From: Candidatus Magasanikiibacteriota bacterium
GTDB taxonomy: Bacteria > Patescibacteriota > Patescibacteriia > Magasanikbacterales > 2-02-FULL-50-9b
DNA: 64,000 nucleotides
NCBI GenBank assembly: GCA_943355025.1
Contig: CALRDW010000003.1
Span: 7,680-71,679 of the forward strand
Direction: 5' to 3'
Part shown: positions 1-64,000 of the stretch, one piece after another
Numbering within the stretch: position 1 is the stretch's first letter
How the letters are laid out: every line of letters starts with the position of its first letter
The notes under the pieces: model-generated
What the model saw: the letters and a program-made list of their open reading frames with translations, nothing else
Database searches by the model: none
Told to the model about the DNA's origin: nothing
Position numbers and translations under genes: made by a program

Positions 1-506
1 TGATCGATGCGCGATTGGAATTCATTCGCGCCAGGATTCGACGTTCTACAAACGACGAACACTCCTTTGTCGGGCCGGCTGATAAACGGCAGCATTGCTT
101 CGCGGCCCGGCCAGCCATGAATGGTAATCGCGTCAGCACCGAGGTAATTGAATGCGAAATCAGCAGTTTGCTGGTTTGTTGATCCAATGTCACCCCATTT
201 GCCGTCGACAATTACCGCAACCGCTTTTTCACTCACCGCTCGAATGTACGCGATGAGTTCACGGAGCATATTCGGGCAGGTTTGATAGAACGCGATATTT
301 GGTTTGAATGTCCCAACTCGCGTGTGCGTCGCGTCAACAATGTTTGTCAGAAACGCCTGTATCGGCGCACTTGCTCCAAACTGTTCCGAATACATTTTGA
401 ATTGATGCGGCAATAGATCGGGGTTTGGGTCGAGGCCGACGCACGAGACAAAACCTGTGGTTTCACGAGCGCGGTATCGCTCCATGAACGTGGACTTCGT
501 AGTCAT
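1..506 (-). CDS. pyrF: orotidine 5'-phosphate decarboxylase, type 2 (N-terminal part; 3' end runs off window)
   Basis: reverse-complement translation MTTKSTFMERYRARETTGFVSCVGLDPNPDLL...DGKWGDIGST matches type-2 OMP decarboxylase motifs; AGGAGA SD 5 nt upstream of ATG at 506. Confidence 0.7.
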   Translation of the reverse strand, partial: MTTKSTFMERYRARETTGFVSCVGLDPNPDLLPHQFKMYSEQFGASAPIQAFLTNIVDATHTRVGTFKPNIAFYQTCPNMLRELIAYIRAVSEKAVAVIVDGKWGDIGSTNQQTADFAFNYLGADAITIHGWPGREAMLPFISRPDKGVFVVCRTSNPGANEFQSRID

Positions 507-580
507 GAGGTTCTCCTGCGTTGACAAAATTGGGTGTCAACGTGCGTGAAGCGTAGCAATCTCGGGTTCCAGAGTCAAGA

Positions 581-1078
581 TTATCGAATTATAGAAAATT
601 CGCGTAGGGCAGCACCGTTTTCGAGTGGTTGTTCGGACTCAAGCCGGAGTTTTGTTTCGGGGCTCAGCGCGCGGATGCCAGCGTCAATTGAAATCGGGAG
701 CCGTACTTGTAAAAGTTTATCAACAAGACCCGCTGCGACGAACGCTTCATTGAGTGATCCGCCACTCGAAAGCAACATATTTTTTCCGTATTCGAGCGCT
801 TCCTGCGGCGACGAAATTTTTGTGTAACCAGCCTTTGGTTTAAAATCTGCTTGCGTTGATACGACTAGTTTTGTTATTGGTGTTTTTTCAAATGCCTCGA
901 GCGCTGCCGCGTCATATTTTTGCACGGCCTCGTAGGTTTTTCGTCCGTAAATAACTGCGTCGTAATCTGGTAACAGTTTTAAAAACCGATCCCACTGTTC
1001 GTCGGGAATAAAATCCTCGCTTCCGTTTGGAGCTGCAATAAATCCGTCGGACGAAACTACATTGTAGAGCGTAATCAT
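581..1078 (-). CDS. dihydrofolate reductase family protein (RibD C-terminal domain-like)
   Basis: 165 aa; N-terminus MITLYNVVSSDGFIAAPNG and overall pattern typical of the DHFR-like/RibD_C family. Confidence 0.6.
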   Translation of the reverse strand: MITLYNVVSSDGFIAAPNGSEDFIPDEQWDRFLKLLPDYDAVIYGRKTYEAVQKYDAAALEAFEKTPITKLVVSTQADFKPKAGYTKISSPQEALEYGKNMLLSSGGSLNEAFVAAGLVDKLLQVRLPISIDAGIRALSPETKLRLESEQPLENGAALREFSIIR

Positions 1079-1185
1079 ACGTCAGGTATAGTAGCACAGC
1101 CAGGCGCGTTGTAAAAATATAAAAAAATGCCGCCGACAATTCTCGTCTGAGGAGGATCGTGGACGGCAGCTATCTGCTTAGAGAA

Positions 1186-1911
1186 CTAGGGGCGTTTGCT
1201 GTAGAGCTCGGCCAGATTCATGCCCGGCGCGACTTTTTGCAAGTGCGCGAGCAGAATCGCATCGCGTACCTCGTCTTGCCACTGCAGTCCTGGTGCGGTC
1301 ATCAGTGCGGTTTCGAGTTCGCGCTCTTGAACCTGCGAGAGCAGGTACGGGCTGAATATTTCTGGGAACTCGCGCGCAAGATGCGCGGCGAAGAGTACGG
1401 TGCGATGCGATGGAAACGGCGGCGCGATTCCGGTGAATTCACCACCGTGGCCGCCTTGGCTAATCGAGAACTGTGCTCCCGCAACGCCAGGCGTTGGGCT
1501 ATTCGGGCAGCAATTCATCTTCTCACACCACGAGAGGATCAATTTATTTTTGCCGTTGATCTGTTTCAAGTCAAAGCTAAGCGGCAGATTAAACAAGTGG
1601 GCATCATGCATTCTGTTGAGGGTTTCAATTCCAGTCTTTGAAACGTTGATAACGAAATCGTCATGTGCGGTTTTTTTATCTGGAAGATTGAGCACCCGAG
1701 CTTTTACGAAGAGTTCTTGTAGAAGCTGACGTATATCTCCGATTATTTTCTCGCTCATCGGCATCAACGCAAAATTACGCAGCAGAGCTTCCGCCATCTG
1801 GAGCGAGAAGAGGGGATGCGAAATTGGGTTACCAAAGAGGAAGAAGCGCAGGCGTGGCGCCGGCGTAAGCAGGTCCGCGGGGAAACTTTTAATTTCTAAG
1901 TTCGAACTCAT
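1186..1911 (-). CDS. hypothetical protein with CxxxCC motif
   Basis: 241 aa ORF, AAGGA SD upstream of ATG at 1911; no family recognised. Confidence 0.45.
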   Translation of the reverse strand: MSSNLEIKSFPADLLTPAPRLRFFLFGNPISHPLFSLQMAEALLRNFALMPMSEKIIGDIRQLLQELFVKARVLNLPDKKTAHDDFVINVSKTGIETLNRMHDAHLFNLPLSFDLKQINGKNKLILSWCEKMNCCPNSPTPGVAGAQFSISQGGHGGEFTGIAPPFPSHRTVLFAAHLAREFPEIFSPYLLSQVQERELETALMTAPGLQWQDEVRDAILLAHLQKVAPGMNLAELYSKRP

Positions 1912-2072
1912 GGCACCGTCCTTTTGTATTGAGCGAAAGAAACAGTCTAGTATCTGCCACGAGACTAGCAGTATTGAGTCATTTTGTCAACGTGTCGCGC
2001 GCACTGCCTGAGCGGCAATAGCGCGGGCCGATTTTTGAATGTGTGATATACTTTGCGTAATAAATAAAATGT

Positions 2073-3290
2073 ATGTTTGATTCTTTAAAAGCTTTTTTTA
2101 ATAAAAAACCGGTAGTTGAAAATAAGGTGATAAAAAACGAACCTGAAAACAAGGAAGCGCGTGTGTCAGCTCATTCATCTTCCGATGATGTGCGGGCCGC
2201 ACTTGGAGAAAGCGCGCCTGCAAGAAGAAATGAGTTTGCAGGAGGTGGTGAAACGGATTTACAAGCCAGAATTCGTCGAGCGAGACAAGCGTTAGAAGGT
2301 GACAAGGCAGCATCATCTTTTGCGTCTCAGGGGCAGAACAGTGTGGGACATTACGAAACGCAAAATTCGAATGGATCTTTGGAGGCGGCGAATGTTCGTA
2401 GTACCGAGCAATATCTTGGCAACTTGCTTCAAGAACAGGCGGAAAAAGATCGCGATGCTGTAGACCAGAGTTATAGAATTCGCAAGCAGGTTGATGATGA
2501 AATGGCTATTGATGCAGCCATGAGAGATGCACATCCAGGTTCAACTGCGCAGGAGCGGCATGATATAAGATTAGAACAAACCAAAGCTGTTGAAGCGCGC
2601 CGGTTTAATCAGATTTTTCCGGAAGATGGTGAACGTGCACGAAAAGAAGCGTATGCGCTCGAGGAGGGAAACAGAAGGATGCCGGAAAGTCTGCGTAAAG
2701 CGCTAAAGGATTACGGCGCAAAAAATTCTATTGAGGAATATGTGCGACTTAGAGCAATTGCACACAAAGAACTAGAACGAGATGGCAAGGTTATTTCAGA
2801 TGATCTGGTAACCTTGGGGGCTGGCGAGTTGGCTTTGGAGGCTGGTATTTTAGGAACGCAGGGCAGTATCGGTGGAGGTGTAGCAAAGTGGGATGCCGCG
2901 ATTGATGAGGTGAGAGCACGACTTGAAGGAGGTGTGTTTAATGGGAAGGCTGTAGAAAGTGCTATAAAACCGGAAGCTGAGCGAATACATAACGCAATAT
3001 CAGAACGGCTTCTGTGGGGCATTGAAGGTGGTAAAGTAAATTTTCTTAAATCTTTCGAAGAAATTGCAAAACAAATTGCGGAAAAAAATCCGGACGCACA
3101 ATTTTCATTGCCATCCCTCCGAAACGAATTAAATCGCGCTATTCCTGCGTTAGCCCGCGATGCGGTGATTGATTTTCCGCGAGATTCGCAACATCGCGAC
3201 ACCTTCGAATTGGCGTGTGATAAGTTCGGGAGCGCTGTGTTTGATTTGGCGACACGGAGCGGCGTGAATCTTCATGAGTTTGTGATTTAA
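2073..3290 (+). CDS. hypothetical protein (charged, Ala/Glu/Arg-rich)
   Basis: 405 aa ORF preceded by TGTGATATACT extended -10-like motif about 2045-2056; no recognisable domain. Confidence 0.5.
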   Translation: MFDSLKAFFNKKPVVENKVIKNEPENKEARVSAHSSSDDVRAALGESAPARRNEFAGGGETDLQARIRRARQALEGDKAASSFASQGQNSVGHYETQNSNGSLEAANVRSTEQYLGNLLQEQAEKDRDAVDQSYRIRKQVDDEMAIDAAMRDAHPGSTAQERHDIRLEQTKAVEARRFNQIFPEDGERARKEAYALEEGNRRMPESLRKALKDYGAKNSIEEYVRLRAIAHKELERDGKVISDDLVTLGAGELALEAGILGTQGSIGGGVAKWDAAIDEVRARLEGGVFNGKAVESAIKPEAERIHNAISERLLWGIEGGKVNFLKSFEEIAKQIAEKNPDAQFSLPSLRNELNRAIPALARDAVIDFPRDSQHRDTFELACDKFGSAVFDLATRSGVNLHEFVI

Positions 3291-3314
3291 TTCGAATCGG
3301 CTACGTGGGTGCTT

Positions 3315-4049
3315 TTATTCTTCTACATCAATATCTGTAGATTCGGTTCGCACGGACTGTTCGTCTAAATTTTTTTTGAGCTCAGCCAATTCTTTGGGCG
3401 GAATGTTTTTCCATTGACCAGGTGCTAAGTCGCCAATACGCACGTTCATGATTCGTACGCGATGTAAACGCTTGACTTTGAATCCGCACGCATCCGTCAT
3501 GCGACGAATCTGGCGATTTTTACCCTCGGTCAGAATAATTGAAAAATTTTTTTCATCAAGCCGCGTGAGCGCGCAGGGTTTTGTAATGTAATCGCCGATA
3601 TTTACACCAACGGCCATTTTTCTTAAAAATCGATCTGGATATTCTTCATTTACTTCGACCTCGTATTCTTTTTCGTGGCCGTATTGCGCGCGCAAAATTT
3701 TGTTCACGATGTCGCCATCATTGGTGAGGAAAATAAGTCCCGTCGACGCTTTGTCGAGTCGTCCGATAGGGAATACACGAACAGGATGTTTAACTGCAGC
3801 AACGATATTTCCTGCGATGTTTTGGTCTGCTGTGCACGTTATTCCGTACGGTTTGTTATACATTATATAAACGGGTGATTGTTTGGTCATGACTTTTTTG
3901 CCATCGAGCGTCACGATATCGTCGTCCGTCACCTGGTCGCCGAGCACCGCCTTTACGCCATTAATTCTAATGCGGCCGGCTTCGATAAGTCGGTCTGCTT
4001 CACGCCTCGAACAAAGGCCGCGATCAGTGAAATATTTATTGATGCGCAT
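3315..4049 (-). CDS. rRNA pseudouridine synthase, RsuA/RluB family (S4 domain + catalytic GRLD motif)
   Basis: MRINKYFTDRGLCSRREADRLIEAGRIRING (S4) and FPIGRLDKASTGLIFLTNDGD motifs. Confidence 0.8.
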   Translation of the reverse strand: MRINKYFTDRGLCSRREADRLIEAGRIRINGVKAVLGDQVTDDDIVTLDGKKVMTKQSPVYIMYNKPYGITCTADQNIAGNIVAAVKHPVRVFPIGRLDKASTGLIFLTNDGDIVNKILRAQYGHEKEYEVEVNEEYPDRFLRKMAVGVNIGDYITKPCALTRLDEKNFSIILTEGKNRQIRRMTDACGFKVKRLHRVRIMNVRIGDLAPGQWKNIPPKELAELKKNLDEQSVRTESTDIDVEE

Positions 4050-4124
4050 AATTGGGAGTAGTGTGCCTGATTTTTTTCAAATTGTCCACACATTGACAAA
4101 CGCTAAAATTTATAGAACCCAGTT

Positions 4125-4601
4125 GTGTATATGAAAGAAAAATTTTTTGATCTATGGAATGAATTAAAAAAACGATTGCATGAACAGCCAAATGTTGCAT
4201 CGCGTCCGGGTGGTGAACGATATTTTCAGGTGCGCGACGTATGGTTTTGTTCAATTGGCGCGAATGTTGGGTATGAGCAAGATGGAAAACATGAAAATTT
4301 TGAACGGCCGGTGCTCATTGTTCAAAAGTTTAATCATGATGTGTTTTGGGGTGTGCCATTGACGAGTAATCTAAAAGAAGGATTTTATTATGCGCCGATA
4401 TTTATCGGAGCACATAAAAATAATTCGATTCTTTCACAAATGAGTTTATGGGATGCTCGGAGATTACTCCGAAAGATTGGTAAAATATCCGAGCAAGATT
4501 ATCAAAGGGTGATCGAGCAGCTGATATGTATTTTAAAACTAAACGGCTCCCCGCAGGAGCGAGGAGCCTCGGAGCCCGAAGGCGTTGTGAAACTACTATA
4601 G
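4125..4601 (+). CDS. PemK/MazF-family toxin-like endoribonuclease
   Basis: FERPVLIVQ...GVPLTSNLK matches the MazF/PemK core; about 30 aa N-terminal extension; no adjacent antitoxin-like ORF. Confidence 0.55.
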   Translation: MYMKEKFFDLWNELKKRLHEQPNVASRPGGERYFQVRDVWFCSIGANVGYEQDGKHENFERPVLIVQKFNHDVFWGVPLTSNLKEGFYYAPIFIGAHKNNSILSQMSLWDARRLLRKIGKISEQDYQRVIEQLICILKLNGSPQERGASEPEGVVKLL

Positions 4602-4644
4602 CGGGTTGTTTTATTAGTGTCAAATTTTAACAAAAAACGGTTTT

Positions 4645-5622
4645 TTGAGAATCGTTTTATATATGGGCGTGAACGGCGCGGAAAAGATTGAAGTCAGGAT
4701 GGACAAGGAAACGGTGTGGCTCACGCAGGCGCAGATCAGCCAGTTATTTGGGATTGAACGTTCTGTGATTACGAAGCATCTCAAAAATATCTTTTCGACC
4801 GCTGAATTAAGCCAAAATTCAGTATGTGCAAAAATTGCACATACTGCGGCAGATGGAAAAACTTACCAAGTGGAGGTTTATAATTTGGACGTAATTATCT
4901 CTGTCGGTTACCGCGTGAATTCAAAACATGCCACTCAATTTCGTATTTGGGCCACCAGCGTTTTGCAGAACCACATCATGAAAGGGTTCACTATCAATGA
5001 GGCGCGGTTGAAGGAAACCACGTCGCGTGCGCACGAGCTTGGGCGTGCGGTGCGACTGATACGGGCGGCCGCAGATGTACGCATGTTGCGTAGCAGCGAG
5101 GCACGTGGGCTGCTTACGGTCATCACGGAATATGCGCATTCGTGGTCACTCTTGCAGCAATACGACGAAGAAAAGATACTAGTGCAACGCACGCGCACCA
5201 CGAAATTTACGACCATTGCGTATGATGAGGCATGCACAGCAATTGCGGATTTGAAACGCCATGTGTTGCATAAAAAAGAAGCGGGTTCGTTGTTTGGTTT
5301 GGAACGTGAACAGGGATTGAACCGCGTACTCGATGCCATCGCGCAAACATTTGGCGGAAAAATTTTATATCCGTCACTGGAAGAACGCGCCGCGCATTTG
5401 TTGTACTTCATCATCAAGGATCATCCGTTTTCCGACGGCAATAAACGTATCGGTGCATTTATGTTTGTACGGTTTTTGGAAATTAATGCGTTTGGACGTA
5501 ACAAAAGAGGTGAGCGCAAAATCAATCCAAACACCTTGGTGGCGTTGGCATTGTTAATTGCACAAAGTGCGCCGCGTGATAAAGAAATTATGATTGCGTT
5601 GGTGACTAATTTATTGCAGTAA
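4645..5622 (+). CDS. RhuM-family protein with C-terminal Fic/Doc domain (start likely at internal Met near 4663)
   Basis: N-terminal ETVWLTQAQISQLFGIERSVITKHLKNIF (RhuM-like) and C-terminal HPFSDGNKRIG (Fic/Doc motif HxFx(D/E)GNKR). Confidence 0.65.
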   Translation: MRIVLYMGVNGAEKIEVRMDKETVWLTQAQISQLFGIERSVITKHLKNIFSTAELSQNSVCAKIAHTAADGKTYQVEVYNLDVIISVGYRVNSKHATQFRIWATSVLQNHIMKGFTINEARLKETTSRAHELGRAVRLIRAAADVRMLRSSEARGLLTVITEYAHSWSLLQQYDEEKILVQRTRTTKFTTIAYDEACTAIADLKRHVLHKKEAGSLFGLEREQGLNRVLDAIAQTFGGKILYPSLEERAAHLLYFIIKDHPFSDGNKRIGAFMFVRFLEINAFGRNKRGERKINPNTLVALALLIAQSAPRDKEIMIALVTNLLQ

Positions 5623-5655
5623 ATAAATACACCACCAAAAGGTGGCGTATTTGAG

Positions 5656-5727
5656 TGACCCCGGAAGGAATCGAACCTTCATGGGTAGCTTAGAAGGCTA
5701 CTGTACTATCCGTTGTACTACAGGGTC
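5656..5727 (-). tRNA. tRNA-Arg (anticodon TCT)
   Basis: manual fold: acceptor GACCCTG/CGGGGTC, D stem GTAC/GTAC, anticodon stem GTAGC/GCTAC with loop CTTCTAA, T arm GAAGG-TTCGATT-CCTTC. Confidence 0.8.
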
Positions 5728-5823
5728 AGGATGTATCGATGCACTTACAAATAGATTGCCGAAAGAATACAGGATTTTTTGCGTTTTGTCAACGTGTGCG
5801 CTACCATGTTCAGCATTAGAGTT

Positions 5824-6234
5824 ATGAAAAAATCAATTTGTGCGGGCGGTGTTGTTGTTGGACCACATGGAAAAATAGTTGTTGTTAATCAAAACAATAA
5901 TTCGTGGTCACTTCCGAAAGGTCATGTTGACCGCGGCGAAGATCCAATCACTGCAGCACGTCGTGAAATTTATGAAGAATCGGGTGTCATGGATTTAACA
6001 TTTGTCCGCGAGCTCGGTGTCTATGAACGGTATCGTCGCAGCTTGTCTGGCGGCGATGATTTATCTGAACACAAAACGATTCACATGTTTTTGTTTCGTA
6101 CGCATCAAGAAAAATTACAGCCAATGGATCCAGATAATCCAGTTGCGCTGTGGGTTGATAAACAAAGTGTTTCGGAACTTTTGAGTGCAACAAAAGATAA
6201 AGAATTTTTCGAACAAATTATTCCACTCTTATAA
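5824..6234 (+). CDS. NUDIX hydrolase
   Basis: Nudix box GHVDRGEDPITAARREIYEESGV; ATG at 5824 chosen over the longer 5779 ORF. Confidence 0.75.
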   Translation: MKKSICAGGVVVGPHGKIVVVNQNNNSWSLPKGHVDRGEDPITAARREIYEESGVMDLTFVRELGVYERYRRSLSGGDDLSEHKTIHMFLFRTHQEKLQPMDPDNPVALWVDKQSVSELLSATKDKEFFEQIIPLL

Positions 6235-6235
6235 T

Positions 6236-8929
6236 TTATGTGTGTCGACGGAAATATTTTTTTATTTCTTCGAGCACAACAACGCACGACGCTATACTGA
6301 ACGCCTCTGCCCAAATTTTAGCAGGAACGATTGCGGTTCCAAGCACATGTTGAACTGTTGGAATATAAACTGCGACGAGTTGAAGTGCGAGTACAATTAT
6401 TGTTGCGCCGATCAAATACTTATTTTTAAATGGGGACACGGAAAAAGCAGAGCGGAGCTCGGTTCGTGTCATCCATGCATGTACCCACTGAAACATCGCA
6501 AGCAAAATAAGTGCCGCTGTACGACGTTCGGGAAGTGAAAGCTCGGTGTGGTACATAAAAAAACCAAGCGTGCCGACGGTCATAATAAATCCTGTTTGTA
6601 AAATTGCTCTGAGGTCTCTTCCGTGAAGAAGGTATTTACTGCGGCGTGATTTTGGTGCACGCGCACCATCTTCTTTTGGCTCAAGAGCAAGGGCAACGTC
6701 GAGGAAACCGTCCGTAACAAGATTGAGCCAAATAATTTGTACGGCAGTAATCGGTGAGGGGATGCCTAAGATAAGTGCTGTTCCAATTACACAAATCTCA
6801 CCGAAATTTGTTGAGAATAAATAGAGAAGAACTTTACGCATGGTTTGGTACATCGTACGCCCTTCATCAATTGCGACTGCGATTGATTCGAGTTCGTCGT
6901 CGAGGAGTAAGATGTCCGCGGCTTGTCGTGCAACGTCCGTGCCTGAGCGTGCGAGTGCGATACCAATATTTGCCGCGACTAAGGATGGTGCATCATTAAC
7001 ACCGTCGCCCGTCATTGCGATTGTGTGTCCCATTTTCTGGTAGAGTTCAATAATACGAAGCTTGTCTTCCGGTGTCACTCGTGCGAATACTGAAACTGAT
7101 GGAAGCAGACCACGCAATTCCGCTTCATTCATTGAATGAAGTTCGTGGCCGGTAAGTATTCGGTCACCATGCTGGAAAATACCGACTTCGCGTGCGACCG
7201 TGCGCGCAGCAGCAGGTAGATCTCCGGTAATCATTACAACGCGCAGGCCTGCGCCTTTCACGCGCGCGATCGTTGCCGCAGCTGTTGGTCGAATTGCATC
7301 TGCTATTCCAAAAAATGCCTCGAATGTTAAGTCCGATGGCGTATGTGGATCCCACTCAGCGTCCGTGTTGTCGCCACTCGCAAGCGCAATAACGCGTAGT
7401 CCATTTTCAGCCATGGCTTGAAGTTCTGCTGCAAGCGCATCATGCTCGTGCGTCGACAAAGAAATTATTTTGTTGTTGCTTCGGACGCTTGTGCATGCAG
7501 CGAGCACGTGTTCAGGAGCACCAAGCATCACGAGGCGTGGCTCAGACACATCACTCCGCGCTGCTGCGAGCGCATATTTTTTATCGTAATCAAATGGAAA
7601 ATAATTTTCGCGCTGGTACCGTGTTTCTGCATGAAGTTTTTGCGTGACAACAAGAAGCGCTGCTTCGGTTGCGTCTCCCGAAATAACAAAACCGCCATGC
7701 GCATTTTTTAAAATGGTTGCAGAAACAACTGGTGCAATCATGCCCGCGACTTCTTGGAACTCACTGAGCTCGTGCAACGCGAGCAATGTACCACGGCGAA
7801 AAAAACTTCCGGTCGGTTCATATCCATTTCCCGTAATTTTAATTGCGCCATCAGGTGTGCGAATTTCTACGACCATCATTTCGCCGAGCGTTATCGTTCC
7901 TGTTTTGTCGAGCGCTAAAACTTCAACTTGTCCAAGCGCTTCGACAGCAAACATTTTTTTGACGAGAGCTCCACGACGCGCAAGACGCGCAACTCCAATT
8001 GAAAGAACTATCGTAAGCACGATTGGGAGTCCTTCGGGAATCGCTGCAACTGCGAGTGAAATTGAAATAAATAATAATTCGATTGGCGCGAGTGCAGTCC
8101 GCAAACCAACAAGAAAAATTAGAACAACGAGTGTTGCTATAACGCAGAGCACGATGCGTGACAGCATCGCAAGATCGCGTTCGAGTGGAACGGGAGTGTG
8201 TGATTCTTGAATGCGTGCGCTGATAGAACCGAGTCGTGTTCGCGCACCGGTTTCAACTACAATCGCGCGCCCACCGCCATGGGTGACAGTTGTACCCGCG
8301 CGCACCATCGTTGGCGCGTCGAGCGGATCGCGCGAACTGTGCGTTGATTCTGCGTCCTTTGCAACTGGCAATGATTCGCCAGTGAGCAGCGATTCATTAA
8401 CACGTAGATAATTTGTTTCAACTAGTCGCGCATCTGCAACAATTCGATCACCCTCAGAAATAATTAATACATCTCCCGGAACAACTGCATACGCAGGAAT
8501 TGTTTGCGCGCGTGCATCACGCAGCACAACTGCACGTTCCGGCGTGAGTCGTCGCAGCGCACGAACGCGCCGCGTTGTTCGGTACTCATGAAACGTTCCT
8601 ATCCAGCTGTTAATTAAGAGAACAGATAAAATTACGATCGCGTCTGAATAGTGGTCAACTAGAAAAAGCGAAGCGCTTGCAAATAAAAGAACGCCGATAA
8701 GCGGACTAATAAATTGTCGCAGCCACAAAAAAAATATCGATGTCTCGCGGGGTTCTGGAATGCGGTTCCAGCCATACTCCGCGACGCGCGCGCCGATTTC
8801 TTGTTTAGAAAGACCTCTGCTCGGTTCAACGCCGAGCAGCTTAGTAATTTTTAAAACTGAAAGAGCGCGCCACTTCGGGCTCTGCTGAGACTGTGACATA
8901 CATACATTGTAGCAGAGATTAGGTTGCAT
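6236..8929 (-). CDS. cation-transporting P-type ATPase (type II, Ca2+-ATPase-like); start may be the internal Met at 8899
   Basis: DKTGTIT phosphorylation motif, IPEGLP, MTGD, GDGVNDAP. Confidence 0.85.
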   Translation of the reverse strand: MQPNLCYNVCMSQSQQSPKWRALSVLKITKLLGVEPSRGLSKQEIGARVAEYGWNRIPEPRETSIFFLWLRQFISPLIGVLLFASASLFLVDHYSDAIVILSVLLINSWIGTFHEYRTTRRVRALRRLTPERAVVLRDARAQTIPAYAVVPGDVLIISEGDRIVADARLVETNYLRVNESLLTGESLPVAKDAESTHSSRDPLDAPTMVRAGTTVTHGGGRAIVVETGARTRLGSISARIQESHTPVPLERDLAMLSRIVLCVIATLVVLIFLVGLRTALAPIELLFISISLAVAAIPEGLPIVLTIVLSIGVARLARRGALVKKMFAVEALGQVEVLALDKTGTITLGEMMVVEIRTPDGAIKITGNGYEPTGSFFRRGTLLALHELSEFQEVAGMIAPVVSATILKNAHGGFVISGDATEAALLVVTQKLHAETRYQRENYFPFDYDKKYALAAARSDVSEPRLVMLGAPEHVLAACTSVRSNNKIISLSTHEHDALAAELQAMAENGLRVIALASGDNTDAEWDPHTPSDLTFEAFFGIADAIRPTAAATIARVKGAGLRVVMITGDLPAAARTVAREVGIFQHGDRILTGHELHSMNEAELRGLLPSVSVFARVTPEDKLRIIELYQKMGHTIAMTGDGVNDAPSLVAANIGIALARSGTDVARQAADILLLDDELESIAVAIDEGRTMYQTMRKVLLYLFSTNFGEICVIGTALILGIPSPITAVQIIWLNLVTDGFLDVALALEPKEDGARAPKSRRSKYLLHGRDLRAILQTGFIMTVGTLGFFMYHTELSLPERRTAALILLAMFQWVHAWMTRTELRSAFSVSPFKNKYLIGATIIVLALQLVAVYIPTVQHVLGTAIVPAKIWAEAFSIASCVVVLEEIKKYFRRHT

Positions 8930-8962
8930 TCGAAATCATAAGAGGAGTATAGTCAAAGTACT

Positions 8963-9289
8963 ATGAAAGTTGTTGAAATAAAAGATAAAGGAACGTATAT
9001 AGAAGTAAAAATTTTGCTTCCATTTATTAGCCGTGAAGGCATCACTGCAGAAATAAATAATAATGTTTTGCAACTGCGCGCGCGGCTCGACCATCATGAG
9101 ACGATGTTTGAAAAAAATCAAAAAATTGTTTACGACGGAAGCGGCCTGATTACAGTTAGTGTGCCATTTGGTGTGGCTGTTGACCCTGATGTAAAGTCTG
9201 CGAAATTTGTAGACAATGAGCTTATCATGAAGGTGGATAAATTAGCGGGTGAGCCAAAAGGCCGTCATTCTGTGCGGATAACTCGTTAA
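8963..9289 (+). CDS. Hsp20/alpha-crystallin-family small heat shock protein (tentative)
   Basis: 108 aa; beta-rich profile with alpha-crystallin-domain-like segments (AEINNNVLQLRA, IMKVDK). Confidence 0.45.
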   Translation: MKVVEIKDKGTYIEVKILLPFISREGITAEINNNVLQLRARLDHHETMFEKNQKIVYDGSGLITVSVPFGVAVDPDVKSAKFVDNELIMKVDKLAGEPKGRHSVRITR

Positions 9290-9355
9290 ACAGGACTATT
9301 GCTAGACAGGCGTGTACTTTAATGCTACAATACGAATTGCTGCTCAGGCACCCCT

Positions 9356-9445
9356 GGAGAGGTGGCCGAGTGGTTGAAGGCGCCGCTCTCGAAAAGCGGT
9401 ATACCCGTAAGGGTATCGAGAGTTCGAATCTCTCCCTCTCCGCCA
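9356..9445 (+). tRNA. tRNA-Ser (anticodon CGA), long variable arm, CCA encoded
   Basis: GGAGAGG...anticodon stem CCGCT/AGCGG loop CTCGAAA...T arm GAGAG-TTCGAAT-CTCTC...CCTCTCC-G-CCA. Confidence 0.85.
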
Positions 9446-9573
9446 GCAAAAGATACGCATATGTTTTCACTACAGAGCAACCATTTATTTTTACGCTTTA
9501 GTGGTGGGTCGAAACATTGTGTTAAATAACCAACAATGTGCAGAAGGTTCGTTAAGACCCACGCACGGAAAGT

Positions 9574-9930
9574 ATGACATCAAAGAAATTGTACGTAGGC
9601 AATTTGCCTTACACGACAACTGATGCAGATCTCAAGGATCTCTTCGGTCAGGCAGGCGCAGTAGAAACAGCAAGCATCATTTCAGACAAATTCTCAGGCC
9701 GTTCAAAGGGCTTTGGTTTTGTTGAAATGAGCACACTCGAGGAAGCTGAAAAAGCTATCTCGATGCTCAACGGCTACCAGATGGGTGGCCGCGCTCTCAC
9801 AGTTACAGAAGCTCGCCCTAAGCCAGAAGGTGGCGCAGGTCGCAGTTTTGGTGGCGGTGGTGCAGGCGGCGGATCACGCGGTGGTTACGGAGGCGGTGGT
9901 GGTTCACGCGGTGGTTACAACGATCGCTAA
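9574..9930 (+). CDS. RRM-type RNA-binding protein with Gly/Arg-rich tail
   Basis: RNP motifs LYVGNLPY and KGFGFVEM; C-terminal GGGAGGGSRGGYGGGGGSRGGY. Confidence 0.85.
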   Translation: MTSKKLYVGNLPYTTTDADLKDLFGQAGAVETASIISDKFSGRSKGFGFVEMSTLEEAEKAISMLNGYQMGGRALTVTEARPKPEGGAGRSFGGGGAGGGSRGGYGGGGGSRGGYNDR

Positions 9931-9961
9931 ACCATTTCTTGCTTTACTACTTGAACAGAGA

Positions 9962-9989
9962 GGCGTCCCTTTCGGGGGGCGCTTTTTTG
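9962..9989 (+). terminator. rho-independent terminator of the RRM gene
   Basis: GGCGTCCC-TTTC-GGGGGGCGC hairpin followed by TTTTTTG. Confidence 0.6.
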
Positions 9990-9998
9990 TTTCAACCC

Positions 9999-10079
9999 AT
10001 ACCCAAAGAAAATAATTCTACTTCTCAGGGAGAGATAAACAGGAACTCCCGTCGAAGTAGAATTATTTTCTTTGGGTAT
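9999..10079 (+). repeat. structured module copy A: 26-bp perfect inverted-repeat arms (9999-10024 and 10054-10079) around core TCAGGGAGAGATAAACAGGAACTCCCGTC
   Basis: left arm ATACCCAAAGAAAATAATTCTACTTC is the exact reverse complement of the right arm; homologous elements at 18037-18209, 62757-62836 and 27879-27959. Confidence 0.8.
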
Positions 10080-10107
10080 ACGTCAACACAAGTGGTATAC
10101 TGCTCAC

Positions 10108-11208
10108 ATGCTTCCGAATCCATTTGAAAAACCGCTGCCGAAATTAGAAGAAACAGATCCTCTTAAGAATGAGGAAATTGTTCGGAGCCTGCTCGGTGAG
10201 AAGGGTGTTGAACGATATCGAAAAATTTTAAATCGCACGAAAGTTTCTTCGGGGCCCGACGCGGTGTCTGTCGAAGAGCTCAAAGCGCTCGCAGCAGAAT
10301 TGAATGCGCAGCGATTGGCGAGTAAAAAAGAAACTACAGAGTGGCAGGTTGAACAAATTATTTCAAAGGATTATGAACGACAAATGGTATCTCTTCGCGC
10401 AATCAAATTTCTTAAAAGAAAAGACGGAATTTTAGGTTTAAAAGCTGTTGACGGAGAATTTTATCCAGCTCCATCAGAAAAAGAGATCGTACGATATTTT
10501 ATTTCAATTCCGAATATTAAAGAAAAGATATATCAAGGATTTACGCGACTACTCATTGTTCCGTTCGGGCGCTCGCTTGCTTTTTTGAACAAAAAAACAT
10601 CGGATTTGATTTTAGAGCACGGGGAGGGTGGCAGGCTTTTGAGTGAATCAGGCGAAAAGCTCTCCTTTGATTTGTCAGGACCGGTATACAATCAGTTCAA
10701 CAATGCTTTGTCCCGATATTATTCAGGGTCATTCGCTGTTCCGGGTACGGGAGGCAAACTTAAAACCGATTTTTTATCGGGACCACAAGATGGCATGCCA
10801 TTTCCAGGCTACAACATTATTTTATTGCAAGAAGATTTACATATTCCGAAGGAAGGCGAAGGCGTGACACGAAATGGAAGAAAACAAATTGAAGCGGGGA
10901 AATCAGCAATTGAGTATTTGGAATTATTACAAACAGATCCGCAGTATGCGGGTGAGCGTGGCCTCGCGCCCGAAGATTGGCTCACGTTATTTGCAACGCA
11001 ACTGTATCAGACAAACACTGTTATACATGAAACATCTGCGGCAATGCCGCCCACAGGAACGGCTGCACTTTTGATTGGCAGCGATTATTCACATAATGGA
11101 GATGTTTCGTTTGCACACTGGACTGACCGATTAGGCATGGCAGCAATTATGTTGATGAAGTCGCATCATTCAGGCGAAGGGGTAGGCCTTATAACCGCTG
11201 TCGGATAA
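10108..11208 (+). CDS. paralog A of an unknown-function protein family (conserved N-terminus MLPNPFEKPLPKLEETDPLKN)
   Basis: ATG lies 6 nt after a TATACT -10 (10096-10101), so leaderless; shares GFTRLLIVPFG, PFPGY..LLQED..IPKEGEG..GRKQ.EAG, EDWLTLFAT and a C-terminal TAVG with the 18235 and 37341 genes. Confidence 0.75.
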   Translation: MLPNPFEKPLPKLEETDPLKNEEIVRSLLGEKGVERYRKILNRTKVSSGPDAVSVEELKALAAELNAQRLASKKETTEWQVEQIISKDYERQMVSLRAIKFLKRKDGILGLKAVDGEFYPAPSEKEIVRYFISIPNIKEKIYQGFTRLLIVPFGRSLAFLNKKTSDLILEHGEGGRLLSESGEKLSFDLSGPVYNQFNNALSRYYSGSFAVPGTGGKLKTDFLSGPQDGMPFPGYNIILLQEDLHIPKEGEGVTRNGRKQIEAGKSAIEYLELLQTDPQYAGERGLAPEDWLTLFATQLYQTNTVIHETSAAMPPTGTAALLIGSDYSHNGDVSFAHWTDRLGMAAIMLMKSHHSGEGVGLITAVG

Positions 11209-11214
11209 TTTTCA

Positions 11215-11270
11215 ATAAAAAAATCCCGACAGAACCCAGAGCAGTGATTAGTCTGATGGTTTCTGTCGGG
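11215..11270 (-). terminator. terminator for the convergent minus-strand MBL gene
   Basis: CCCGACAGAA...TTCTGTCGGG hairpin with U-tract on the minus-strand RNA. Confidence 0.5.
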
Positions 11271-11310
11271 GAATGAGCGAGCTGTCTTGTTGCTGAGCAG
11301 CAGCGGAATA

Positions 11311-12282
11311 TTACAGTGTAACTTCCATGCTTTGGAACGCATAGTCCGTGCGAATTCCCGTCGTCTCATTGATCGTGCGGACGATCTCTGTGACTTCAGG
11401 AAGCCCGAATTTCGGTTCATGATGCGTTGTGATCACGTGCGTGGTTCTCGCTTCCTCGAATTGTCGCGCCGCAGCCTCGGCCCACATGTGGCCCCAACCT
11501 TTGCGGAATGAAATTCCGTTCGGCATGTGGCCATCGTAAAACCGCTTCGTATACTGCACTTCGCCAATCGTCAGCGTTGCGCGATCACAGAGCCGCAGGA
11601 TTTTTTGATCGAATTCCGGTTTCTCCGGCTCGTGCTCATGGTCGAGAACGAGCGCAAGCACTTTGTCATTGCCAAAGTGAAACCGATATCCATACGCACG
11701 GCCTGGGTGGTTCATGATATCGCAATCCACGACAATGTCGCCGTAGCTCGATGGAATCGTGAACCGTTCGCCGGGACGCACCAGCTGGAACGTGCGTTTG
11801 CACGGCAGCTCGCGGTAATTGATCGGGAATGTTGGCTCAACAAGAATCTGTCGCTGCAGCGTCTCATGAACTGTTTCTTCCCATGTCTCAATCGTGCCGT
11901 CGTGGCTCTCCCGCTTGAAGGTGTGTGTTCCGCCGATGAAGTGCATGTGCGTCTTTGGCGAGAACAACGGGTCAAACGATGGAAGACCGAATGTGTGGTC
12001 GCCGTGCATGTGTGTATACAGCACATTGACGCGCACCTCCCGCCCCCGCATCGTGTATTCCTGCATGATCTCGGCGCCAAAGTTTCGTACACCAGAACCA
12101 GTGTCGCAGATCGTGATTGAGTCGCCATATTCGATTACGATGCACGAGGTGTGGTGGCCGATGCGCTGATCATCACCTTGGAATGAGCCGCGAACACCGA
12201 AGAATCGGATGCGGACAGGTTTCGGGTCAATCTCCGAGCTGATGCGGAGCGAAGTTTCAATTGTTGGACGAATGCGTACCAT
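11311..12282 (-). CDS. MBL-fold metallo-hydrolase
   Basis: THMHGDHTFG (HxHxDH) motif; visibly GC-rich gene. Confidence 0.7.
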   Translation of the reverse strand: MVRIRPTIETSLRISSEIDPKPVRIRFFGVRGSFQGDDQRIGHHTSCIVIEYGDSITICDTGSGVRNFGAEIMQEYTMRGREVRVNVLYTHMHGDHTFGLPSFDPLFSPKTHMHFIGGTHTFKRESHDGTIETWEETVHETLQRQILVEPTFPINYRELPCKRTFQLVRPGERFTIPSSYGDIVVDCDIMNHPGRAYGYRFHFGNDKVLALVLDHEHEPEKPEFDQKILRLCDRATLTIGEVQYTKRFYDGHMPNGISFRKGWGHMWAEAAARQFEEARTTHVITTHHEPKFGLPEVTEIVRTINETTGIRTDYAFQSMEVTL

Positions 12283-12410
12283 GGGAGCCTCCCTGCAGTG
12301 CCTTGAGCACTGCTTTGCTTAATTGTTAATGAACAACTGACCACAGCATATCGGTTTGTGCTTTTTGGTACAATGTGTTCTAATAAGCATTAGACAACAC
12401 CATAAAAAAT

Positions 12411-13193
12411 ATGCTTAATTTAGATAAAAAACCACGACAAGTCCTTTTAGATTTAGGTTTATCAGAATCAGAGGTTCAATTGTATGTTTCATTAGTTGAG
12501 CGTGGTGCACTTACGGCACGAGAACTCACGATGCTTACAAAAGCTAAACGCCCAACCGTATATTATGCACTTCGGCAGCTGCAAGATCGAGGATTGGTTA
12601 CAAAAAAAGGATCTCAAAGCACGGAGCGCTTTCAAGCAGAGCCGCCAGAAGCATTGTCAGCCGTGGTTAAAATTCGCCAACAGCGCCTGGCGGCGCTCGC
12701 GAGCGATGTTGAGTCTCTGATTCCAGAGCTCAAAAAAAATGTTGTTGTGCATGAAGGTGCGCCGGGAGTTACATATTATCAGGGGGTTGAAGCAATGAAA
12801 CGGGCCATAATGGATACACTTTATTGTAAAAGTGGAAAGATTGATTCGTTGGCTCCAAGCGATAATTTTTTCTGGCAAGTAGGTCAAGAGTTTTCTGCCG
12901 CGTATATTCATGAGCGTGTTGCGCGGGGCATTTACACACGAAATTTGTGGGAACAGAAGCTCGAACCGAAGATTTTACTCCAATCATATAAGGGCAAGGC
13001 GCAGGTGCGGATTTTGCCCGAACCCATGATTGGAAATTTTCGGACCACAATTTTTCTATATGATCAGGAGGTGATGTATATTTCGAGTTTAGAGAGCGGG
13101 CATGTTCTTGTGGTCAAATCCCGCGAACATCACGAGCTCATGCGGGCGATGTATAACTCGCTCTGGGCGGTATCTCAGATGGTTGAGATATAA
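12411..13193 (+). CDS. TrmB-family transcriptional regulator
   Basis: N-terminal wHTH LLDLGLSESEVQLYVSLVERGALTARELT...PTVYYALRQLQDRGLV. Confidence 0.6.
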   Translation: MLNLDKKPRQVLLDLGLSESEVQLYVSLVERGALTARELTMLTKAKRPTVYYALRQLQDRGLVTKKGSQSTERFQAEPPEALSAVVKIRQQRLAALASDVESLIPELKKNVVVHEGAPGVTYYQGVEAMKRAIMDTLYCKSGKIDSLAPSDNFFWQVGQEFSAAYIHERVARGIYTRNLWEQKLEPKILLQSYKGKAQVRILPEPMIGNFRTTIFLYDQEVMYISSLESGHVLVVKSREHHELMRAMYNSLWAVSQMVEI

Positions 13194-13327
13194 GGTCAAG
13201 TCCACGCTTGACAAATTTAGGTTTTTTACGTATATTACTTAAGCTGTTTAATGCAGGTAGCATTAGGCAATTCTCAACTTGATAGTCCTACACTATCAAA
13301 TTACCGCATGTTCGAGGAGATTTCATA

Positions 13328-13819
13328 ATGGAAAAACCCAATCGGCGTCCTAGTAGCCCATCACGAATTTTCGTGGTGCCTCCAATCATCACGCTGGCTG
13401 CACCACCCCCGCCGCCTGCACCCGATCCGCTTGAACGGATAACTGCTCCACGCGGTTGTCGTCCGCATATCCCGGCGCTGCGCGCCTTGATGGCGTACCA
13501 CAACAGCGGTGAAAAGTATGTCACTGCGGAGGATGTGCAGGATTGGCTTGCGCATCAAGATGACAAAATCATCACGTCTGTTGAGGCGCAAACACGGAGC
13601 CTGCTCGGTCTCCGCGCGGCAGGGTTCGTGACTGTGCCGTCAAAAGCAGAGCTTTCGCACGCTCGCATCGCGGCGTCAGATCGGATGTACTTCCGCGCGA
13701 CTCAGACCTTGTTGACGCTTCTCGAACGTACACGCTATGCTCCTGCCCTGACGCATTCGCGCGGCGGCATGTCGTCCACGCGTGCGTTTGCAGTGAATAC
13801 ATCGGCGGCGGCTCGGTAA
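13328..13819 (+). CDS. hypothetical protein (GC-rich, Pro-rich N-terminus)
   Basis: 163 aa ORF in a markedly GC-rich segment; no known domain. Confidence 0.35.
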   Translation: MEKPNRRPSSPSRIFVVPPIITLAAPPPPPAPDPLERITAPRGCRPHIPALRALMAYHNSGEKYVTAEDVQDWLAHQDDKIITSVEAQTRSLLGLRAAGFVTVPSKAELSHARIAASDRMYFRATQTLLTLLERTRYAPALTHSRGGMSSTRAFAVNTSAAAR

Positions 13820-13867
13820 CCCCGTGTTGGCAGCTTCAGGCCAAGAACAAGCCCGTCGATCCGTAGT

Positions 13868-15319
13868 ATGTGTAAAAACTACTATGGGTCGACGGGCTTC
13901 ATTTTTTTCCCTATACTTGCACCTATGTCCACCACTCGACTCGTTGCTAAAAATACACTGTTCCAAATTCTTGGGAAAGGTGTCTCAACTGTGCTCGGCA
14001 TTGCTGCCGTTGCTTTAGTAACCCGCGCACTTGGCGCAGCGGGATACGGTTATTACACAACCGTAATTACTTTTTTATCATTTTTTGGAATCGTTGCTGA
14101 TTTAGGTTTAACACTTATCACCGCACAGATGATTTCTGAACAGGGTGCGGATGAGCCGCGGATTGTGCGGAGTATCTTTACGTTTCGAGTTGTTACCGCG
14201 CTCGTGCTTTTTAGTGTTGCGCCTCTTGTTGCTCATTTTACAAATTATCCCGATGTGGTTAAGTGGGGGATCGCGCTTACAGCCGCGTCTTTTTTCTTTG
14301 TAAGTTTGCAACAAACATTGGTGGGAATTTTTCAGAAACATTTGGTCATGCATTTTCCAATGATGTCGGAGGTTGTTGGTCGCGCCGCACTTCTCGGTGT
14401 TACGATTTATGCAGTTGCGTTTGGGAAAAATTTGCTGTGGTTTTTAGGCGCGGTTGTTATTGGAAACATCTGTAATTTTTTGCTCGTTATTTTTTTTTCA
14501 CGACGGTTTGTTCATCTTGGATTTGAATGGGACACAAAAATTATTCGTGAGATGCTGCATAGATCTTTACCGATCGCGATTTCAATCGTATTCAATCTCG
14601 TGTATCTCAAGGCCGACACATTAATTTTATCAGCCGTGCGATCGCCCGCTGAAGTCGGATTATATGGCGCAGCATATCGCGTCATAGATATTTTAATAAT
14701 GATTCCCGTCATGATGATGGGTGTTATTTTGCCGATAGCAGCGGCTGCGTGGAGCAGTCGTGATTCGGCACGCATGTCGCGGATCATTCAAAAAACTTTT
14801 GATGTGTTTGTGATTTACGCGCTGCCGTTTTTAGTTGGCGGTTGGTTGCTCGCGCCGCGCATTATGTCGTTGATCGCAGGCGATGATTTTGCTGGTGCAG
14901 GCGCACCACTGCGAATTTTACTTTTAGCATTTGTTGCTGCAACGTCGAGCACTTTATTCGGTCACACAATTGTTGCGCTGCAAAAACAACGGAGTGTTAT
15001 TTGGGTGTATGGTGTTGATGCCGTGCTATCACTCGCCGCATATCTCTTTTTTATTCCGCGTTTCGGCATGACTGGCGCTGCGTGGGCAACGTTCGGCTCG
15101 GAATTGTTTGCTGCGATTATTTTGGCAACAGTTGTTATTCGTACAACGCGTGTTACCATTGCGCTTGATGTGCTGATTCGTGTAGCCCTTGCTTCGGCTG
15201 TAATGGCACTCGCGCTTGAATTGGCAGGCGATCTGTCAGCGATCGTTTCGATTTTAATTGGTGGTGGCATGTACTGTGCAACACTTATGCTTCTTGGTAT
15301 ACACAAAAAAATTCTATGA
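13868..15319 (+). CDS. polysaccharide/oligosaccharide flippase (MOP/Wzx-MurJ superfamily); start possibly at 13925
   Basis: about 12 predicted TM helices; N-terminal LVAKNTLFQILGKGVSTVLGIAAVALVTRALGAAGYGYYTTV typical of Wzx/MurJ-like flippases. Confidence 0.65.
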   Translation: MCKNYYGSTGFIFFPILAPMSTTRLVAKNTLFQILGKGVSTVLGIAAVALVTRALGAAGYGYYTTVITFLSFFGIVADLGLTLITAQMISEQGADEPRIVRSIFTFRVVTALVLFSVAPLVAHFTNYPDVVKWGIALTAASFFFVSLQQTLVGIFQKHLVMHFPMMSEVVGRAALLGVTIYAVAFGKNLLWFLGAVVIGNICNFLLVIFFSRRFVHLGFEWDTKIIREMLHRSLPIAISIVFNLVYLKADTLILSAVRSPAEVGLYGAAYRVIDILIMIPVMMMGVILPIAAAAWSSRDSARMSRIIQKTFDVFVIYALPFLVGGWLLAPRIMSLIAGDDFAGAGAPLRILLLAFVAATSSTLFGHTIVALQKQRSVIWVYGVDAVLSLAAYLFFIPRFGMTGAAWATFGSELFAAIILATVVIRTTRVTIALDVLIRVALASAVMALALELAGDLSAIVSILIGGGMYCATLMLLGIHKKIL

Positions 15320-16548
15320 ATATTATGTGGCGCGCGATTCTCGCTGCAATTGTTTTAACACCGACATATCTAATTCGTTTTCGTATTTTTGGTTTTCCAA
15401 CCACGGTTTTTGAAATTATAATTCTTGCGCTTGCTGCTGCAACGTGTGTTCATGCGAGTTACTATCCGTCTGTGCGACGTGCGTACAAAGAGAAGTTTTT
15501 ATCTTTGTCGCCCGTGTTTGTTGGCGCATGTGGAGCATTCATTATCGCAGGGTGTATTTCAGTTTTTGTTGCGCCGGACATTCGTGCCGCACTCGGCATT
15601 TGGCGCGCATATATTATTGAAGCGATTTTGTTTGGCATTATTGTGTGGCTTAATTTAGAACGCGAAGAGCAGTTGCGAGAAATTGCAATTGCTCTTTCCA
15701 TCACGACATTTATTGTTGCTGCATATGCAGTTGTTCAAAAGTTTACGGGTTGGGGAATTCCGAATCCATTTTGGCGCGCAGCTGCTACGCGTAGAGTCAC
15801 GTCTTTTTTTGGATATCCAAACGCGGTTGGTTTGTATGTTGAACTTACAATTCCGTTTTTAATTGCACTCGCGGTGATAACAAAAAAACGTGCGCTGCGT
15901 TTGTGGTGTTTGTGTGTTGCGCTGCTTGCTGCAGCGGCATTTATTTTTGCTGAATCATCCGGAGCGCTTGCGGCGCTGTGCGTTGCAGCGGGAGTCCTTG
16001 GTATTCTTGCGCGTCGAACACGGTGGTGGACAATTGCGTTCGCAATTATTTTTGCGGCTGTAATTGTAGTGTCACCATATCGTCAAAAGTTCGCGGACGA
16101 ATTTTTGCTTCAAGGATTTTCTGGACGACTCCGCACACAGATGTGGAAGGAAACTGTCGTCATGCTTAAGGAGCGGCCGCTCCAGGGCGCAGGGTTTGCG
16201 GGGTATCAAGCGCGCGTTAAACCGTATCATGTTTTTAAGTGGGCGGAAATTTATTTGTATCCGCACAATCTCGCACTCACACTCTGGAGCGAACTCGGAG
16301 TGCTCGGTGTAATTTCATTTACAATGATTTTTATTTTACTTGTGCGTTGGTTAACGGAAGCCTATTGTTCCAAGCGTTCAGCCACGTATCACATCTGGGC
16401 ATCTGCGCTCATTGCAGAGCTCATAATTATTAGTGTGCACGGTCTTGTTGATATTCCATATTTTAAAAATGACCTGAGTGCTTTGTTTTGGCTTTTGGTT
16501 GCAATAGTGCTGTGGCTTCGGTATAGTAGAAGTTCTCTTGAGAACTAA
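15316..16548 (+). CDS. O-antigen ligase-like membrane protein
   Basis: polytopic membrane protein immediately downstream of the flippase (4-nt overlap), Wzy_C-like topology. Confidence 0.5.
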   Translation: MNIMWRAILAAIVLTPTYLIRFRIFGFPTTVFEIIILALAAATCVHASYYPSVRRAYKEKFLSLSPVFVGACGAFIIAGCISVFVAPDIRAALGIWRAYIIEAILFGIIVWLNLEREEQLREIAIALSITTFIVAAYAVVQKFTGWGIPNPFWRAAATRRVTSFFGYPNAVGLYVELTIPFLIALAVITKKRALRLWCLCVALLAAAAFIFAESSGALAALCVAAGVLGILARRTRWWTIAFAIIFAAVIVVSPYRQKFADEFLLQGFSGRLRTQMWKETVVMLKERPLQGAGFAGYQARVKPYHVFKWAEIYLYPHNLALTLWSELGVLGVISFTMIFILLVRWLTEAYCSKRSATYHIWASALIAELIIISVHGLVDIPYFKNDLSALFWLLVAIVLWLRYSRSSLEN

Positions 16549-18013
16549 AAACATGCTGATTCGTAAAATTTTTGTTTCACTGGCCATGATCGGATTGCTT
16601 TTTGGCAACCCTCTTTTTTCATTTGCAGCAACAACTAAAAAAACGACGCAGACAGCAGTAAAGAAATCTGCGATAAAAAAAACCACAACAAAAAAACCAC
16701 AGCAAAAAATAGTTCCGAAGCAAAAAGAAAAAATAAATCCACGCCGTGCAAATCTTCTTATTTTGAGTGAACATGATGTGCATATTTCTCCGGGCGAAGG
16801 TGTTTCTGTGCGTGTTGGTTTTAAAAATAGTGGTTCGACAGCATGGGGTGTGCGGGAACTTCGCGCCGCTACGGGCAGCGATACAACAATTTTTTCTGAT
16901 GTGAGTTGGCCATCGACAACAACACTTGCGCGTGACGATGGGAGCCCACTTGCAGCAGGACGTCTCGAATTTTACGATTTTATCGTTCGCGCTCCAGACC
17001 AACCTGGAGCATACTTACTTCGCGCTTCGCTATATGCAGATGGGCTTGTTGTGAATGGTGGAGATATTTCTTTACCAATTACGGTTGAAATTCAGGAAAG
17101 CGTAGTACCAACAAGCACGGCGGAGATTGTGCAGCTTCCTCATGAACCAAACATTCGTGTTGCGCTCGGAAAAATCGAGGGTGGAATTTTAGTGCGCACC
17201 GTTGGAGAATATGATTTAAAAACGCTTGATGGAACTGAAATTTTATCTGTGCCTGATGGCGCGAAATTATTGTGGGAGTTTGACCGCGTTTCAAAAGGAT
17301 TCATGGTTACGTATCAAGGAACCCCGTATACGACCGCGACGGCATTCAGATTACAACCGCGGACGCTCGACGGGCGCGTTATTATTCACGATCGCGAAGA
17401 CAGACCGTCGTGGAATGGTTCAATAAATTATAATGATTATCGTGGAGCACTCGAGGTGCAGTGGAGCGATAAAATTCCAGGACTATGGCTCATTAATGAA
17501 TTACCCATGGAGTCGTATGTGCGCGGCTTGATTGAGACAGGAAATTCGGATCCGATTGAATTACAGAAAGCGATTTATACAGCCGCGCGCTCTTACGCAT
17601 ATGTGCAGCTGCCCGATGGCGTGCATTATATTTCGCGTATGTGGGACGTTCATGCGGTGTGGGATCAATATTACAAAGGATACGCTGCGGAAAAAAGTAA
17701 TCCGCACGGCATGCAAGCGATTGAAGAAACGCGCGGGCAGGTTGTTGAGTATCAGGGGAAGCCGGTTGTCACGCCATATTTTACTCAATCAAATGGTACA
17801 ACGAAAACATGGAAAGAGGCGTGGGGTGGAACTAATAAGCCATGGCTTATTCCTGTTGACGCGAAATATGATCATGGTCGGAAGATGTGGGGGCATGGTG
17901 TTGGTATGAGTAATCATGACGCAAAGCAGCGTGCGAAACTCGATGGGTGGAGCTTTGAGCAAATTTTGAAACATTATTATACGGGAGTTGAGCTTGCGCG
18001 TGTTTACGAATAG
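16538..18013 (+). CDS. SpoIID/LytB domain protein
   Basis: C-terminal GHGVGMSNHDAKQRAKLDGWSFEQILKHYYTGVEL matches the SpoIID/LytB signature; N-terminal signal/TM and Lys/Thr-rich low-complexity region. Confidence 0.7.
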   Translation: MRTKNMLIRKIFVSLAMIGLLFGNPLFSFAATTKKTTQTAVKKSAIKKTTTKKPQQKIVPKQKEKINPRRANLLILSEHDVHISPGEGVSVRVGFKNSGSTAWGVRELRAATGSDTTIFSDVSWPSTTTLARDDGSPLAAGRLEFYDFIVRAPDQPGAYLLRASLYADGLVVNGGDISLPITVEIQESVVPTSTAEIVQLPHEPNIRVALGKIEGGILVRTVGEYDLKTLDGTEILSVPDGAKLLWEFDRVSKGFMVTYQGTPYTTATAFRLQPRTLDGRVIIHDREDRPSWNGSINYNDYRGALEVQWSDKIPGLWLINELPMESYVRGLIETGNSDPIELQKAIYTAARSYAYVQLPDGVHYISRMWDVHAVWDQYYKGYAAEKSNPHGMQAIEETRGQVVEYQGKPVVTPYFTQSNGTTKTWKEAWGGTNKPWLIPVDAKYDHGRKMWGHGVGMSNHDAKQRAKLDGWSFEQILKHYYTGVELARVYE

Positions 18014-18036
18014 CACAAAACAGTTGATTCAACTTA

Positions 18037-18209
18037 CGCTCAAAAAGAATAAATGATACTTCTCAGGGAGAGATAAACAATACATCTTTCTCCGTCACAT
18101 CAGCATTTCAAAAATCTTCCGCTCAGGCTAAAATAAAAAATAGATGTCTCTCCGGGGGAGATAAACAGGAACTCCCGTCGAAGTAATAGTTTTTACTTTT
18201 GGGTATACG
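18037..18209 (+). repeat. structured module copy B (degenerate outer arms; core partially duplicated)
   Basis: TCAGGGAGAGATAAACA occurs at 18063 and again as GGGGGAGATAAACAGGAACTCCCGTC at 18153-18179; right arm GAAGTAATAGTTTTTACTTTTGGGTATACG. Confidence 0.7.
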
Positions 18210-18234
18210 TTCATTCAGGTGTTATACTACTCCC

Positions 18235-19437
18235 ATGCTTCCTAATCCTTTTCAAAAACAACTACCAGAGTTTAAAGACACAGACCCTCTTAAGAACAGA
18301 GAGATTGTTAGAGAACTCCTCGGACCAGAGGGAGTACATAAATATAGAAAGATTCTCGGAGATAATTCGGATTCTAATTTAAAGCGTCAGAAAGAAGTTT
18401 CTAAAGAAGATCTCCTTGCCATGGCAGCAGAAGCTCGCTCTAAAATAGATACTCTGTCCAGAGACTCAGTAAAGCCACTCATCGAGAGACTCGTGGAGCG
18501 CCAATACAACTCTCAGATCCAATCTCTGCAAGAGATTGGATTCCTAGAACCTCTCGTACCACAAAAAAAGAAAAGCTTTACCTTTTTCAAATCAAAAGAA
18601 CCAGAAGAAACTACACCAGAGAAACTAGGAGCTACAGACATCCTCGGTACCTTCCGAGAAGTCCCCTCAGAGGAAGCCATCAAAAATCACTTCCTCTCCA
18701 TTCCTAACATCAAACAAAAGATAGATCAAGGATTCACACGGCTTCTCATTGTTCCCTTTGGAACATCCCTCGACACCCTCCGTTCTAAAACAGGAGAACT
18801 TATCAAGAAGCATAAGAAAGCAAACAAACTTCTTGCAGAGGATGGAAGCAGTTTAGAACTCGACACTGCAACACCACTCTGGGCATGGGACGGCTATAAC
18901 AACGCAGACAAGTCAGGAGCGCTCGTTTATTATCCAGAGCACTTTGATAAAGAAAATCACAATGGTACAACCAAAACAGAACTTCTCTCAGGAGCTCAAC
19001 CAAGTCAAGCAAACTCTTCCACACCAAACACCAATCCATTCCCCGGCTACCGTATTCTTCTTATTCAGGAAGACACACAGATTCCACGAGAAGGAAAGGG
19101 AACAGCAAAAGCAGGGAGAGACAGTTTAGAAGCAGGTAAGTCTCCAAACGACTACTTAGAACTTCTTAAAACAGATCAGAGCTATTCTAAAGAACTCGGC
19201 CTCACTCCAGAAGACTGGCTTACTCTCTTTGCAACGAATCTCACAGAGAAGAACAAGGTTATCAATGACTGGCAGTCTAATAAAGACAGTATTAATTATC
19301 TAGTTGGTAGTTATTTCCCTGGTTCTGACCGCGTCCCGCGCGCGTACTGGGGCCGTGGCGGTCGGCGGGCGCGCTTGGACAGGGGCGGGCCGGCGGGTGT
19401 GAGCGGGGATTTTGGCGTTGCTGGCGCGGTGGGGTAG
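18235..19437 (+). CDS. paralog B of the same family (MLPNPFQKQLPEFKDTDPLKN...; Gly/Arg-rich GC-rich C-terminus ending AVG)
   Basis: ATG 6 nt after TATACT (18223-18228); shared motifs as paralog A. Confidence 0.75.
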   Translation: MLPNPFQKQLPEFKDTDPLKNREIVRELLGPEGVHKYRKILGDNSDSNLKRQKEVSKEDLLAMAAEARSKIDTLSRDSVKPLIERLVERQYNSQIQSLQEIGFLEPLVPQKKKSFTFFKSKEPEETTPEKLGATDILGTFREVPSEEAIKNHFLSIPNIKQKIDQGFTRLLIVPFGTSLDTLRSKTGELIKKHKKANKLLAEDGSSLELDTATPLWAWDGYNNADKSGALVYYPEHFDKENHNGTTKTELLSGAQPSQANSSTPNTNPFPGYRILLIQEDTQIPREGKGTAKAGRDSLEAGKSPNDYLELLKTDQSYSKELGLTPEDWLTLFATNLTEKNKVINDWQSNKDSINYLVGSYFPGSDRVPRAYWGRGGRRARLDRGGPAGVSGDFGVAGAVG

Positions 19438-19662
19438 AACCCCTTGGCCCCTTACTCCTTTTTTGTCTCCTTACTAAACCGGTGAAAAGTAACGTACCTC
19501 GGAGTACGTGCTCCGGAGAAATCGAGCAACTCACAACGATGCTCCTTGGTGCTTCACACAGTGAAATACCAGCATTGAGTAGTGAGAATAAAAGCAATTA
19601 TAATCCCCCACCGGTCCGTTACGGGCTCTTTTTGCGGTTCGATGATTTTAAAACGTGTTGGC

Positions 19663-20232
19663 CTAAACCGAGTTGTGTCGCTCCAGGTCTGTTCCGCCAG
19701 CAGCGTGGTATTTGCGATCTTCTTCGGAGAGCTCCATGAGCTCGCGACGCAATTCGTGCGGCATTGGGATTGCGTCGAATTTAAAATGTGCCTGTTCAGC
19801 AGCTGTTTCGAGCTGAAGTCTTCCGTAGTTGAATATTGTTGCAACAATTCCATTTACCTCGCTCGTGGCGTCCTGTATTTTATAGAGATCGAGTTCGGAA
19901 ACTTCGCGCGAGAATAGATTTTTTTGGGAAACTTCAACCAGGCGATCATTAGTAATGATGATCATGTCGAGATAATAGATGAGAAAGCTCGCATAAAAAA
20001 AGAGCGCAATCGACAACTCGTATATGCTGATGGCAACAATGACAAGTGTCCACGCAGCAGGCTGCACAGCGATTGTGTCTGTCGTGGCGGGAGAAATTAT
20101 ATAATACGCAAAGGGAATCGCAGCGAGAACGAGATGTGTGAGAATCGTTGGAATATAGGTAACCCAATGGCGGCGAACCACATGGAGAATTTTTTCGTAA
20201 TCTTTGCGGTTGATGAGTTCATCAAGTTTCAT
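19663..20232 (-). CDS. hypothetical membrane protein (possible bacterial PH-domain type)
   Basis: ORF with two central TM helices; start set at the internal Met (MKLDELINRK). Confidence 0.4.
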   Translation of the reverse strand: MKLDELINRKDYEKILHVVRRHWVTYIPTILTHLVLAAIPFAYYIISPATTDTIAVQPAAWTLVIVAISIYELSIALFFYASFLIYYLDMIIITNDRLVEVSQKNLFSREVSELDLYKIQDATSEVNGIVATIFNYGRLQLETAAEQAHFKFDAIPMPHELRRELMELSEEDRKYHAAGGTDLERHNSV

Positions 20233-20494
20233 AGGTTGGTGCTTCAATGGAAACCACGCCGGCTGGGCCGAAGAATACAAAACGTGCTCCAAGATCAACG
20301 CGTGCGAGTTGAATAACGGACAATCCGATTATCACGAAGCACCACACGCACATAATACTGGTTACGAGGAGCGCGGGGCGGGTAAATGTGCCGGTTGAGT
20401 ATAAATGGTAGGCGTTCGCGTACGACACAAGCAAAAAGAAAATCAAAAAAAGTGCGTAGACCGCGAGAATGACCATGTAGGGTAATGCAAACAT
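20222..20494 (-). CDS. small hypothetical membrane protein
   Basis: 90 aa, three hydrophobic helices; 11-nt overlap with the downstream gene. Confidence 0.35.
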   Translation of the reverse strand: MFALPYMVILAVYALFLIFFLLVSYANAYHLYSTGTFTRPALLVTSIMCVWCFVIIGLSVIQLARVDLGARFVFFGPAGVVSIEAPTYET

Positions 20495-20512
20495 GTATTT
20501 ATTTTACACGAG

Positions 20513-21592
20513 TTAGGCGGCTTCTACAATTGCAGGCGGCGTGAGGCCTAAATGTTCAAATGCGCGACGTGTTACAACACGACCTCTCGGTGTGCGCTCG
20601 AGAAATCCAATTTGAAGAAGATATGGCTCATTTACAGTTTCGAGCGTTTCCATTTCTTCAGCCGCGGCAGCAGCAAGTGTTGAAAGCCCAACAGGCCCGC
20701 CGCGAAAGGTATCGATAATGATTTGTAGAATTTTTCGGTCGCCATGGTCAAGTCCGAGATGATCGACGCGAAGCATGTCGAGTGTACGCATAATTACATC
20801 AGCGGTAACAAGTTCTGCGCGCTCGACTTGTGCAACATCGCGCACGCGGCGAAGCAAACGATTCGCAACGCGCGGCGTTCGTCGCGTCGCAGCCCCCAGT
20901 TTTTCAATCGCAGCATCATTTACCGCAACAGCTAAAATTTGTGCGGATCGTTTGATAATTTTTTTCATGTCTTCATCGGTATAAAAATCAAGATGGAATG
21001 TTGCGCCAAAACGATCGCGTAGTGGCGACGAGAGAAGAGATGGGCGCGTTGTTGCACCGATGAGCGTAAATTTATTAATCTGCATGCGCAGTGTTCGCGC
21101 GCCTGGGCCCTTGCCGATCATGAGGTCAAGTGCGAAATCCTCCATCGCTGGGTATAGAACTTCTTCAATCGATCTATTGAGGCGATGAATTTCGTCGATA
21201 AATAAAACGTCGCCGGTTTCAAGCGAGGTTAAAAGTGCAGCGAGGTCTCCAACTTTTTCAAGCGCTGGGCCCGACGTTACTTTACACACCCGCCCCATCT
21301 CGGCTGCGATTATATTTGCAAGTGTTGTCTTGCCAAGGCCGGGATTGCCATAAAGCAGAACATGGTCGATTGGTTCGCCGCGCATTGTTGCAGCCTGTAG
21401 AAAAACGTTGAGCGTTTCTTTTAAATGGTCCTGGCCGATAAACTCGCTGAGACTGCGTGGGCGCAATTCATTTTCAAGCACACGCTCATCGGGCGGCGCT
21501 GTTGCTGCTATTTCGCGCTCAGAAAATTGTTCATTATTCAGAAACGGCATAGGCTTGTGTGAGGCTTGAGTATAACATGTGTGAGGGCGCAC
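20513..21592 (-). CDS. ruvB: Holliday junction branch migration DNA helicase RuvB
   Basis: Walker A GNPGLGKTTLANIIAAEMG, DEIHRL, full-length RuvB-like sequence. Confidence 0.95.
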   Translation of the reverse strand: MRPHTCYTQASHKPMPFLNNEQFSEREIAATAPPDERVLENELRPRSLSEFIGQDHLKETLNVFLQAATMRGEPIDHVLLYGNPGLGKTTLANIIAAEMGRVCKVTSGPALEKVGDLAALLTSLETGDVLFIDEIHRLNRSIEEVLYPAMEDFALDLMIGKGPGARTLRMQINKFTLIGATTRPSLLSSPLRDRFGATFHLDFYTDEDMKKIIKRSAQILAVAVNDAAIEKLGAATRRTPRVANRLLRRVRDVAQVERAELVTADVIMRTLDMLRVDHLGLDHGDRKILQIIIDTFRGGPVGLSTLAAAAAEEMETLETVNEPYLLQIGFLERTPRGRVVTRRAFEHLGLTPPAIVEAA

Positions 21593-21699
21593 GACTGCTC
21601 ACGTGTGGATAATCTGGGGGTAGGTTTTTTTATGCTCTCAGATTACAGTAATTTGATACACAGTTGTCCACTTGCTATACTACTCGAGCATTTATAAAT

Positions 21700-21715
21700 T
21701 CACTATATATTGTGG
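21700..21715 (+). promoter_or_regulatory. candidate NrdR box
   Basis: TCACTATATATTGTGG resembles the NrdR operator consensus acaCwAtATaTwGtgt; lies between a TGCTATACT -10-like motif (21673-21681) and the nrdJ ATG. Confidence 0.4.
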
Positions 21716-21782
21716 TTGTCAAGGGGGGAGACCACAAGATGTAGTGGTAGTGATATCTATAAGATCCTTTTAACTCTCCCGT

Positions 21783-24700
21783 ATGTCCCCCGAAATGCAA
21801 GCTCAATACACTGCTGCCGTGACGGGCAGCGCAGGCACTCCAAAAGGTTTAGTTATTCCTCGCCGGTATACTCACGAGGGACAAGATCCGTTCGCGACTG
21901 TCGAATACGAATTTCGAACTTCGATCATTCGCAATGCGGAAGGGAAGACAGTGTTTAATATGGACACCGTTGAGGTGCCAAAAAGCTGGTCACAGGTAGC
22001 AACGGATATTTTAGCGCAGAAATATTTTAGAAAAGCAGGTGTGCCGCTCAAAAATGCAGATGGCACGCCAAAATTAAATGTAGATGGGACACCGATGCTC
22101 GGGAGTGAGACGTCGGCAAAGCAGGTAATGCATCGCCTCGCGGGATGTTGGCGCTGGTGGGGAGAAAAGTACGGATATTTTGCAACCCCAAAGGATGCTG
22201 AGGCTTTTTACGACGAGACCGTGTACATGCTCATCCACCAGATGGCAGCGCCAAACTCGCCACAGTGGTTTAACACCGGGTTATATTGGGCGTATGGCAT
22301 CAACGGGCCGGCGCAAGGGCATTATTATGTAGATCCAGATTCGCATGAGCTTACAAAATCAAAGGATTCCTACTCACATCCACAGCCACACGCGTGTTTT
22401 ATTCAGTCGGTAACCGATGATCTCGTAAACGAGGGCGGTATTATGGACCTTTGGGTTCGTGAGGCGCGCTTATTTAAGTATGGATCGGGCACGGGCACGA
22501 ATTTTTCGAATCTTCGTGGTCGTGGTGAGCAGTTGTCGGGTGGTGGATCGTCATCAGGCCTCATGAGCTGGCTTAAGATTGGCGATCGCGCAGCCGGAGC
22601 GATTAAATCAGGTGGCACAACGCGTCGCGCAGCAAAGATGGTTATTATTGATGCTGACCACCCTGACGTTGAAGAGTTTGTCATGTGGAAAGCAGAAGAA
22701 GAAAAGAAAGTTGCTGCACTTGTTGCGGCTGGGTATCCTTCGGACTACGAAGGCGAGGCATATAACACAGTTTCTGGTCAGAATTCAAACAATTCGATTC
22801 GTGTTACTAATACATTTATTGAGGCAGTTCTTGAAGATCGCGAATGGAATCTTAAGTGGCGGACGGATGGACGCGTGTGCAAGACGATTAAAGCGCGCGA
22901 TTTGTGGGACAAGGTTGCGCTCGCTGCATGGAAATGTGCAGATCCTGGTGTGCAACTCGACACAACCATCAACGATTGGCACACTTCGCCAAAATCAGGT
23001 CGCGTTAACGCATCAAATCCGTGTTCCGAGTACATGTTTCTCGACAACACCGCGTGCAACTTGGCTTCGCTCAATCTTCAACACTTTTTTGACCCACGCA
23101 CCATGGTGTTTGATGTTGATTCGTTTCGTCATGCGTCGCGTCTTTGGACAGTCACACTCGAAATTTCAGTTTTGATGGCGCAATTTCCAAGCAAGGAAAT
23201 TGCTCAGATGAGCTATGAATTTCGCACGCTTGGTTTGGGCTACGCGAATCTCGGCGCTGGTGTGCTTATGGCGGCTGGCATTCCGTATGACAGTAAGGAG
23301 GCGCGTGCGATTGCCGGCGCTGTTACTGCAATTATGACGGGTGAGTCGTATGCAACGAGTGCAGAAATGGCGAAGTATTTGGGCGCGTTCTCAAAGTTCG
23401 AACTCAATCGCAGCGACATGCTTCGTGTTATTCGTAACCATCGCCGCGCTGCATACAATGCGCCGAACGAGGAATACGAGAAAATTTCTGTTAAACCTGT
23501 TGGTATCGACCCGCAAGCATGCCCTGTGTACTTGCTCAAAGCAGCTCGTGCCGCGTGGGACCGCGCGCTTGAGCTCGGTGAAATTTACGGCTATAGGAAT
23601 GCACAGACAACGTTACTTGCGCCAACCGGCACGATCGGATTATTGATGGATTGTGCAACGACCGGTGTTGAACCAGATTTTGCACTTGTTAAATTCAAAA
23701 AACTTTCAGGTGGCGGTTACTTCAAGATTGTGAACGATGGAATTCCGACATCACTCCGCACGCTTGGCTATACAGATGCGCAAATTGAAGAAGTTGTGCG
23801 ATATATGCGTGGTGTTGCAACACTTGCGGGTGCGCCACACGTCAATCACACGGTATTAAAAGCAAAAGGGTTTGCGGATAGCGACATTGAAAAAATTGAA
23901 AAGCAATTGGTCGGTGTGTTTGAGCTTCAGTTTGCGTTTAATGTGTATGCGCTTGGCGAAGATTTGCTTCAGCGACTTGGCTTCAGACCAGAACAATATA
24001 ATGATCTTAACTTTAACATGCTTCGCGCGCTTGGATTTACGGATCAGGAGCTTGCAGAAGCAAATGATTATGTGTGTGGCACAATGACGATTGAAGGAGC
24101 ACCACATCTTAAGAAAGAACATTATGCGGTATTTGATTGTGCAAACCGATGCGGAAAGAAAGGCGAACGATATATTCACCACATGGGCCATGTGCGCATG
24201 ATGGCAGCGGTACAGCCGTTTTTGTCGGGCGCAATTTCTAAGACGATTAACATGCCAAACGAGGTCACGACTGATGATATTAAGGAGGCATATATTGAAT
24301 CGTGGCGTCTTGGTATTAAAGCAATGGCTTTGTATCGCGACGGATGTAAATTATCGCAGCCGCTTTCGGGTAAGAGTGATAAAAAAGATGAAAAGAAGGA
24401 AGAGACTGCGTCTGCAGCGCCTGTTTTTGCGGAAGTGCCCGTTGCGCCACAGCAGGCTCCAGTCGCTGTAGCAGATCTTCCGGAGGCAGTAGTGCCGACG
24501 CCACCAATCAATTCATCCGTTGAATCCGTTGCGTTGCGCGCTCCGTCAGAGGCTGTCAAACAGATGGTTGAATATGTGGGGAGCGGTTTGCAGTTTGGTG
24601 AACGACGACCGTTGCCAAGCAAACGCACTGGCATCACGGTTGAAGCAAAAATTGGCAGTCAACAAATTTATTTGCGCACGGGTGAATATGCGGATGGCAA

Positions 24701-25280
24701 ACTCGGTGAAATTTTCATCGATATGTATCGCGAGGGTGCAGCGTTCCGTAGCGTGCTCAACTGTTTTGCGATTTCGATTTCGATTGGCCTGCAGCATGGC
24801 GTTCCACTCGAGAAGTTCGTTGAGAAATTTACGTTCACACGATTTGAACCATCTGGTTTTACAACGCATCCGAATGTAAAGATGTGTACATCGATTGTGG
24901 ATTACATTTTTCGCGTGCTTGCGGTTGAATATCTTGGGCGCATGGATTTGGCGCAAGTTCCACCAACGGGTATTGAGATGAATCGCGTTGATAAATTGCG
25001 CGAGGTTGCTGAAGCGGCGAATGAGCATGCGCAGGAGAGCGTGGGCGAATTGTCAGCTGTTGTTGCAGAGACGGCAATCGGCGAGCAGACCGCGTTTATT
25101 CCAAACGCAGTCGGCTCCATGAGCTCGGCGGGCGCAATTTTAGGACATAAAAAGTCAGCGCAAGGCCTCGACAATTTGATGGGCGATGCGCCGCCGTGCG
25201 ACACGTGCGGGCACACAACAGTTCGCAACGGATCATGTTACCGCTGCCTTAATTGCGGCGCGAGCATGGGGTGTAGCTAA
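21783..25280 (+). CDS. nrdJ: adenosylcobalamin-dependent ribonucleotide reductase (class II)
   Basis: 1165 aa; class II RNR-like throughout, C-terminal Cys cluster CDTCGHTTVRNGSCYRCLNCG; internal low-complexity linker. Confidence 0.85.
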   Translation: MSPEMQAQYTAAVTGSAGTPKGLVIPRRYTHEGQDPFATVEYEFRTSIIRNAEGKTVFNMDTVEVPKSWSQVATDILAQKYFRKAGVPLKNADGTPKLNVDGTPMLGSETSAKQVMHRLAGCWRWWGEKYGYFATPKDAEAFYDETVYMLIHQMAAPNSPQWFNTGLYWAYGINGPAQGHYYVDPDSHELTKSKDSYSHPQPHACFIQSVTDDLVNEGGIMDLWVREARLFKYGSGTGTNFSNLRGRGEQLSGGGSSSGLMSWLKIGDRAAGAIKSGGTTRRAAKMVIIDADHPDVEEFVMWKAEEEKKVAALVAAGYPSDYEGEAYNTVSGQNSNNSIRVTNTFIEAVLEDREWNLKWRTDGRVCKTIKARDLWDKVALAAWKCADPGVQLDTTINDWHTSPKSGRVNASNPCSEYMFLDNTACNLASLNLQHFFDPRTMVFDVDSFRHASRLWTVTLEISVLMAQFPSKEIAQMSYEFRTLGLGYANLGAGVLMAAGIPYDSKEARAIAGAVTAIMTGESYATSAEMAKYLGAFSKFELNRSDMLRVIRNHRRAAYNAPNEEYEKISVKPVGIDPQACPVYLLKAARAAWDRALELGEIYGYRNAQTTLLAPTGTIGLLMDCATTGVEPDFALVKFKKLSGGGYFKIVNDGIPTSLRTLGYTDAQIEEVVRYMRGVATLAGAPHVNHTVLKAKGFADSDIEKIEKQLVGVFELQFAFNVYALGEDLLQRLGFRPEQYNDLNFNMLRALGFTDQELAEANDYVCGTMTIEGAPHLKKEHYAVFDCANRCGKKGERYIHHMGHVRMMAAVQPFLSGAISKTINMPNEVTTDDIKEAYIESWRLGIKAMALYRDGCKLSQPLSGKSDKKDEKKEETASAAPVFAEVPVAPQQAPVAVADLPEAVVPTPPINSSVESVALRAPSEAVKQMVEYVGSGLQFGERRPLPSKRTGITVEAKIGSQQIYLRTGEYADGKLGEIFIDMYREGAAFRSVLNCFAISISIGLQHGVPLEKFVEKFTFTRFEPSGFTTHPNVKMCTSIVDYIFRVLAVEYLGRMDLAQVPPTGIEMNRVDKLREVAEAANEHAQESVGELSAVVAETAIGEQTAFIPNAVGSMSSAGAILGHKKSAQGLDNLMGDAPPCDTCGHTTVRNGSCYRCLNCGASMGCS

Positions 25281-25308
25281 TTGAAACATGGTCGTGCAAT
25301 CGATTTTT

Positions 25309-25337
25309 GGAACAGGCCGCGCAAGCGGTCTGTTTTG
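25309..25337 (+). terminator. rho-independent terminator after nrdJ
   Basis: AACAGGCCGCGC-AAGC-GGTCTGTT hairpin + TTTT. Confidence 0.55.
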
Positions 25338-25376
25338 AATTAAAAAAGATTACGTCGAAGCCCTGAGTTTTCCACA

Positions 25377-25405
25377 TTGACTAAAATGGTATTGCGTGAT
25401 ATAAC
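25377..25405 (+). promoter_or_regulatory. sigma70-like promoter (TTGACT-17-TATAAC)
   Basis: -35 TTGACT at 25377-25382, 17-nt spacer, -10 TATAAC at 25400-25405, about 40 nt upstream of the 25446 ORF. Confidence 0.45.
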
Positions 25406-25445
25406 CGACTAAGAGAGTGCTCACAACATCACTTCGAGGTGCACC

Positions 25446-25973
25446 ATGCCGCTCAACTGGTTCCGTGGTAAAAAGAATTCTATTGCAGAGCGCGATCCAC
25501 ATCGCGGAAACGCGCGTATCATTCAAGAACATGATGGGAGATTTCGGTTATTGCGTCCGGGGCATGCAGCGCCCGAGGGCTCTGCGTTTATTCGGGTAAT
25601 CAGGGCCGTGCATCTGGGGACTGATATCGAAATTGCTGATGGTCGTACGTTCACGGCCAAGATGACAGTTGGTATCGCACATCCGCATAGCAATGACGAG
25701 CTCACGCACGAAGCCCTGATGCGGTATTTGCAGACTCTTGCAGAGGGCGATTTGAAAGCGCTTGCTGCACGAATTGTACACGAACAAGCAGCGCACATTT
25801 CGGGCGAAGTGTGCTTGCTCGAAAATCATGAGAATGAATGTGCGGCGCACCCGGAATGGGAGCGCGCACATTTGCAGCAACTTGTTGCTCATGAACTTGA
25901 GCAACACGGTTGCTCGCTCAGCTCGTGGCTTCTCGCCGAAAAGGATCCGTCGGTTGTGCCGAAGAGGATCTAA
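25446..25973 (+). CDS. hypothetical protein (GC-rich)
   Basis: 175 aa ORF; no domain recognised. Confidence 0.4.
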   Translation: MPLNWFRGKKNSIAERDPHRGNARIIQEHDGRFRLLRPGHAAPEGSAFIRVIRAVHLGTDIEIADGRTFTAKMTVGIAHPHSNDELTHEALMRYLQTLAEGDLKALAARIVHEQAAHISGEVCLLENHENECAAHPEWERAHLQQLVAHELEQHGCSLSSWLLAEKDPSVVPKRI

Positions 25974-26072
25974 AGAGGACTACAGGTTTTGTCTCTCGAA
26001 TGCCCCGCGTTCGAGAGTTTTTTTATACCTACGTCTTGACACAGACCTAATTTTACGCTACCTTTTAGAGGT

Positions 26073-26660
26073 ATGAAGATCTACACCCGCGGTGGCGACA
26101 CCGGCACAACTTCACTTGTTGATGGCACACGAGTCTCAAAAGACGACGCGCGCATTGATGCATATGGAACGCTCGATGAGCTTAATTCTATTATTGGGCT
26201 TGCGCGTGCTGAACTTGCAGAGTGTTCTGGTGGTGGATGCGCATGTTCGGGCGCGGCGCCGGACATGGATGCGCTCGATCCAATTTTATATAAAATTCAG
26301 AACGAATTATTCGTCATCGGCTCTCGTTTAGCAACTCCACCGGGACCCATGGAAACGAAAATCGCGAGCGTGTCGCAAGAGGCGATTGATTTTCTTGAAA
26401 AAGGAATGGATATTTTATCAACGGATCTTCCACCACTTACACGCTTTATTTTGCCCGGCGGCTCGACGCTTGCTGCGGAATTGCATCTTGGCCGAACAGT
26501 GTGTCGTCGTGCTGAGCGATTAATCATCACACTGAGTTCGCAGGGAGAAATTGATCCGCTCATTATTAAATATGTAAATCGTTTGAGTGATTTTTTATTT
26601 GTCGCTGCACGGTGGGCATGTTTACAGCAAGGCGAGCCAGAAGTTTTTTGGGAAAAATAA
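26073..26660 (+). CDS. ATP:cob(I)alamin adenosyltransferase, PduO type
   Basis: N-terminal signature MKIYTRGGDTGTTSL and overall PduO/MMAB-like sequence; Cys/Gly-rich insertion. Confidence 0.8.
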   Translation: MKIYTRGGDTGTTSLVDGTRVSKDDARIDAYGTLDELNSIIGLARAELAECSGGGCACSGAAPDMDALDPILYKIQNELFVIGSRLATPPGPMETKIASVSQEAIDFLEKGMDILSTDLPPLTRFILPGGSTLAAELHLGRTVCRRAERLIITLSSQGEIDPLIIKYVNRLSDFLFVAARWACLQQGEPEVFWEK

Positions 26661-26676
26661 AAAAATTTTAGAATTT

Positions 26677-27648
26677 TTAATTGAGTGTACGTGTAACAAT
26701 TTTTGCGGGGCTGAAAATAAAATTGTCAGGAATTTTTTTAGAAATTTTTACAGCGACAAAGCAACTGATCGCGCCGATCGTTGCTCCCGCAAGAATATCT
26801 ACGCCATAATGTTGAAGCCCGTAGAGCGTTGCAACAACCGTAAGCAAAAAAAATGGTACGAGAATAATTGCAGAGTATTTCCAAATTCGATATCCAAAAA
26901 ATAAAATGAGAGTTGCCCAGGCGATGTGCATGCTGGGAAAATTTGTTACATCGAGAAATGGTGTTGCATCATGCGTTTGGAGAGTTTTGATCGTGCTGAT
27001 AAATTGTGTAACAGCGGGGGAGATATACATGCTCGCTGACTCGGCCGCGAGGGCCGGAGAGAGTGGTGTGTTAGTAATGTTATAAAGAAATCGAGCGGCG
27101 GGTGTGAGACCGGGGAATGAGAGCCAGAGCGGGGTGCTGAGAATTTCTGAAAAAACAAATGCAAGAAGAACGGCGAGTGAAAATTTTTGTCCGCGCACGA
27201 ATGCTGCAATGAAAAGAAGGCCAAGTGCAAGCGCGAGGAAGCTGTAGCAGACGAGCGAAGTGGGACCGATTATCTCGAGAATGTTGTGAAACGGATTTGC
27301 GCTTGTATGAATCCAGAGCGGAAGATTAACGCCGAATATTTTTTTATCCCAACCTAATAATTTTTCAGCGAGCATTGTTGCGCGCGCGGGCGTTGTGCTG
27401 TGTGCAACAGAAGTTAAAATGATTCCTGAGAGCAGCGCAAGACCGATGAAAATTCCAGTGAGTGCAAGTGAGGATCGAATATAAATAAGAATCGCGGCGC
27501 GGGCGTGTTTATTTTTGTGCACGAGATATTGTACGCTCCACACATAAATATTAATCGCGTAAAATAAAATGAGGAAAATAAAAAATAGTAAGAGAAAATA
27601 CGAACCGCCGAAATGGATATAGTAGCTGAGGGATTTTAAAATTTGCAT
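26677..27648 (-). CDS. PAP2-family membrane phosphatase-like protein
   Basis: polytopic membrane protein with PSMH and LQHYGVDILAG motifs (PAP2 motifs 2/3-like). Confidence 0.5.
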   Translation of the reverse strand: MQILKSLSYYIHFGGSYFLLLFFIFLILFYAINIYVWSVQYLVHKNKHARAAILIYIRSSLALTGIFIGLALLSGIILTSVAHSTTPARATMLAEKLLGWDKKIFGVNLPLWIHTSANPFHNILEIIGPTSLVCYSFLALALGLLFIAAFVRGQKFSLAVLLAFVFSEILSTPLWLSFPGLTPAARFLYNITNTPLSPALAAESASMYISPAVTQFISTIKTLQTHDATPFLDVTNFPSMHIAWATLILFFGYRIWKYSAIILVPFFLLTVVATLYGLQHYGVDILAGATIGAISCFVAVKISKKIPDNFIFSPAKIVTRTLN

Positions 27649-27745
27649 ACTGTGGTTTATGCAACAGGGGTGATTGAGTGTTTTGCGGGCGGACTTTTCA
27701 GACTGGTCTTATAGTACTCAAGGCGACCACGCTCACGACTCCAGC

Positions 27746-27850
27746 TCACATCTGAGACATCATCAAAAAGCCACGGGTAATACGTGCCAATAAGAATGGC
27801 TCTGTGTCTTTAAACTCTGGGAGTTGTTTTTCAAAAGGGTTAGGAAGCAT
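27746..27850 (-). pseudogene. N-terminal fragment (34 codons) of the MLPNPF paralog family, copy D
   Basis: MLPNPFEKQLPEFKDTEP then divergent FLLARITRGFLMMSQM*; preceded by TATACT 6 nt upstream and module copy D. Confidence 0.6.
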
Positions 27851-27878
27851 GGAAGCAGTATAGCACTTGAATGAACGC

Positions 27879-27959
27879 ATACTCAAAGAAAATGCAGATG
27901 CCTCGACGGGGGCTCGTGTATATCTCCCCCTGAGAGGCATCTGCATTTTCTTTGAGTAT
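27879..27959 (-). repeat. structured module copy D: 26-bp perfect IR arms (27879-27904 / 27934-27959) around core (minus-strand reading TCAGGGGGAGATATACACGAGCCCCCGTC)
   Basis: arm ATACTCAAAGAAAATGCAGATGCCTC and its exact reverse complement; conserved upstream box (minus-strand) CAGTGATTCAACATATACTCAAAG. Confidence 0.8.
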
Positions 27960-28051
27960 ATGTTGAATCACTGTATTGAACTACTTATAAGCTTTTGAGC
28001 TCTGTTGAAAATAAATTAAAAACACCCACATTTTGATGGGTATTTTTAATT

Positions 28052-28132
28052 TGCCGCGGGCGGGAGTCGAACCCACAAGCCTTACGGCGGGGGATTTTAA
28101 GTCCCCTGTGTATACCATTCCACCACCGCGGC
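28052..28132 (-). tRNA. tRNA-Leu (anticodon TAA)
   Basis: GCCGCGG acceptor, anticodon stem GGGGA/TCCCC loop CTTAAAA, long variable arm GCCGTAAGGCTT, T arm GTGGG-TTCGACT-CCCGC; TTGACC-17-TACACT promoter on the minus strand just upstream. Confidence 0.8.
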
Positions 28133-28252
28133 ACAAGCCTATCGCAGTGTATAAAAAAACTCGGTTGCGGTCAATGTTATAAAAAATCCGCCGAGCACAC
28201 AAAGTGTTGGGCGGATGGATCGACTCTCGTTGAATAAGGCAGATCTGAGTCT

Positions 28253-29167
28253 CTAACAGCTACGATTCCACTCCTCGATGAGTGCAGGCAACTGCGTAAA
28301 GTCTTCGACGAAATGCGTCGCATGTTTGCTGTGCGTGTCGCATTTACGTCGGTTGACGAAAATCCGCATCGGAACCCCGAACGTTTTTGCGTGCAACATA
28401 TCTGTGTGCGTGTCGCCAATTTTCACTGCATGCGCGACAGAGACTCCGGTTCGGCGCTCGAATTCATCCCACGTTTCTTTGCCGCCTTTGCCGTGCGGGT
28501 CAGTGACGATAATGTTCGGCACAAGACTGAGAACGCGCTGTTTTTCAAACCGCTCGAGTTTTTTGCGGATTGAATACTCAGGATCGTAGAGCGGGCGATC
28601 ATTATCACGACGTTGGAGTCGCATGTCCGTTGTTGTTACGCCAACGATCTGCAGACCAAGTCCGTGCTCGAGCTGTTCGAGAATCGCTGCGCTGTCTTCG
28701 TACGGGCGACTGATCTTAGAAACAACATCCCAGAACAAATCATCGTGGTGTACGAGACTGTTGAGATGTCTCAGATCAAACGGATCCGAAATAAGTGAAT
28801 GCATCATGTATGCCGCGCGTCCAGTCCAGCTCCAATGGAGATCAGCTGGAAGCACGCCATTCTTTGATTCAACGTAGAGCGGAAAAGATCGCCGTAGCTC
28901 AGCTGACAAACGGCGATACTCGTTGATTCCTCGATTCGCAATCAGAATTTGGATCTGCTCGCGGAACGTGCCATGAACATGGTCCGTATCGATGTCCGGA
29001 TAGTCATTGAGAAGTGATTCTGCCGCCGCATACTCAGCATATTTTGCAACAAAGTCTGTTGCGCAATAATCCATGTCGCATGCAACTGCTCGAATAATTT
29101 GTTTACGTGGATTCACGGGTAACTCCTTGCTGAAAATATCCAGCGAAACGAGTGTACTGCAGTCCAA
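28253..29167 (-). CDS. hypothetical protein with HAD-like C-terminal segment
   Basis: 304 aa; C-terminal VAHAVKIGDTHTDMLHAKTFGVPMRIFVN is reminiscent of HAD motif III/IV; followed by a hairpin terminator at 28180-28216. Confidence 0.4.
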   Translation of the reverse strand: MDCSTLVSLDIFSKELPVNPRKQIIRAVACDMDYCATDFVAKYAEYAAAESLLNDYPDIDTDHVHGTFREQIQILIANRGINEYRRLSAELRRSFPLYVESKNGVLPADLHWSWTGRAAYMMHSLISDPFDLRHLNSLVHHDDLFWDVVSKISRPYEDSAAILEQLEHGLGLQIVGVTTTDMRLQRRDNDRPLYDPEYSIRKKLERFEKQRVLSLVPNIIVTDPHGKGGKETWDEFERRTGVSVAHAVKIGDTHTDMLHAKTFGVPMRIFVNRRKCDTHSKHATHFVEDFTQLPALIEEWNRSC

Positions 29168-29175
29168 AAATTAAA

Positions 29176-29574
29176 TCAAGGCGTAGTGCAGCCGGAGAGG
29201 GAATATAATTGGTCAATCGAAAGAACACCTTCGTGAGTTTGGTTGTCTGGCGTTATCCATGTTGGGTAGCTTTTAATTCCTGCTGCGTCACATGCGGCTG
29301 TTTGCTGATTATCGGGCCCTGCACATTCGACGTATGGAAGATTTGCTGCAGCGGAACCAAATAATGACTTTTGCTCAGCGCAATGCGGGCACCAAGACGC
29401 GCCATAAAATTTGAGGCCTTTTTTGGAAATGCACGCGGCAAGTGAGGGTGCGCGTGGGTCTGTTTGGTTTGAACGCGAGTGAATAATCGCGAGTCCGACG
29501 ATTACTGCAGCAATAAGACCAATTACAGTGTATAAAAAAAGGTTGTTGGATTGTTCTGAAGTGCTGGTTTTCAT
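29176..29574 (-). CDS. membrane-anchored thioredoxin-like protein (WCPHC)
   Basis: N-terminal TM helix then ASWCPHCAEQK thioredoxin active site; start taken at MKTSTSEQ. Confidence 0.65.
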   Translation of the reverse strand: MKTSTSEQSNNLFLYTVIGLIAAVIVGLAIIHSRSNQTDPRAPSLAACISKKGLKFYGASWCPHCAEQKSLFGSAAANLPYVECAGPDNQQTAACDAAGIKSYPTWITPDNQTHEGVLSIDQLYSLSGCTTP

Positions 29575-29661
29575 GTTGACGGAGATTATCTGTTCTGTTA
29601 TAGTTGCTCCGCTCATTCTAGCATGGGAGAGAGTAGTAAGCTAGGGTGTAATTCTATGATC

Positions 29662-29733
29662 GCCGCGGTAGCTCATCGGTAGAGCGCTGCCCTGAAGAGG
29701 CAGGCGTGGCCAGTTCGACTCTGGCTCGCGGCA
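29662..29733 (+). tRNA. tRNA-Phe (anticodon GAA)
   Basis: GCCGCGG-TA-GCTC...anticodon stem CTGCC/GGCAG loop CTGAAGA; T arm GCCAG-TTCGACT-CTGGC. Confidence 0.85.
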
Positions 29734-29735
29734 TA

Positions 29736-29767
29736 TAAAAAACAGATGCTTCGGTATCTGTTTTTTA
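29736..29767 (+). terminator. rho-independent terminator after tRNA-Phe
   Basis: ACAGATGCTTCGGTATCTGT hairpin + TTTTTT. Confidence 0.6.
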
Positions 29768-29836
29768 ATTTCTCAATAAGCACATGGCTTTTTAATTGAC
29801 ACGTCTTGCTCAGCCGCGATATCATTATGCGCGCGC

Positions 29837-29907
29837 GGGCCTGTAGTAAAGTGGTATTACGCGGCATTCGCATTGCTGAGGCGGGAGTCCGATTCTCCCC
29901 AGGTCCA
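29837..29907 (+). tRNA. tRNA-Ala (anticodon CGC) with non-canonical T-loop TCCGATT
   Basis: GGGCCTG acceptor with G3:U70 Ala identity pair; anticodon stem CGGCA/TGCTG loop TTCGCAT; T arm GGGAG-TCCGATT-CTCCC; followed by terminator. Confidence 0.6.
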
Positions 29908-29910
29908 CAT

Positions 29911-29943
29911 AAAAATTCCCACCAGTTCGGTGGGAATTTTTAT
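29911..29943 (+). terminator. bidirectional hairpin terminator
   Basis: ATTCCCACC-AGTTC-GGTGGGAAT flanked by A- and T-tracts. Confidence 0.6.
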
Positions 29944-29974
29944 TTGCCTCTGTAGGCCGTACGAGGCGGTTTCT

Positions 29975-30226
29975 TTACATTTTCTTGTCGCCCTTGCCCA
30001 TTCCGCATGCGCCGCCTTGGCAGCATCCTGAACATTTGCACATGAGAAGCATGAATAGAGCGGAGACACCTACGATAATGTAGATGACGCGTTCAACAGA
30101 CGAGCCTGCGCCAAAAAGTGAGGCAACGAGGTTGTACTTAAAAACACCGACAAGACCCCAGTTTATAGCGCCAACCCAAACGAGGGCTGCAGCGACTTTG
30201 TGACCGACGCACATGCCTGAATGCAT
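29975..30226 (-). CDS. DUF378-family small membrane protein
   Basis: AALVWVGAINWGLVG motif characteristic of DUF378; Cys-rich C-terminus. Confidence 0.65.
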   Translation of the reverse strand: MHSGMCVGHKVAAALVWVGAINWGLVGVFKYNLVASLFGAGSSVERVIYIIVGVSALFMLLMCKCSGCCQGGACGMGKGDKKM

Positions 30227-30300
30227 ACGAACATTTTTTAAATGAATAACTGAGTTAAGTATAACACATTATTTAAGAGGTCTGTTATACTATACTCACT

Positions 30301-30852
30301 ATGTTTCTTGATATTGGTCTCGGAATTCTTATCGCAATTTGGGTCAGCCATTTTTTTGGTGTTCCTTTAACAACTGGTTTATTAGGGTTTGGAGTGTTTT
30401 TTTCTTTAATACCTGACATTGATTTTTTGGTTGAACTTTTTAAACACGGGAGTGTTGGCGGCAAGTTTGTGCGGGAACATAGGGAGCTGTTACACTTTCC
30501 TATTCTGTATGCTCCGCTTATTTTGTGCGTGTATTTAATTTTTGGGAGCATGTGGGCATTAATGCTCGGTTTTGGATTGCTTGGACATTTTTTGCATGAC
30601 AGTGTTGGTATTGGTTGGGGCGTCAAATGGTTATGGCCAATTTCAAAGAGGTCCTTTAAGTTTTTTTCTGAACGAAATGGCGCGTTCTCGAGGCGTTTAT
30701 TGGTTTCATGGAGTCCGCAGGAACTTCCAGGCGTTGTTGCAGAACACGGTGATCCTCATTGGATGAGAAATATCTATTTGCGTTTGCACCCAATCGGAGT
30801 AATCGAATTTTTATTTTTTGTCGGGGCCTTAATCATGTTGTATTTCTATTAG
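30301..30852 (+). CDS. membrane-bound metal-dependent hydrolase, YdjM/DUF457-like
   Basis: LIPDIDF, HRELLHFP, HFLHDSVGIGWGVKWLWP resemble YdjM-family conserved His/Asp segments. Confidence 0.55.
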   Translation: MFLDIGLGILIAIWVSHFFGVPLTTGLLGFGVFFSLIPDIDFLVELFKHGSVGGKFVREHRELLHFPILYAPLILCVYLIFGSMWALMLGFGLLGHFLHDSVGIGWGVKWLWPISKRSFKFFSERNGAFSRRLLVSWSPQELPGVVAEHGDPHWMRNIYLRLHPIGVIEFLFFVGALIMLYFY

Positions 30853-30944
30853 AAATGTATTGCAGGCTTTTTCTTTCAACTGTTGACAGCGCGTTTACAT
30901 TTCGGTACAATAACCCCGCTTTATTGCTATCTTTGAAAGTACCT

Positions 30945-31020
30945 GGGCCCTTAGCTTAGTTGGTAGAGCGCCGCATTTGCAATGCGGAGGTCGAGAGTTC
31001 GAATCTCTCAGGGTCCACCA
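30945..31020 (+). tRNA. tRNA-Ala (anticodon TGC), CCA encoded
   Basis: GGGCCCT acceptor with G3:U70, anticodon stem CCGCA/TGCGG loop TTTGCAA, canonical T arm GAGAG-TTCGAAT-CTCTC. Confidence 0.9.
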
Positions 31021-31026
31021 GAACTT

Positions 31027-31100
31027 CGGGGCGTAGCTCAGTTGGCTAGAGCACCTGCTTTGGGAGCAGGGGGTCGCACGTTCAAGTCGTGTCGCCCCGA
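31027..31100 (+). tRNA. tRNA-Pro (anticodon TGG)
   Basis: CGGGGCG acceptor, anticodon stem CCTGC/GCAGG loop TTTGGGA, T loop TTCAAGT. Confidence 0.85.
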
Positions 31101-31104
31101 TAAA

Positions 31105-31137
31105 AAAATACCACCAATTTCGGTGGTATTTTTTTAT
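31105..31137 (+). terminator. rho-independent terminator after tRNA-Ala/Pro
   Basis: ATACCACC-AATTTC-GGTGGTAT + TTTTTTT. Confidence 0.65.
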
Positions 31138-31195
31138 CTCGACTGAGGTCTCAGACTTGCCAAACGCGGCGCCCAGGCGTACACTAGTCACCGAT

Positions 31196-31270
31196 GCGGG
31201 CATCGTATAGTGGCTATTATGGCTGCCTTCCAAGCAGCAGAGACGGGTCCGATTCCCGTTGCCCGCTCCA
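31196..31270 (+). tRNA. tRNA-Gly (anticodon TCC), CCA encoded, T-loop TCCGATT
   Basis: GCGGGCA acceptor, anticodon stem GCTGC/GCAGC loop CTTCCAA, T arm ACGGG-TCCGATT-CCCGT. Confidence 0.8.
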
Positions 31271-31278
31271 AAGAAAAA

Positions 31279-31305
31279 TGCTCACCCTTGTGGTGGGCTT
31301 TTTTC
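31279..31305 (+). terminator. bidirectional terminator (tRNA-Gly / LTD gene)
   Basis: GCTCAC...GTGGGC hairpin + TTTTTT. Confidence 0.5.
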
Positions 31306-33356
31306 TAATGTGTGATTGGTCGTTTGAATATTTTCTCAAATAATTTTGTAACAAACGCACGGATACGAAGAATAAATGCTTGAGCTTGTCGTGGACTGCG
31401 AAGTCGACGGCTGCTCCAGGTAATCAGAATATGTAGAAGTAGGAATGTTACTACTGTTGCGCCGAGCAAAAACAAACTTGATAGCGAATTTTGTTTTGTT
31501 GGAATAGCAATCCCTCCTGTATTTGCCGATGTTAATATAATACTGCTCTGCGTCTGGGGAACAAAGGTTGTTTGCGCCGCCTCATCGGTTAAAAACACAC
31601 CTTGAATTGCAATTGTATCGCCAAGTTTTACTCGTGTGCCATCTGAATAATGTCCGCGAGCTGGAACAAAGACATCCTCAGATTCTGTGTGAATGAGGAA
31701 ACTGGACGTTCCAGTATCCGTTACCTTTCCCATGATACGTGTTGATGAGACAGTTGAAGTGCCGAGAATTTTTATAGGCCCTTGTGCCGATATTTGTAGC
31801 AGCATTCGATCTGTTCTAAATTTTTTTGCTGCACGAAATTCGATTCGAGTTCCAGCTTTTAAATCTAATAATTCTGGTCTATTGCCGAGTGCTTCGACCA
31901 TATGTGAATCAACAATAAAACGATGTGCGCTGATTATTCCGGGTGGCACGGTTACAACACCTATATATTCATATGCGTGGGGCTGTGAAATAACTGCAGC
32001 ATGGAGTGGTGCAGCAGCTACTACCGCGTTTGTGGGCACTAACAGTTGCTTTGTCTCAGTAATTATTGATTTTTCTGATATCTGAGCGATTGGTTTATTT
32101 ATTTGTGTGGCGACTGGAGTAGTCGTTGTTGCCGCGGCCGCGTTTACACGCAGGTCATGATGGAGTTCTGCGACGCTGCCAACAGAATCACGTGCGCGCA
32201 CGAGAATTGTATACAGACCCGGCGCATCGTATTTGTGCGTTGTTGTTGTCCCAGAAATTTCAAAACCGTCTCCGAAATTCCAGATAATCTCCGCGAGGTC
32301 ATTATTGGGGTCCGTAGTATCTTCGGCAGAAACAGCGCACGGATTATTTACCACAAGCGGCTCTCCGCAAAGTGTGGCGCGAATAGTTGGAGGCGCGGGG
32401 AGTGATATGTACTCATTAGGTGCGTTTGGGGTTGGCTGGACGGTCCATTGCCACGCGCGAGCAATTTTTGCATACGCAGCGTTGATAGAAGCTGACTCAC
32501 TATAAATAACCTGGTCGATTATTTTTCCATCAGTATCTAATAGTTGCACCATTTCGCCACCAGAATCGTTGAGTGCAATCATTGTTTGTTTTCGCAGCCA
32601 CATGCGGCGGCTGCCAGGACCGAGCATCGTGTTTTCACCATGACTTCCGAGTGCATACGCAGCCCCCGATGCATCACGCAGCCATAGTCCTGCAACATCG
32701 ACGCCTTCCATCGAAGTGTTTTCTATCTCGATAAATTCATCGCCCGAAGTTGGATGCGGAAATAACTCGCTGAGCACAATTGGCCACTGAATGGCATGCG
32801 TAATGCGCGCCGCTATTGCGTCAGGCCCCGAAGTTAGTATGGTCGTAGTTTGTGTCGGCCCGTTTTGCGGCGTGGGAGTGCTCGTAGCTGAGCTTGGTGC
32901 ACTGCTCGTGCTCGTGGCGGTGGTTGATGCGCTATGAAATAGACTGACGACAGAGGAATCCTCGAATGTTGATACATAGGAATTAGTATTTACGAGTGCG
33001 ACGGTTGTTCCGCGATCTACAAGTGAGAGCGATGTGTAGGTCATCTGTGCCTGAAGCGCGAATCGTCCATTTTTATTAGCAACTGTATAGGTACTGCCAG
33101 CGTCAATTTGTGCCCCAGTTGTAAAATTTTTCTTCTGGATTGTCGTACTTCCATCACTACGCACTTGAATCGACCACCGCGATATATCGACGGGCCCCTG
33201 ACCTGTGTTGCGCAGTAGAATAAATTCGTCGTCTGCGCCCGGCGATCCTGTTTCAGCGGAATCGATTATTACGGCTGCGTATGCGGTATGAGCAAAGCCG
33301 AACGCAAGCGCAATCGTTGCTGCCCAAATTCCAAAAATAAATGGATATAATCGCAT
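31305..33356 (-). CDS. secreted/membrane-anchored protein with two lamin-tail domains and a PKD domain
   Basis: signal peptide; LTD-like SPGADDEFILLRNTG and PTSGDEFIEIENTS; PKD-like NFGDGFEISGTTTTHKYDAPGLYTILVRARDSVG; C-terminal TM helix. Confidence 0.7.
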   Translation of the reverse strand: MRLYPFIFGIWAATIALAFGFAHTAYAAVIIDSAETGSPGADDEFILLRNTGQGPVDISRWSIQVRSDGSTTIQKKNFTTGAQIDAGSTYTVANKNGRFALQAQMTYTSLSLVDRGTTVALVNTNSYVSTFEDSSVVSLFHSASTTATSTSSAPSSATSTPTPQNGPTQTTTILTSGPDAIAARITHAIQWPIVLSELFPHPTSGDEFIEIENTSMEGVDVAGLWLRDASGAAYALGSHGENTMLGPGSRRMWLRKQTMIALNDSGGEMVQLLDTDGKIIDQVIYSESASINAAYAKIARAWQWTVQPTPNAPNEYISLPAPPTIRATLCGEPLVVNNPCAVSAEDTTDPNNDLAEIIWNFGDGFEISGTTTTHKYDAPGLYTILVRARDSVGSVAELHHDLRVNAAAATTTTPVATQINKPIAQISEKSIITETKQLLVPTNAVVAAAPLHAAVISQPHAYEYIGVVTVPPGIISAHRFIVDSHMVEALGNRPELLDLKAGTRIEFRAAKKFRTDRMLLQISAQGPIKILGTSTVSSTRIMGKVTDTGTSSFLIHTESEDVFVPARGHYSDGTRVKLGDTIAIQGVFLTDEAAQTTFVPQTQSSIILTSANTGGIAIPTKQNSLSSLFLLGATVVTFLLLHILITWSSRRLRSPRQAQAFILRIRAFVTKLFEKIFKRPITH

Positions 33357-33453
33357 AAATCGTACAGAATTAATTATTCTTTCTGTTTCTACTGGGTTCC
33401 ACTAATCATGATTTTTGTCAAGTGTTGATAAACGGTGGAAAGTTGGCTATCAT

Positions 33454-33540
33454 GCCTTAACAGGGGCAGGTGGCGGAATTGGTATACGCGCTGGCTTTAG
33501 GAGCCAGTCCTGGAAACGGGTTGAGGGTTCAAGTCCCTCC
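33454..33540 (+). tRNA. tRNA-Leu (anticodon TAG), CCA encoded
   Basis: GGGCAGG acceptor, anticodon stem CTGGC/GCCAG loop TTTAGGA, long variable arm, T loop TTCAAGT. Confidence 0.85.
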
Positions 33541-33595
33541 CTGCCCACCAGTTTTGAGTTTCAAACGAGGGGCAAGTCCCGAAATTAATAATTCT

Positions 33596-34594
33596 ATGGA
33601 TCAGCCCGCAATCACGGTTTCCAATCTTACAAAAAAGTTTTCTTTTACTGCGAAAGAGGAGTCTTCGGGCTGGATAAAAAATTTATTCTCACCTGTTACA
33701 AAGGAAATCGTGGCGGTTGATGGTGTATCATTTTCTGTTGAGCACGGAGAACGCATTGCATTTATTGGTCCAAACGGCGCGGGAAAATCGACAACGATTA
33801 AAATGTTAACGGGAATTTTATTTCCAACGTCCGGCACGGTTTCGATTCTAGGGCTCGATCCAACAAAAGATCGAAAAAAACTCGCGTACCAAATCGGTAC
33901 AGTTTTTGGCCAACGCTCTCAACTTCTGCCAAATCTTCCACTGACGGATTCGCTCGAATTTTTCGGCGTGATGTATGACCTGCCGGAAAAAATAATTCAG
34001 AAACGAATCGTCGAACTTGTCGATTTATTTGATCTCGGTTCATTCATTTCGCAACCTGTCCGCAAACTTTCCCTCGGCCAGCGCATGCGCGCGGAGGTTG
34101 CAGCGTCACTCATTCACAAACCAAAAATTATTTTGCTCGACGAACCGACGATCGGCCTTGATGTTGTTGCAAAAAAAGCGCTACGCGATCTACTCATCAG
34201 AATAAATAAGGAAGAAAATACAACAATTTTTTTAACCTCGCATGACGTAGGCGATATCGAATCGCTCTGTGACAGAACTATCGTTATTAATCATGGATCG
34301 GTGATTAAAGATTTGCCGACGCAGGACTTGGCACGTTCGTTCGTGTACGAAAAATTTATTGATCTTGTCGCAGAGCACAAATTCAGCACGTTCCCAAAAT
34401 TGCCCGCGGGCATTCGGTACGCAACAACAAACGCAAACAAAATAACAGTTGTTGTTGATATTAATAAAATTTCTGTTCAGGCTGCGCTCATAAAATTACT
34501 TACCTTGTTCGAAGTCGAAGATATCGATGTATACAACGCTGATTTAGAAACGGTTATTCGACATATTTATGAGCGGAATTCGGATCGCGCGTAA
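33596..34594 (+). CDS. ABC transporter ATP-binding protein (ABC-2 type)
   Basis: Walker A GPNGAGKST, signature LSLGQRMR, Walker B ILLDEPTIGLD; the longer 33470 ORF overlaps the tRNA so ATG 33596 is used. Confidence 0.85.
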   Translation: MDQPAITVSNLTKKFSFTAKEESSGWIKNLFSPVTKEIVAVDGVSFSVEHGERIAFIGPNGAGKSTTIKMLTGILFPTSGTVSILGLDPTKDRKKLAYQIGTVFGQRSQLLPNLPLTDSLEFFGVMYDLPEKIIQKRIVELVDLFDLGSFISQPVRKLSLGQRMRAEVAASLIHKPKIILLDEPTIGLDVVAKKALRDLLIRINKEENTTIFLTSHDVGDIESLCDRTIVINHGSVIKDLPTQDLARSFVYEKFIDLVAEHKFSTFPKLPAGIRYATTNANKITVVVDINKISVQAALIKLLTLFEVEDIDVYNADLETVIRHIYERNSDRA

Positions 34595-35369
34595 AATTAT
34601 TTCGACGCTCGTTAAAGATCGGATTCACTATCCAGCGCGGCTTATTATTGATACGTTTGCTGTTATTGCGCGTTGCGGGCTGCTTCTAATTTTATATGCA
34701 CATGTATTTCGAATAAATGGCGGCGTTATAAACGGAACGACATTTATTTTTGCCGCGTGGAGCATCTTTTTTTATTTTTCTTTTTCTATTTTGCGCCTCC
34801 GTGATATTTCGCGCGCGATAATGCAGGATGTACAAAGCGGAACGATTGAGATGCTTTTGAGTAAACCGTTTTCGTATTTGTGGTATCGCGCATGTTGGCA
34901 AATCGGTTCGGGAATTTATTCATTCATAACAATTTTTGTCGTTGCGACTATCATTCTTGGTTTTTGGATTGGATTTCCGTCAACTATGCTCGTCGGAGTT
35001 TTTATTCCAACATTTACACTAACATTTTTGTGTGGCTCAGTGCTTTCGCTTTTGGTATATTCGGCAGTGGGCCTTTTGGCATTTTGGATGGAGGACGTCA
35101 ACCCTGTGTTTTGGGTTGTTGATAAAGCGGTTATGATTCTCGGCGGCTCGTATCTTCCGGTTGCTCTATTTCCACCACTCATGTTTAAACTCGCTCTCTA
35201 CAGTCCCTTTGGCGCAACACTATTTGTTTCACACACGGTATCTCCGTCGTGGCAAACAACGTGGACCACACTTGTTGGTGCTCAATTATTTTGGATAGCT
35301 ATTTTTGGTCTGGTTGTGTATTGTATGTTTGAAAGAGCGCGGCGGAAAGTGTCGATAAACGGCGGCTAA
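34569..35369 (+). CDS. ABC-2 family transporter permease
   Basis: 6 TM helices, overlaps ATPase gene end; ABC-2 permease-like. Confidence 0.65.
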   Translation: MSGIRIARKIISTLVKDRIHYPARLIIDTFAVIARCGLLLILYAHVFRINGGVINGTTFIFAAWSIFFYFSFSILRLRDISRAIMQDVQSGTIEMLLSKPFSYLWYRACWQIGSGIYSFITIFVVATIILGFWIGFPSTMLVGVFIPTFTLTFLCGSVLSLLVYSAVGLLAFWMEDVNPVFWVVDKAVMILGGSYLPVALFPPLMFKLALYSPFGATLFVSHTVSPSWQTTWTTLVGAQLFWIAIFGLVVYCMFERARRKVSINGG

Positions 35370-35371
35370 TT

Positions 35372-36166
35372 ATGGCGAATGAATTACAGTTTGCGTTGTA
35401 CGCGATAAAAAAGAATATTCAAAGCAGTGCGGAACTTCGCACCAGTTTTTTAATGAATGTCATCGGCATGTTCGTTAACAATACCGCATTCATTCTCCTG
35501 TGGGTGTTTTTTGTAAAATCAGTTGGGGTTATTGGCGGTTGGACAGCGGCAGATATTATCGGCTTGCAGGGGTATACGTCTCTATGTTACGGCGTAGTTT
35601 TTTCAACATGCTTCGGGATTAGAAAAATTCCTGATTATATATCCTCGGGTGTGTTTGACCGCTTTATGCTCTCACCGAAAAATTTATTAATGCGCACCGC
35701 CACGTCAGCGTTCAGTGTTTCTTCGTTGGGCGACATAATTTTTGGCGTCGTCTGCCTCTGCATCTACGCGGTTTTAATTCATGCAGGACTGATCCAAGTT
35801 GCGCTCATGCTCGCGATAGCATGTATTGCGTCGATAATTTTTTTATCTGCAATACTTATTATAAATTCGCTCAGTTTTTTCTTTTCAGATTCGAGCGCTG
35901 TAACGGGGAGTCTGTTTGAGCTCTTTCTAACGCCATCGCTCTTTCATGGTGGTGCATTCCAAGGTGCGATGCGATTTATTTTTACGTTTATTATTCCATC
36001 ATTGCTCGTTGGAGCGATTCCAGTTGAAATTGTGCGCGACGCATCATTTGAAAAATTTTTACTTGTGGGCGTTCTTGCTGTAATCTGGTTTTTGTTTTCA
36101 ATTTATATTTTTAATCGGTCGGTCAGGCACTACGAGAGTTCGAACTTTATGACATTTGGAAGTTAA
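35372..36166 (+). CDS. ABC-2 family transporter permease (second subunit)
   Basis: polytopic membrane protein directly following the first permease. Confidence 0.6.
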   Translation: MANELQFALYAIKKNIQSSAELRTSFLMNVIGMFVNNTAFILLWVFFVKSVGVIGGWTAADIIGLQGYTSLCYGVVFSTCFGIRKIPDYISSGVFDRFMLSPKNLLMRTATSAFSVSSLGDIIFGVVCLCIYAVLIHAGLIQVALMLAIACIASIIFLSAILIINSLSFFFSDSSAVTGSLFELFLTPSLFHGGAFQGAMRFIFTFIIPSLLVGAIPVEIVRDASFEKFLLVGVLAVIWFLFSIYIFNRSVRHYESSNFMTFGS

Positions 36167-36179
36167 CGCGTGAATTACT

Positions 36180-37298
36180 ATGAAAATGATTGATACTTCG
36201 CAGGCCGCAAAATCAATACTCAGGGTCACAGAAGATTTGATCCGCATTCACTCGACTGCGGACCGAACCGATGAACTATACCACGCGATTCAATATGTCG
36301 CGGATTATTTTTCTGATTTGCCAGAGCTTGTCATACATCGATATGAAAGTAATAACAAACCATCGATTGTAATTAGTTTTGAGGAAACGCTTGAACCACA
36401 GGTCATGCTGGTTGGTCACGTCGACGCTGTTCCTGCACCTGATGAGTTGTTCGAACCACGCTATGAATCGGGCCGGTTATATGCACGCGGCGCATGTGAC
36501 ATGAAAAGCGAAGTTGCTGTAATGATGACGCTCATGCGGGATTTTTATTCGGCGAGTCCACGACCGTCGCTTGCGCTCATGCTCACGAGTGACGAAGAAA
36601 TTAACGGCAACAATGGTGCTCGATATCTTCTACACGATATTGGGTATCGCGCGAAAGTTGCGCTTGTGCCCGATGGCGGCGCTGAGCCAAGCCGAATAAT
36701 TCTCAAAAGTAAGGGAGTGCTCCACCTACACATTGGTGTTCGCGGACGTGCGGCTCACGGCTCGCGTCCGTGGCTCGGAAAAAATGCGATTGAAGATTTA
36801 TACGCGCTTTACGAACAGATTAAAACATTATTTCCACCGACAGATGATCCGGAACATTGGCACAGCACCTGTATCGTTGGAACAATTTCTGGGGGTGTTG
36901 CAACAAATCAGATTCCAGATTTTGCCGAGTGCGGAATTGATATTCGGTTTACAGAAGAACACGCGCTTGTGGATATTCTCTCGAAAATTCGCGCGTTTGC
37001 GCCGGACGCGGACATCGAAATTTTGTCGAAAGGCCATCCGATGTTTACGTCGCGTTCGAACCAGTTTGTCATGCTGTATGAGGAAGCTGTTCGGACGCTG
37101 TTCAATGTCCCGGAGCTTCAAGAAGAAATTACGCATGGCGCAACCGACGGTCGATTTTTTGCCGAATTCGGAATTCCTGTTATTGTGTCGCGCCCAGTTT
37201 CTGATGACCAACACAGCCCTAATGAATGGCTTGACCTTGCAAGTCTCGAAGATTTTAAGCGACTGTATGAACGTGCGATCACATTATTTCTTCGGTAA
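36180..37298 (+). CDS. M20-family metallopeptidase (ArgE/DapE-like)
   Basis: GHVDAVPA...GRLYARGACDMK metal-binding motifs. Confidence 0.75.
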   Translation: MKMIDTSQAAKSILRVTEDLIRIHSTADRTDELYHAIQYVADYFSDLPELVIHRYESNNKPSIVISFEETLEPQVMLVGHVDAVPAPDELFEPRYESGRLYARGACDMKSEVAVMMTLMRDFYSASPRPSLALMLTSDEEINGNNGARYLLHDIGYRAKVALVPDGGAEPSRIILKSKGVLHLHIGVRGRAAHGSRPWLGKNAIEDLYALYEQIKTLFPPTDDPEHWHSTCIVGTISGGVATNQIPDFAECGIDIRFTEEHALVDILSKIRAFAPDADIEILSKGHPMFTSRSNQFVMLYEEAVRTLFNVPELQEEITHGATDGRFFAEFGIPVIVSRPVSDDQHSPNEWLDLASLEDFKRLYERAITLFLR

Positions 37299-37340
37299 AT
37301 GTGATATACTAGTCTAAACTAGACTTTTATAGAGAAACAT

Positions 37341-38369
37341 ATGCCTGTTGATCCTTTTGAAATGTACCCACTTGAGCCACAGCCCGAAGAGCACAAAAAA
37401 GAATCTTTAAAATTTCAACCAAAGGATGAATTTTATTTTGATCATGCAGCCGCACTTAAGCATTCCGCAGAATGGAGTTTGAATGAATTACCGAAACAAT
37501 ATAAAAAGAATACTGAAATTTTGGATGAGCTTGGATTACTCGAGAATTCTAAGGGAGAGCGAGCAATTAAAAGCGTTGATGGTAAGACGTATTCATATCC
37601 TACCGTAGAAAACATACAGAAGTATTTTGAGAGCATGCCAAACATTGAGATGAAGCATGCTCAGGGTTTTAACCGATTGCTGATTGTTCCGTTCGGGTTG
37701 CCAATTGAAAAAATAGGAGAAGCAGTTAGTAAAAATTTAATACATGGAATACGTTCTGGCAGGTACCTTACTGCAAATGGAGAATCTTTCCGTGGTGACG
37801 CAGACGAGGACATGATTATGATTGCCCGCTCCATTTTGGGAGAACGAGGCTGGGGAGATCTTAAATATTATCCAGACTCGTTTGATCAAAAAAAAGATTC
37901 AGGTAAAACAAAATTGGAAATTTTGGGTGGAGGTTCTTCGGTTCAACCATTTCCAGGGTTTCATGTGCTTTTGTTGCCTGAAACAATTGAAATGCCAAAA
38001 GAGGGAGAGGGCAAAACAGTGGCGGGTCGAAAGCAATTTGAATGCGGAATGAGTGCTGAAGATGTTTTAGAATCTTTAAAGACAGACCCTGCATTCAAGC
38101 TTGAATGTGGTTTAACTATTGAAGATTGGCTTTTGTTTTTAGCGGCAGAGACTCGTAGTACAGGACGCTTACCTGGGTGTGCTAATGACACAGATTTTTT
38201 TGATGTAAGCGATCTGCCGCCATCAGCAATATTGTTGGGTAATTTAATTGGAAAAACTGACATAACGGTGTGGGCTGGGTGGTACCCTAGACACCAAACG
38301 TACGGGGTCGGGCATCTTGATGCTGATGATGGTCATGACAAGCTTTGCGCAATGACGGCTGTTAAATAA
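37341..38369 (+). CDS. paralog E of the unknown-function family (divergent N-terminus MPVDPFEMYPLEP)
   Basis: shares GFNRLLIVPFG, QPFPGFHVLLLPETIEMPKEGEGKTVAGRKQFECG, EDWLLFLAAE and C-terminal TAVK with paralogs A and B; no upstream hairpin module, but TGTGATATACT and palindrome AGTCTAAACTAGACT at 37301-37325. Confidence 0.7.
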   Translation: MPVDPFEMYPLEPQPEEHKKESLKFQPKDEFYFDHAAALKHSAEWSLNELPKQYKKNTEILDELGLLENSKGERAIKSVDGKTYSYPTVENIQKYFESMPNIEMKHAQGFNRLLIVPFGLPIEKIGEAVSKNLIHGIRSGRYLTANGESFRGDADEDMIMIARSILGERGWGDLKYYPDSFDQKKDSGKTKLEILGGGSSVQPFPGFHVLLLPETIEMPKEGEGKTVAGRKQFECGMSAEDVLESLKTDPAFKLECGLTIEDWLLFLAAETRSTGRLPGCANDTDFFDVSDLPPSAILLGNLIGKTDITVWAGWYPRHQTYGVGHLDADDGHDKLCAMTAVK

Positions 38370-38380
38370 TCAGCGCATTT

Positions 38381-38836
38381 TTAATAATCGTATTTCCCTT
38401 TTTCGCGCATGATGACGCGGTAGAGTTGTTCGAGGAGGAGTGCACGCGTCATGTGGTGGGTAAAAGTGAGTGGAGAAAGCGAGAGAAGTTCGTTTGCGCG
38501 TTCGAGAATTGATGCGTCGAGCCCGAGTGGGCCGCCAATAATAAAAATAACTTCTTGTTTGCGACGCCAGATTTCGAGCGACTCGGCGAATTTTTTTGTT
38601 GTTGGGGTTTTTGAATCAGGATGGAGCGCGATTACGTATGCCCCCGGCTTCATATATTTAACAACGAGCGCAGCCTCTTGGTGTTTGATGTGGTCCGCCG
38701 TCTCATTTTTCGACAGGGGGACCTCCGCAATTTCAATCACACGCACCGGCAGGTATGGTCCGAGGCGCGTTATATATTGCTCAGCGATTGCACGCCAGGC
38801 ATCTTTAAGCTTGCCGATTGAAATGATGGTAAACAT
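38381..38836 (-). CDS. rlmH: 23S rRNA (pseudouridine1915-N3)-methyltransferase RlmH
   Basis: SPOUT-class RlmH-like sequence (MFTIISIGKLKD...IFIIGGPLGL...LSLSPLTFTH). Confidence 0.8.
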   Translation of the reverse strand: MFTIISIGKLKDAWRAIAEQYITRLGPYLPVRVIEIAEVPLSKNETADHIKHQEAALVVKYMKPGAYVIALHPDSKTPTTKKFAESLEIWRRKQEVIFIIGGPLGLDASILERANELLSLSPLTFTHHMTRALLLEQLYRVIMREKGKYDY

Positions 38837-38956
38837 GTGTCCATCATAACACATGCCTTGACAAATCGGTGTGTTTGCCGTAGTGTAAGGAGCTGTAATC
38901 CCAGGGTGGGATACAGTAGTTTACCAATCGAATCGAGTTAAAAGTTGGAGGATACC

Positions 38957-40378
38957 ATGGGACGATCAAAACGTGGGCGCGCTGAATTGCGCGCCGCACA
39001 GCGGCAAGGCATTGCTGCTCCGAAACGTGGTGGAAACGCTGAGCGCGTGAATAAAGTGAGCCGTGTTGCGCAAGCTGCAAATAAACCGGAAGAGCTCGAG
39101 ATGCACATGGAGCCGCCAGTGCCGCAGAAGCCGACGTTTCATCTTGTCTTGGACAAGGCGGATGATGGCTCGTCGAACATGCTTTTTCGTTGGTGTTTGG
39201 CACCGGACACGCCGAAGCAGCTCCGCGAGAAAGAGGTTCTCGCGCCGTATCTGTTTGTGGCGTACGGTGAGTGGAATGAAAGCCTCGGCTGCTTCCGCCG
39301 CCATTCAGAAGAGCGCAAACTGATTCCTCTGTCCGAAGGTCACGGTCTCATCCAGTTTCATCGGCCCGGCAAACAGACGATCATGGCAACGATCGTCTGG
39401 GCATCGACGCCCGAAGGAACTGAGCGCAAATCGCGCATCAAGTTGCACAATGATCTGCTCAACCGCGCCGCTAAGTACTGGACCTTCTCTAGTTTTAGAG
39501 AAAACAACGAGGGCCAAGGACAGATTGAATTTGCGCTGGAGGGGGCTATTCATTCGTTCGGTCCAGTGGTAATCGAGCACAAACGCGTTGATGAATCGAG
39601 TTTTGCCGCGGAGCCGCCGGCTTGGCTTAAATGGTGGGTCAACCTGTGGCACGAGGACAGGCCGCGCAACGAGTGTAATTTTCGGGGGCGTCTTGGTCTC
39701 TCATTCCTTAAGTGGATTCCTGTCTTGGTGTTTCTCATCTGCCGAACAGTGTTCGGTATTTGCGCGGGGACATTCGCGTTTCTCTGTGGTCGTCGGACCC
39801 ATTTCAGCGTCATCATTCATCCATTTGACTTGGATGTTGGTGATATCGGACCATTCGGTAAATACAACTGGAATGATGTCAATAACAATTGGGTGCGCAT
39901 GACGAAGCGCGACGGTGACGAAGATCGGTATTATCAGACTGTTGCGCCGGGTATGGCTGTCCTGCTCACGCCGTTAACATGGATCTGCATCGCGGCCGTT
40001 GCAGCGGCCTGGTTATTTGCCGGTCCATCAGACAAAGCGGTGCACACAGTCATAACGCTCCTTGCCATCCTCATTGGGTTTGTTGTGTTTATGCTCTGCA
40101 ACGAGCAGAGCATAAAAGACTGGTCCGATGATCGGAATCGGAATGCTGTTTCTCGGAGAAACCGTGGAGCGGCGAATAACGAGGATCCAGAAAAAGATCC
40201 GGCGTTCATGCGCGCGCTCGACGACTATTACGCGCGACGAGTTGCGCCGCTTGCATGCGCGGTTGGCGAGCCTGAAGGCGATGCATCGTTTGCATCCCTG
40301 CCGCCGTCGCATCAAACCCTTTCGGCGCGGTTCCAGGAATTCAAACCGAAAGTCTGCAAACCGTTTCGTCTTGGTTAA
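38957..40378 (+). CDS. hypothetical membrane protein (GC-rich)
   Basis: GGAGGA SD then ATG 38957; basic N-terminus, 3-4 TM helices centrally; no recognised domain. Confidence 0.45.
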   Translation: MGRSKRGRAELRAAQRQGIAAPKRGGNAERVNKVSRVAQAANKPEELEMHMEPPVPQKPTFHLVLDKADDGSSNMLFRWCLAPDTPKQLREKEVLAPYLFVAYGEWNESLGCFRRHSEERKLIPLSEGHGLIQFHRPGKQTIMATIVWASTPEGTERKSRIKLHNDLLNRAAKYWTFSSFRENNEGQGQIEFALEGAIHSFGPVVIEHKRVDESSFAAEPPAWLKWWVNLWHEDRPRNECNFRGRLGLSFLKWIPVLVFLICRTVFGICAGTFAFLCGRRTHFSVIIHPFDLDVGDIGPFGKYNWNDVNNNWVRMTKRDGDEDRYYQTVAPGMAVLLTPLTWICIAAVAAAWLFAGPSDKAVHTVITLLAILIGFVVFMLCNEQSIKDWSDDRNRNAVSRRNRGAANNEDPEKDPAFMRALDDYYARRVAPLACAVGEPEGDASFASLPPSHQTLSARFQEFKPKVCKPFRLG

Positions 40379-40492
40379 TAGTCGAATTGCCACACACGTC
40401 TGGCCCGTTGCTCACACATAGCATGGGACAGACGGTGTGGCTTTTATTTTTTAGTTTGACACCATGTTTAACTTAAGATAAACTTTAAATCT

Positions 40493-40717
40493 ATGAAAGA
40501 TACAATTATAGGGTTTAAAGAATTGCGTGAGAATGCTGATAAATATATTTCTGCCATTGAGAAAGGTAAACGATTTTTAGTCATGCGACGTTCAAAGCCA
40601 GTGTTTACAATAGCATCACCCGATGAAAGTACTGAGCTGTGGGAGACTGTTGCCGATTTTACAAAAATTCGTCGGGGCGGCATCCTCCTCGAGGATCTTT
40701 TGAAAAGACTCGTGTGA
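40493..40717 (+). CDS. Phd/YefM-family antitoxin-like protein
   Basis: 74 aa; short alpha/beta antitoxin-like sequence; stop overlaps the next gene start (GTGTGA). Confidence 0.5.
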   Translation: MKDTIIGFKELRENADKYISAIEKGKRFLVMRRSKPVFTIASPDESTELWETVADFTKIRRGGILLEDLLKRLV

Positions 40718-40962
40718 CAGACCGAATTGAGAAGTTGCTTTTAAAATTGTCTGAAGGCGATCGAGCTAAACTTCGTGCAGTGTTTATACGAATTCGTGCA
40801 CGAAAGTTTGTCGGACTTGATTTACGTAAGCTCAAAGGCCATGAGCAGATCTACCGTGTCCGTGCTGGGGCTATCCGTAGCATCTTTCGCATTGATGAAA
40901 CGGCTGATGCTGTATATATAATTTCAGTGGAACGTCGGAGTGATACCACCCATAATCTTTGA
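40714..40962 (+). CDS. RelE/ParE-family toxin (GTG start inferred)
   Basis: ...KGHEQIYRVRAGAIRSIFRIDETADAVYIISVERRSDTT matches the RelE/ParE C-terminal pattern. Confidence 0.55.
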   Translation: MTDRIEKLLLKLSEGDRAKLRAVFIRIRARKFVGLDLRKLKGHEQIYRVRAGAIRSIFRIDETADAVYIISVERRSDTTHNL

Positions 40963-40965
40963 TGT

Positions 40966-42333
40966 ATGAAAATAAATAATCGATTTTTTGATCAACGTAT
41001 AGCGGTTCTTGGTTTTGGTATTGAAGGGCAAAGTGCTGCGGATTTTTTTATTGAGCAGGGCGCGTATGTTGCGGTGTGGGATGCAAAGAGCGCTGAGTCA
41101 TTTGATACTGATGTGCGTGCGAAGTATGAGGAGGCTGGAATTTTGTTTGACTGCGGCAGCGCACGTTTGGGCGGCGAATTCGATTTCGCGGTTCGCTCGC
41201 CGGGAATTTCGGTGCATGCAGCTGTTCTCGTGGATTTGCGCGCACGCGGCGTTCGCATTACTTCCGCAACGCAGATTTTTTTTGATGAATGTTCGGGCCG
41301 CACGATCGGTATTACGGGCACAAAAGGTAAAGGCACAACATCAACACTTATATACGAGTTGCTTCGCGCGGCCGGCGTTCCAACCGTGCTTGGTGGAAAT
41401 ATAGGGACACCGATGTTGTCGCTTCTACCACAGATTACGGATGACACAATTGCGGTCCTCGAGCTTTCAAGTTTTCAGCTGCAGGATTTAACGCGCAGCC
41501 CGCACATCGCTGTCGTCCTCATGACAACGAGTGATCATTTAGATGTACACGCGGACGAGGCGGAATATGTTGCAGCAAAAGCAGCAATTACGAAGTTTCA
41601 GACTGAACACGATGTGCTTGTCGTAAATTCGGATTATCCAAACTCGCGCGCGATTGCAGAAAGCTCACTTGCGCAGCGAGTATTTGTGAGCGCACACGAG
41701 CGCGTTGACGGGTGCTATGCAGATGATGAGTCGGTCGTGTGGACGGGCGAGGGTGAGAACGAAATTATTGCGGCGACTTCCGACGTCGTGCTTCCAGGCC
41801 GGCACAATTTAGAAAATGTGTGCGCTGCTGTTGCGGTTGCAAAAATGCTGCACATTTCTGACGAGTGTATTGTGGGCGTGCTTCGCGCATTTCACGGACT
41901 CGAACATCGGTTAGAATTAGTTCGCGAAGTTCGCGGCGTTCGTTATTATAATGATTCTTTCGCAACAAACCCCGCAAGTACAATCGCCGCAATTCGCGCA
42001 TTCGACGCACCCAAAATTTTAATTCTTGGCGGCTCCCCAAAGGGGACGGACTTCAGTGAACTTGCGACCGTGATTGTCGAGTCGAATATTCGAGCAATCG
42101 TTGGCATTGGTGAGGAATGGCTGCGCATCAAAGCCGCGCTTGAGGATGCGGGCGCGCGGGGAATTATATACCTCGAAGGCTGTACAACTGCACCTGAAAT
42201 GGTTGCTGCAGCAGCGCGCGTTGCTGAACACGGCGATGTGGTTTTGATGTCTCCTGCCTGCGCGAGTTTTGGGCTTTTTAACAATTATAAAGAGCGGGGA
42301 TATTTGTTTAAGGACGCTGTATTGCACTTATAA
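40966..42333 (+). CDS. murD: UDP-N-acetylmuramoylalanine--D-glutamate ligase
   Basis: IAVLGFGIEGQS...GITGTKGKGTTSTLIYELL Mur ligase motifs, MurD-like order of domains. Confidence 0.85.
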   Translation: MKINNRFFDQRIAVLGFGIEGQSAADFFIEQGAYVAVWDAKSAESFDTDVRAKYEEAGILFDCGSARLGGEFDFAVRSPGISVHAAVLVDLRARGVRITSATQIFFDECSGRTIGITGTKGKGTTSTLIYELLRAAGVPTVLGGNIGTPMLSLLPQITDDTIAVLELSSFQLQDLTRSPHIAVVLMTTSDHLDVHADEAEYVAAKAAITKFQTEHDVLVVNSDYPNSRAIAESSLAQRVFVSAHERVDGCYADDESVVWTGEGENEIIAATSDVVLPGRHNLENVCAAVAVAKMLHISDECIVGVLRAFHGLEHRLELVREVRGVRYYNDSFATNPASTIAAIRAFDAPKILILGGSPKGTDFSELATVIVESNIRAIVGIGEEWLRIKAALEDAGARGIIYLEGCTTAPEMVAAAARVAEHGDVVLMSPACASFGLFNNYKERGYLFKDAVLHL

Positions 42334-42388
42334 TTTGGGCGAATTCGTTGTCAAACTGTCTATATTTTTTATCCACATCTTATACCCC

Positions 42389-42417
42389 TTGACAAACCTT
42401 TTTGCTCCGTATAGAAT
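42389..42417 (+). promoter_or_regulatory. sigma70-like promoter of the 23S-5S operon (TTGACA-17-TAGAAT)
   Basis: -35 TTGACA 42389-42394, 17-nt spacer, -10 TAGAAT 42412-42417, about 275 nt upstream of mature 23S. Confidence 0.55.
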
Positions 42418-43265
42418 GCATTCACTCTCAATTAAAGAATTACCATGTACGCTTAGCCGAAAGGCTCGTACCTCTGGGCCGTTAGTAGCGGCCTTTTTGC
42501 TTCTTAAATGGGGCACGAAGTTTGGCAGAACAATGAGTGGAGAGTATCTGAACTTTAACAACTGAAGATTACGAAGGTAAAGGCAAATAATAGAACCATT
42601 GCAATTAAGCAAATAATAAAAACGTAAGTAAGTAGTGTAAAAACACAATGTACGTGAAGCTTTCCAAGCGCATAAACACCGTCTTGGTGCTTCAATGTAA
42701 GAGCGTACAATAAGGGTGTGTGGTGGATGCCTTGCTAAATATAGCTGAAGAAGGACGCTGTAGCGAGCGAAAACTACGAGAAGGTCGCAAACAACCTCTG
42801 ATCCGTAGGTCTCCGAATGGGGAAACCCACTTCGATGAGAGTCGAAGTATCCTGCAGTGAATACATAGCTGCTGGAAAGTTACCCGGGGAAGTGAAACAT
42901 CTCAGTACCCGGAGGAATATAAATCAAATGAGATTCCCAGAGTAGTGGCGAGCGAAATGGGAACAGACCAAACGTACAATCCACGAACGGAATGAAAGGT
43001 CGTCTTCGGACGTATCATGAATTCCGGGAAAGGTGTAGGCCGATGTGTTGTACGGGTTGTGGGATGATACTTGAGAGGACCTACAAACTCTCGGTCAGAA
43101 CTGTGTTATAGGAAAATAGGCTGGAAAGCCTAACCAAAGAGGGTGATAGTCCCGTATTCGAAATGACATTAGTTCGGCTTGTATCGTTCCCGAGTAGGGC
43201 AGGACACGTGAAATCCTGTCTGAAGCTGGGACGACTATGTTCCAAGTCTAAATACTATATTTAAG

Positions 43266-43302
<37 letters not shown>

Positions 43303-43887
43303 CAGCCCGAAAGGGCGATGAAATAGTTTCTGAAACCACGCACTTACAAGGAGTCGGAGCCCAAGCGCGCGTAAGCGAAATGCCGGGTGACGGCGTGCCT
43401 ATTGAAGAATGAGCCAACGAGTCAGTTGACCGTCGCAGGTTAAGGTCCTATGGACCGGAGCCACAGTGAAAGCAAGGATTAATAGTCCGTTTGTGGCGGC
43501 GACTGTACCCGAAACGGGGTGAGCGACCCATGACCAGGTTGAATGTTTTGGAAACAAAACAGGAGGACCGAACCAACCAGCTGTGCAAAACTGGTGGATG
43601 AGTTGTGGGTAGCGGAGAAATTCCAATCGAACCCCGTGATAGCTGGTTCTCCTCGAAACATCTTTAGGGATGGCCTCGTATGTTCCCACCGGAGGTAGAG
43701 CACTGAATGAAAACAGGGGCGCAAGTCTACTTTTTTCAACCAAACTCCGAATGCCGGTGATTAAAAATACGGGAGTCAGACAGTGGGGGCTAAGCTTCAT
43801 TGTCTAAAGGGAAACAGCCCAGACCATCAACTAAGGTCCCAAAATCAATGCTCAGTGTGAAAAGTGGTGATGTAGCTTTGACAACCA

Positions 43888-43919
<32 letters not shown>

Positions 43920-44708
43920 GAAAGCGTAACAGCTCACTGGTCGAGCCGCATCGCGCTGAAAATATACCGGGGCTTAAGCATTGTACCGAAGTTATGGATT
44001 GTATTCGGATCCGTCTGAATACAGTGGTAGAGGAGCGTTCCGTCCAGCAGTGAAGTCGGACCCGCGAGGGCCGGTGGAGCGGACGGAAGTGAGAATGTTG
44101 GCATAAGTAGCAGAAACGGGTGTGAGAATCACCCGCACCGTAAAACCAAGGTTTCCTGGGCAACGCGAATCGTCCCAGGGTAAGTCGATCCTAAGCTCAG
44201 GCCGAAAGGCGTAGGCGATGGAAGAGCAGGTTAATATTCCTGCACTATGATAGTGGAGTTCTATATGTGCGCATTTTTGAGATGTGAGCGGTATTTGGTT
44301 ATGGCCGTTGCGCAAGCACGAGATGAAGTCTTCGGATGGAATCAAGTTGGGTTGAAGAAGTGCCAAGAAAAGCATATAGCGCGTTGAAGCTGTCGTATCC
44401 GTACCGGAAACCGACACAGGTGGTTGGGCATGAATATGCCAAGGTGTACGAGAGAACCCTCGTTTAGGAACTAGGCAAAAAAGTAGGCGTAACTTCGGGA
44501 TAAGCCTTCCCTCTCGCAAGAGAGGGCGCAGCGAAAGACATCAGGCGACTGTTTATCTAAAACACAGCTCCATGCGAAACCGTAAGGTGATGTATATGGG
44601 GTGATGCCTGGCCAGTGTCCGAATGTTAAGGGGAGAGGTTAGCCGCAAGGCGAAGCTTTGATCCGAAGCACGGATGAACGCCGGCCGTAACTATAACGGT
44701 CCTAAGGT

Positions 44709-45419
44709 GAATAAAAGCTGCCTTAGTAAAATTCGACTAAATGCTGGAACAACTGGAGTATCTTGTGCTCCTAAGGTATAATGTAACCATAGATTATGCC
44801 AAGGAATAATGTACAAGCGTTTCCGAGTAAGGATCGGAAGCCAGTCAATCAGCAGGAAAGACTAGAAATGAGTGGTTGGATAGTAGGATTCACCGATGGT
44901 GAAGGCTGCTTTTCGGTAAGTCTCATAAGAAATACAACAGCCAAAATTGGTTGGCAAGTATTTCCTGAGTTCGTAATCACGCAGGGAGCAAAGAGTCGTG
45001 TAGCACTCGAAGAAATTCAAATTTTTTTCGAATGTGGACGAATCTATGAAAACCGGCGTTACGATAATCACCGAGAGCATCTATTGCGTTATTGTGTGAG
45101 ATCAATTCAAGAGCTTCGAGAACGGATAATTCCTTTTTTTCAGCAACATGAATTGAAAACACACAAAAAGAATGACTTCAAAAAGTTTTGTGAAATAATT
45201 TCTCTTATTGAGAAAAGACATCATTTGACGTATGAAGGAGTTACTAAAATAGCGCAACACATATCAGAAATGAATCGAAAATCAAAACCAAAGTTTCTAG
45301 AATCCTCAGAGACTACACGTCGAACTCTGGACACAGAGATGATATAGTCCGACCTGCATAGCGATATGCAGAAAGTGGTAGAAATACTACTTCGTCCAGA
45401 AATGGATAGTAACATATTG
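44709..45419 (+). mobile_element. group I intron in 23S at the E. coli about 1917 site (between AAGGT and AGCGAAATTCC)
   Basis: exon ends in U, intron ends in G (45419); S-element-like AGATGATATAGTCC near the 3' end; contains the homing endonuclease ORF. Confidence 0.75.
44796..45347 (+). CDS. LAGLIDADG homing endonuclease (intron-encoded)
   Basis: LAGLIDADG motif WIVGFTDGEGCF; 183 aa inside the 23S rRNA. Confidence 0.85.
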   Translation: MPRNNVQAFPSKDRKPVNQQERLEMSGWIVGFTDGEGCFSVSLIRNTTAKIGWQVFPEFVITQGAKSRVALEEIQIFFECGRIYENRRYDNHREHLLRYCVRSIQELRERIIPFFQQHELKTHKKNDFKKFCEIISLIEKRHHLTYEGVTKIAQHISEMNRKSKPKFLESSETTRRTLDTEMI

Positions 45420-45819
45420 AGCGAAATTCCTTGTCAGGTGAGTTCTGACCCGCACGAATGGCATAACGATCTGATGACTGTCTCAACGAGGGACTCGGCG
45501 AAATTGCAAGAGGGGTGAAGATGCCCTTTACCCGTGGTTAGACGAAAAGACCCCATGAAGCTTTACTATAACTTGTCATTGGACATACGTTTCGTATGTT
45601 CAGCGTAGGCGGGAGCCGCAAGGCACCAATGAGACACCGCCCTTACGCTATGTGTGTTCTTGATCCCTGTCCGTGAATCCGGATGGAGAGACAGTGACTG
45701 GTGGGTAGTTTGCCTGGGGCGGGAGCCTCCCAAAAAGTAACGGAGGCGTCTACAAAGGTCAGCTTAGCGCGGATGGAAATCGCGCTGGACGTGTAAACGC
45801 ACAAGCTGGCTTTACTGCA

Positions 45820-45850
<31 letters not shown>

Positions 45851-45968
45851 AGGTTAGTGATCCGACGATCCAACATAGGATGGTCGAAGCTCAACGGATA
45901 AAAGCTACTCTGGGGATAACAGGCTGATCGGGTCCAAGAGTCCATATCGACGACCCGGTTTGGCACCT

Positions 45969-46309
45969 TAACATATCGGGGTGCAAATAGAGTGATTTAT
46001 TTCCAAGTCTTTTCGTCAAAACTAAAATGTTAGATAGTGAGAAACAATAAATTCGGCTTATAACGGAGAACCCGTCAGTGATACGCCCGTATCACCCGGC
46101 AACCCCGTGGGAAGTCGCCTATGAAAGTAGGTTGACCCCGTAACGACTGACCCGAAAGGGGAGAATCTGCGCGCTGTGCGCGGATTAACACGCCGACTCT
46201 TAATACGTCAAACTGAGATTATGCACGTAAACACAGTTAGTGTTTGCAGCTACGATCCAGATTAAGATGAAGATATAGTCTACCCCACAAGAAACTGTGG
46301 AATTATGTA
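45969..46309 (+). mobile_element. second, ORF-less insertion in 23S (probable group I intron at the E. coli about 2500 site, GGCACCU|CGAUGUCGGCUC); boundaries +/- a few nt
   Basis: flanking exon sequence is contiguous in E. coli; contains S-element-like AAGATGAAGATATAGTC (46265-46280); removing both insertions gives about 2.96 kb mature 23S. Confidence 0.55.
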
Positions 46310-46325
46310 CGATGTCGGCTCATCG

Positions 46326-46356
<31 letters not shown>

Positions 46357-46369
46357 TGGCTGTTCGCCA

Positions 46370-46421
<52 letters not shown>

Positions 46422-46814
46422 CTATCTACCACGGGCGTTGAATATTGAGAGGGCTGGTCTTTAGTACGAGAGGACCGAGATCAACGAACCTCTAGTGTAC
46501 CGGTTGTCCCACCAGGGGCAAACGCCGGGTAGCTACGTTCGGCACGGATAAACGCTGAAAGCATCTAAGCGTGAAGCCGTCCTCAAGATTAATATTCGTT
46601 ATAGCTCCCTGGGAGACTACCAGGTTGATAGGCCGGAAGTAGAAGCGTAGTGATACGTGTAGCTGACCGGTACTAATAGAGCGAGTACGACCTTACATTG
46701 AAGCACTCAAACGTTATTGATGTGCTTAAAAATTCGGTAATGGCGACATATTCGTCCATTACCTTCGTAATCAAATCAGTTGAAACGGTTGGAGCAGGGC
46801 TCCCCCGCAGTAAA

Positions 46815-46931
46815 TTGGTGGCTTCAAGTGCAGTGGAAACACCCGTTCCCATTCCGAACACGGTAGTTAAGCACTGCTACGCCGATGATAGTTGGACCTA
46901 ACCCGGTCCCGCGAAAGTAGGCCGCCGCCAG
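46815..46931 (+). rRNA. rrf: 5S ribosomal RNA
   Basis: CCCGTTCCCATTCCGAACACGG...TACGCCGATG...AGTAGG..CGCCGCCAG conserved 5S blocks; T-tract immediately after. Confidence 0.85.
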
Positions 46932-47096
46932 TTTTTTGCGGGGGAGTTTTGTATTTAAAAAAAGGAGTCTCTCGGGCTCCTTTTTTAGTATACCGCTATT
47001 TTTTACCGCTCTCTTCCTTCAAGATGATCACCTGTGCACAAAAAGCCTTGCCGCCCTGGTCTTGTTGGCGTACACTACTCTTTCTATTGAACTTGT

Positions 47097-48716
47097 ATGT
47101 TTTTAAAACGAATAAAAGAAAATTGGAAGTCTGGTATCACAGTTGCGTTGGTCTCAATTCCGCTCTCTATTTCGCTCGCAGTTGCGTCGCAAGCGTCTCC
47201 GATCGATGGGATCATTACCGCAATTTGGGCGGGCCTCATCGCATCGCTTTTTGGTGGAAGTAACTATAATATCGTTGGACCGACTGGCGCGCTTTCTGGA
47301 ATTTTAGCGACATACGCGATTATACACGGCGCGGACAAGCTCTCGGTTTTAGCGATTCTTGCGGGTGTTATTATTTTGTGTGCATTTTTGATGAAGCTTG
47401 AGCGCTATTTAGTATTCGTACCTGCAAGTGCGCTGTACGGATTTACGTTGGGTGTTGCCTGTATCATCGCATTCAATCAATTTAATTTTGCAACAGGTTT
47501 AACCAATTTGCCCAAGCATGAAAAGTTTATTGACAACCTGATTGAATCTTTTAAACATGTAGGGTCTGCTTCACCTGCGGCACTTATTGTGTTTGCGCTC
47601 TTTTTGTTCGGGCTTTTTGCCCTGTTGAAATGGGTGCCAAAAATACCGGCAGTTATAGCGCTGACTCCAGTCGGCGTTTTGTTTGGATATTTTACATCGG
47701 TCGGAAAGATACACATTCCGCTTCAAACGCTCCAAACTAAGTTCGGGGATATTGCGCCGACTTTGTTCCAGCATCATTCCTTTGTGTTTGATGCAACCAT
47801 TATTGCGCCTGCATGTACGATTGCGCTTATTGCGATTTTGGAAACCATGTTATCAGCTAAAATTGCTGATGGAATGACGCATACGAAACATGATAAGCGA
47901 AAGGAAATGTTTGCGCTGGGTATAGGGAATATCGCGTCTGGTTTTATGGGCGGCATTCCGGCAACCGCAGCTCTTGCACGCACCTCGCTTAATATTAAAA
48001 CAGGCGCAATAAACAAAATGTCAGGTACGATTAGCAGTGTCGCCATTGCTAGTATCTCAGTAATTTTAATTTCGACCTTTAAGTATATTCCGCTTGCCGT
48101 AATTGCGGCGATTCTTGTGTTTACGGCATATCGAATGATTGAGCTTCATCACTTCACGAGATTGTATCGACTCGACCGTAAGGAATTTTATCTAGCCTTG
48201 GTTGTGGCCTTCATTACAGTATACGAGGACCCAATCGTGGGTATTTTGTTTGGTGTTGCTGCAGCTTTAATTATTTTCATGGACAAGTTGTCTCATGGCC
48301 AATATGAGTTGACCATGAACGATATAAAAAAAGGAGAGGTGTCTCATACTGCCGGCATAGAAAAAATTCATGTACTTGAAGGTGCACACACACTCGTGTA
48401 TTCCATAAAAGGGCAACTCGCTTATATTAATGCACTCGCACATGTGGGGCGATTCGAGAATGATTTATCCGGATATACGAATGTCGTCTTGCGGTTTCGC
48501 GAGTTATATTTTATTGACCTTGATGGTGTTGGAGCGATTGATGAGATTATTGAGCTGGTACAAGATCAGCACAAAAATGTTTATATTACCGGCGTTAATC
48601 CGCTCATTGAAAAATTACTTGAGGAATCAAAACACTTTGCGAAACTTAAAGATCAGGGGTACGTGTTTCATAAGACGAGTGAAGTGCTGGTGAAGCTTGG
48701 TTTTCCGTTGAAGTAA
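47097..48716 (+). CDS. SulP-family inorganic anion transporter with C-terminal STAS domain
   Basis: ALVSIPLSISLAVASQASPIDGIITAIWAGLIASLFGGSNYNIVGPTGALS typical SulP N-terminus; multiple TM helices; STAS-like tail. Confidence 0.8.
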   Translation: MFLKRIKENWKSGITVALVSIPLSISLAVASQASPIDGIITAIWAGLIASLFGGSNYNIVGPTGALSGILATYAIIHGADKLSVLAILAGVIILCAFLMKLERYLVFVPASALYGFTLGVACIIAFNQFNFATGLTNLPKHEKFIDNLIESFKHVGSASPAALIVFALFLFGLFALLKWVPKIPAVIALTPVGVLFGYFTSVGKIHIPLQTLQTKFGDIAPTLFQHHSFVFDATIIAPACTIALIAILETMLSAKIADGMTHTKHDKRKEMFALGIGNIASGFMGGIPATAALARTSLNIKTGAINKMSGTISSVAIASISVILISTFKYIPLAVIAAILVFTAYRMIELHHFTRLYRLDRKEFYLALVVAFITVYEDPIVGILFGVAAALIIFMDKLSHGQYELTMNDIKKGEVSHTAGIEKIHVLEGAHTLVYSIKGQLAYINALAHVGRFENDLSGYTNVVLRFRELYFIDLDGVGAIDEIIELVQDQHKNVYITGVNPLIEKLLEESKHFAKLKDQGYVFHKTSEVLVKLGFPLK

Positions 48717-48722
48717 AAGCAC

Positions 48723-49148
48723 ATGAATTATTGGCTCATGAAAACTGAACCGGGCACTTTTTCGTGGGATGATCTCGAGAAAGATTTTATGACGCGCGGC
48801 TGGTCTGAGTGGGATGGTGTTAGAAATTATGAGGCGCGAAATAACATGTGCGCCATGAAACAGGGAGATGAAGTATTTATTTATCATAGCTCAATAAAAC
48901 CCGCGATTGTTGGTATCGGTCGCATCGTGCACGAAGCACACGCAGATTCGAGCGACACAAGTGGACTTTGGCAGTGCGTTGATGTAGCCCCTGTCAAAAA
49001 ATTTGCGTGCCCTATAAGTTTAGCAGTAGTTAAGGCATTGCCACAGCTCAAATCTATGACCCTCGTTAAGCGAGGGAGACTTTCCGTTCAATCGGTAACG
49101 CACGAAGAGTGGAAATTTATTTTAAAATTAGCAGCAGTAACCTCTTGA
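48723..49148 (+). CDS. EVE (PUA-like) domain protein
   Basis: MNYWLMKTEPGTFSWDDL...GVRNYEARNNM...GDEVFIYHS matches EVE domain pattern. Confidence 0.75.
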   Translation: MNYWLMKTEPGTFSWDDLEKDFMTRGWSEWDGVRNYEARNNMCAMKQGDEVFIYHSSIKPAIVGIGRIVHEAHADSSDTSGLWQCVDVAPVKKFACPISLAVVKALPQLKSMTLVKRGRLSVQSVTHEEWKFILKLAAVTS

Positions 49149-49201
49149 CTTTTTGTATCGTTCGGGCTAGTATATCGCCTGGCACAATCAGGAGGGTTTT
49201 G

Positions 49202-50008
49202 ATGAGTACTTTACAGCATTTTCTTGATCTTGGAGTGACTGTGGGCCTGCTTGGTTTGCAGCACGCGCGAACTTTTGAAGGGGATCCTCAGGGTGGGGAT
49301 TTTGAGCGGGGCTTGTTTGTCATTCGTTCGTTTACAAATCATGACAGCGTGGCTCTTCTTAACCCGGATAATAGTGGACGCGTCGTTATTGCTCGTTTCA
49401 ACCAGCTTCATTACCTGAGGCGTCACGACTATTATTTTCCTGAACCCGCAAGCTGTGTGCTCATCGAAACAGATTCACTTGATGCAGGGGTTCGTACGTT
49501 GTGCATGCCGACGTGCGACCATCCGTTTATGAGCGTTCAATTCGAGCGTGAAAATAAATTATTCGCACTCGGCGCTGCGCGGTTGTGGCCGGGAAATTTG
49601 TGTGGAGCGGGCAGCATCGTTGAGCAGCTCTTTGAATATGCAGAAAAAAACCATGTCGACCACGTACGCTTCATTCTGAGCGCTGGGGCAGGTCCGTGCT
49701 GCATAAAACCGGACCCCGCCTACATTACGCGTGTCATTGACGCGTTTGGCAAAGATTGGCCGGCTCAGCATTTTTTGCGGGCTCGACCAGGGTCAATTTC
49801 GCTCGGCATGGATTTACTCCTGGTCATTACAGCGGAAATTGAGCGGTGCAAAAAACGCTCGAAATTGTTGGTAAACATTAATCCGGGAGATATAAGCTGC
49901 TCTGCATGCGCAAACCACGGAAAGGGGCATCTCTACAACTCAAATGGTGACGGCACAAACCTTGCGTTTTTTAACTCAACAGCCGAGATTCCACCGCAGA
50001 TGTGTTGA
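49202..50008 (+). CDS. hypothetical Cys-rich protein (GC-rich)
   Basis: AGGAGG SD 7 nt before ATG 49202; 268 aa; conserved-looking Cys clusters (CMPTCDHP, CSACANHGKGH) but no family recognised. Confidence 0.5.
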   Translation: MSTLQHFLDLGVTVGLLGLQHARTFEGDPQGGDFERGLFVIRSFTNHDSVALLNPDNSGRVVIARFNQLHYLRRHDYYFPEPASCVLIETDSLDAGVRTLCMPTCDHPFMSVQFERENKLFALGAARLWPGNLCGAGSIVEQLFEYAEKNHVDHVRFILSAGAGPCCIKPDPAYITRVIDAFGKDWPAQHFLRARPGSISLGMDLLLVITAEIERCKKRSKLLVNINPGDISCSACANHGKGHLYNSNGDGTNLAFFNSTAEIPPQMC

Positions 50009-50081
50009 GTTTTGCTAAAATATCTCCAACCAAGAACCCCCGAGACGCGTGTCATGCACTCCGCATGCTAGCCTCTCGGTT

Positions 50082-53000
50082 TTATTTTTTTGCGAGCTTT
50101 TCAGCTTTTTTAGCACGTTTACGTTTTATAGTTTTGAGTTCATCGAGTTTTCCAGGAAGACCCATCTTGGAATCACGATATAAAAGTGCAACCTCCTGAA
50201 ACTCCTTGAGTTTTTGAATCAGAAGTCCCATGTCCGTGATTTCAACTTCGCCTTTTGAATCAAGTTTGTATTGTATACCAAGTGCTGCCAAAACTTTTTT
50301 ATATTTTGGTGCATCTTTACCAATTTTTTCCCACGAAATGTAATTGTTGAGGATTTTATTGATCATGAGCTCGATTCGCTTTTTTAATTCAGCGCGATAC
50401 GGGATGCTAGCAAAATTTACGGGCTTATCGAGGCGCACAGAACCTTCCCTGCGAAGCTCATCAAACGCACTAAAACGAATTTTATCCCATTGTTCGAGAG
50501 GTGAGTGGCCGTGACGCAGCGCCTCGATTGAACGGCGTGCTGAGGTAAATAAGAGCGAGCGATTTGTGTAGGCAATGGTTTTGTTTGTGCCGCGCGCGTT
50601 GGAAATTGCAGTCCCAAATGCTATGTCTTCCCCAAGTTCGGAATCATCGTGGTAGCCACCGACTGCAGCATAAATACTTGAACGGAACGCAAAATTTCCA
50701 CCGCTCGAAATCGTTTTGCCATGCAGTTTGCGATTGATAGCGTTGAGATATTGGAATAAGCGCGTTCCAATATAGAGTTCTGGATATTTGACGAGTGCTG
50801 CTGGATCCCAATCGAGGTTTCCAAGGTATCCATCCTTTTCCGGATGTTTATCGAGCATGTCAACAAAATTTTGAATGTAATGCTGCGACACGCCTTTATT
50901 ATCCGCGTCATTGCTGACGATGATGAGTTCTGGCGCCGAGGCGCCGCGCTGTGCTTGACGTAGGATCACAGCGTCGTTGAGCAGTTTACGAACCAGGCCG
51001 ATTTTTGCTTGCTCAATTGGCAGCGGACTATACATGACGCGAACCGCCAACTTCGGATGATTCTTTTTGAAACGGGTGATTTCGCGGATTGTTGCGTCAG
51101 GAGTAACAGGCTTTCCTTTTTCATCCGTCATCGGGTGGTTTACAAAGAGCACGATCTCAAACGTCGAAGGATCCGCTGTTTGCGTGGTGAAATTCTCAAG
51201 AGTTTCGTAAATATTTTTTCCCTCTTGATGCCCAGCAACGGGAATTGCGACAACTGTGCGAACACCGGCAGCCATCGGTTCTTTTATTTGTCCGGCGAGC
51301 GCTTCGATTCGTTTGGTGTGTTCTGGTGTTTGGTGTGCGAGGTAGGAAGTGATTTCTTTGTGTTCATCGAGGCGTACATTCGGATCGTGCTTCAATGTCT
51401 CCGACACACTCGAGTCAACATTTTTTTCGTTGCCTTGCTCAGCGTGGTTTCTGCGCGTGCCTTCGTAGCCATAACCGTACATGAGCGGTTGCATGACTGC
51501 TGCTTGTTCAAGTTCTTGGCGCGCGCCCCAATACACAGGAATAAATGGAACAACGTCAGGTCCGTTGTCGCCAAGCACCGTTATTGTTGTATCAATATTT
51601 GGTACAGATTTTGTTGTTATGTCAGTCACACGTACGTCGCCAAGATGGTGGCCACCAAAATTTTGTGAGGCATACGTGTGGAAACCTTTGACGATGCCAT
51701 TTTTGTCATGGACTTCTTCGATAATTTCGGAAAGAAATGCTTTTTCAACAATGTGGCCGTTAGTGTTTTGCCCAAAAATCATGCGAAGCGCGGGATTATC
51801 GTGTGGAACCTCAGCTGTAACAGTTCCATCACCATTGTGGTGGAATGGTACACGAAATGTCGGACCACCTTTTTCAGGTGTGAGCTCCCAAAATAATCGA
51901 TTTTCAGTAAGCGCTTTGCCTGGGCGACCAATAAGAGCATGATGCAGTGATCCTGCCGTTTGGTGACCGCTTGAATTCGCGGCATATTCTTTCATGTCGA
52001 TACGAAGTTGCGCATCGCCATTTTGGGTAAAGCCGCTGTGGTGCTCGCCTTGGTACCATGCGCGTAGTTCATTGAATTCTGCCTTGCTTGCGGTATTATT
52101 ACCATACCAATCCTGCATGCCATGTGGACGTGTATACCAATTCGGACCCGTTGCATGACGTTGGATATACTCGTGACCGGTTTCAGTATGTGTTTCTGTG
52201 GTCGTGGTAGTTCCAACGCTCGAAAGACCGTTGATATCGTGGAGACCTGCGTGGCTGAGAAACGCGAGTGACGCCGAATCAAAATTTCCCGTTGTTGGAT
52301 CAATCATGAGTGCGAGATGGCGGCCATCGGGGAGCGCAAGCTCCGCTGCGCCGTTGCCGCGATCGAGCAAAGAGTAGTCGGTAGGAAGATTTACGTGTAT
52401 TGATCCGCCACCAGGAATTGCAACGAGATCAACGTGTGTCGGCTGTAGCATACCGAGCGCGTGTGAGGGAATTCCGAAGCCTGTTTTTTCGTGAGCCCAT
52501 GCTGCAAAAGCGTGGAGTGATGTTTGCGCGCCTTGGCCATGAGCCGAGGAGTAAACAAAATGCTCAGCAAGGCCTTCGACATTGTCGTTGAAAAATGCGG
52601 TAACCTCTTGAATACCGAGACCAAGTCCGAGACCAATCGCTCCGCCTTTGAGGCCGGCGCGAATTGAACGGCGGATGCGAAAACTCCGCTCAAGTGCGTC
52701 CTTTTCATTTTTTTCCGTAGCCATTGTTGTGAGGAATTGTTCCGCTTCGCGGTCAAGTCGTTCACGGAGTTGGGCCGATGTAATGTTGAGACTACGGCTG
52801 AGCTGCGTTTTCATGGTTGCGCGCAGCAGCATGAGTTCCGTGTGGAGTGTTTCTGATTCACCATCTAAATAGCTGATAGTATCAACGCTATGCAAGTCGC
52901 GGAAAGAAATTCGCGCTTCGATTTCTGCGAGTGAACGAATCGCACCAGAGGTTTCCGCTTCGGATAAATGCCTGAGGTTTGTGTCGGCGCCGCAAAAATT

Positions 53001-54077
53001 TCTGCGGAATTCGCCGATCAAATCTCCAGCAGAGCGCATGCCGAGAACAAATTGAGCGAGCTCAGCGCGTCGTTCAGCATCAGTTGCAAAGGTTTCTCCA
53101 CGCGCCATACTGCGTGTGACGGTTCCGCGCTCTGCTTTGAGGCGCTGGTTTTCCGTGAATCCACGCATACTACCAGTTACCGCTGCACCCGCGAGTCCAA
53201 AGGTTGCCGCATTGACCCCTTTCATTGCAAATCCTCGGCCGGTGTTTAAAATCCCGAAGGCTGTTGCAACACCAGCACTAAGTATTTCTGGGGAAATCCA
53301 GCTCGTTATTTGCGAATGTTGGAGTGCATCGATGCCTCGATCAACAATATTAAAATCCGCGCGCGTTTTATATTTTGTTCGGGCCTTGCCAATAGTTAAG
53401 GCCGTATTTTTTTCAACTTCACGCAACGAATCAATATGGATCATGCCGCTCCGCGCTGCTTCAGCCATCTCGAGCGCATTATCAGCGTAAACAGAGACTG
53501 CAACTGTGCGCGCAGAGTTTGTGCCGTGGAAAAAATTGTCGTAAAGTTCCTTTTTTTGAGTGGTAAATTCTTCGATAGTCATTGTCCGATTTGCTGCGTA
53601 GGCGCCAATCAAATCAAATAGGTGTGATTTAAATTGAGCCGTCTCAGTATTTAATGCTTCGCCTGCTCGCATGTGGTGGAGGTGCTCATCTTTTTGCAAA
53701 ATATCTTCTGGTGCGTGTGCAGCGTCAAAGCGATCAAGAATTGCATGCAGCGCTTGCCCATTATCCGCAGCATCAGCGGACAGGCTCCCACGACCAGCAT
53801 AAATATTTCCAGTCGCGCCGATATGTGCGCGAACTTCGCGCAGCTCCTTGTTGCGGCGATAATATTTTGTTAAACCAAGTGCGATGTTGTGGCCAATATT
53901 TTTTACACCCTCAGTAAAACGTTCAAGTCGCGTAACACCTAAATTTCGGCGGGGTGCTTCGTGTAGCGTTTTTTCGGCGCGATCCTCGGCTTCTTGCTCT
54001 GCAATGTCGCTGATATCAACGATCTTGAGTCCGCTCTCTGGTCTTCTGTGTGGCGTGCCTGTTTGTTCTTGGATCAT
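50082..54077 (-). CDS. very large protein with C-terminal family-2 glycosyltransferase (GT-A) domain; the alternative longer start at 54191 overlaps the upstream ORF
   Basis: C-terminal TVVAIPVAGHQEG...LIIVSNDADN...GGNFAFRSSIYAAVGGYHDDSELGEDIAFG GT2-like motifs; about 900 aa N-terminal region without recognisable domains. Confidence 0.6.
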   Translation of the reverse strand: MIQEQTGTPHRRPESGLKIVDISDIAEQEAEDRAEKTLHEAPRRNLGVTRLERFTEGVKNIGHNIALGLTKYYRRNKELREVRAHIGATGNIYAGRGSLSADAADNGQALHAILDRFDAAHAPEDILQKDEHLHHMRAGEALNTETAQFKSHLFDLIGAYAANRTMTIEEFTTQKKELYDNFFHGTNSARTVAVSVYADNALEMAEAARSGMIHIDSLREVEKNTALTIGKARTKYKTRADFNIVDRGIDALQHSQITSWISPEILSAGVATAFGILNTGRGFAMKGVNAATFGLAGAAVTGSMRGFTENQRLKAERGTVTRSMARGETFATDAERRAELAQFVLGMRSAGDLIGEFRRNFCGADTNLRHLSEAETSGAIRSLAEIEARISFRDLHSVDTISYLDGESETLHTELMLLRATMKTQLSRSLNITSAQLRERLDREAEQFLTTMATEKNEKDALERSFRIRRSIRAGLKGGAIGLGLGLGIQEVTAFFNDNVEGLAEHFVYSSAHGQGAQTSLHAFAAWAHEKTGFGIPSHALGMLQPTHVDLVAIPGGGSIHVNLPTDYSLLDRGNGAAELALPDGRHLALMIDPTTGNFDSASLAFLSHAGLHDINGLSSVGTTTTTETHTETGHEYIQRHATGPNWYTRPHGMQDWYGNNTASKAEFNELRAWYQGEHHSGFTQNGDAQLRIDMKEYAANSSGHQTAGSLHHALIGRPGKALTENRLFWELTPEKGGPTFRVPFHHNGDGTVTAEVPHDNPALRMIFGQNTNGHIVEKAFLSEIIEEVHDKNGIVKGFHTYASQNFGGHHLGDVRVTDITTKSVPNIDTTITVLGDNGPDVVPFIPVYWGARQELEQAAVMQPLMYGYGYEGTRRNHAEQGNEKNVDSSVSETLKHDPNVRLDEHKEITSYLAHQTPEHTKRIEALAGQIKEPMAAGVRTVVAIPVAGHQEGKNIYETLENFTTQTADPSTFEIVLFVNHPMTDEKGKPVTPDATIREITRFKKNHPKLAVRVMYSPLPIEQAKIGLVRKLLNDAVILRQAQRGASAPELIIVSNDADNKGVSQHYIQNFVDMLDKHPEKDGYLGNLDWDPAALVKYPELYIGTRLFQYLNAINRKLHGKTISSGGNFAFRSSIYAAVGGYHDDSELGEDIAFGTAISNARGTNKTIAYTNRSLLFTSARRSIEALRHGHSPLEQWDKIRFSAFDELRREGSVRLDKPVNFASIPYRAELKKRIELMINKILNNYISWEKIGKDAPKYKKVLAALGIQYKLDSKGEVEITDMGLLIQKLKEFQEVALLYRDSKMGLPGKLDELKTIKRKRAKKAEKLAKK

Positions 54078-54081
54078 ACAA

Positions 54082-54393
54082 TTATCCAGCAAGGTATTCG
54101 TTTCGAACCGCGAGAATCGCGTTTGAAATAAGCGATGGAAGGTCGCTGACATGTTTGTCGAGGAATGCACGAATCGCACTTGCCTCAGCATGTGAACTGT
54201 TGAGATGTTCGAGCGCGATTGCTTGTTCCTCGGAAAGAAGCGCGATGATCATCGCGTTGATGCGGTCATTAATTTGCGCTGTAATGTCTGAAATAAATTC
54301 GATACGCACCTGCGCATCAGCAATGTGAAGACCTTTTTCATTAAAAATTTGTTCCGCCGCTTCTTCAACGGTAAACTGTTGCGGTGAATGCAT
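54082..54393 (-). CDS. small hypothetical helical protein (operon partner of the large GT2 protein)
   Basis: 103 aa ORF ending 4 nt before the inferred start of the large gene. Confidence 0.4.
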   Translation of the reverse strand: MHSPQQFTVEEAAEQIFNEKGLHIADAQVRIEFISDITAQINDRINAMIIALLSEEQAIALEHLNSSHAEASAIRAFLDKHVSDLPSLISNAILAVRNEYLAG

Positions 54394-54510
54394 ATGGAGA
54401 GAGCAAAAAGACCGGTGAGGGTTGAATAATAGTACGAATAGTATAGCATATGAATGCTTCGTCGCACATATATTTGAAGTGGTGACAGGGCTGTGGTAGG
54501 GTGGTCAAAT

Positions 54511-55551
54511 ATGGGCTGTGAAATTCTTGAACACCGCGTTGGATCATTCAGGGCGATAACTCTTACAGATGGAGAATTTTCGATGACGCTTTTACCGGAA
54601 AAAGGCAGTGATATTATTTCGTTGCGTCACGAAAAAACTGACACTGAATTTTTGTGGACATCGCCGAATGGACTCCGAGCAGACGCGCCGACGAAAAGTT
54701 TTATTGATAATTACGAGGGCGGTTGGCAGGAATGTTTTCCAACGGGAGGCCCCGCGATTAACTACCACGGCGCTGCTATTCCGCAACATGGTGAGGTGCA
54801 TGCACTTTGTTGGGCGGTAACTGACATGATGAAAGATTTTAACGAGGTTTCAATTACACTTGAAGTTGATACGATTCGTACGCCATTTCATTTGCGAAAA
54901 AAAATTACTCTTCGTTACCAAACAGGCATATTTGAAATTGAAGAATGGGCAACGAATTTGAGTGAACAAAGTTTGCCGATTTTGTGGGGGCAGCATCCAG
55001 CGCTTGGCGGAAATTTTTTGGACGAACATTGTAAGATTGATGCGCTTGCAAAAAAAGTGTGGTCATACTCGCTCCCCGAAAATTCTGAAACAGGACAATT
55101 CGATCAGTCTGTAAGCGGAGAGTGGCCGATGCTTAAAAATAAGCGGGGAGAGCTCGTTGATGTGTCGGAGATTCCGTCGTCAGAGGGCGCGAGAACCGCA
55201 GACATGTTATTCATCGGGGAATTTTCAGATGGGTGGATTTCCGTTACAAATAAAGAACGGAAAGTTGGGATTGCTTATTTATTTGATCCAGAACATTACA
55301 AAACCGTGTGGTTTTGGCAGATGTATGGCGGCGGACTCGGGTATCCGTGGTATGGACGCGCGTACACCATGGCGCTGGAACTATTTACGGGCGTGCCAGA
55401 TCCGCGTGCTGCAACTATTGAAGATGTCGCAGGGACTGTTCAGATCGGTGGCCATCAGACCCTTTCGTCACGATTTCGGGTTCTTTTGTACAAGGGGATT
55501 CGTGGCGTTGGTCGCATAACACCAGATGGAACCATAGTGCCGCGTATTTGA
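54511..55551 (+). CDS. aldose-epimerase-like (galactose mutarotase-like) protein, tentative
   Basis: beta-rich about 345 aa protein; weak resemblance to mutarotase-like family; start at ATG 54511 rather than GTG 54493. Confidence 0.3.
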   Translation: MGCEILEHRVGSFRAITLTDGEFSMTLLPEKGSDIISLRHEKTDTEFLWTSPNGLRADAPTKSFIDNYEGGWQECFPTGGPAINYHGAAIPQHGEVHALCWAVTDMMKDFNEVSITLEVDTIRTPFHLRKKITLRYQTGIFEIEEWATNLSEQSLPILWGQHPALGGNFLDEHCKIDALAKKVWSYSLPENSETGQFDQSVSGEWPMLKNKRGELVDVSEIPSSEGARTADMLFIGEFSDGWISVTNKERKVGIAYLFDPEHYKTVWFWQMYGGGLGYPWYGRAYTMALELFTGVPDPRAATIEDVAGTVQIGGHQTLSSRFRVLLYKGIRGVGRITPDGTIVPRI

Positions 55552-55588
55552 CCGCACAGCGCTTCATTAGATACACTGGGCAGGCTGT

Positions 55589-56326
55589 ATGATTACACCG
55601 GTGCTTAAAAAATTAGGGTTGTCCGACAAAGCGGGCATGGTTTATACCACGCTGCTCTCGCTTGGTTCAGCGTCCGTACGCCAAATTGCAGATGGAGCAG
55701 GCGTAAATCGGGGCACTACCTACGATATTTTGAAGTCCTTGCTTTCCGACGGGCTTGTGAGCTACGTAAACAAGGATGCAAAAAATTATTTTATCGCCGA
55801 GGATCCAACACACTTGCGCGTGCTCATCAAAAAACAGCAAGGATATCTGCGCGAAGTTGAGGCAGAACTTGAGAGCCAAGTGCCGGAGCTTCAGTCGCTC
55901 TTTAGTCGTCACGGGGAAAAACCAGTCGTCCGATATTTTGAGGGTGATCGGGGTATTCGGACGCTTTTGACAGACGTACTTTCAACGATGGAGAAACAGA
56001 AAGATAAGTTGTACCACGTATATTCTTCGTCAACAATCAGCGAACATTATAACCGGGCGTTTCCAAAGTATACTGAGGCGCGAATCGCGCGAGGCGTACA
56101 TGTTCAAGTTATGGCAACGGGGCCGGGTGGTTCGCCTCGTGGGCTTGATGAGCGCAAATGGCTCACCAAAGAAGAGGGCTCTCCGGCGTATACGTTTATT
56201 TATGCAGGGCACTTGGCGCATATTGCGCTCGACGCTGGTGGGCAAATGGTTGGTGTTATTATAGAAAACAAGGCGATGTATGAGGCTCAGCGACTTCTGT
56301 TTCAGGCGCTGTGGAAGCGATTATAA
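55589..56326 (+). CDS. TrmB-family transcriptional regulator
   Basis: wHTH MVYTTLLSLGSASVRQIADGAGVNRGTTYDILKSLLSDGLV; paralogous to the 12411 gene. Confidence 0.6.
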   Translation: MITPVLKKLGLSDKAGMVYTTLLSLGSASVRQIADGAGVNRGTTYDILKSLLSDGLVSYVNKDAKNYFIAEDPTHLRVLIKKQQGYLREVEAELESQVPELQSLFSRHGEKPVVRYFEGDRGIRTLLTDVLSTMEKQKDKLYHVYSSSTISEHYNRAFPKYTEARIARGVHVQVMATGPGGSPRGLDERKWLTKEEGSPAYTFIYAGHLAHIALDAGGQMVGVIIENKAMYEAQRLLFQALWKRL

Positions 56327-56329
56327 CGA

Positions 56330-57148
56330 ATGGTTGATTATTTTAAGACTGATATGACAACAACCGAATTTAAGGACATTTATGATCCGGGTACTGCAAA
56401 AGTCGGGATTATTATTTTGGGCGCGGGCAAAGGCAAGCGGATGGAAAGCGATTTACCGAAAGTGCTTGTGCCACTGTATGGTCAACCGCTAATTTCACAT
56501 GTGCTCCACAGCATCGAGTCCGTAACTGCGGACGCGCGGCCAATTTTAGTTGTTGGGTATAAAGCAGAGCTCGTTAAAGAAACCCTCGGACCAAATTACC
56601 GGTATGCGATTCAGACAGAGCAGCTGGGGACGGGGCACGCCGTTATGGCTGCGCGCGAGGTTGCGGCGGAATACGACCATATTGTTGTTTTGTATGGTGA
56701 TCAGCCACACATTCCCGCGCAAGTTATCAACGAGCTTATTGCCACGCACTTACAAGAACGGGCGACCATGACACTGATGACGGTTACAGTTCCGGATTTT
56801 GATAAGTGGCGCGCGGCGCTTGCAACCTATGGGAGAATTGTTCGGAATGATGCAGGGGATATTTTGGGGATTGTTGAAAAAAAGGATGCAACGCCGGAGC
56901 AACTCTTGATTCGTGAGGTAAATCCCTCGTTTTTTTGTTTTCGCGCATCGTGGCTCTGGGAGCAATTACCATTACTCAAAAATAAAAATGCGCAGGGCGA
57001 GTATTATTTAACAGATTTAGTTAGTGCAGCTGTTTCAAATGGCGATAAAATCGCCTCATTTTCTGGAGATGCACTTGCGGCGCTTGGTGCGAATACCAAG
57101 GAAGAGCTTCGGCTTCTCGAACAGATTCTCGAGGGTGTTACGGGCTAA
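56330..57148 (+). CDS. sugar-phosphate nucleotidyltransferase (GlmU N-terminal pyrophosphorylase domain-like)
   Basis: GIIILGAGKGKRM...LPKVL...GTGHAV...YGDQP motifs of NTP-transferase fold. Confidence 0.7.
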   Translation: MVDYFKTDMTTTEFKDIYDPGTAKVGIIILGAGKGKRMESDLPKVLVPLYGQPLISHVLHSIESVTADARPILVVGYKAELVKETLGPNYRYAIQTEQLGTGHAVMAAREVAAEYDHIVVLYGDQPHIPAQVINELIATHLQERATMTLMTVTVPDFDKWRAALATYGRIVRNDAGDILGIVEKKDATPEQLLIREVNPSFFCFRASWLWEQLPLLKNKNAQGEYYLTDLVSAAVSNGDKIASFSGDALAALGANTKEELRLLEQILEGVTG

Positions 57149-57334
57149 TTTTGGTAGCTGTTTAAGCAGTTTTTTTGAGTTATATTGTATATTGATACAT
57201 TAACTGTCTTTATTTTTTTATCAATAGTTTCTGTGGATAAGAAAATAGCGCAGGTTAAAACCTGCAAAGTTCTATCATTATTTTGGCTAAAATTAAACAA
57301 AATAGCTTATATTAAAAAAATCTGTCGAAAAAAA

Positions 57335-57363
57335 TTGACAAAAATGCGAGTAACCTGTAGTAT
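57335..57363 (+). promoter_or_regulatory. sigma70-like promoter (TTGACA-17-TAGTAT) for the GT2 gene
   Basis: -35 TTGACA 57335-57340, 17-nt spacer, -10 TAGTAT 57358-57363 in an AT-rich intergenic region. Confidence 0.5.
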
Positions 57364-57400
57364 GTCCAGTATACGCTAGACAAAAAGTAGGGGGTGACGC

Positions 57401-58264
57401 GTGGTTGAGCAAAAAATGTCGGAATTTGACGTCTCGATCGCGGTGATTCATCGCAATCTTGGTCGGTACCTTGGAAACGCATTGTGGTCTGTCCTGGCCC
57501 AAGAGCTCGGAGACCTTCGTGCAGAAATTCTCATTCTGGACGATGCATCGGATGATGCGTTGTCGCGTGCAGTGTTTGCGGGCCTTAAAGCGGGGTTCAT
57601 TCAGCGCTCAGACATTGTTTTCGTAGACTCGTCTACTCGTTGCGGCGTTGCGTGTACGCGCAATAAAGCTTTGAGTGTGGCGCGCGGAAATGTTCTGATG
57701 TTCGTTGACGCAGACGACTGTATTGGACCGAACTTTGTTCGGCTCATGTACGATCGGATTGCAGCATTTCCACAGGCTGTGTGGGCAGCGCCGCAGGTCT
57801 ATGTGAGAACGTTTGATCGGCTGACGTCTGGGGAACATGCCCACAAGGCTGATGAAATCATCAAGCTCAAAATGGAGCAGGCTATGGAGCTCGGTTCGAT
57901 GAGCGCCTATCGCGTCGAAATGATTCGGCAAATTGGTGGCTGGTCGGGCGGGATCGACATGGTTGGGTTCGATGAGGCGGGCGAGCTTGGCGCGCGACTG
58001 TGGGCTTCCGGAATGAAGCCTGTCGTTGTCAAAATGGATGTTACGGACTCGTATCATTATTTGCAACGAGCACGAAGCGATGGTGAGAATCGCCGAAGTG
58101 TTCGCCGCTTGTCGCTACTTTGGATGCTCAGAAATGTGGGGAACAATGAGTTTTTTCCGCTTGAGCGCTTGAAGCTTGATCTGGAAGTGCCTCCGTTGGA
58201 GCCGTTTCTCGATCTTGCGAAATCGGTTTTGCAAGAACCGCAGCAGGAACATGTGTTTGCGTAA
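57401..58264 (+). CDS. family-2 glycosyltransferase (GC-rich); alternative ATG start at 57416
   Basis: ILILDDASDD...VFVDSS...MFVDADD GT2 DxD-type motifs. Confidence 0.65.
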   Translation: MVEQKMSEFDVSIAVIHRNLGRYLGNALWSVLAQELGDLRAEILILDDASDDALSRAVFAGLKAGFIQRSDIVFVDSSTRCGVACTRNKALSVARGNVLMFVDADDCIGPNFVRLMYDRIAAFPQAVWAAPQVYVRTFDRLTSGEHAHKADEIIKLKMEQAMELGSMSAYRVEMIRQIGGWSGGIDMVGFDEAGELGARLWASGMKPVVVKMDVTDSYHYLQRARSDGENRRSVRRLSLLWMLRNVGNNEFFPLERLKLDLEVPPLEPFLDLAKSVLQEPQQEHVFA

Positions 58265-58283
58265 GTTTTCGCATGTACAGAGA

Positions 58284-58331
58284 GGTTGGCGGTGCTCTGA
58301 AATAATCTCAGCACCGCCAACCAACTTTTTT
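58284..58331 (+). terminator. strong rho-independent terminator
   Basis: GGTTGGCGGTGCTCTGA-AATAATC-TCAGCACCGCCAACC + TTTTTT. Confidence 0.7.
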
Positions 58332-58435
58332 AAAGAGTATCATCGCGCACGACCGAAGGTTCGCCGGAAGTCGTGCGCGAGGGTACTCTTTTATGTTAGG
58401 ATGATCGGAGGATTTGAAATAAATTTGAGGAACGT

Positions 58436-59701
58436 ATGCAACGAACAAACTTGATTGCCGATTTCCACATTCATTCGAAATATTCGCGTGCATGTTCAAA
58501 AAATTTAACGCTTCCAAATATTGCCGCTGCGTGCGAACGAAAGGGAATTGATTTGATTACGACTTCTGATTTCACGCACCCTGCATGGATGAAACATATT
58601 GATGAGGAACTTGAAGAAGTTGCAGATGGAATTTATCAACTGACTGGTGCGCGATCAAAAACAAAATTTATTTTGACAACAGAGTTGTCGAGTATTTATT
58701 CACAAGGCGGGAAGGTTCGTCGTATTCATGTATTAATTTTTTCACCGTCGATCGCGGTTGCAAAAAAATTTACAGAAGAACTCGAAGCACGTGGATGCAA
58801 TGTAAAATCTGATGGCCGTCCAATTTTAGGTTTGTCCGCTGTAGAGATTTTAAAAATAATGCTCGCAATTTCTCCCGATATGATGATGGTACCCGCGCAT
58901 GCATGGACACCGTGGTTTTCAGTCTTTGGTTCAAAGTCTGGGTTTGATTCGCTTGAGGAATGTTTTGGTGATTTAGCGTTGCATATTCGTGCAATCGAAA
59001 CAGGTCTTTCATCAGACCCAACTATGAATTGGATGGTCGACGCGCTCGATGACATAACATTGATTTCAAATTCCGATGCGCACAGTTTAGAAAAACTTGG
59101 ACGTGAGGCAACGGTATTTGCAATTGATCCAGAAAAAAAATTTTCGTATCTTGAAATTATTCATGCAATTCAAAATAAATCGAGTGGTGTTATAAAAGAG
59201 ACAATCGAATTTTTTCCGGAAGAAGGAAAATATCATATCGATGGGCACGCTGCATGCAATTTTTTTTGTTTGCCGACACAGACGAAAAAATTAGATGGGA
59301 TTTGTCCCGTGTGCAAAAAGAAATTAACTATCGGTGTGCTCTATCGAGTCGAAGAATTGTCTAACATAAAAAAAGTTATCCACACATCGAACAAAATACA
59401 CATACCATTTCGTCACATCATTCCACTGGCCGAACTCATTGCGTTTACTCTTGGAGTGGGTACCGGGAGTGTGCGTGTAGGGAGAATATACGACAAAATT
59501 ATTGCTCATCTCGGGAATGAATTTAATGTGCTGCTCGAGGTACCGATTGCGGATATTTCTGCGAATTCAAGCGAAGAAATTGGTAATGCTGTTGCCGCAA
59601 TGCGTGCGGGAACTGTAGAACTTACACCAGGATATGACGGAGTTTTTGGAAAAATTTCTGTTGTGAAAAAAAATAATTTTACTCAAAAAAATTTATTGTA
59701 A
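58436..59701 (+). CDS. endonuclease Q-like protein (PHP-domain nuclease with C-terminal Cys4 zinc finger; TIGR00375-like), tentative
   Basis: N-terminal ADFHIHSKYSRA PHP-like metal motif; CNFFCLPTQTKKLDGICPVCKKKL Cys cluster; GAGGAA SD. Confidence 0.45.
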   Translation: MQRTNLIADFHIHSKYSRACSKNLTLPNIAAACERKGIDLITTSDFTHPAWMKHIDEELEEVADGIYQLTGARSKTKFILTTELSSIYSQGGKVRRIHVLIFSPSIAVAKKFTEELEARGCNVKSDGRPILGLSAVEILKIMLAISPDMMMVPAHAWTPWFSVFGSKSGFDSLEECFGDLALHIRAIETGLSSDPTMNWMVDALDDITLISNSDAHSLEKLGREATVFAIDPEKKFSYLEIIHAIQNKSSGVIKETIEFFPEEGKYHIDGHAACNFFCLPTQTKKLDGICPVCKKKLTIGVLYRVEELSNIKKVIHTSNKIHIPFRHIIPLAELIAFTLGVGTGSVRVGRIYDKIIAHLGNEFNVLLEVPIADISANSSEEIGNAVAAMRAGTVELTPGYDGVFGKISVVKKNNFTQKNLL

Positions 59702-59893
59702 AATTATTTTTTTGATATTTTTTTAAAAAAATAATATCTTGCGTGACACTTGACAAACATTTTTCATATTTGAAAATCTTGTTATACTAATAACAGTTAG
59801 GTCGATAAAGGAACACAATCTCTTCCATGTTTGGAGGTTGTGCATCCAGACAAAAACTTTAAAAATATTCTCCTCGCAAGAGGAAAAAATTCT

Positions 59894-59959
59894 ATGGCAG
59901 CAAAAAAGAAGACCGCAAAGAAGAAAGTGGCTAAGAAGCCAGCAAAGCGAAAGAAATAA
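59894..59959 (+). CDS. 21-aa lysine-rich peptide MAAKKKTAKKKVAKKPAKRKK
   Basis: AGAGGA SD 8 nt upstream; upstream TGTTATACT -10-like motif (59790-59798); weak hairpin + T-tract downstream. Confidence 0.3.
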   Translation: MAAKKKTAKKKVAKKPAKRKK

Positions 59960-60048
59960 TTTTCTTTCCTTCCGTTCTTTCGAAAAATCCTCGGGCAACT
60001 GAGGGTTTTTCATTTTTATAAGTGGTATACTACGGGAAAGAATATTTT

Positions 60049-60504
60049 ATGCGCATGAATAATTTATATGTAACTATTGTTGGTGCATGTATGGGGCTGG
60101 TGTTGCTTGGGATTGGGTGTGGCGCAAAAAAAAATGTGATGCAGGCGTATCCTGCAATTCAGATTGAATCCGGAGCGCACATATTCGCACAAATGCCGAC
60201 TGATTGGGGGGCCGCAAAGTTCAATGCGCTGTATCGGGATCCACAGAGCCCGTCCGGGTTTGGTTATTTACAGGGCGCTGTTAATGTTGGTATAGGACCC
60301 AAAAATGATAAGGGAGAAATTGTGGTAAAGGGGCATGTGATTTTGGTACCGCGTGCCGAGGCAAAACTTTTTGAGGTAAGTAAATACCCAGCGAATGCAG
60401 AGAGAAAATTTGAGGCAGGTCCTTTTATTGGTTTTGTTTCAGTTACTTTACCAAACGATATTGAGACAGAACATGTGCTTGCAAGTGTTGAGGTGCGCGA
60501 ATAA
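60049..60504 (+). CDS. putative lipoprotein
   Basis: signal peptide with lipobox-like LLGIGC; GTGGTATACT -10 motif at 60022-60031 precedes the ATG at 60049. Confidence 0.55.
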   Translation: MRMNNLYVTIVGACMGLVLLGIGCGAKKNVMQAYPAIQIESGAHIFAQMPTDWGAAKFNALYRDPQSPSGFGYLQGAVNVGIGPKNDKGEIVVKGHVILVPRAEAKLFEVSKYPANAERKFEAGPFIGFVSVTLPNDIETEHVLASVEVRE

Positions 60505-60507
60505 ATA

Positions 60508-60540
60508 AAAATCCTCACCAACTAGGGTGAGGATTTTTAT
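60508..60540 (+). terminator. bidirectional terminator (lipoprotein gene / tRNA-Lys)
   Basis: ATCCTCACC-AACTAG-GGTGAGGAT + TTTTT. Confidence 0.65.
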
Positions 60541-60541
60541 A

Positions 60542-60614
60542 TGGGCCGGCCGGGATTCGAACCCGGGACCGTACGCTTAAGAGGCGTCTGCTCTACCAGC
60601 TGAGCTACCAGCCC
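60542..60614 (-). tRNA. tRNA-Lys (anticodon CTT)
   Basis: GGGCTGG acceptor, anticodon loop CTCTTAA, T arm CCGGG-TTCGAAT-CCCGG. Confidence 0.8.
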
Positions 60615-60780
60615 GAGTGAAGAACAAACTGAGCGCTTGCGCTCGAGTTTGGTTCCGAGCGAGGGCTGGTAGCCACGAGCAACCCAAGGTTGCGAAGTAT
60701 CTACAGCCCGAACACAGAATACTAGCAATTTCTAGCCAATTCTACTTAAATTCTATACCTTTGTCAACTAAAATAAAAAC

Positions 60781-61068
60781 CTACTTCAAAATAACATACG
60801 TAACCGCTGCAAGCTCATGAATGCGATCGGAATCATGCTGTGCTGCGACATTCGTGTGAGTTTGCAATAGTTTTTGAATCGCTACCCGAAGCGCACCCAT
60901 GCCCGATCCGTGAATGATTTTAACGGCAGCGTGTTTGCCAATTAGTTGGCGGTCTAAAAATTTGTCGACTTCTTCGATGGCTTCGCTAACTCGAAGGCCA
61001 TGCACATCCAAGGAAGGAGTGTGGGGGTTGAGTTCAGCTGACCAAAATTCAAATTCATGTTGAGTCAT
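60781..61068 (-). CDS. Smr-domain protein
   Basis: LDVHGLRVSEAIEEV...KIIHGSGMGALRVAIQKLL Smr signature. Confidence 0.75.
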   Translation of the reverse strand: MTQHEFEFWSAELNPHTPSLDVHGLRVSEAIEEVDKFLDRQLIGKHAAVKIIHGSGMGALRVAIQKLLQTHTNVAAQHDSDRIHELAAVTYVILK

Positions 61069-61083
61069 AGGCCATTAAAACAA

Positions 61084-61110
61084 AATTTCTCCCTATTAGG
61101 GAGAAATTTT
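61084..61110 (-). terminator. hairpin terminator after tRNA-Arg (minus strand)
   Basis: AAATTTCTCCC-TATTA-GGGAGAAATTT with flanking T/A tracts. Confidence 0.55.
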
Positions 61111-61114
61111 CATA

Positions 61115-61186
61115 TGCCCTCGGAGGGAATCGAACCCCCATATACAGCTTCGAAGGCTGTCGTTCTATCCGTTTAACTACGAGGGC
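61115..61186 (-). tRNA. tRNA-Arg (anticodon TCG)
   Basis: GCCCTCG acceptor, anticodon stem ACAGC/GCTGT loop CTTCGAA, T arm GGGGG-TTCGATT-CCCTC. Confidence 0.8.
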
Positions 61187-61911
61187 AGAATGATAATTTC
61201 TGATTCACGTTTGTCCCAGCCTTTTGCAATCAGTGCGGCGCGCGCCGCCTCTTCCTGGGCTTCTTGCTTGCTGGTGCCTTCACCGCTCGCAATCATTTCC
61301 GCGCCCAAAAACAAACCGATGACGAACTTTTTATTGTGGTCAGGACCACTTTCCTCAAGAACTTTGTAGTTTGGCGTAATGCCGACAACGTCTTGTGCCG
61401 CCTCCTGAAAGCGACTCTTTGGATCTACAAATAATCGATTTTCAACGATGTGTCGTAGACGAGTTATAACAAAACGATGAATAAACGCTTCGGCTGCTGC
61501 AAATCCAGCGTCCAGATATATGGCGCCGATGATTGCCTCGATCGCGTTCGCCAGAATATACATGCGAGCCTTGCTGCCCGCGTCCTTTTGTTCGCCTTTA
61601 CTCAGAAACAAGAACGGCTCGAAAGCGATTTCATTTGAAATCTCAGCGAGAATTTTTGCGTTTACCAGGGCGGCACGCAAATTCGTGAGTTTGCCCTCGT
61701 CAATATCAAAACTTTTGTATAAAAATTCTGTGACTGAGAGCTCTAAAACTGCATCGCCCAAAAATTCGAGTCGCTCATTGTGACCGACTTCAAAATCAGG
61801 GTGTTCGTTGAGATATGAACGGTGGACAACGGATTGCAGAAGCAAATCACGGTTTTTGAAAACATGTCCCAGGCGTTCTTCAAGTTGCGGCAGCGCTTTT
61901 ATATCGTTCAT
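61177..61911 (-). CDS. rnc: ribonuclease III
   Basis: RNase III signature ERLEFLGDAVLEL; C-terminal dsRBD. Confidence 0.9.
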   Translation of the reverse strand: MNDIKALPQLEERLGHVFKNRDLLLQSVVHRSYLNEHPDFEVGHNERLEFLGDAVLELSVTEFLYKSFDIDEGKLTNLRAALVNAKILAEISNEIAFEPFLFLSKGEQKDAGSKARMYILANAIEAIIGAIYLDAGFAAAEAFIHRFVITRLRHIVENRLFVDPKSRFQEAAQDVVGITPNYKVLEESGPDHNKKFVIGLFLGAEMIASGEGTSKQEAQEEAARAALIAKGWDKRESEIIILPS

Positions 61912-62366
61912 GCAGTTACTGGTTGTCGATCTATCGGTTTGAGGCTACCCGTTGCAACCATATCTTTATACATTGCACCAAGCACTCCATTGACGAAACG
62001 GCCGGAGGATTGGCCGCCAAAGGTTTTTGCGAGCTCAATCGCCTCATTTATGGCAACTTTTGCAGGGATTGTCTCTGCGTATTGTAACTCAAATGTGCCG
62101 AGACGCAAAACATTGCGATCAACATTTGTTATTTGGTCGAGTGGCCACTGTGGCGCGTATTTCTGAATCAGCGTATCGATCTCGTGCTGGTGTTTGAGAA
62201 CACCATCCACGAGTTCATGCGCAAACTCAGCATCTTTCATGCCAGGAGCAAATTCAGCGACGTTTTGGTCGATGATTGCTGGCATAATGGCGCTTGGACC
62301 ACCCATGAAGTCCCACTGAAAGAGGGACTGCATTGCTACGGAACGCAATAAATGACGATTTGACAT
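61908..62366 (-). CDS. nusB: transcription antitermination factor NusB
   Basis: NusB-like helical protein (LRSVAMQSLFQWDF...AINEAIELAKTFGG); 4-nt overlap with rnc. Confidence 0.8.
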   Translation of the reverse strand: MSNRHLLRSVAMQSLFQWDFMGGPSAIMPAIIDQNVAEFAPGMKDAEFAHELVDGVLKHQHEIDTLIQKYAPQWPLDQITNVDRNVLRLGTFELQYAETIPAKVAINEAIELAKTFGGQSSGRFVNGVLGAMYKDMVATGSLKPIDRQPVTA

Positions 62367-62393
62367 AGGAAAAAGAACAGTTTAGTTGGACTG

Positions 62394-62570
62394 TTATTTA
62401 ACAGCAACAACTTTTCGGCCGCGGTATGTACCGCAAAACGCACATGCGTGATGAGGAACTACCGGTTTTTTGCATTGAGGGCATGCTGCAAGAACCGCTG
62501 TTTTGAGCGCAAAATGCGCGCTACGGCGGCGTTTGTGTGATGATGTTCGTCGATGTCCAGGAAGACCCAT
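62394..62570 (-). CDS. rpmF: 50S ribosomal protein L32 (bL32)
   Basis: 58 aa MGLPGHRRTSSHKRRRSAHFALK...CPQCKKPVVPHHACAFCGTYRGRKV zinc-ribbon; below the ORF-track size cut-off. Confidence 0.8.
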   Translation of the reverse strand: MGLPGHRRTSSHKRRRSAHFALKTAVLAACPQCKKPVVPHHACAFCGTYRGRKVVAVK

Positions 62571-62756
62571 AGTAAATTCGTGACTATACAGGGATTATAA
62601 CAGTGTTTTTGAGGGCTGGCAAGGGGAGTCGGCCGCTCATAGTTTTAGTGTTATATCAGAAGTCGGAGGCGTTGGCAAGAGGTGTGTACTATTCATTTTT
62701 TGGTTTCAACAGGGCTCGGAAGTTTATAAGTAATACAATACGGTGATTCAACATGC

Positions 62757-62836
62757 ACTCAAAAGTAAAAACTATTACTTCTCAGGGGGAGATGAACGAG
62801 GGGCCCCCGTCGAAGTAATAGTTTTTACTTTTGAGT
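62757..62836 (+). repeat. structured module copy C: 25-bp perfect IR arms (62757-62781 / 62812-62836) around core TCAGGGGGAGATGAACGAGGGGCCCCCGTC
   Basis: left arm ACTCAAAAGTAAAAACTATTACTTC equals the reverse complement of the right arm; upstream box CGGTGATTCAACATGCACTCAAAAG. Confidence 0.8.
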
Positions 62837-62866
62837 ATAGGTTCACTCAGGTGTTATACTGCTTCC

Positions 62867-62938
62867 ATGCTTCCTAATCCTTTTCAAAAAACTCTTATAA
62901 GGGAGCTTGTTCATGTCTCAAACACGACTTGGAACTGA
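62867..62938 (+). pseudogene. N-terminal fragment (23 codons) of the MLPNPF paralog family, copy C
   Basis: MLPNPFQKTLIRELVHVSNTTWN*; ATG 6 nt after TATACT (62855-62860); contains AAGGGAG SD for the next ORF. Confidence 0.55.
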
Positions 62939-63107
62939 CAAAGAACACTCGAAATCTTTACGCATTGAGATTATGGCAAAGCGCGGCATGATTAAAGAAA
63001 TGTCACCGCGAGACAAAGTCGGCCGCCGCGCATTGGAAGATAACATCGAAGAACTTGAACGTGAATTGGCAGAACTGTGTCCAGATCCCGCTCCACTATC
63101 AGACTGA
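62913..63107 (+). CDS. small hypothetical protein (64 aa, helical, charged)
   Basis: ATG 62913 preceded by AAGGGAG 7 nt upstream; lies downstream of module copy C. Confidence 0.45.
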   Translation: MSQTRLGTDKEHSKSLRIEIMAKRGMIKEMSPRDKVGRRALEDNIEELERELAELCPDPAPLSD

Positions 63108-63132
63108 TACGGTTTGGTCGCGGGGTATTTTT

Positions 63133-63792
63133 TTACTGAATGTTTTTATCTGCGTCAATGGTCGGCGAGGTGCCACGCTCGGTTTCAGACGAGTAGTCCG
63201 CCGCTGAAGAGATTTGTGTCCCAATGGCGTAATTCGTAAAGTAGTAATCTTGAAGTGTATCGACGAGGCTGTGCCAATTTTTCCCGAATAATTTTTCTGC
63301 GTTGCCATCATTGATTGCACGAAGAACACAGTTGTGCGCGACAGCAAAGATGTGTGGGTCACTTGCGATGCGGATGAGGCGCGTACCTGGGCGATAACAT
63401 ACGTTGCCGCCAAGCGGATAGGATTCGAGTTCGGTTTCGGTTAATGAAACAATTTTTGTTCCGCTTGGAAACCATGTATCGAAGGTTTTTGTTTCATCAG
63501 GAAATACATAGCGCTTGCCGTTGCGCGACAAATAAAATTTAGTCGCAACTTTTGGTCCTACAATAACACTACCAGCGAGTTTTGGTACTTCAGCGCGCAG
63601 AACAGGGCTAACGTCTGGGCCCGTGCTCGAAACAACGTCTGTATTATTTTGCGCTGCTGGCTGCGCTACTCCTGCAGTCGTTGACGGATTTGATGATGCA
63701 CGGTTAAAAATTCGGTACCACAAGTTTGATGAGAGTATGATTACCACAACCAAGGCTAAACCAATCACAATCGTCTTGTTTTTCTGTTCCAT
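63133..63792 (-). CDS. hypothetical membrane-anchored/secreted protein
   Basis: N-terminal TM helix (IVIGLALVVVIILSS); no domain recognised. Confidence 0.45.
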   Translation of the reverse strand: MEQKNKTIVIGLALVVVIILSSNLWYRIFNRASSNPSTTAGVAQPAAQNNTDVVSSTGPDVSPVLRAEVPKLAGSVIVGPKVATKFYLSRNGKRYVFPDETKTFDTWFPSGTKIVSLTETELESYPLGGNVCYRPGTRLIRIASDPHIFAVAHNCVLRAINDGNAEKLFGKNWHSLVDTLQDYYFTNYAIGTQISSAADYSSETERGTSPTIDADKNIQ

Positions 63793-63835
63793 ATACGTTT
63801 ATTCTTAGAGTTTTATTATACTCAACATAACACAT

Positions 63836-64000
63836 TTAGAGTCTGGATAGCAACGCGTCAATTTCTTCGGTCCGCTTAGATTTTGGACGGTGCATAAGTA
63901 TCATCGCTCGATCGTACTTTGCTCGGTATGCGTGGATTAGCTCGTCGAGCTCAACATTTTCCGTTGAAAATTGTGTTTGCTCATTGAGCAAGAAGGCTCG
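63836..64000 (-). CDS. hypothetical protein, C-terminal fragment (gene continues beyond the window)
   Basis: open frame to the window edge ending ...EEIDALLSRL*. Confidence 0.3.
   Translation of the reverse strand, partial: RAFLLNEQTQFSTENVELDELIHAYRAKYDRAMILMHRPKSKRTEEIDALLSRL

What the first reader, a model, noticed from the sequence alone, without database searches (positions are those of the whole stretch)
9987..10110. Four-copy composite module: conserved box, long perfect hairpin, extended -10 and leaderless ATG of a conserved N-terminus
The same architecture recurs at 9987-10110 (A, +), 18021-18237 (B, +), 62741-62869 (C, +) and 27848-27983 (D, -). It begins with an upstream box GATTCAAC-N-CTCAAAG. 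Next comes a hairpin whose outer arms are a 25-26-bp perfect inverted repeat in A, C and D, closing on CTTC/GAAG, around a conserved core TCAGGG(A/G)GAGAT...CCCGTC. The extended -10 TGnTATACT follows, and exactly 6 nt later an ATG opens MLPNPF(E/Q)K.LPEFKDT(D/E)P. That spacing predicts a leaderless transcript starting at the ATG, which would leave the hairpin outside the mRNA. Such an element could be an insulating terminator, a recombination site, or a separately transcribed structured RNA. I do not recognise it as any described riboswitch, REP/MITE family, attC site or CRISPR repeat.
Basis: seen in the sequence. Interest (0 to 1): 0.85.

Follow-up and report, generated by a model that had tools for sequence, protein, structure and literature searches.

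The report
Hairpin-promoter cassette of hypervariable-protein genes
The four repeats are real: each is a long covarying hairpin next to a strong promoter in front of genes for retroelement-diversified (DGR) binding proteins of a tiny "CPR" bacterium, and the hairpin matches no described RNA or DNA element, though its job is still a guess.

Summary
A covariance model finds exactly four module loci in the window. A, C and D are intact, with 25-26 bp perfect stems. B is a degenerate tandem of two modules. Each is a ~105-bp near-palindrome ending 1-2 nt before TGnTATACT, with the ATG 6 nt after it.

New context:
- The downstream genes are DGR variable proteins with a C-type-lectin fold. Gene B's C-terminus differs from a template repeat in a sister contig almost only at template adenines (p=1e-10).
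- Distant homologues sit next to DGR reverse transcriptases.
- C and D are orphans. They keep the promoter and 8-18 codons and now face other genes.

The hairpin is a pared-down form of a ~135-nt three-way-junction element found at the same position in relatives. Both forms covary strongly, and Rfam has no match. It is not universal in the family: it is absent, miniaturised or degenerate in some members.

Best guess (confidence 0.3): a folded-RNA transcript-boundary element, acting as a two-way terminator and/or RNase III site. It would insulate a leaderless promoter and spread by recombination among paralogues. Rivals are an independent small RNA, a functionless self-correcting palindrome, and an attC-like recombination site. 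Transcript mapping is needed.

The parts
9987..10091 (+). Module A palindrome. Perfect 26-bp arms at 9999-10024 and 10054-10079. Apical mini-hairpin at 10025-10053: UCA / GGGAG-13 nt-CUCCC / GUC.
10093..10110 (+). Module A extended -10 TGGTATACT (10093-10101), 6-nt spacer, ATG (10108-10110).
10108..11208 (+). Family gene A (366 aa). Same family as B, 44% identical. No Pfam hit. Its C-terminus is unlike the template repeat found for B.
18025..18218 (+). Module B, two tandem modules with decayed inner arms. The first core is at about 18061-18093. The second module spans 18115-18218. The left outer arm resembles the L019:1020 allele, and the right outer arm equals the C allele.
   Evidence: (I8)
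18220..18237 (+). Module B extended -10 TGTTATACT, 6 nt, ATG.
18235..19437 (+). [not shown]
19321..19400 (+). Variable repeat (VR) of gene B. Compared with the template repeat at L019:11359-11438, 18 of 22 template-A sites differ against 4 of 58 non-A sites.
62699..62743 (+). Upstream extension of module C (TTTCAACA..TTTATAAGTA..CAATACGGTGA). It is shared with D, L019b, L024, L025 and L108, and absent from A and B.
   Evidence: (I3)
62744..62849 (+). Module C palindrome. Perfect 25-bp arms at 62757-62781 and 62812-62836. The core has GGGGG/CCCCC.
62852..62938 (+). Module C promoter TGTTATACT (62852-62860) and an orphan ORF from the ATG at 62867 (MLPNPFQK, then unrelated sequence, 23 codons). 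A 64-codon ORF follows at 62913-63107.
27868..27970 (-). Module D palindrome. Perfect 26-bp arms at 27879-27904 and 27934-27959.
27971..28015 (-). Upstream extension of module D. It lies directly after the terminator of tRNA-Leu (28051-28133).
27746..27865 (-). Module D promoter TGCTATACT (27865-27857) and an orphan ORF from the ATG at 27850 (18 family codons, then unrelated sequence). The co-oriented PAP2 phosphatase gene at 26677-27648 follows.
37302..38369 (+). Third, more distant paralogue (342 aa). It has its own TGATATACT promoter 30 nt before the ATG and no hairpin module.
   Evidence: (D4)

Best explanation
The four copies are the 5' control cassette of a multi-copy family of DGR (diversity-generating retroelement) variable proteins in a CPR/Patescibacteria bacterium.

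A cassette consists of three parts:
- a ~105-bp near-palindrome;
- an extended -10 promoter whose -35 (TTGAGT/TTGGGT) and A/T-rich upstream region lie in the palindrome's right arm;
- an ATG at the predicted +1, giving a leaderless mRNA.

The palindrome is a reduced form of a ~135-nt three-way-junction element that occupies the same position in relatives. Its stems covary, so it acts as a folded single strand.

My proposal, which is inferred and not shown, is that it folds in RNA whenever transcription enters from outside the cassette. Two sources are possible: read-through from upstream, or the divergent transcript expected from the symmetric -10. There it would work as a transcript-boundary element. 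The A-rich 5' arm and U-rich 3' arm give a two-way terminator-like hairpin. The 22-bp-or-longer perfect duplex is a natural RNase III substrate. The variable-protein gene would then be expressed only from its own promoter, as an mRNA with a 5'-terminal AUG.

Cassettes are copied and homogenised by recombination among paralogues. C and D are cassettes whose variable-protein gene was lost, and they now face other genes.

Shown: the anatomy, the covariation, the family identity, the DGR signature, the orphan state, and the promoter consensus.
Inferred: that the hairpin is transcribed, on which strand, and that it terminates or is cleaved.
For: - Exactly four loci are present, with very stable folds.
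- Small form: 98.3% of cells are paired. 16 of 37 pairs have double changes, against 8.1 in shuffles (0 of 500 as high) and 1-2 when partners are slid.
- Large form (L026:2186-2321, L002:4826-4962, L001:3303-3441): 19 of 44 pairs are compensatory, with 0 of 500 shuffles as high. A 120-nt branched interior cannot plausibly extrude from duplex DNA, which favours a single-stranded (RNA) role.
- The 3' arm is U-rich (AUUUUCUUUG, UUUUUACUUUUG) and the 5' arm is A-rich in every copy, including the distant L001 and L002.
- An RNase III gene is present in the window at 61177-61911.
- TGnTATACT is the genome's strong promoter type and several sit 6-9 nt before an ATG. The scanner calls the promoter at D.
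- The module is always attached to the promoter plus family N-terminus and is never found alone.
- Orphans face co-oriented genes: D faces PAP2, and L023:3980-4108 faces an epimerase operon.
- Arm and core alleles are reshuffled among loci, and one gene has two different upstream neighbours with the breakpoint at the module edge.
Against: - Canonical GC-stem/T-run terminators already sit directly upstream of A (9966-9990) and D (28024-28050), so an upstream terminator role is redundant there.
- C, L019b and L108 lie in divergent intergenic regions.
- The stems are AU-rich and the 'loop' is 29-120 nt, which is unlike intrinsic terminators. The scanner does not call them.
- A conserved apical motif and a conserved three-way junction are not needed for termination or RNase III cleavage.
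- The hairpin is degenerate in B, a 10-bp stub in L112, and absent in L110, L129, L004, L008, L012, L017 and in five complete DGR loci. It is therefore dispensable.
- Other strong or leaderless promoters in the window have no such hairpin.
- Strand is undecided. G.U versus A.C cells are 14 to 7 in favour of the gene strand, p=0.19.
Confidence: 0.3

Rival explanations
1. The hairpin is an independently functional structured RNA on the gene strand. It could be a small RNA or a distal-promoter leader whose P1 stem closes a ligand- or protein-binding fold. It would regulate the variable-protein family, for example deciding which paralogue is expressed. The small form is a reduced or inactive derivative.
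For: - The large form has five helices with compensatory changes between lineages whose proteins are only 36% identical. It also has conserved unpaired stretches: ACG, the CAGC loop, UCUCUC and UCCGAGA.
- G.U pairs are more frequent on the gene strand, 14 to 7.
- A 47-nt conserved extension with TTTTCA-16-TATAAG lies upstream in C, D, L019b, L024, L025 and L108.
- Candidate -10 boxes (TAAAAT, TACAAT) lie 12-20 nt before P1 in L002 and L001.
Against: - TATAAG/TATAAA lacks the key final T and the TG extension typical of this genome's promoters.
- A, B, L019a and L023b lack the extension, and A has no room for a promoter after the upstream terminator.
- Only three large-form sequences are known. 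The model R1 found no more in about 0.9 Mb of related DNA.
- The interior is freely lost.
- There is no Rfam match.
Confidence: 0.25
2. The hairpin is a functionless palindromic relic. An ancestral structured element decayed, and the long arms stay perfectly complementary through intrastrand template switching (quasipalindrome correction) and gene conversion among copies, not through selection. The right arm was merely co-opted as the UP/-35 part of the promoter.
For: - The interior shows every stage of loss: 120 nt, 29 nt, 11 nt, none.
- B is decayed although its gene is intact and is a live DGR target.
- The same arm allele is present at 5 or more loci, and arms and cores are reshuffled, which shows frequent conversion.
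- The rare mismatches are single transitions, as in L024 and L023.
- The -35 lies in the right arm.
Against: - Short helices of 5-8 bp in the large form also covary across distant lineages. Template switching is a weak explanation for those.
- 25-26 bp perfect arms occur in three independent alleles within one window.
- The outer arm sequence CAAA(G/T)AAAATAAT is conserved between this lineage and L002.
Confidence: 0.2
3. The hairpin is a folded single-stranded-DNA recombination site, like integron attC or other hairpin sites of tyrosine or HUH recombinases. It would let promoter-plus-gene cassettes be exchanged between loci.
For: - Conserved outer boxes, a variable perfectly paired stem and a terminal structure of very variable size match the attC design. 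The left box ATTCAAC fits RYYYAAC in B, C and D.
- Rearrangement breakpoints lie at the module edge (L024 versus L025).
- Orphans and a tandem copy exist.
Against: - The right box GTTCAYT / GTCAACA does not fit GTTRRRY.
- There are no extrahelical bases, because the stems are perfect.
- The window has no integrase, other recombinase or HUH gene among the 40 ORFs scanned against Pfam.
- Copies are scattered among housekeeping genes, not arranged in an array.
- The interior of the large form is conserved, unlike an attC terminal structure.
- Rearrangements are equally explained by homologous recombination between ~200-bp repeats.
Confidence: 0.1
4. The hairpin is a duplex-DNA operator or cruciform. 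A regulator would bind the repeated TTCAAC / CTCAAAG boxes, or supercoiling-driven cruciform extrusion would hide the -35, switching the promoter.
For: - TTCAAC-like boxes recur three times on the left and once on the right.
- The -35 and promoter spacer lie inside the palindrome's right arm.
- The arms are AT-rich.
- TrmB-type regulators are encoded in the window and in L024.
Against: - Protein operators conserve sequence, not just complementarity, and the inner 7-12 bp of the stem vary freely.
- Cruciform extrusion with 13-120 nt of unpaired or branched centre is kinetically implausible.
- A lacks most of the boxes.
Confidence: 0.1

Closest known systems
Palindromic intergenic repeats that carry promoter parts and are RNase III substrates when transcribed (Neisseria Correia elements; ERIC/IRU, BOX/RUP). 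This comparison is from my own knowledge.
   Same: It is a roughly 100-150-bp near-palindrome in several copies per genome. It sits next to gene starts, its end contributes a -35, and its long duplex is suited to RNase III.
   Different: - Those elements have arms (TIRs) conserved between copies and insert at many unrelated sites with target duplications.
- Here the inner arms differ between copies but stay paired.
- No target duplication is seen.
- The element is never found apart from one gene family's promoter and N-terminus.
Integron attC sites
   Same: Structure rather than sequence is conserved. There are outer boxes, a paired variable stem, and a terminal structure ranging from a small loop to a branched fold. 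The left box fits RYYYAAC.
   Different: The right box does not fit GTTRRRY. There are no extrahelical bases, no integrase and no cassette array. The element lies upstream of a promoter-bearing gene, and the large interior is conserved.
Bidirectional intrinsic terminators and RNase III processing hairpins at transcript boundaries (for example the phage T7 early region and the rnc leader). This comparison is from my own knowledge.
   Same: A hairpin flanked by an A-tract and a U-tract that reads alike on both strands, with a long perfect duplex, placed between transcription units.
   Different: The stem is AU-rich, the apical part is 29-120 nt with conserved sequence, and canonical terminators already precede A and D.
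DGR target-site hairpin/cruciform next to IMH, and retron or DGR non-coding RNAs
   Same: It is associated with DGR variable-protein genes, and a closing stem encloses a structured core.
   Different: - The known DGR hairpin is a short GC-rich stem just 3' of the VR. This element lies more than 1.1 kb away, at the 5' end.
- It is absent from five complete DGR loci.
- It is degenerate in front of B, the one window gene with a clear DGR signature.
- No reverse transcriptase is adjacent.

Membership tests
Any Rfam 15 family (riboswitches, ribozymes, sRNAs, 6S, SRP, Y RNA and others) | Match to the family covariance model at or near the gathering score | tested here: not met
   The gathering-threshold scan of the window finds only rRNA and tRNA. 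An E<=10 scan of module A finds only generic miRNA-hairpin hits far below threshold. E<=1 scans of the large form in L026 and L002 give zero hits.
Intrinsic (Rho-independent) terminator | GC-rich stem of 5-14 bp with a 3-8 nt loop | tested here: not met
   The stems are 25-26 bp and AU-rich, and the interior is 29-120 nt. The scanner does not call them, but it does call the canonical terminators just upstream of A and D.
Intrinsic (Rho-independent) terminator | U-tract directly 3' of the stem (A-tract 5' if bidirectional) | tested here: inconclusive
   The 3' arm ends in AUUUUCUUUG or UUUUUACUUUUG and the 5' arm is the A-rich mirror. These tracts are themselves paired in the full hairpin.
Integron attC | R'' = RYYYAAC and R' = GTTRRRY boxes | tested here: not met
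   R'' is ATTCAAC in B, C and D (fits) but TTTCAAC in A. R' is GTTCATT, GTTCACT or GTCAACA, none of which fits.
Integron attC | Integrase and/or a cassette array; extrahelical bases in the folded strand | tested here: not met
   No recombinase was found among the window ORFs scanned. Copies are scattered among housekeeping genes. The stems are perfect.
MITE / Correia-like mobile palindrome | Terminal inverted repeats conserved among copies, target-site duplication, and insertion at unrelated sites | tested here: not met
   The outer boxes are conserved, but no flanking duplication is seen. Every copy in the window and in about 150 kb of sister contigs is attached to the family promoter and N-terminus.
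Riboswitch / 5'-UTR leader | Lies between the transcription start and the start codon of the regulated gene | tested here: inconclusive
   The best promoter (TGnTATACT, 6 nt before the ATG) lies downstream of the hairpin. A weaker upstream promoter cannot be excluded. No TSS data are available.
Leaderless mRNA promoter | A -10 element placed so that the TSS coincides with the A of the ATG, with no Shine-Dalgarno sequence | tested here: met
   The 6-nt spacing is exact in all four copies and in 8 related copies. One related copy has GTG as its start codon. This is a sequence-level test only; the TSS is not testable with these tools.
DGR variable protein (the downstream genes) | C-terminal C-type-lectin fold carrying the variable repeat | tested here: met
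   [not shown]
DGR variable protein (the downstream genes) | VR/TR pair differing at template adenines | tested here: met
   Gene B VR against the TR at L019:11359: 18 of 22 A sites against 4 of 58 non-A sites, p=1.2e-10. In the homologue loci L006, L038, L066, L074 and L079, 13/13, 16/16, 17/18 and 20/21 mismatches fall at TR adenines. No matching TR was found for gene A or the third paralogue.
DGR variable protein (the downstream genes) | DGR reverse transcriptase in the same element or genome | tested here: inconclusive
   RVT_1 reverse transcriptases with the IGNLTSQ motif lie directly downstream of distant homologues. None is present in the window or in the sister contigs held.
DGR target-site hairpin (IMH-proximal) | Short GC-rich hairpin immediately 3' of the VR | tested here: not met
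   The module is at the 5' end of the gene, more than 1.1 kb from the VR. A separate small hairpin (CTCGGAG..CTCCGGAG, 19495-19517) lies 3' of B's VR.

The most novel reading that the evidence does not exclude
The element, in its full ~135-nt three-way-junction form, is a new class of structured RNA (or folded ssDNA) dedicated to multi-copy DGR variable-protein genes in CPR bacteria. It could be a cis mark that controls which paralogue is expressed. Alternatively it could couple remote target genes to a trans-acting DGR. The 29-nt-core hairpins in this window would be its minimal working form.
Probability: 0.12. Interest if true: 0.85.

Novelty: new variant of a known kind. Interest (0 to 1): 0.6.

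Why it matters
DGRs are the most extreme natural protein diversifiers, and CPR bacteria are rich in them. How large families of remote target genes are expressed and kept in order is unknown.

This lineage carries at least a dozen paralogues. Most have one portable cassette made of a structured hairpin, a leaderless promoter and a conserved N-terminal domain.

If the hairpin is functional, it is an undescribed structured element tied to DGR targets, and an unusual case of a covarying structure placed upstream of a promoter. If it is not functional, it is a clean natural example of palindrome arms co-evolving by self-templated correction.

The two covariance models built here make either outcome testable across CPR genomes and metatranscriptomes.

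Tried and rejected
- Known RNA families: Rfam at gathering and at permissive thresholds found nothing.
- A reverse transcriptase, template repeat, integrase or other recombinase in the window: none.
- The idea that the variable arms or B's insert pair with another site in the window, as a guide or antisense: no match of 11-12 nt or more elsewhere.
- More large-form copies: model R1 found only its three training sequences in 100 + 23 sources.
- Viral-contig scans: the small-core DNA pattern and the protein-relative scan found nothing, and the 15 loose large-core pattern hits were not confirmed by model R1.
- An analogous hairpin upstream of variable-protein genes in other CPR lineages, including five complete DGRs: none.
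- Hairpins upstream of other strong promoters in the window: none comparable.
- Strand assignment from G.U versus A.C counts: 14 to 7, not significant.
- A promoter on the minus strand reading into the hairpin: by eye only the weak symmetric -10 (TAGTAT/CAGTAT), with no -35.
- Four look-ups of close homologues returned no contig.
- The afdb50 fold library was unavailable.
Full report
**Observation**

The four sequences are as described.

- A, C and D each hold a perfect inverted repeat of 26, 25 and 26 bp around a 29-30-nt interior.
- The symmetry continues outward to 45-46 nt per arm at 83-84% complementarity.
- The folds are far more stable than shuffles, with z = -8 to -12, and equally so on both strands.
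- B does not fold better than shuffles (z = -0.97). By inspection it is two tandem modules whose inner arms have decayed. Its left outer arm matches the allele at L019:1020, and its right outer arm equals the C allele.
- A covariance model of the hairpin (R2), run without filters on both strands of the window, finds A, C and D at 106-112 bits, B's second half at 47.7 bits, and nothing else above noise.
- TGnTATACT, 6 nt and then ATG is exact in all four copies.

**What the genes are**

Genes A (10108-11208) and B (18235-19437) and a third paralogue (37341-38369) have no Pfam, NCBIfam, PADLOC or PDB-sequence match.

Homologues occur only in CPR/Patescibacteria (Magasanikbacteria, Azambacteria, Berkelbacteria, Saccharibacteria and others), often several per contig.

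Close homologues of B differ mostly in a C-terminal frame..VP.A.W.R....A.L....P.......GVAGAVG.

A sister contig from the same sample as an identical copy of part of this window (L022) carries an AAC-rich repeat at L019:11359-11438, about 240 nt downstream of a paralogue.
- Against it, B's 19321-19400 differs at 18 of 22 template adenines but at only 4 of 58 other positions (Fisher p = 1.2e-10).
- Three other paralogues show the same bias.

In five distant loci the family gene is followed by a template repeat and an RVT_1 reverse transcriptase with the DGR motif IGNLTSQ. There the VR/TR mismatches fall at template adenines in 13/13, 16/16, 17/18 and 20/21 cases.

The family is therefore a DGR variable-protein family, and B is a remote target. 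The window itself holds no RT, template repeat or recombinase.

**The module elsewhere**

Sister contigs carry the same cassette in front of other paralogues: L019 (two copies), L023 (two copies), L024, L025 and L108.

- The same arm allele (ctcaaaagtaaaaactattacttc) sits at five or more different loci. Arms and cores occur in different combinations, which indicates gene conversion.
- One identical gene (P0015) has two different upstream neighbours in two samples, with the breakpoint at the module's left edge.
- C, D and L023:3980-4108 are orphans. The promoter, the ATG and 8-18 family codons are followed by unrelated sequence and then a co-oriented gene: a PAP2 phosphatase after D, and an epimerase/glycosyltransferase operon in L023.

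**The hairpin is a reduced form of a larger element**

Upstream of paralogue P0020 (L026:2186-2321), inside the same outer boxes, the long stem encloses a ~105-nt branched core. The same core, again inside a long A-rich/T-rich stem and followed by TGTTATAAT and an ATG, precedes homologues that are only ~36% identical in a Magasanikiibacteriota MAG (L002:4826-4962, L001:3303-3441).

- Across these three sequences 19 of 44 pairs have compensatory changes (0 of 500 shuffles as high; 2-4 when partners are slid).
- The small form keeps the closing stem, the internal loop and the first inner helix (GGGRG/CYCCC, which also covaries), and replaces the rest by a 13-nt loop.

Further reduction is seen in other family members:
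- a 10-bp stub in L112;
- no hairpin at all in L110, L129, L004, L008, L012 and L017;
- no hairpin in front of variable-protein genes of five complete DGRs.

No Rfam family matches either form.

**Promoter**

TGnTATACT is the recurrent strong promoter type in the window. Several such promoters sit 6-9 nt before an ATG, at 8914(-), 30283 and 1096(-). A leaderless reading is therefore reasonable for this organism. The scanner independently calls TTGAGT-18-TATACT with TG at D. The -35 and the promoter spacer lie inside the palindrome's right arm. Other strong promoters in the window have no comparable hairpin.

**Mechanism**

The covariation, and above all the 120-nt branched interior of the large form, argue for a role as a folded single strand rather than duplex DNA.

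The arms are A-rich on the 5' side and U-rich on the 3' side in every copy, including the distant ones. The duplex is long enough for RNase III, which the window encodes at 61177-61911.

I therefore favour a transcript-boundary role. Transcripts entering from upstream, or divergent ones from the symmetric -10, would be terminated or cut. The gene would then be read only from its own promoter as a 5'-AUG mRNA.

This is inference, and there is evidence against it:
- A and D are already preceded by canonical terminators.
- The conserved apex is unexplained.
- The hairpin is dispensable in some members.
- The strand test is inconclusive (14 G.U against 7 A.C cells, p = 0.19).

Rival explanations are given with their own tests:
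- a separate or leader RNA with its own function;
- a functionless palindrome kept perfect by template switching and conversion;
- an attC-like ssDNA site (the right box, the extrahelical bases, the integrase and the array all fail);
- a duplex operator or cruciform.

**Comparison and novelty**

The element works most like palindromic intergenic repeats that donate promoter parts and form RNase III or terminator hairpins. It is not a member of those families: its arms are not conserved between copies, there is no target duplication, and it never occurs apart from one gene family. It is also not the known DGR target-site hairpin, which lies 3' of the VR.

I rate it a new variant of a known kind. 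The gene family itself is a new member of a known kind, DGR variable proteins.

**Verdict**

The repeat is real and non-trivial, with strong structural covariation and a newly recognised DGR context. Its function is unproven.

Noticed in passing
window 19321-19437 and L019:11359-11438: The C-terminal coding part of gene B is a DGR variable repeat. Its template repeat lies in a sister contig downstream of another paralogue, so B is a remote DGR target. 18 of 22 adenine sites changed against 4 of 58 others.
   Followed up: yes
window 19460-19640: The 3' flank of gene B is homologous to the flank that leads into the template repeat in L019. It has a small hairpin (about 19495-19517), then a promoter TTGAGT-18-TATAAT (19575-19604). 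Here that promoter is followed directly by a terminator (19613-19632). It looks like a template-repeat unit whose repeat was deleted.
   Followed up: partly
window 42700-46695: The 23S rRNA match spans 3996 nt for a 2925-nt model, so about 1.07 kb is inserted. An ORF inside it (44796-45347) is a LAGLIDADG endonuclease, which suggests an rRNA intron or insertion as often seen in CPR. No 16S gene lies next to it; 5S follows at 46814-46933.
   Followed up: partly
L024:9760-10010 vs L025:3240-3490: The identical variable-protein gene (P0015), with the same downstream genes, has different upstream neighbours in two samples: an HD-domain gene in one and xseB in the other. The sequences diverge exactly at the left edge of the module.
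   Followed up: partly
L023:1-4110: There are two tandem paralogues, at 91-1215 and 1226-2365. The second has no module of its own. An orphan module at 3980-4108 then drives an epimerase/glycosyltransferase operon.
   Followed up: partly
L019:1128: One otherwise intact cassette has GTG instead of ATG at the predicted +1.
   Followed up: no
L046:8077-8233, L062:8656-8817, L063:8320-8502, L050:7042-7146, L057:1472-1556; L060:593-784 and L097:4073-4260: Other CPR metagenome contigs hold unrelated elements of the same general design: a 14-25 bp perfect closing stem around a 53-155-nt structured interior. The one in L063 lies between a TGCTACACT promoter and the ATG of a GAPDH-like gene. L060 and L097 share the same 22-25 bp arms, as a MITE would.
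   Followed up: no
window 13500-13538 vs 19473-19511: A 39-nt stretch inside an unannotated 163-aa ORF is 72% identical to the sequence just 3' of gene B's stop codon. This may be chance.
   Followed up: no
window 4645-5622: An ORF with RhuM and Fic/DOC domains lies next to tRNA-Arg (5655-5727). It may be a small mobile or toxin island.
   Followed up: no
window 8914(-), 30283(+), 1096(-), 2044(+): Several unrelated genes have TGnTAYAMT 6-20 nt before their ATG, so leaderless or very short-leader mRNAs seem common in this organism.
   Followed up: partly

What the first reader, a model, noticed from the sequence alone, without database searches (positions are those of the whole stretch)
10108..11208. 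Paralogous protein family of unknown function (three full copies) with conserved N-terminus and shared C-terminal ...TAVG
Paralogs A (10108-11208), B (18235-19437) and E (37341-38369) share blocks not assignable to a known family. The blocks are (Y/N)(F/H)(I/L)SIPNIK.KI.QGFTRLLIVPFG, NPFPGY.ILL(I/L)QED..IP(K/R)EG(E/K)G....GR..(I/L)EAGKS..(E/D)YLELL(Q/K)TD, and GL(A/T)PEDWLTLFAT. Paralogs A and B end with ...TAVG or ...AVG, and E ends with TAVK. The regions between blocks are highly divergent, and B carries a GC-rich Gly/Arg tail. A and B share a nearly identical first 50 aa with no signal peptide. A conserved head and tail with a variable middle, plus head-only fragments elsewhere, is reminiscent of polymorphic or cassette-type families. 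Function is unknown, and the Lys/Glu-rich hydrophilic head argues against Sec export.
Basis: seen in the sequence. Interest (0 to 1): 0.65.

Follow-up and report, generated by a model that had tools for sequence, protein, structure and literature searches.

The report
Orphaned DGR hypervariable-protein gene family
The three look-alike genes belong to a large, unnamed family from candidate-phyla-radiation bacteria whose C-terminal end is rewritten elsewhere by a diversity-generating retroelement (DGR); here one copy still shows that mutational footprint, but no retroelement is present in the window.

Summary
A, B and E are true paralogs, with tblastn E-values of 1e-80 to 1e-33, and two head-only fragments exist.

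No Pfam, NCBIfam, PADLOC or PDB match exists, but the family is large: 831 clusters at 50% identity, from Magasanikbacteria, Moranbacteria and Berkelbacteria.

Distant members are proven DGR targets. Their last ~114 nt are a variable repeat (VR), and a template repeat (TR) lies next to a bAvd gene and a reverse transcriptase. TR/VR mismatches fall almost only at TR adenines (15/30 vs 1/84; 7/27 vs 0/86).

B's "GC-rich Gly/Arg tail" is the mutagenised VR: 5% A and 52% G, against 36% A in the gene body.

Between B and its orthologs, VR differences sit at codon positions 1 and 2 (12, 12, 1). In the gene body the counts are 35, 30, 82 (p = 4e-7).

A and E have decayed VRs. The window holds no TR, RT or Avd, and the TR that follows B's ortholog in a sister contig is missing here.

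Fragment C replaces a full paralog found in a 99.86%-identical strain.

This is a new member of a known kind, and its cellular role is unknown. A conserved structured element upstream of these genes is the most novel item.

The parts
10108..11208 (+). Paralog A, 366 aa. The family core spans about residues 85-366. An N-terminal helical extension carries the MLPNPFEK... head.
   Evidence: AF2 model pLDDT 85.7.
11092..11205 (+). VR-homologous last 38 codons of A, decayed, with no DGR footprint.
   Evidence: A content is 25% against 31% in the gene body. Against the L010 TR, 53/86 non-A positions mismatch, which is about random.
18235..19437 (+). Paralog B, 400 aa, the copy that carries a DGR footprint.
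   Evidence: AF2 model of residues 100-400 has pLDDT 89.2.
19321..19434 (+). Variable repeat (VR) of B. The last 21 nt (19414-19434, GGCGTTGCTGGCGCGGTGGGG) are the constant, GC-rich, IMH-like end that encodes ...GVAGAVG.
   Evidence: Composition is A 5% and G 52%, against A 36% and G 18% in the body. Differences from orthologs by codon position are 12, 12, 1, against 35, 30, 82 in the body (Fisher p=4e-7). Against the L010 TR, 22/28 adenines are mismatched but only 11/86 other positions.
19438..19621 (+). Spacer downstream of B, conserved with sister contigs up to the point where their TR begins. It contains an inverted-repeat block (19489-19518) and a promoter-like TTGAGT-18-TATAAT (19575-19604) pointing at the missing TR.
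   Evidence: The TR is present in L010 at 11452-11565, a truncated relic is in L005 at 20231-20320, and it is absent here.
37341..38369 (+). Paralog E, 342 aa. It lacks the upstream module and starts 42 nt after the M20 peptidase gene. Its VR is decayed.
27791..27850 (-). Head-only fragment C: the first ~19 codons of a paralog, then unrelated sequence, upstream of a PAP2 gene.
   Evidence: L091 is 99.86% identical to window 37850..27791 and continues into the full 374-aa paralog P0008.
62867..62896 (+). Head-only fragment D: the first ~10 codons, followed by a 64-66-aa ORF with no Pfam match.
9999..10107 (+). Upstream module of A. It has a long hairpin (10002-10076), then TTGGGT (10072-10077), an 18-nt spacer and TATACT (10096-10101), then 6 nt before the ATG.
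   Evidence: dG -48.6, z -9.1.
18039..18234 (+). Upstream module of B. It has a truncated left half-hairpin (18039-18079), an insert, then a proximal copy whose left arm no longer pairs (18147-18204). The promoter-like TTGGGT-18-TATACT (18199-18228) is intact.
   Evidence: (z -0.11).
27851..27957 (-). Upstream module of fragment C: hairpin at 27957..27881 and promoter-like site at 27886..27857.
   Evidence: (dG -61.4, z -9.1).
62757..62866 (+). Upstream module of fragment D: hairpin at 62757-62836 and promoter-like site at 62831-62860.
   Evidence: (z -6.8).

Best explanation
A, B and E (plus P0020 just outside the window) belong to a large protein family restricted to the candidate phyla radiation (CPR, Patescibacteria). 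Its members are the variable proteins, i.e. targets, of diversity-generating retroelements (DGRs).

How the system works where it is complete (shown in relatives): a template repeat (TR) beside a bAvd gene and a reverse transcriptase is transcribed and copied into cDNA with random misincorporation opposite adenines. That cDNA replaces the last ~114 nt of the target gene, the variable repeat (VR). About a dozen AAY-templated codons in the C-terminal ~38 residues are randomised, while the scaffold residues W..R..R.A.L....P.......G.R.AV and the 3' constant end are kept.

Inference: the randomised residues form a ligand-binding surface on a compact alpha/beta domain, probably a divergent C-type-lectin-like fold. 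The invariant residues K140, K219, E283 and E289 serve a constant function. The protein has no export signal, so it probably binds an intracellular or cell-contact ligand.

In this window: B carries the unmistakable DGR footprint. A and E are older paralogs whose VRs have decayed into ordinary sequence. C and D are truncated copies. There is no TR, RT or Avd in the 64 kb, and the TR that follows B's ortholog in a sister contig is missing here. The copies are therefore either remote targets of an element elsewhere in the genome or, more likely for B, recently orphaned with a frozen VR.
For: Family breadth: 831 clusters at 50% identity with E<=1e-3 and 415 with E<=1e-30, with the core at profile positions ~80-370.

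Proven DGRs in relatives. In L007 the VR is 4591-4704 and the TR 5142-5255, with mismatches at 15/30 TR adenines against 1/84 other positions. In L008 the VR is 3386-3498 and the TR 3744-3856, with 7/27 against 0/86. bAvd and RVT_1 genes lie next door.

Of 77 metagenome loci, 15 have Avd and/or RT beside the family gene, and 11 have adenine-specific TR/VR pairs.

B's footprint: composition, codon-position pattern and adenine-biased mismatch to the neighbouring-strain TR. VR position-3 differences number 1-3 where 8-13 are expected from the body rate (P=7e-4 to 2e-5). This implies repeated resetting from a shared template.

A TR lies directly downstream of the B-type ortholog in L010, and a TR relic lies in L005.

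Weak fold hits from two independent confident models are enriched for C-type-lectin-fold proteins: EgtB, FGE and TvpA, and DCIR and MCL.

Literature: CPR DGR targets lack recognisable domains (PMC8144416). One CPR VR class, UVR4, sits in Midasin/AAA proteins (PMC5758913), which matches the AAA_5 fusions found here.
Against: The window has no TR, RT or Avd, and none lies in the flanks held for close relatives: L005, L089, L090 and L091 were scanned for RT/Avd and carry no called RT or Avd gene; only L005 has a TR relic.

The only TRs found in close relatives do not perfectly template the present VRs: 8-15 of 86 non-A positions mismatch in the three closest cases (B, L010, L090). The true donor was therefore not seen.

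B's VR is identical in a second near-identical assembly, P0018. This gives no sign of ongoing diversification.

A and E show no footprint at all.

The C-type-lectin fold is not statistically supported: best Foldseek E is 0.07-0.6, and those top hits are spurious.

The cellular ligand and role are unknown.
Confidence: 0.8

Rival explanations
1. The family is primarily an enzyme or effector with a conserved active site (K140, K219, E283, E289, R258, and the GKTK motif). DGR diversification is a secondary add-on in some lineages. The window copies act through that constant site, not through variable binding.
For: Four residues are invariant and about 18 nearly invariant across 150 diverse members, all outside the VR. 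Many paralogs persist without an adjacent DGR. A and E keep the core motifs although their VRs have decayed.
Against: No enzyme family matches by sequence or fold. The C-terminal VR scaffold W.R..R.A.L....P.......G.R.AV is kept throughout the family. This rival is compatible with the main explanation rather than exclusive of it.
Confidence: 0.12
2. It is a polymorphic-toxin or cassette-type family. A constant head and tail would be recombined with variable middles drawn from silent head-only or partial cassettes.
For: There are multiple paralogs, head-only fragments, and a better-conserved N-terminus.
Against: No partial internal cassettes exist in the window. Fragment C is a truncation of a gene that is intact in a 99.86%-identical strain. 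Middle-region differences follow the normal position-3-rich pattern. No toxin or immunity domain was found. The hypervariability is C-terminal and TR-templated.
Confidence: 0.03
3. The gene plus its conserved upstream hairpin is a mobile element. On this view the protein is a transposase or homing enzyme, the hairpin is its end, and the head-only fragments are abortive insertions.
For: The hairpin-promoter-head module recurs at four sites in 64 kb, one of them next to a tRNA gene. Copy number differs between strains.
Against: Paralogs are 31-47% identical, not recent copies. The loci show no second element end or target duplications. There is no nuclease, recombinase or transposase similarity. 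Family members are demonstrably DGR targets.
Confidence: 0.03

Closest known systems
DGR variable proteins of CPR bacteria (DGR clade 2 of Roux et al. 2021, PMC8144416; the CPR set with 'UVR' classes of Wu et al. 2018, PMC5758913, including UVR4 in Midasin/AAA proteins; Paul et al. 2017, recalled from memory)
   Same: The lineage is the same. There is no recognisable domain, signal peptide or TM segment. The VR is C-terminal, with bAvd and RT beside it, and some members are AAA-ATPase (AAA_5) fusions.
   Different: I could not match sequences to the published UVR classes because the supplements are not held. The window copies lack the retroelement and include decayed and truncated paralogs. 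That situation is outside what the published surveys detect, since they require a VR next to an RT.
TvpA (Treponema denticola) and Mtd (Bordetella phage BPP-1), C-type-lectin-fold DGR variable proteins
   Same: The VR occupies the extreme C-terminus, uses AAY-codon diversification, keeps conserved scaffold residues between variable ones, and ends in a GC-rich constant segment. Treponema also has remote targets far from its RT (PMC5758913).
   Different: There is no detectable sequence similarity and only sub-threshold fold hits (TvpA 2y3c: 39 columns, E=3.9). TvpA is a lipoprotein and Mtd a phage tail-fibre tip, whereas this family has no export signal. It also has an extra ~140-residue conserved N-terminal subdomain with invariant Lys and Glu residues.
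DGR-diversified NTPase 'antigen sensor' conflict systems of multicellular bacteria (PMC10907252; abstract only read)
   Same: In both, an NTPase is fused to a C-terminal DGR-diversified domain. Here the fusion partner is AAA_5, and 10 of the 77 metagenome loci, plus L008 and L009, have a VWA-protein neighbour. This suggests an intracellular sensing role.
   Different: The ATPase class differs (MoxR/midasin-like AAA_5 here). The window paralogs have no ATPase and no VWA partner, only a helical N-terminal extension.

Membership tests
DGR target (variable) protein | Homology to proteins that carry a demonstrated VR. | tested here: met
   A profile built from A, B, E and 22 relatives retrieves P0046 and P0040 at E<=1e-69. 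Both have TR/VR pairs.
DGR target (variable) protein | A VR with a cognate TR in the same genome, differing only at TR adenines. | tested here: not met
   No TR-like repeat of the A, B or E 3' ends exists in the 64-kb window. The rest of the genome could not be searched. In sister contigs a TR follows the B-type gene, but 8-15 of 86 non-A positions also differ for the three closest VRs, B, L010 and L090.
DGR target (variable) protein | Reverse transcriptase and accessory Avd gene nearby. | tested here: not met
   tblastn with the L007 and L008 RT and Avd proteins finds nothing in the window or in L005. Both are present beside distant family members.
DGR target (variable) protein | Mutational footprint: an adenine-depleted VR, with variation confined to codon positions 1-2 of AAY-templated codons and a constant GC-rich 3' end. 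| tested here: met
   Met for B only. Composition is A 5% in the VR against 36% in the body. Codon-position counts are 12, 12, 1 against 35, 30, 82 (p=4e-7). The constant end is at 19414-19434. Not met for A and E.
DGR target (variable) protein | Ongoing diversification, i.e. VR heterogeneity between near-identical strains or within a population. | tested here: inconclusive
   B's VR is identical in the only near-identical second assembly, P0018. No read-level data are available.
C-type lectin (CLec / FGE-like) fold | Significant structural similarity of the VR-bearing domain to CLec-fold structures. | tested here: inconclusive
Polymorphic toxin / cassette system | A toxin or immunity domain, and silent partial cassettes that recombine into an expression locus. 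| tested here: not met
   No such domains were found. The only partial copies are 5' heads of 10-20 codons. One of them is the truncation of a gene that is intact in a sister strain.

The most novel reading that the evidence does not exclude
The conserved element just upstream of these genes may be a new structured RNA, or a DNA palindrome, that travels with the 5' head of orphaned DGR-target paralogs and controls their expression or duplication. It has a long outer stem whose sequence differs in every copy yet stays perfectly paired. That stem encloses either a ~29-nt conserved hairpin or a ~110-nt three-stem core that shows compensatory changes and G.U pairs on the gene strand. It abuts a leaderless-type promoter. 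Together with the paralog array of frozen and decayed VRs, this would show DGR-generated variants being 'hard-wired' as a germline-like gene family after the retroelement is lost.
Probability: 0.25. Interest if true: 0.6.

Novelty: new member of a known kind. Interest (0 to 1): 0.4.

Why it matters
It turns three 'hypothetical proteins' into members of a defined family. This family may be among the larger DGR-target families in CPR bacteria, with 831 clusters at 50% identity and no curated model. A Pfam-type model and two confident structure predictions are now within reach.

It also documents what published DGR surveys cannot detect, because they require a VR next to an RT: targets left behind without the retroelement. 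The window shows every stage, from fresh footprint (B) to decayed VRs (A, E) to truncated copies (C, D), plus strain-level presence or absence. This bears on how symbiotic, genome-reduced bacteria gain and lose programmed protein diversity.

The biological ligand and role remain unknown, so the finding is useful but not surprising to a DGR specialist.

Tried and rejected
- **Curated libraries:** Pfam, NCBIfam and PADLOC scans of A, B and E gave nothing meaningful.
- **PDB sequence search:** profiles of 3 and of 150 sequences gave no hit below E=0.3.
- **DGR parts in the window:** searches for TR, RT and Avd were negative.
- **Genome-collection scan:** the alignment-based scan gave only 4 loci because the derived patterns were too narrow.
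- **Head-module pattern:** scanning it in JGI metagenomes and IMG/VR gave 0 hits.
- **Rfam:** scans of the window and of L089 and L002 found no family for the upstream element.
- **Contig look-ups:** P0004 and P0017 were not on record. Paul et al. 2017 is not held, and the Wu et al. supplements are not held.
- **PD-(D/E)xK nuclease, VWA/MIDAS or P-loop readings** of the motifs: considered from the sequence only and dropped, because no search supported them.
- **Gene conversion as the cause of the conserved head:** rejected. A and B differ mostly at synonymous positions there.
- **Mis-assembly as the cause of fragment C:** cannot be fully excluded. The break follows a ~20-nt string shared by paralogs.

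Full report
**1. Observation**

They are clearly homologous. tblastn gives A-B 1.7e-80, A-E 4.5e-42 and B-E 2e-33. All the quoted blocks and the endings TAVG, GAVG and TAVK are present.

Two head-only fragments also exist. C lies on the minus strand (ATG 27850) and D on the plus strand (ATG 62867).

None of the proteins has a hydrophobic segment or a signal peptide.

The first 45 residues of A and B are 64% identical. The nucleotide differences there are mostly synonymous (15, 9, 26 by codon position). The head is therefore conserved as a peptide, not homogenised as DNA.

The window belongs to an 85.9-kb contig that carries a fourth paralog, P0020, outside the window.

**2. What the family is**

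Curated libraries are silent: Pfam, NCBIfam and PADLOC, and PDB sequences.

A word-indexed search found only 22 relatives, several per contig, and the only named hit is from Magasanikbacteria.

A profile search of 1.84 billion representatives found 831 clusters with E<=1e-3 and 415 with E<=1e-30. These match profile positions ~80-370, which is the ~290-residue core without the lineage-specific head. Named members come from Magasanikbacteria, Moranbacteria and Berkelbacteria.

Some members carry an N-terminal AAA_5 (MoxR/midasin-type) ATPase.

Across 150 diverse members, K140, K219, E283 and E289 (A numbering) are invariant. The C-terminus follows the pattern VP.A.W.R..R.A.L....P.......G.R.AV(R/G), with very variable residues in between.

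**3. The decisive lead**

Looking up where two distant members are encoded showed a bAvd gene immediately downstream in both cases.

Repeat finding then revealed that the last ~114 nt of each gene are repeated a few hundred bases downstream. The two copies differ almost only where the downstream copy has adenine:
- L007: 15 of 30 adenines mismatched, against 1 of 84 other positions.
- L008: 7 of 27 adenines, against 0 of 86.

The neighbouring ORFs are a reverse transcriptase (RVT_1) and bAvd. This is the defining signature of a diversity-generating retroelement (mechanism as summarised in PMC5758913).

In 77 further family loci from metagenomes, 15 have Avd and/or RT beside the family gene and 11 show adenine-specific TR/VR pairs. 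Ten have a VWA-protein neighbour, and several contigs carry two to four paralogs.

The family is therefore a DGR variable-protein family. Many of its copies are not adjacent to an element.

**4. The window copies**

B carries the footprint.
- Against B-type orthologs (L010, L005b), VR differences fall at codon positions 1 and 2 (12, 12, 1). Body differences fall mostly at position 3 (35, 30, 82). Fisher p is 4e-7.
- Position-3 differences in the VR number 1-3 where 8-13 are expected from the body rate (P = 7e-4 to 2e-5). This is what repeated resetting from a shared template predicts.
- The variable codons are NNC or NNT in all strains, consistent with AAY template codons.

A TR lies ~250 nt downstream of the B-type ortholog in L010 (11452-11565, at the contig end). 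A truncated TR relic lies behind the paralog in L005.

Against the L010 TR, B is mismatched at 22 of 28 adenines but only 11 of 86 other positions. The bias is strong. However, this TR is not the exact donor.

In the window the spacer after B is conserved up to ~19621, including a TTGAGT-18-TATAAT promoter-like site at 19575-19604. The TR itself is missing. No TR, RT or Avd exists anywhere in the 64 kb.

B's VR is identical in the one near-identical second assembly.

A and E have VR regions of ordinary composition (25-26% A) that do not align to any TR better than chance. I read them as older paralogs whose VRs have decayed.

**5. Head-only fragments and copy number**

Contig L091 is 99.86% identical to window 37850..27791. 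It then continues into a full 374-aa paralog, P0008, whereas the window diverges 58 nt into that coding sequence.

Fragment C is therefore the stump of a gene that is intact in a sister strain. The caveat is that the breakpoint follows a short string shared by paralogs, so a mis-join cannot be fully excluded.

C now sits in front of a PAP2 gene. D sits in front of a small ORF with no Pfam match.

The neighbours of A, B and E are unrelated housekeeping genes: RRM protein, MBL hydrolase, SpoIID, bPH_2, M20 peptidase and RlmH-type SPOUT methyltransferase. There is no operon clue to function.

**6. Structure and mechanism**

AlphaFold models of A (pLDDT 85.7) and of B residues 100-400 (pLDDT 89.2, pTM 0.88) are confident.

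Shown: homology to proven targets, the VR position and B's footprint.

Inferred: the VR residues form a variable binding surface on a divergent lectin-like scaffold. The invariant Lys and Glu residues serve a constant function. The proteins act inside the cell or at cell contact, since no export signal exists. This matches the report that CPR DGR targets lack membrane or other domains (PMC8144416).

The AAA_5 fusions with VWA neighbours hint at a sensor-type role, as proposed for NTPase-linked DGR targets in other bacteria (PMC10907252). That is analogy only.

**7. Comparison and novelty**

CPR DGRs and their domain-less targets are known (PMC8144416; PMC5758913, which describes CPR VR classes UVR1-6 and Midasin/AAA targets for UVR4; Paul et al. 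2017, from memory).

This family very probably overlaps those classes, so I rate it a new member of a known kind.

What is not in those surveys is the retroelement-less state seen here, because they require a VR next to an RT. The window shows a paralog array with fresh, decayed and truncated copies.

**8. Upstream element (outside the finding)**

A, C, D and close relatives share a non-coding module in this order:
- a hairpin with a 23-26-bp perfectly paired outer stem, whose central part differs in every copy;
- a conserved inner stem-loop (TCTCAGGGnGAGATAAACAnGAnCnCCCGTCGA);
- TTGnGT-18-TGnTATACT;
- six bases, then the ATG.

In the six-copy alignment, 11 of 30 pairs show compensatory changes.

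Upstream of P0020 (L089) and of a distant Magasanikbacteria homolog (L002), the same outer stem encloses a ~110-nt three-stem core. There, 9 of 38 pairs are compensatory, none is broken, and G.U pairs lie on the gene strand. No Rfam family matches.

B's proximal hairpin is disrupted. E lacks the module.

The spacing implies a leaderless mRNA, so the element lies upstream of the predicted start. Whether it is an RNA or a DNA palindrome, and what it does, is unresolved.

**9. Verdict**

- The best explanation has confidence 0.8 for family identity and for B's footprint.
- Whether B is still targeted in trans is open.
- Interest is moderate (0.4).

Noticed in passing
window 9999-10079 (+), 27957-27881 (-), 62757-62836 (+), disrupted copy at 18039-18204 (+); L005 ~9900-9975 and ~18773-18848; L010 ~9900-9975; long version at L089 ~2120-2255 and L002 ~2825-2965: A conserved structured element sits directly upstream of the family's promoter. 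Its long outer stem differs in sequence in every copy but stays perfectly paired (11/30 pairs compensatory). The stem encloses either a short conserved hairpin or a ~110-nt three-stem core (9/38 pairs compensatory, 0 broken, G.U pairs on the gene strand). No Rfam match. Function unknown.
   Followed up: partly
window 10072-10107, 18199-18234, 27886-27851 (-), 62831-62866: A conserved extended -10 promoter-like site, TTG(A/G)GT-18-TGnTATACT, ends 6 nt before the ATG and there is no Shine-Dalgarno sequence. This implies leaderless mRNAs. The extreme N-terminal peptide M(L)PNPF(E/Q)K recurs, in diverged forms, in some distant family members (MPNQFEK in P0074, MYSNPFD in P0022).
   Followed up: partly
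window 27791 (breakpoint) vs L091 10058: A 99.86%-identical strain carries a full 374-aa paralog and different downstream genes where the window has only 19 codons followed by a PAP2 gene. This is a strain-level rearrangement, or possibly an assembly join, at a paralog head next to tRNA-Leu (28051-28133).
   Followed up: yes
L008 4712-4760, L007 6222-6240, also L022, L040, L058: The DGR reverse-transcriptase genes of several CPR loci contain a (GA)n microsatellite of 8 to more than 22 units at the same position, just before the LPIGN..SQ motif. The two RT halves are out of frame in L007, L008 and L022, and in frame in L040 and L058. This is possible phase variation of the retroelement, or repeat-length assembly error.
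   Followed up: partly
L008 822-7281 and 10 of the 77 metagenome loci (L019, L022, L027, L033, L035, L040, L049 and others): AAA_5-fused family members and their DGR are followed by a VWA-domain protein. This is the classic MoxR-type AAA+/VWA pairing, here joined to a hypervariable domain.
   Followed up: partly
window 42700-46695: The 23S rRNA gene spans 3,996 nt for a 2,925-nt model. It contains a LAGLIDADG_1 homing-endonuclease ORF (44796-45347, E=8e-24) and a second 175-aa ORF on the opposite strand (43992-44519) with no Pfam hit. It is an intron-bearing rRNA, as is common in CPR bacteria.
   Followed up: partly
window 19489-19518 and 19575-19604: The spacer between B's stop codon and the position of the lost TR is conserved with sister contigs. 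It holds an inverted-repeat block and a near-consensus TTGAGT-18-TATAAT site oriented towards the missing TR. It is possibly the relic TR-RNA promoter.
   Followed up: partly

What the first reader, a model, noticed from the sequence alone, without database searches (positions are those of the whole stretch)
27648..27983. Module copy D (minus strand) sits downstream of tRNA-Leu and upstream of a PAP2-like membrane gene, with a 34-codon family fragment
On the minus strand a tRNA-Leu(TAA) terminator is followed by the conserved box, a 26-bp perfect-arm hairpin, TATACT, and an ATG at 27850 encoding MLPNPFEKQLPEFKDTEP then FLLARITRGFLMMSQM*. The next gene, about 100 nt further on, is the PAP2-like membrane protein (27648-26677). 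This is a second case where the module carries only the conserved N-terminal codons and is attached to an unrelated gene. It suggests a promoter or regulatory cassette that spreads by recombination within the conserved 5' coding leader.
Basis: partly seen in the sequence, partly recalled or inferred. Interest (0 to 1): 0.6.

Follow-up and report, generated by a model that had tools for sequence, protein, structure and literature searches.

The report
Decayed gene copy keeping its promoter
Copy D is what remains of a full-length member of a lineage-specific gene family after an internal deletion; its promoter and upstream hairpin survive and probably now drive the neighbouring PAP2 membrane gene, so this is ordinary gene decay and not a mobile promoter cassette.

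Summary
The order on the minus strand is tRNA-Leu(TAA), terminator, conserved box, 26-bp perfect-arm hairpin, TGCTATACT, ATG 27850, a 34-codon ORF, then PAP2 97 nt later. The module is far beyond chance: blastn E about 1e-38 to three other window copies, and hairpin z = -10.7.

One statement is wrong. The fragment does not carry only N-terminal codons. After codon 18, in the +1 frame, 27809-27657 still encodes the family's C-terminus (AILIGTYYPW..VSWSRERG...ITPVA*). It ends 8 nt before the PAP2 ATG. Support: HMM positions 325-359, 0 of 3000 shuffles, hhalign P = 1e-4.

A second relic with both ends retained lies before RuvC on a contig from the same metagenome. Copy D is therefore an in-situ internal-deletion pseudogene, not an inserted cassette.

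TGnTATACT is this genome's standard extended -10 (13 sites against 0.76 expected). In the module it ends 6 nt before the ATG, which implies a leaderless transcript. No other consensus promoter or strong terminator lies before PAP2, so read-through expression of PAP2 is likely (inferred).

The hairpin lies upstream of the promoter, and its 3' arm holds the -35. Its arms co-vary strongly and its apex is conserved. It matches no Rfam family, and its function is unresolved.

The parts
28051..28133 (-). tRNA-Leu (anticodon TAA), the upstream neighbour
   Evidence: ARAGORN; Rfam tRNA 56.6 bits. Its own promoter TTGACC-17-TACACT lies at 28174-28146.
28013..28041 (-). Intrinsic terminator of tRNA-Leu (ACCCAT-caaa-ATGTGGGT followed by GTTTTTAATTT)
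   Evidence: The sequence is shown. The same stem is flagged by the terminator scan, which reports it on the + strand at 28024-28041.
27971..28010 (-). Conserved 'box' (TTTCAACAGAGCTCAAAAGCTTATAAGTAGTTCAATACAG). It is shared with copy C and most copies on related contigs but is absent from copy A.
   Evidence: (I3). No consensus promoter was called in it.
27868..27970 (-). Long hairpin. Perfect 26-bp arms at 27959-27934 and 27904-27879. 3x3 internal loop TCA/GTC. Apical 5-bp stem GGGGG/CCCCC (27930-27926 and 27912-27908). 13-nt loop.
   Evidence: MFE -61.5 kcal/mol, z -10.7. Model R1 scores 117 bits. Covariation across 6 copies: 97.8% of cells paired, 16 pairs changed on both sides, 0/500 shuffles reach this. 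No Rfam family.
27857..27886 (-). Sigma-70-type promoter: -35 TTGAGT (inside the base of the hairpin's 3' arm), 18-nt spacer, extended -10 TGCTATACT ending 6 nt before the ATG
   Evidence: TGNTATACT occurs 13 times in the window against 0.76 expected, mostly upstream of ORFs.
27797..27850 (-). First 18 codons of the family gene (MLPNPFEKQLPEFKDTEP), 74-91% nucleotide identity to intact paralogues
   Evidence: (HMM positions 1-29, E = 4.6e-6).
27746..27850 (-). 34-codon ORF produced by the deletion and frameshift, ending at TGA 27748-27746
27657..27809 (-). Frameshifted (+1) C-terminal remnant of the family gene: (RHR)AILIGTYYPWLFDDVSDVSWSRERGRLEYYKTSLKSPPAKHSITPVA, stop TAA at 27659-27657, 8 nt before the PAP2 ATG
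   Evidence: blastx to P0008 residues 324-349, 48% identity. Family HMM positions 325-359. 0 of 3000 dinucleotide shuffles reach the score. hhalign P = 1e-4 at columns 325-350. The last 12 nt, CCTGTTGCATAA, match GCTGTTGCATAA of paralogue L012 at 11 of 12 positions.
26677..27648 (-). PAP2-superfamily membrane protein, 323 aa, the probable beneficiary of the relic promoter
   Evidence: Pfam PF14378 at 8.9e-11 and PF01569 at 5.2e-7. Only one database homologue at E <= 1e-20, and it is identical.
9988..11208 (+). Copy A: intact hairpin (9988-10090), promoter, and intact family gene 10108-11208
18025..19437 (+). Copy B: a half element, then a hairpin with non-complementary arms (18115-18217), then promoter and intact family gene 18235-19437
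   Evidence: z = -0.37; 42.6 bits.
62699..62938 (+). Copy C: box, intact hairpin (62744-62849), promoter and a 23-codon family fragment that overlaps a 64-aa gene (62913-63107) with its own AAGGGAG ribosome-binding site

Best explanation
Copy D is the wreck of a full-length paralogue of a lineage-specific multigene family. At least 11 intact or nearly intact copies were seen in this window and in contigs of the same metagenome. The gene once lay between tRNA-Leu and the PAP2 gene, with its stop codon 8 nt before the PAP2 start.

An internal deletion of roughly 0.9 kb, not a multiple of three, joined codon 18 to about codon 325. This left a 34-codon out-of-frame ORF and a silent C-terminal remnant.

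The 5' control region was kept. It consists of an extended -10 sigma-70 promoter (TTGAGT, 18 nt, TGCTATACT) whose -10 ends 6 nt before the ATG. The transcript should therefore start at or next to the start codon, that is, be leaderless.

No other consensus promoter and no strong terminator lie between this promoter and PAP2. The relic promoter therefore most likely transcribes PAP2 through a leader of about 200 nt. That dependence would explain why the promoter and first codons stayed family-like while the remnant decayed.

The long hairpin lies upstream of the promoter, and its 3' arm holds the -35 and a T-rich UP-like tract. It is therefore not part of the family mRNA. My best guess for its role is a terminator-like insulator fused to the promoter: an A-tract, a G+C-containing stem, then a T-tract, readable on both strands. 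It would have been carried along when the gene family duplicated.

Shown here: the anatomy, the remnant homology, the promoter consensus and the covariation. Inferred: leaderless initiation, PAP2 co-transcription and the hairpin's role.
For: **Relic status**
- blastx hit to the family C-terminus.
- Family HMM hit at positions 325-359, on the same strand and directly after the N-terminal fragment.
- 0 of 3000 dinucleotide shuffles reach the score.
- hhalign P = 1e-4.
- The remnant ends in ..ITPVA*, like family ends ..ITAVG*/..RLAVA*, with 11 of 12 identical terminal nucleotides to L012.
- An independent relic of the same architecture exists at L014:5108-5180: MLPNPFEQPLIY.. then ..SGVTTAVA*, with the RuvC ATG 4 nt later.

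**Promoter**
- The consensus scan calls it.
- TGNTATACT occurs 13 times against 0.76 expected.
- The spacing TATACT-N6-ATG/GTG holds in all 11 copies collected with that pattern.
- Shine-Dalgarno motifs are rare and leaders are short in this genome.

**PAP2 dependence**
- No other promoter was called on the minus strand between 27857 and 27648.
- The junction region has no significant structure (z = -0.65).
- The three relics with annotated neighbours (D, the L014 relic, L010:4102), and C with its 64-aa ORF, are followed by co-oriented genes. Most intact family genes with an annotated neighbour are followed by convergent genes.

**Hairpin**
- Covariation is strong.
- Arms are about 63% identical between copies, against 88% for the apex and the -35 region.
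- The same layout, with the -35 in the 3' arm of a terminator hairpin, occurs at L010:4130-4170.
Against: - The remnant match is weak in absolute terms: 4.3-6.7 bits, and E = 0.93 if all 5190 six-frame pieces count as the search space.
- No related genome with an intact gene at this locus could be found. PAP2 has no homologue other than itself, and the module is absent from the representative-genome and JGI scans.
- No transcript data are available, so leaderless initiation and PAP2 read-through are inferred only.
- At L010:4102 the relic is followed by a good terminator and a separate promoter. Relic promoters are therefore not always needed by the downstream gene.
- The terminator or insulator idea does not explain the conserved asymmetric apex. 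Canonical terminators already precede most modules.
- The hairpin is dispensable in several intact copies: window B, L014:1642, and L019:3173.
Confidence: 0.68

Rival explanations
1. First reader's model. The box, hairpin, promoter and leader form a portable regulatory cassette. It is copied in front of unrelated genes by recombination within the conserved 5' coding leader.
For: Four cases place the module and a short N-terminal fragment in front of non-family genes: PAP2, a 64-aa gene, an epimerase operon and RuvC. Copies C and L010:4102 show no detectable C-terminal remnant. Both lose family similarity at about codon 12-13. Codons 1-45 keep more identical synonymous codons than the rest of the gene (0.67-0.72 against about 0.5). 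This is compatible with gene conversion of the 5' end.
Against: D and the RuvC relic retain the family stop codon and C-terminal codons, as expected from in-situ deletion. Breakpoints are not uniform. No flanking repeats are seen. Model R1 finds no canonical hairpin away from a family 5' end in about 124 kb.
Confidence: 0.12
2. Silent relic. The fragment and its promoter are dead or irrelevant. PAP2 is transcribed from its own unrecognised promoter within 27745-27649.
For: About 200 nt and an out-of-frame ORF separate the module start from PAP2. Weak -10-like strings (TATAAG, CATAAA) occur in the interval. At L010:4102 the downstream operon does have its own promoter.
Against: No consensus promoter and no TGnTATACT occur in the interval. 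The promoter and the first 54 nt remain 74-91% identical to intact copies. The remnant has decayed below blastn detection, which argues for continued constraint or gene conversion on the 5' part.
Confidence: 0.15
3. The hairpin acts as RNA. It could be a small RNA, or a 5' UTR element transcribed from the box or by read-through. It might be processed by RNase III, and it would regulate the family gene.
For: The structure is very stable and strongly co-varying. The apex is conserved. The L012 copy replaces the apex with a 125-nt highly structured insert (-81 kcal/mol, z = -7.8).
Against: No consensus promoter lies upstream of the hairpin. Copy A has no box at all. The genome's standard -10 lies downstream of the hairpin. 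Canonical terminators precede most modules. No Rfam match was found. Arms are almost purely Watson-Crick with very few G-U pairs. No ORF through the hairpin is conserved.
Confidence: 0.15
4. The hairpin acts as DNA. It could be a supercoil-dependent cruciform, or an operator bound at the conserved apex (centred near -69), that controls the promoter embedded in its 3' arm. Alternatively it is a neutral quasi-palindrome kept perfect by intramolecular template switching.
For: It lies in DNA not transcribed from the family promoter, and the -35 is inside the stem base. Arms are Watson-Crick on both strands. Arm sequences drift like unconstrained DNA while pairing is kept. Single fresh mismatches occur in L010:4102 and L019.
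Against: A 19-nt unpaired centre disfavours cruciform extrusion (general knowledge). No regulator has been identified. The neutral version does not explain the conserved apex.
Confidence: 0.25

Closest known systems
Gene remnants (internal-deletion pseudogenes) whose promoter goes on serving the downstream gene of a former operon
   Same: N-terminal and C-terminal codons of a recognisable family flank a deletion. A frameshift is present. The downstream gene starts 8 nt after the old stop. The promoter is intact.
   Different: The parent family is uncharacterised and lineage-specific. Expression of PAP2 from the relic promoter is inferred, not measured.
Leaderless mRNAs from extended -10 promoters, common for example in Actinobacteria and Deinococcus (general knowledge)
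   Same: TGnTAnnnT lies 6 nt upstream of the ATG. No Shine-Dalgarno sequence is present. The genome uses few Shine-Dalgarno motifs.
   Different: No TSS data are available. One paralogue has GTG at this position (L007:1128).
Bidirectional intrinsic terminators and terminator-promoter overlaps in compact genomes
   Same: An A-rich tract, a stem that co-varies, then a T-rich tract. It reads symmetrically on both strands. The next promoter's -35 sits in the descending arm, as at L010:4130-4170.
   Different: The stem is much longer than usual, the loop is 13 nt, and there is an internal 3x3 loop. The T-tract is interrupted and fully paired with the A-tract. The apex sequence is conserved. A canonical terminator already lies upstream. 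The scanner did not flag it.
Integron attC recombination sites
   Same: An imperfect palindrome of about 100 nt with a conserved base and a variable terminal structure. The 5' base ATTCAAC fits RYYYAAC.
   Different: The 3' base GTTCATT does not fit GTTRRRY. The element lies 5' of a gene that has its own promoter. The copies are dispersed, not arrayed. No integrase was found among 28 window ORFs scanned.
Promoter-bearing palindromic repeats (Correia/CREE elements, REP, MITEs)
   Same: A repeated palindromic element of about 100 nt, associated with an outward promoter, found before different genes.
   Different: Here the arms are the variable part and the centre is conserved. MITEs show the opposite pattern. 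Similarity continues into the coding sequence. No target duplications are seen. No free-standing canonical copies were found.

Membership tests
Pseudogene / internal-deletion remnant of the MLPNPF... family | Recognisable N-terminal homology to the family | tested here: met
   HMM positions 1-29, E = 4.6e-6. 16 of 18 residues match paralogue B.
Pseudogene / internal-deletion remnant of the MLPNPF... family | Recognisable C-terminal homology, collinear, on the same strand and ending at a stop codon | tested here: met
   HMM positions 325-359. 0/3000 shuffles. hhalign P = 1e-4. Terminal CCTGTTGCATAA matches L012 at 11 of 12 positions.
Pseudogene / internal-deletion remnant of the MLPNPF... family | An intact gene at the orthologous position in a relative | not testable with these tools
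   PAP2 has only an identical database homologue. The pattern scans of representative genomes and JGI metagenomes gave only chance hits.
Sigma-70 extended -10 promoter giving a leaderless mRNA | -35 and -10 hexamers with 16-18 nt spacing and a TG extension | tested here: met
   TTGAGT-18-TATACT with TG. The motif is enriched 13 against 0.76 expected.
Sigma-70 extended -10 promoter giving a leaderless mRNA | Transcription start at the A of the start codon | not testable with these tools
   Only the 6-nt distance from -10 to ATG/GTG is available, and it holds in all 11 copies collected.
Intrinsic (bidirectional) terminator | G+C-rich stem with a short loop, followed directly by a U-tract | tested here: inconclusive
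   The scanner did not flag it. The inner stem and the TTTTCTTT tract are present, but the loop is 13 nt and the T-tract is paired with an A-tract.
Rfam RNA families (riboswitches, leaders, sRNAs, ribozymes) | Match to a curated covariance model | tested here: not met
   Nothing reaches gathering score. At E <= 10 there are only generic hairpin hits to miRNA precursor models, far below threshold. The same holds for the L012 variant.
Integron attC site | R''/R' core sites RYYYAAC ... GTTRRRY | tested here: not met
   The 5' ATTCAAC fits. The 3' GTTCATT/GTTCACT does not (sequence).
Integron attC site | Cassette array next to an IntI tyrosine recombinase, with attC 3' of promoterless ORFs | tested here: not met
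   Copies are dispersed, lie 5' of genes and carry a promoter. No integrase was found among the ORFs scanned.
MITE / REP-type mobile palindrome | Conserved terminal inverted repeats, and copies independent of any one gene family | tested here: not met
   Arms are the least conserved part. Every canonical hit of model R1 adjoins a family 5' end. Only the divergent 'type II' half elements occur elsewhere.
PAP2 superfamily (downstream gene) | Pfam PAP2 domain above the gathering score | tested here: met
   PF14378 42.4 bits (cut-off 27). PF01569 29.9 bits (cut-off 27.2).

The most novel reading that the evidence does not exclude
The hairpin may be a structure-specific recombination or gene-conversion site. 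It would act as single-stranded or cruciform DNA, loosely like attC. In this small genome it would mediate duplication, 5'-end homogenisation and rearrangement of the family.

This would account for several observations:
- the conserved apex with freely co-varying arms;
- the chimeric hairpin of copy B;
- the 'type II' half elements that diverge from the canonical form inside the apex;
- the many N- and C-terminal family fragments.
Probability: 0.06. Interest if true: 0.8.

Novelty: new member of a known kind. Interest (0 to 1): 0.33.

Why it matters
For genome annotation, the 34-codon ORF (called as a 66-aa gene on contig L006) should be labelled a pseudogene fragment. The PAP2 gene should be linked to the promoter at 27886-27857.

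More broadly, the locus shows gene-family turnover in a small genome. I read the genome as CPR-like, and that is an inference. Paralogues decay by internal deletion while their promoters persist in front of co-oriented downstream genes.

The analysis also defines this organism's promoter consensus (TGnTATACT) and suggests that short or absent leaders are common.

The upstream hairpin remains unexplained. Its conserved apex and compensating arms make it a candidate for experiment. The family's core domain is also open: about 900 cluster representatives and no Pfam, NCBIfam, PHROG or PDB match.

Tried and rejected
- **Rfam.** Searched at gathering score and at E <= 10. No family matched; only generic miRNA-precursor hairpin hits appeared.
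- **A small protein encoded across the hairpin.** Rejected. The frame is interrupted by stops or shifted in several copies.
- **Integron attC and MITE readings.** Defining features were not met (see the membership test).
- **Module in other organisms.** The apex pattern in 185,579 representative genomes gave 5 hits. The one I read (L003) was a chance match, and the titles of the others name unrelated taxa. The promoter-plus-leader pattern in JGI metagenomes gave one chance hit.
- **Orthologous tRNA-Leu/PAP2 locus.** PAP2 has only an identical homologue, so the insertion-versus-deletion test by synteny could not be done.
- **C-terminal remnants after copies C and L010:4102.** None detected.
- **Nucleotide-level alignment of the D remnant to family 3' ends.** The end-gap-free global alignment degenerated and was discarded.
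- **Literature.** Searches on leaderless translation in Patescibacteria and on palindrome-promoter modules found nothing relevant.
- **Look-ups that failed.** Exact look-ups of P0002 and P0011 failed.

Full report
**Observation**

- tRNA-Leu(TAA) lies at 28051-28133.
- It is followed by a terminator hairpin and T-run at 28041-28013.
- A conserved box follows at 28010-27971.
- A hairpin follows, with arms at 27959-27934 and 27904-27879 that form 26 perfect Watson-Crick pairs. Its MFE is -61.5 kcal/mol, with z = -10.7.
- The promoter TTGAGT-18-TGCTATACT lies at 27886-27857.
- The ATG at 27850 opens the ORF MLPNPFEKQLPEFKDTEP-FLLARITRGFLMMSQM*, which stops at 27748-27746.
- A PAP2-superfamily gene lies at 27648-26677.

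The module is repeated three more times in the window, at about 9987, 18016 and 62699, with blastn E values of 1e-27 to 1e-38.

**The gene family**

Copies A and B open intact genes of 366 and 400 aa. A divergent paralogue without the module lies at 37341-38369.

The word-indexed search found only 28 relatives. Every member contig I retrieved came from three related ENA assemblies (ERZ27280326, ERZ27280297, ERZ27279977), two Logan runs and one NCBI MAG, GCA_943359715.1. Contig L006 is 99.95% identical to window 16621-28704.

Together, the window and these contigs hold at least 11 intact or nearly intact paralogues. About a dozen promoter or module copies were seen in all.

The first 45 or so codons are much more conserved than the rest of the protein. 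Amino-acid identity there is 0.68-0.90, and synonymous codons are identical somewhat more often.

The core domain, about 290 aa, is widespread: 902 cluster representatives. It has no Pfam, NCBIfam, PHROG or PDB match. A confident AlphaFold model has no Foldseek hit in the PDB.

**What copy D is**

I asked whether the DNA after the junction resembles the 3' end of a family gene. It does. In the +1 frame, 27809-27657 reads AILIGTYYPWLFDDVSDVSWSRERGRLEYYKTSLKSPPAKHSITPVA*.
- blastx aligns it to residues 324-349 of P0008 at 48% identity.
- The family HMM aligns it to positions 325-359. This was the top hit that was neither an intact gene nor an already recognised fragment among 5190 six-frame pieces.
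- None of 3000 dinucleotide shuffles of the 148-nt interval reaches its score.
- hhalign gives P = 1e-4 at the same columns.
- Its last 12 nt, CCTGTTGCATAA, match the end of paralogue L012 (GCTGTTGCATAA) at 11 of 12 positions.
- Its stop codon lies 8 nt before the PAP2 ATG.

A second, independent relic has the same build. At L014:5108-5180, twelve N-terminal codons are joined out of frame to ..SGVTTAVA*. The RuvC start lies 4 nt later.

Copy D is therefore a resident full-length paralogue that suffered an internal, frame-breaking deletion of about 0.9 kb. PAP2 was probably already its downstream operon partner.

Copy C in the window and L010:4102 keep only about 12-13 family-like codons, with no detectable C-terminal trace. 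Their origin stays open.

**Promoter and expression (partly inferred)**

TGNTATACT occurs 13 times in the window against 0.76 expected. Outside the modules it lies upstream of ORFs at distances of 9 to about 100 nt. It is therefore this organism's standard extended -10.

Shine-Dalgarno motifs are rare, at 6 of 51 crude ORFs. In the module the -10 ends exactly 6 nt before the ATG (GTG in one copy) in all 11 copies collected. This predicts a leaderless mRNA.

Between this promoter and PAP2 the scan finds no other promoter and no terminator. The junction region has no significant structure.

The relics with known neighbours are followed by co-oriented genes. Most intact paralogues with an annotated neighbour are followed by convergent genes. 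This fits promoters being retained where a downstream gene needs them.

There is a caveat. At L010:4102 the fragment runs into a good terminator whose 3' arm carries a separate promoter (TTGCGG-17-TACACT) for the epimerase operon.

**The hairpin**

Six distinct copies align with 97.8% of cells paired and 16 pairs changed on both sides. No shuffle of 500 reaches these values, and slid controls pair at about 44%.

Arms are about 63% identical between copies, similar to the poorly conserved box. The apex (TCA-GGGGG-13 nt-CCCCC-GTC) and the -35 region are 88% identical. The arms are almost purely Watson-Crick.

The hairpin lies upstream of the promoter, and canonical terminators precede most modules. 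It is therefore not part of the family mRNA.

It is also dispensable.
- Copy B has non-complementary arms (z = -0.37).
- L014:1642 keeps an 11-bp stub.
- L012 carries a 125-nt structured insert in place of the apex.
- L019:3173 and the most divergent member, L018, lack it.

Model R1 finds no canonical copy away from a family 5' end in about 124 kb. Divergent 'type II' half elements do occur after other genes. Two contigs end inside them.

My preferred reading is a terminator-like insulator fused to the promoter, with an A-tract, a stem and a T-tract on both strands. This does not explain the conserved apex. Cruciform or operator, neutral quasi-palindrome, and RNA readings remain open.

**Comparison with known systems**

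The locus matches a gene remnant with a retained promoter. It resembles leaderless extended -10 promoters and terminator-promoter overlaps. It fails the defining features of integron attC sites, MITE/REP elements and every Rfam family (see the membership test).

**Verdict**

The 'spreading cassette' interpretation is not supported for copy D. The finding is largely ordinary gene decay, although the upstream hairpin is still unexplained.

Noticed in passing
window 42700-46695, ORF 44796-45347: The 23S rRNA match spans 3996 nt against a 2925-nt model. An ORF inside the extra sequence is a LAGLIDADG homing endonuclease (PF00961, 7.8e-24). This looks like an intron-type insertion in the rRNA gene.
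   Followed up: partly
window, 13 sites (e.g. 2044, 21673, 30283, 37302, 60023): TGNTATACT is 17-fold over-represented (13 against 0.76 expected) and lies upstream of ORFs. It is evidently the organism's extended -10 consensus. Shine-Dalgarno motifs are rare and leaders are short.
   Followed up: partly
L014:5108-5180: A second family relic keeps both N-terminal (MLPNPFEQPLIY) and C-terminal (SGVTTAVA*) codons. It lies 4 nt upstream of the RuvC start and has no hairpin.
   Followed up: partly
L011:11437-11586 and L007:11344-11556: Orphan C-terminal fragments of the family (HMM positions 334-370, E about 1e-6 to 1e-7) lie a few hundred nt downstream of intact family genes.
   Followed up: no
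L007:16507-16705, L014:9330-9529, L011:9725-9860, window 18025-18115: 'Type II' half elements consist of a module-like 5' arm and half apex, then AATACATCTTTCTCCGTC, then a second 24-bp hairpin (AGCATTCCAAAAATCTTCC...GGAATGCT). Two contigs end at the same base inside it, suggesting a multicopy repeat that breaks assemblies.
   Followed up: partly
L012:2166-2343: In one paralogue the hairpin apex is replaced by a 125-nt highly structured insert between complementary arms (whole region -81 kcal/mol, z = -7.8). It has no Rfam match.
   Followed up: partly
L010:4126-4186: After a 13-codon family fragment comes a strong terminator-like hairpin (GCCGCA..TGCGGC followed by a T-run). Its 3' arm carries TTGCGG-17-TACACT for the epimerase/glycosyltransferase operon. 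The leaderless ORF reads through the hairpin, so it could act as an attenuator.
   Followed up: no
window 10108-11208, 18235-19437, 37341-38369 and related contigs: The family's core domain of about 290 aa has about 900 cluster representatives in public data but no Pfam, NCBIfam, PHROG or PDB match. Members often sit beside envelope-glycan genes (Wzy_C, flippase, GT1/2/4, epimerase, DegT, Bac_transf, PAP2).
   Followed up: partly
window 4645-5622: An ORF carrying RhuM and Fic/DOC domains (PF13310 at 1.2e-25, PF02661 at 2.3e-12) lies next to tRNA-Arg.
   Followed up: no
L007:1128: One otherwise intact paralogue has GTG instead of ATG at the predicted leaderless start. GTG is usually a poor initiator on leaderless mRNAs (general knowledge).
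   Followed up: no
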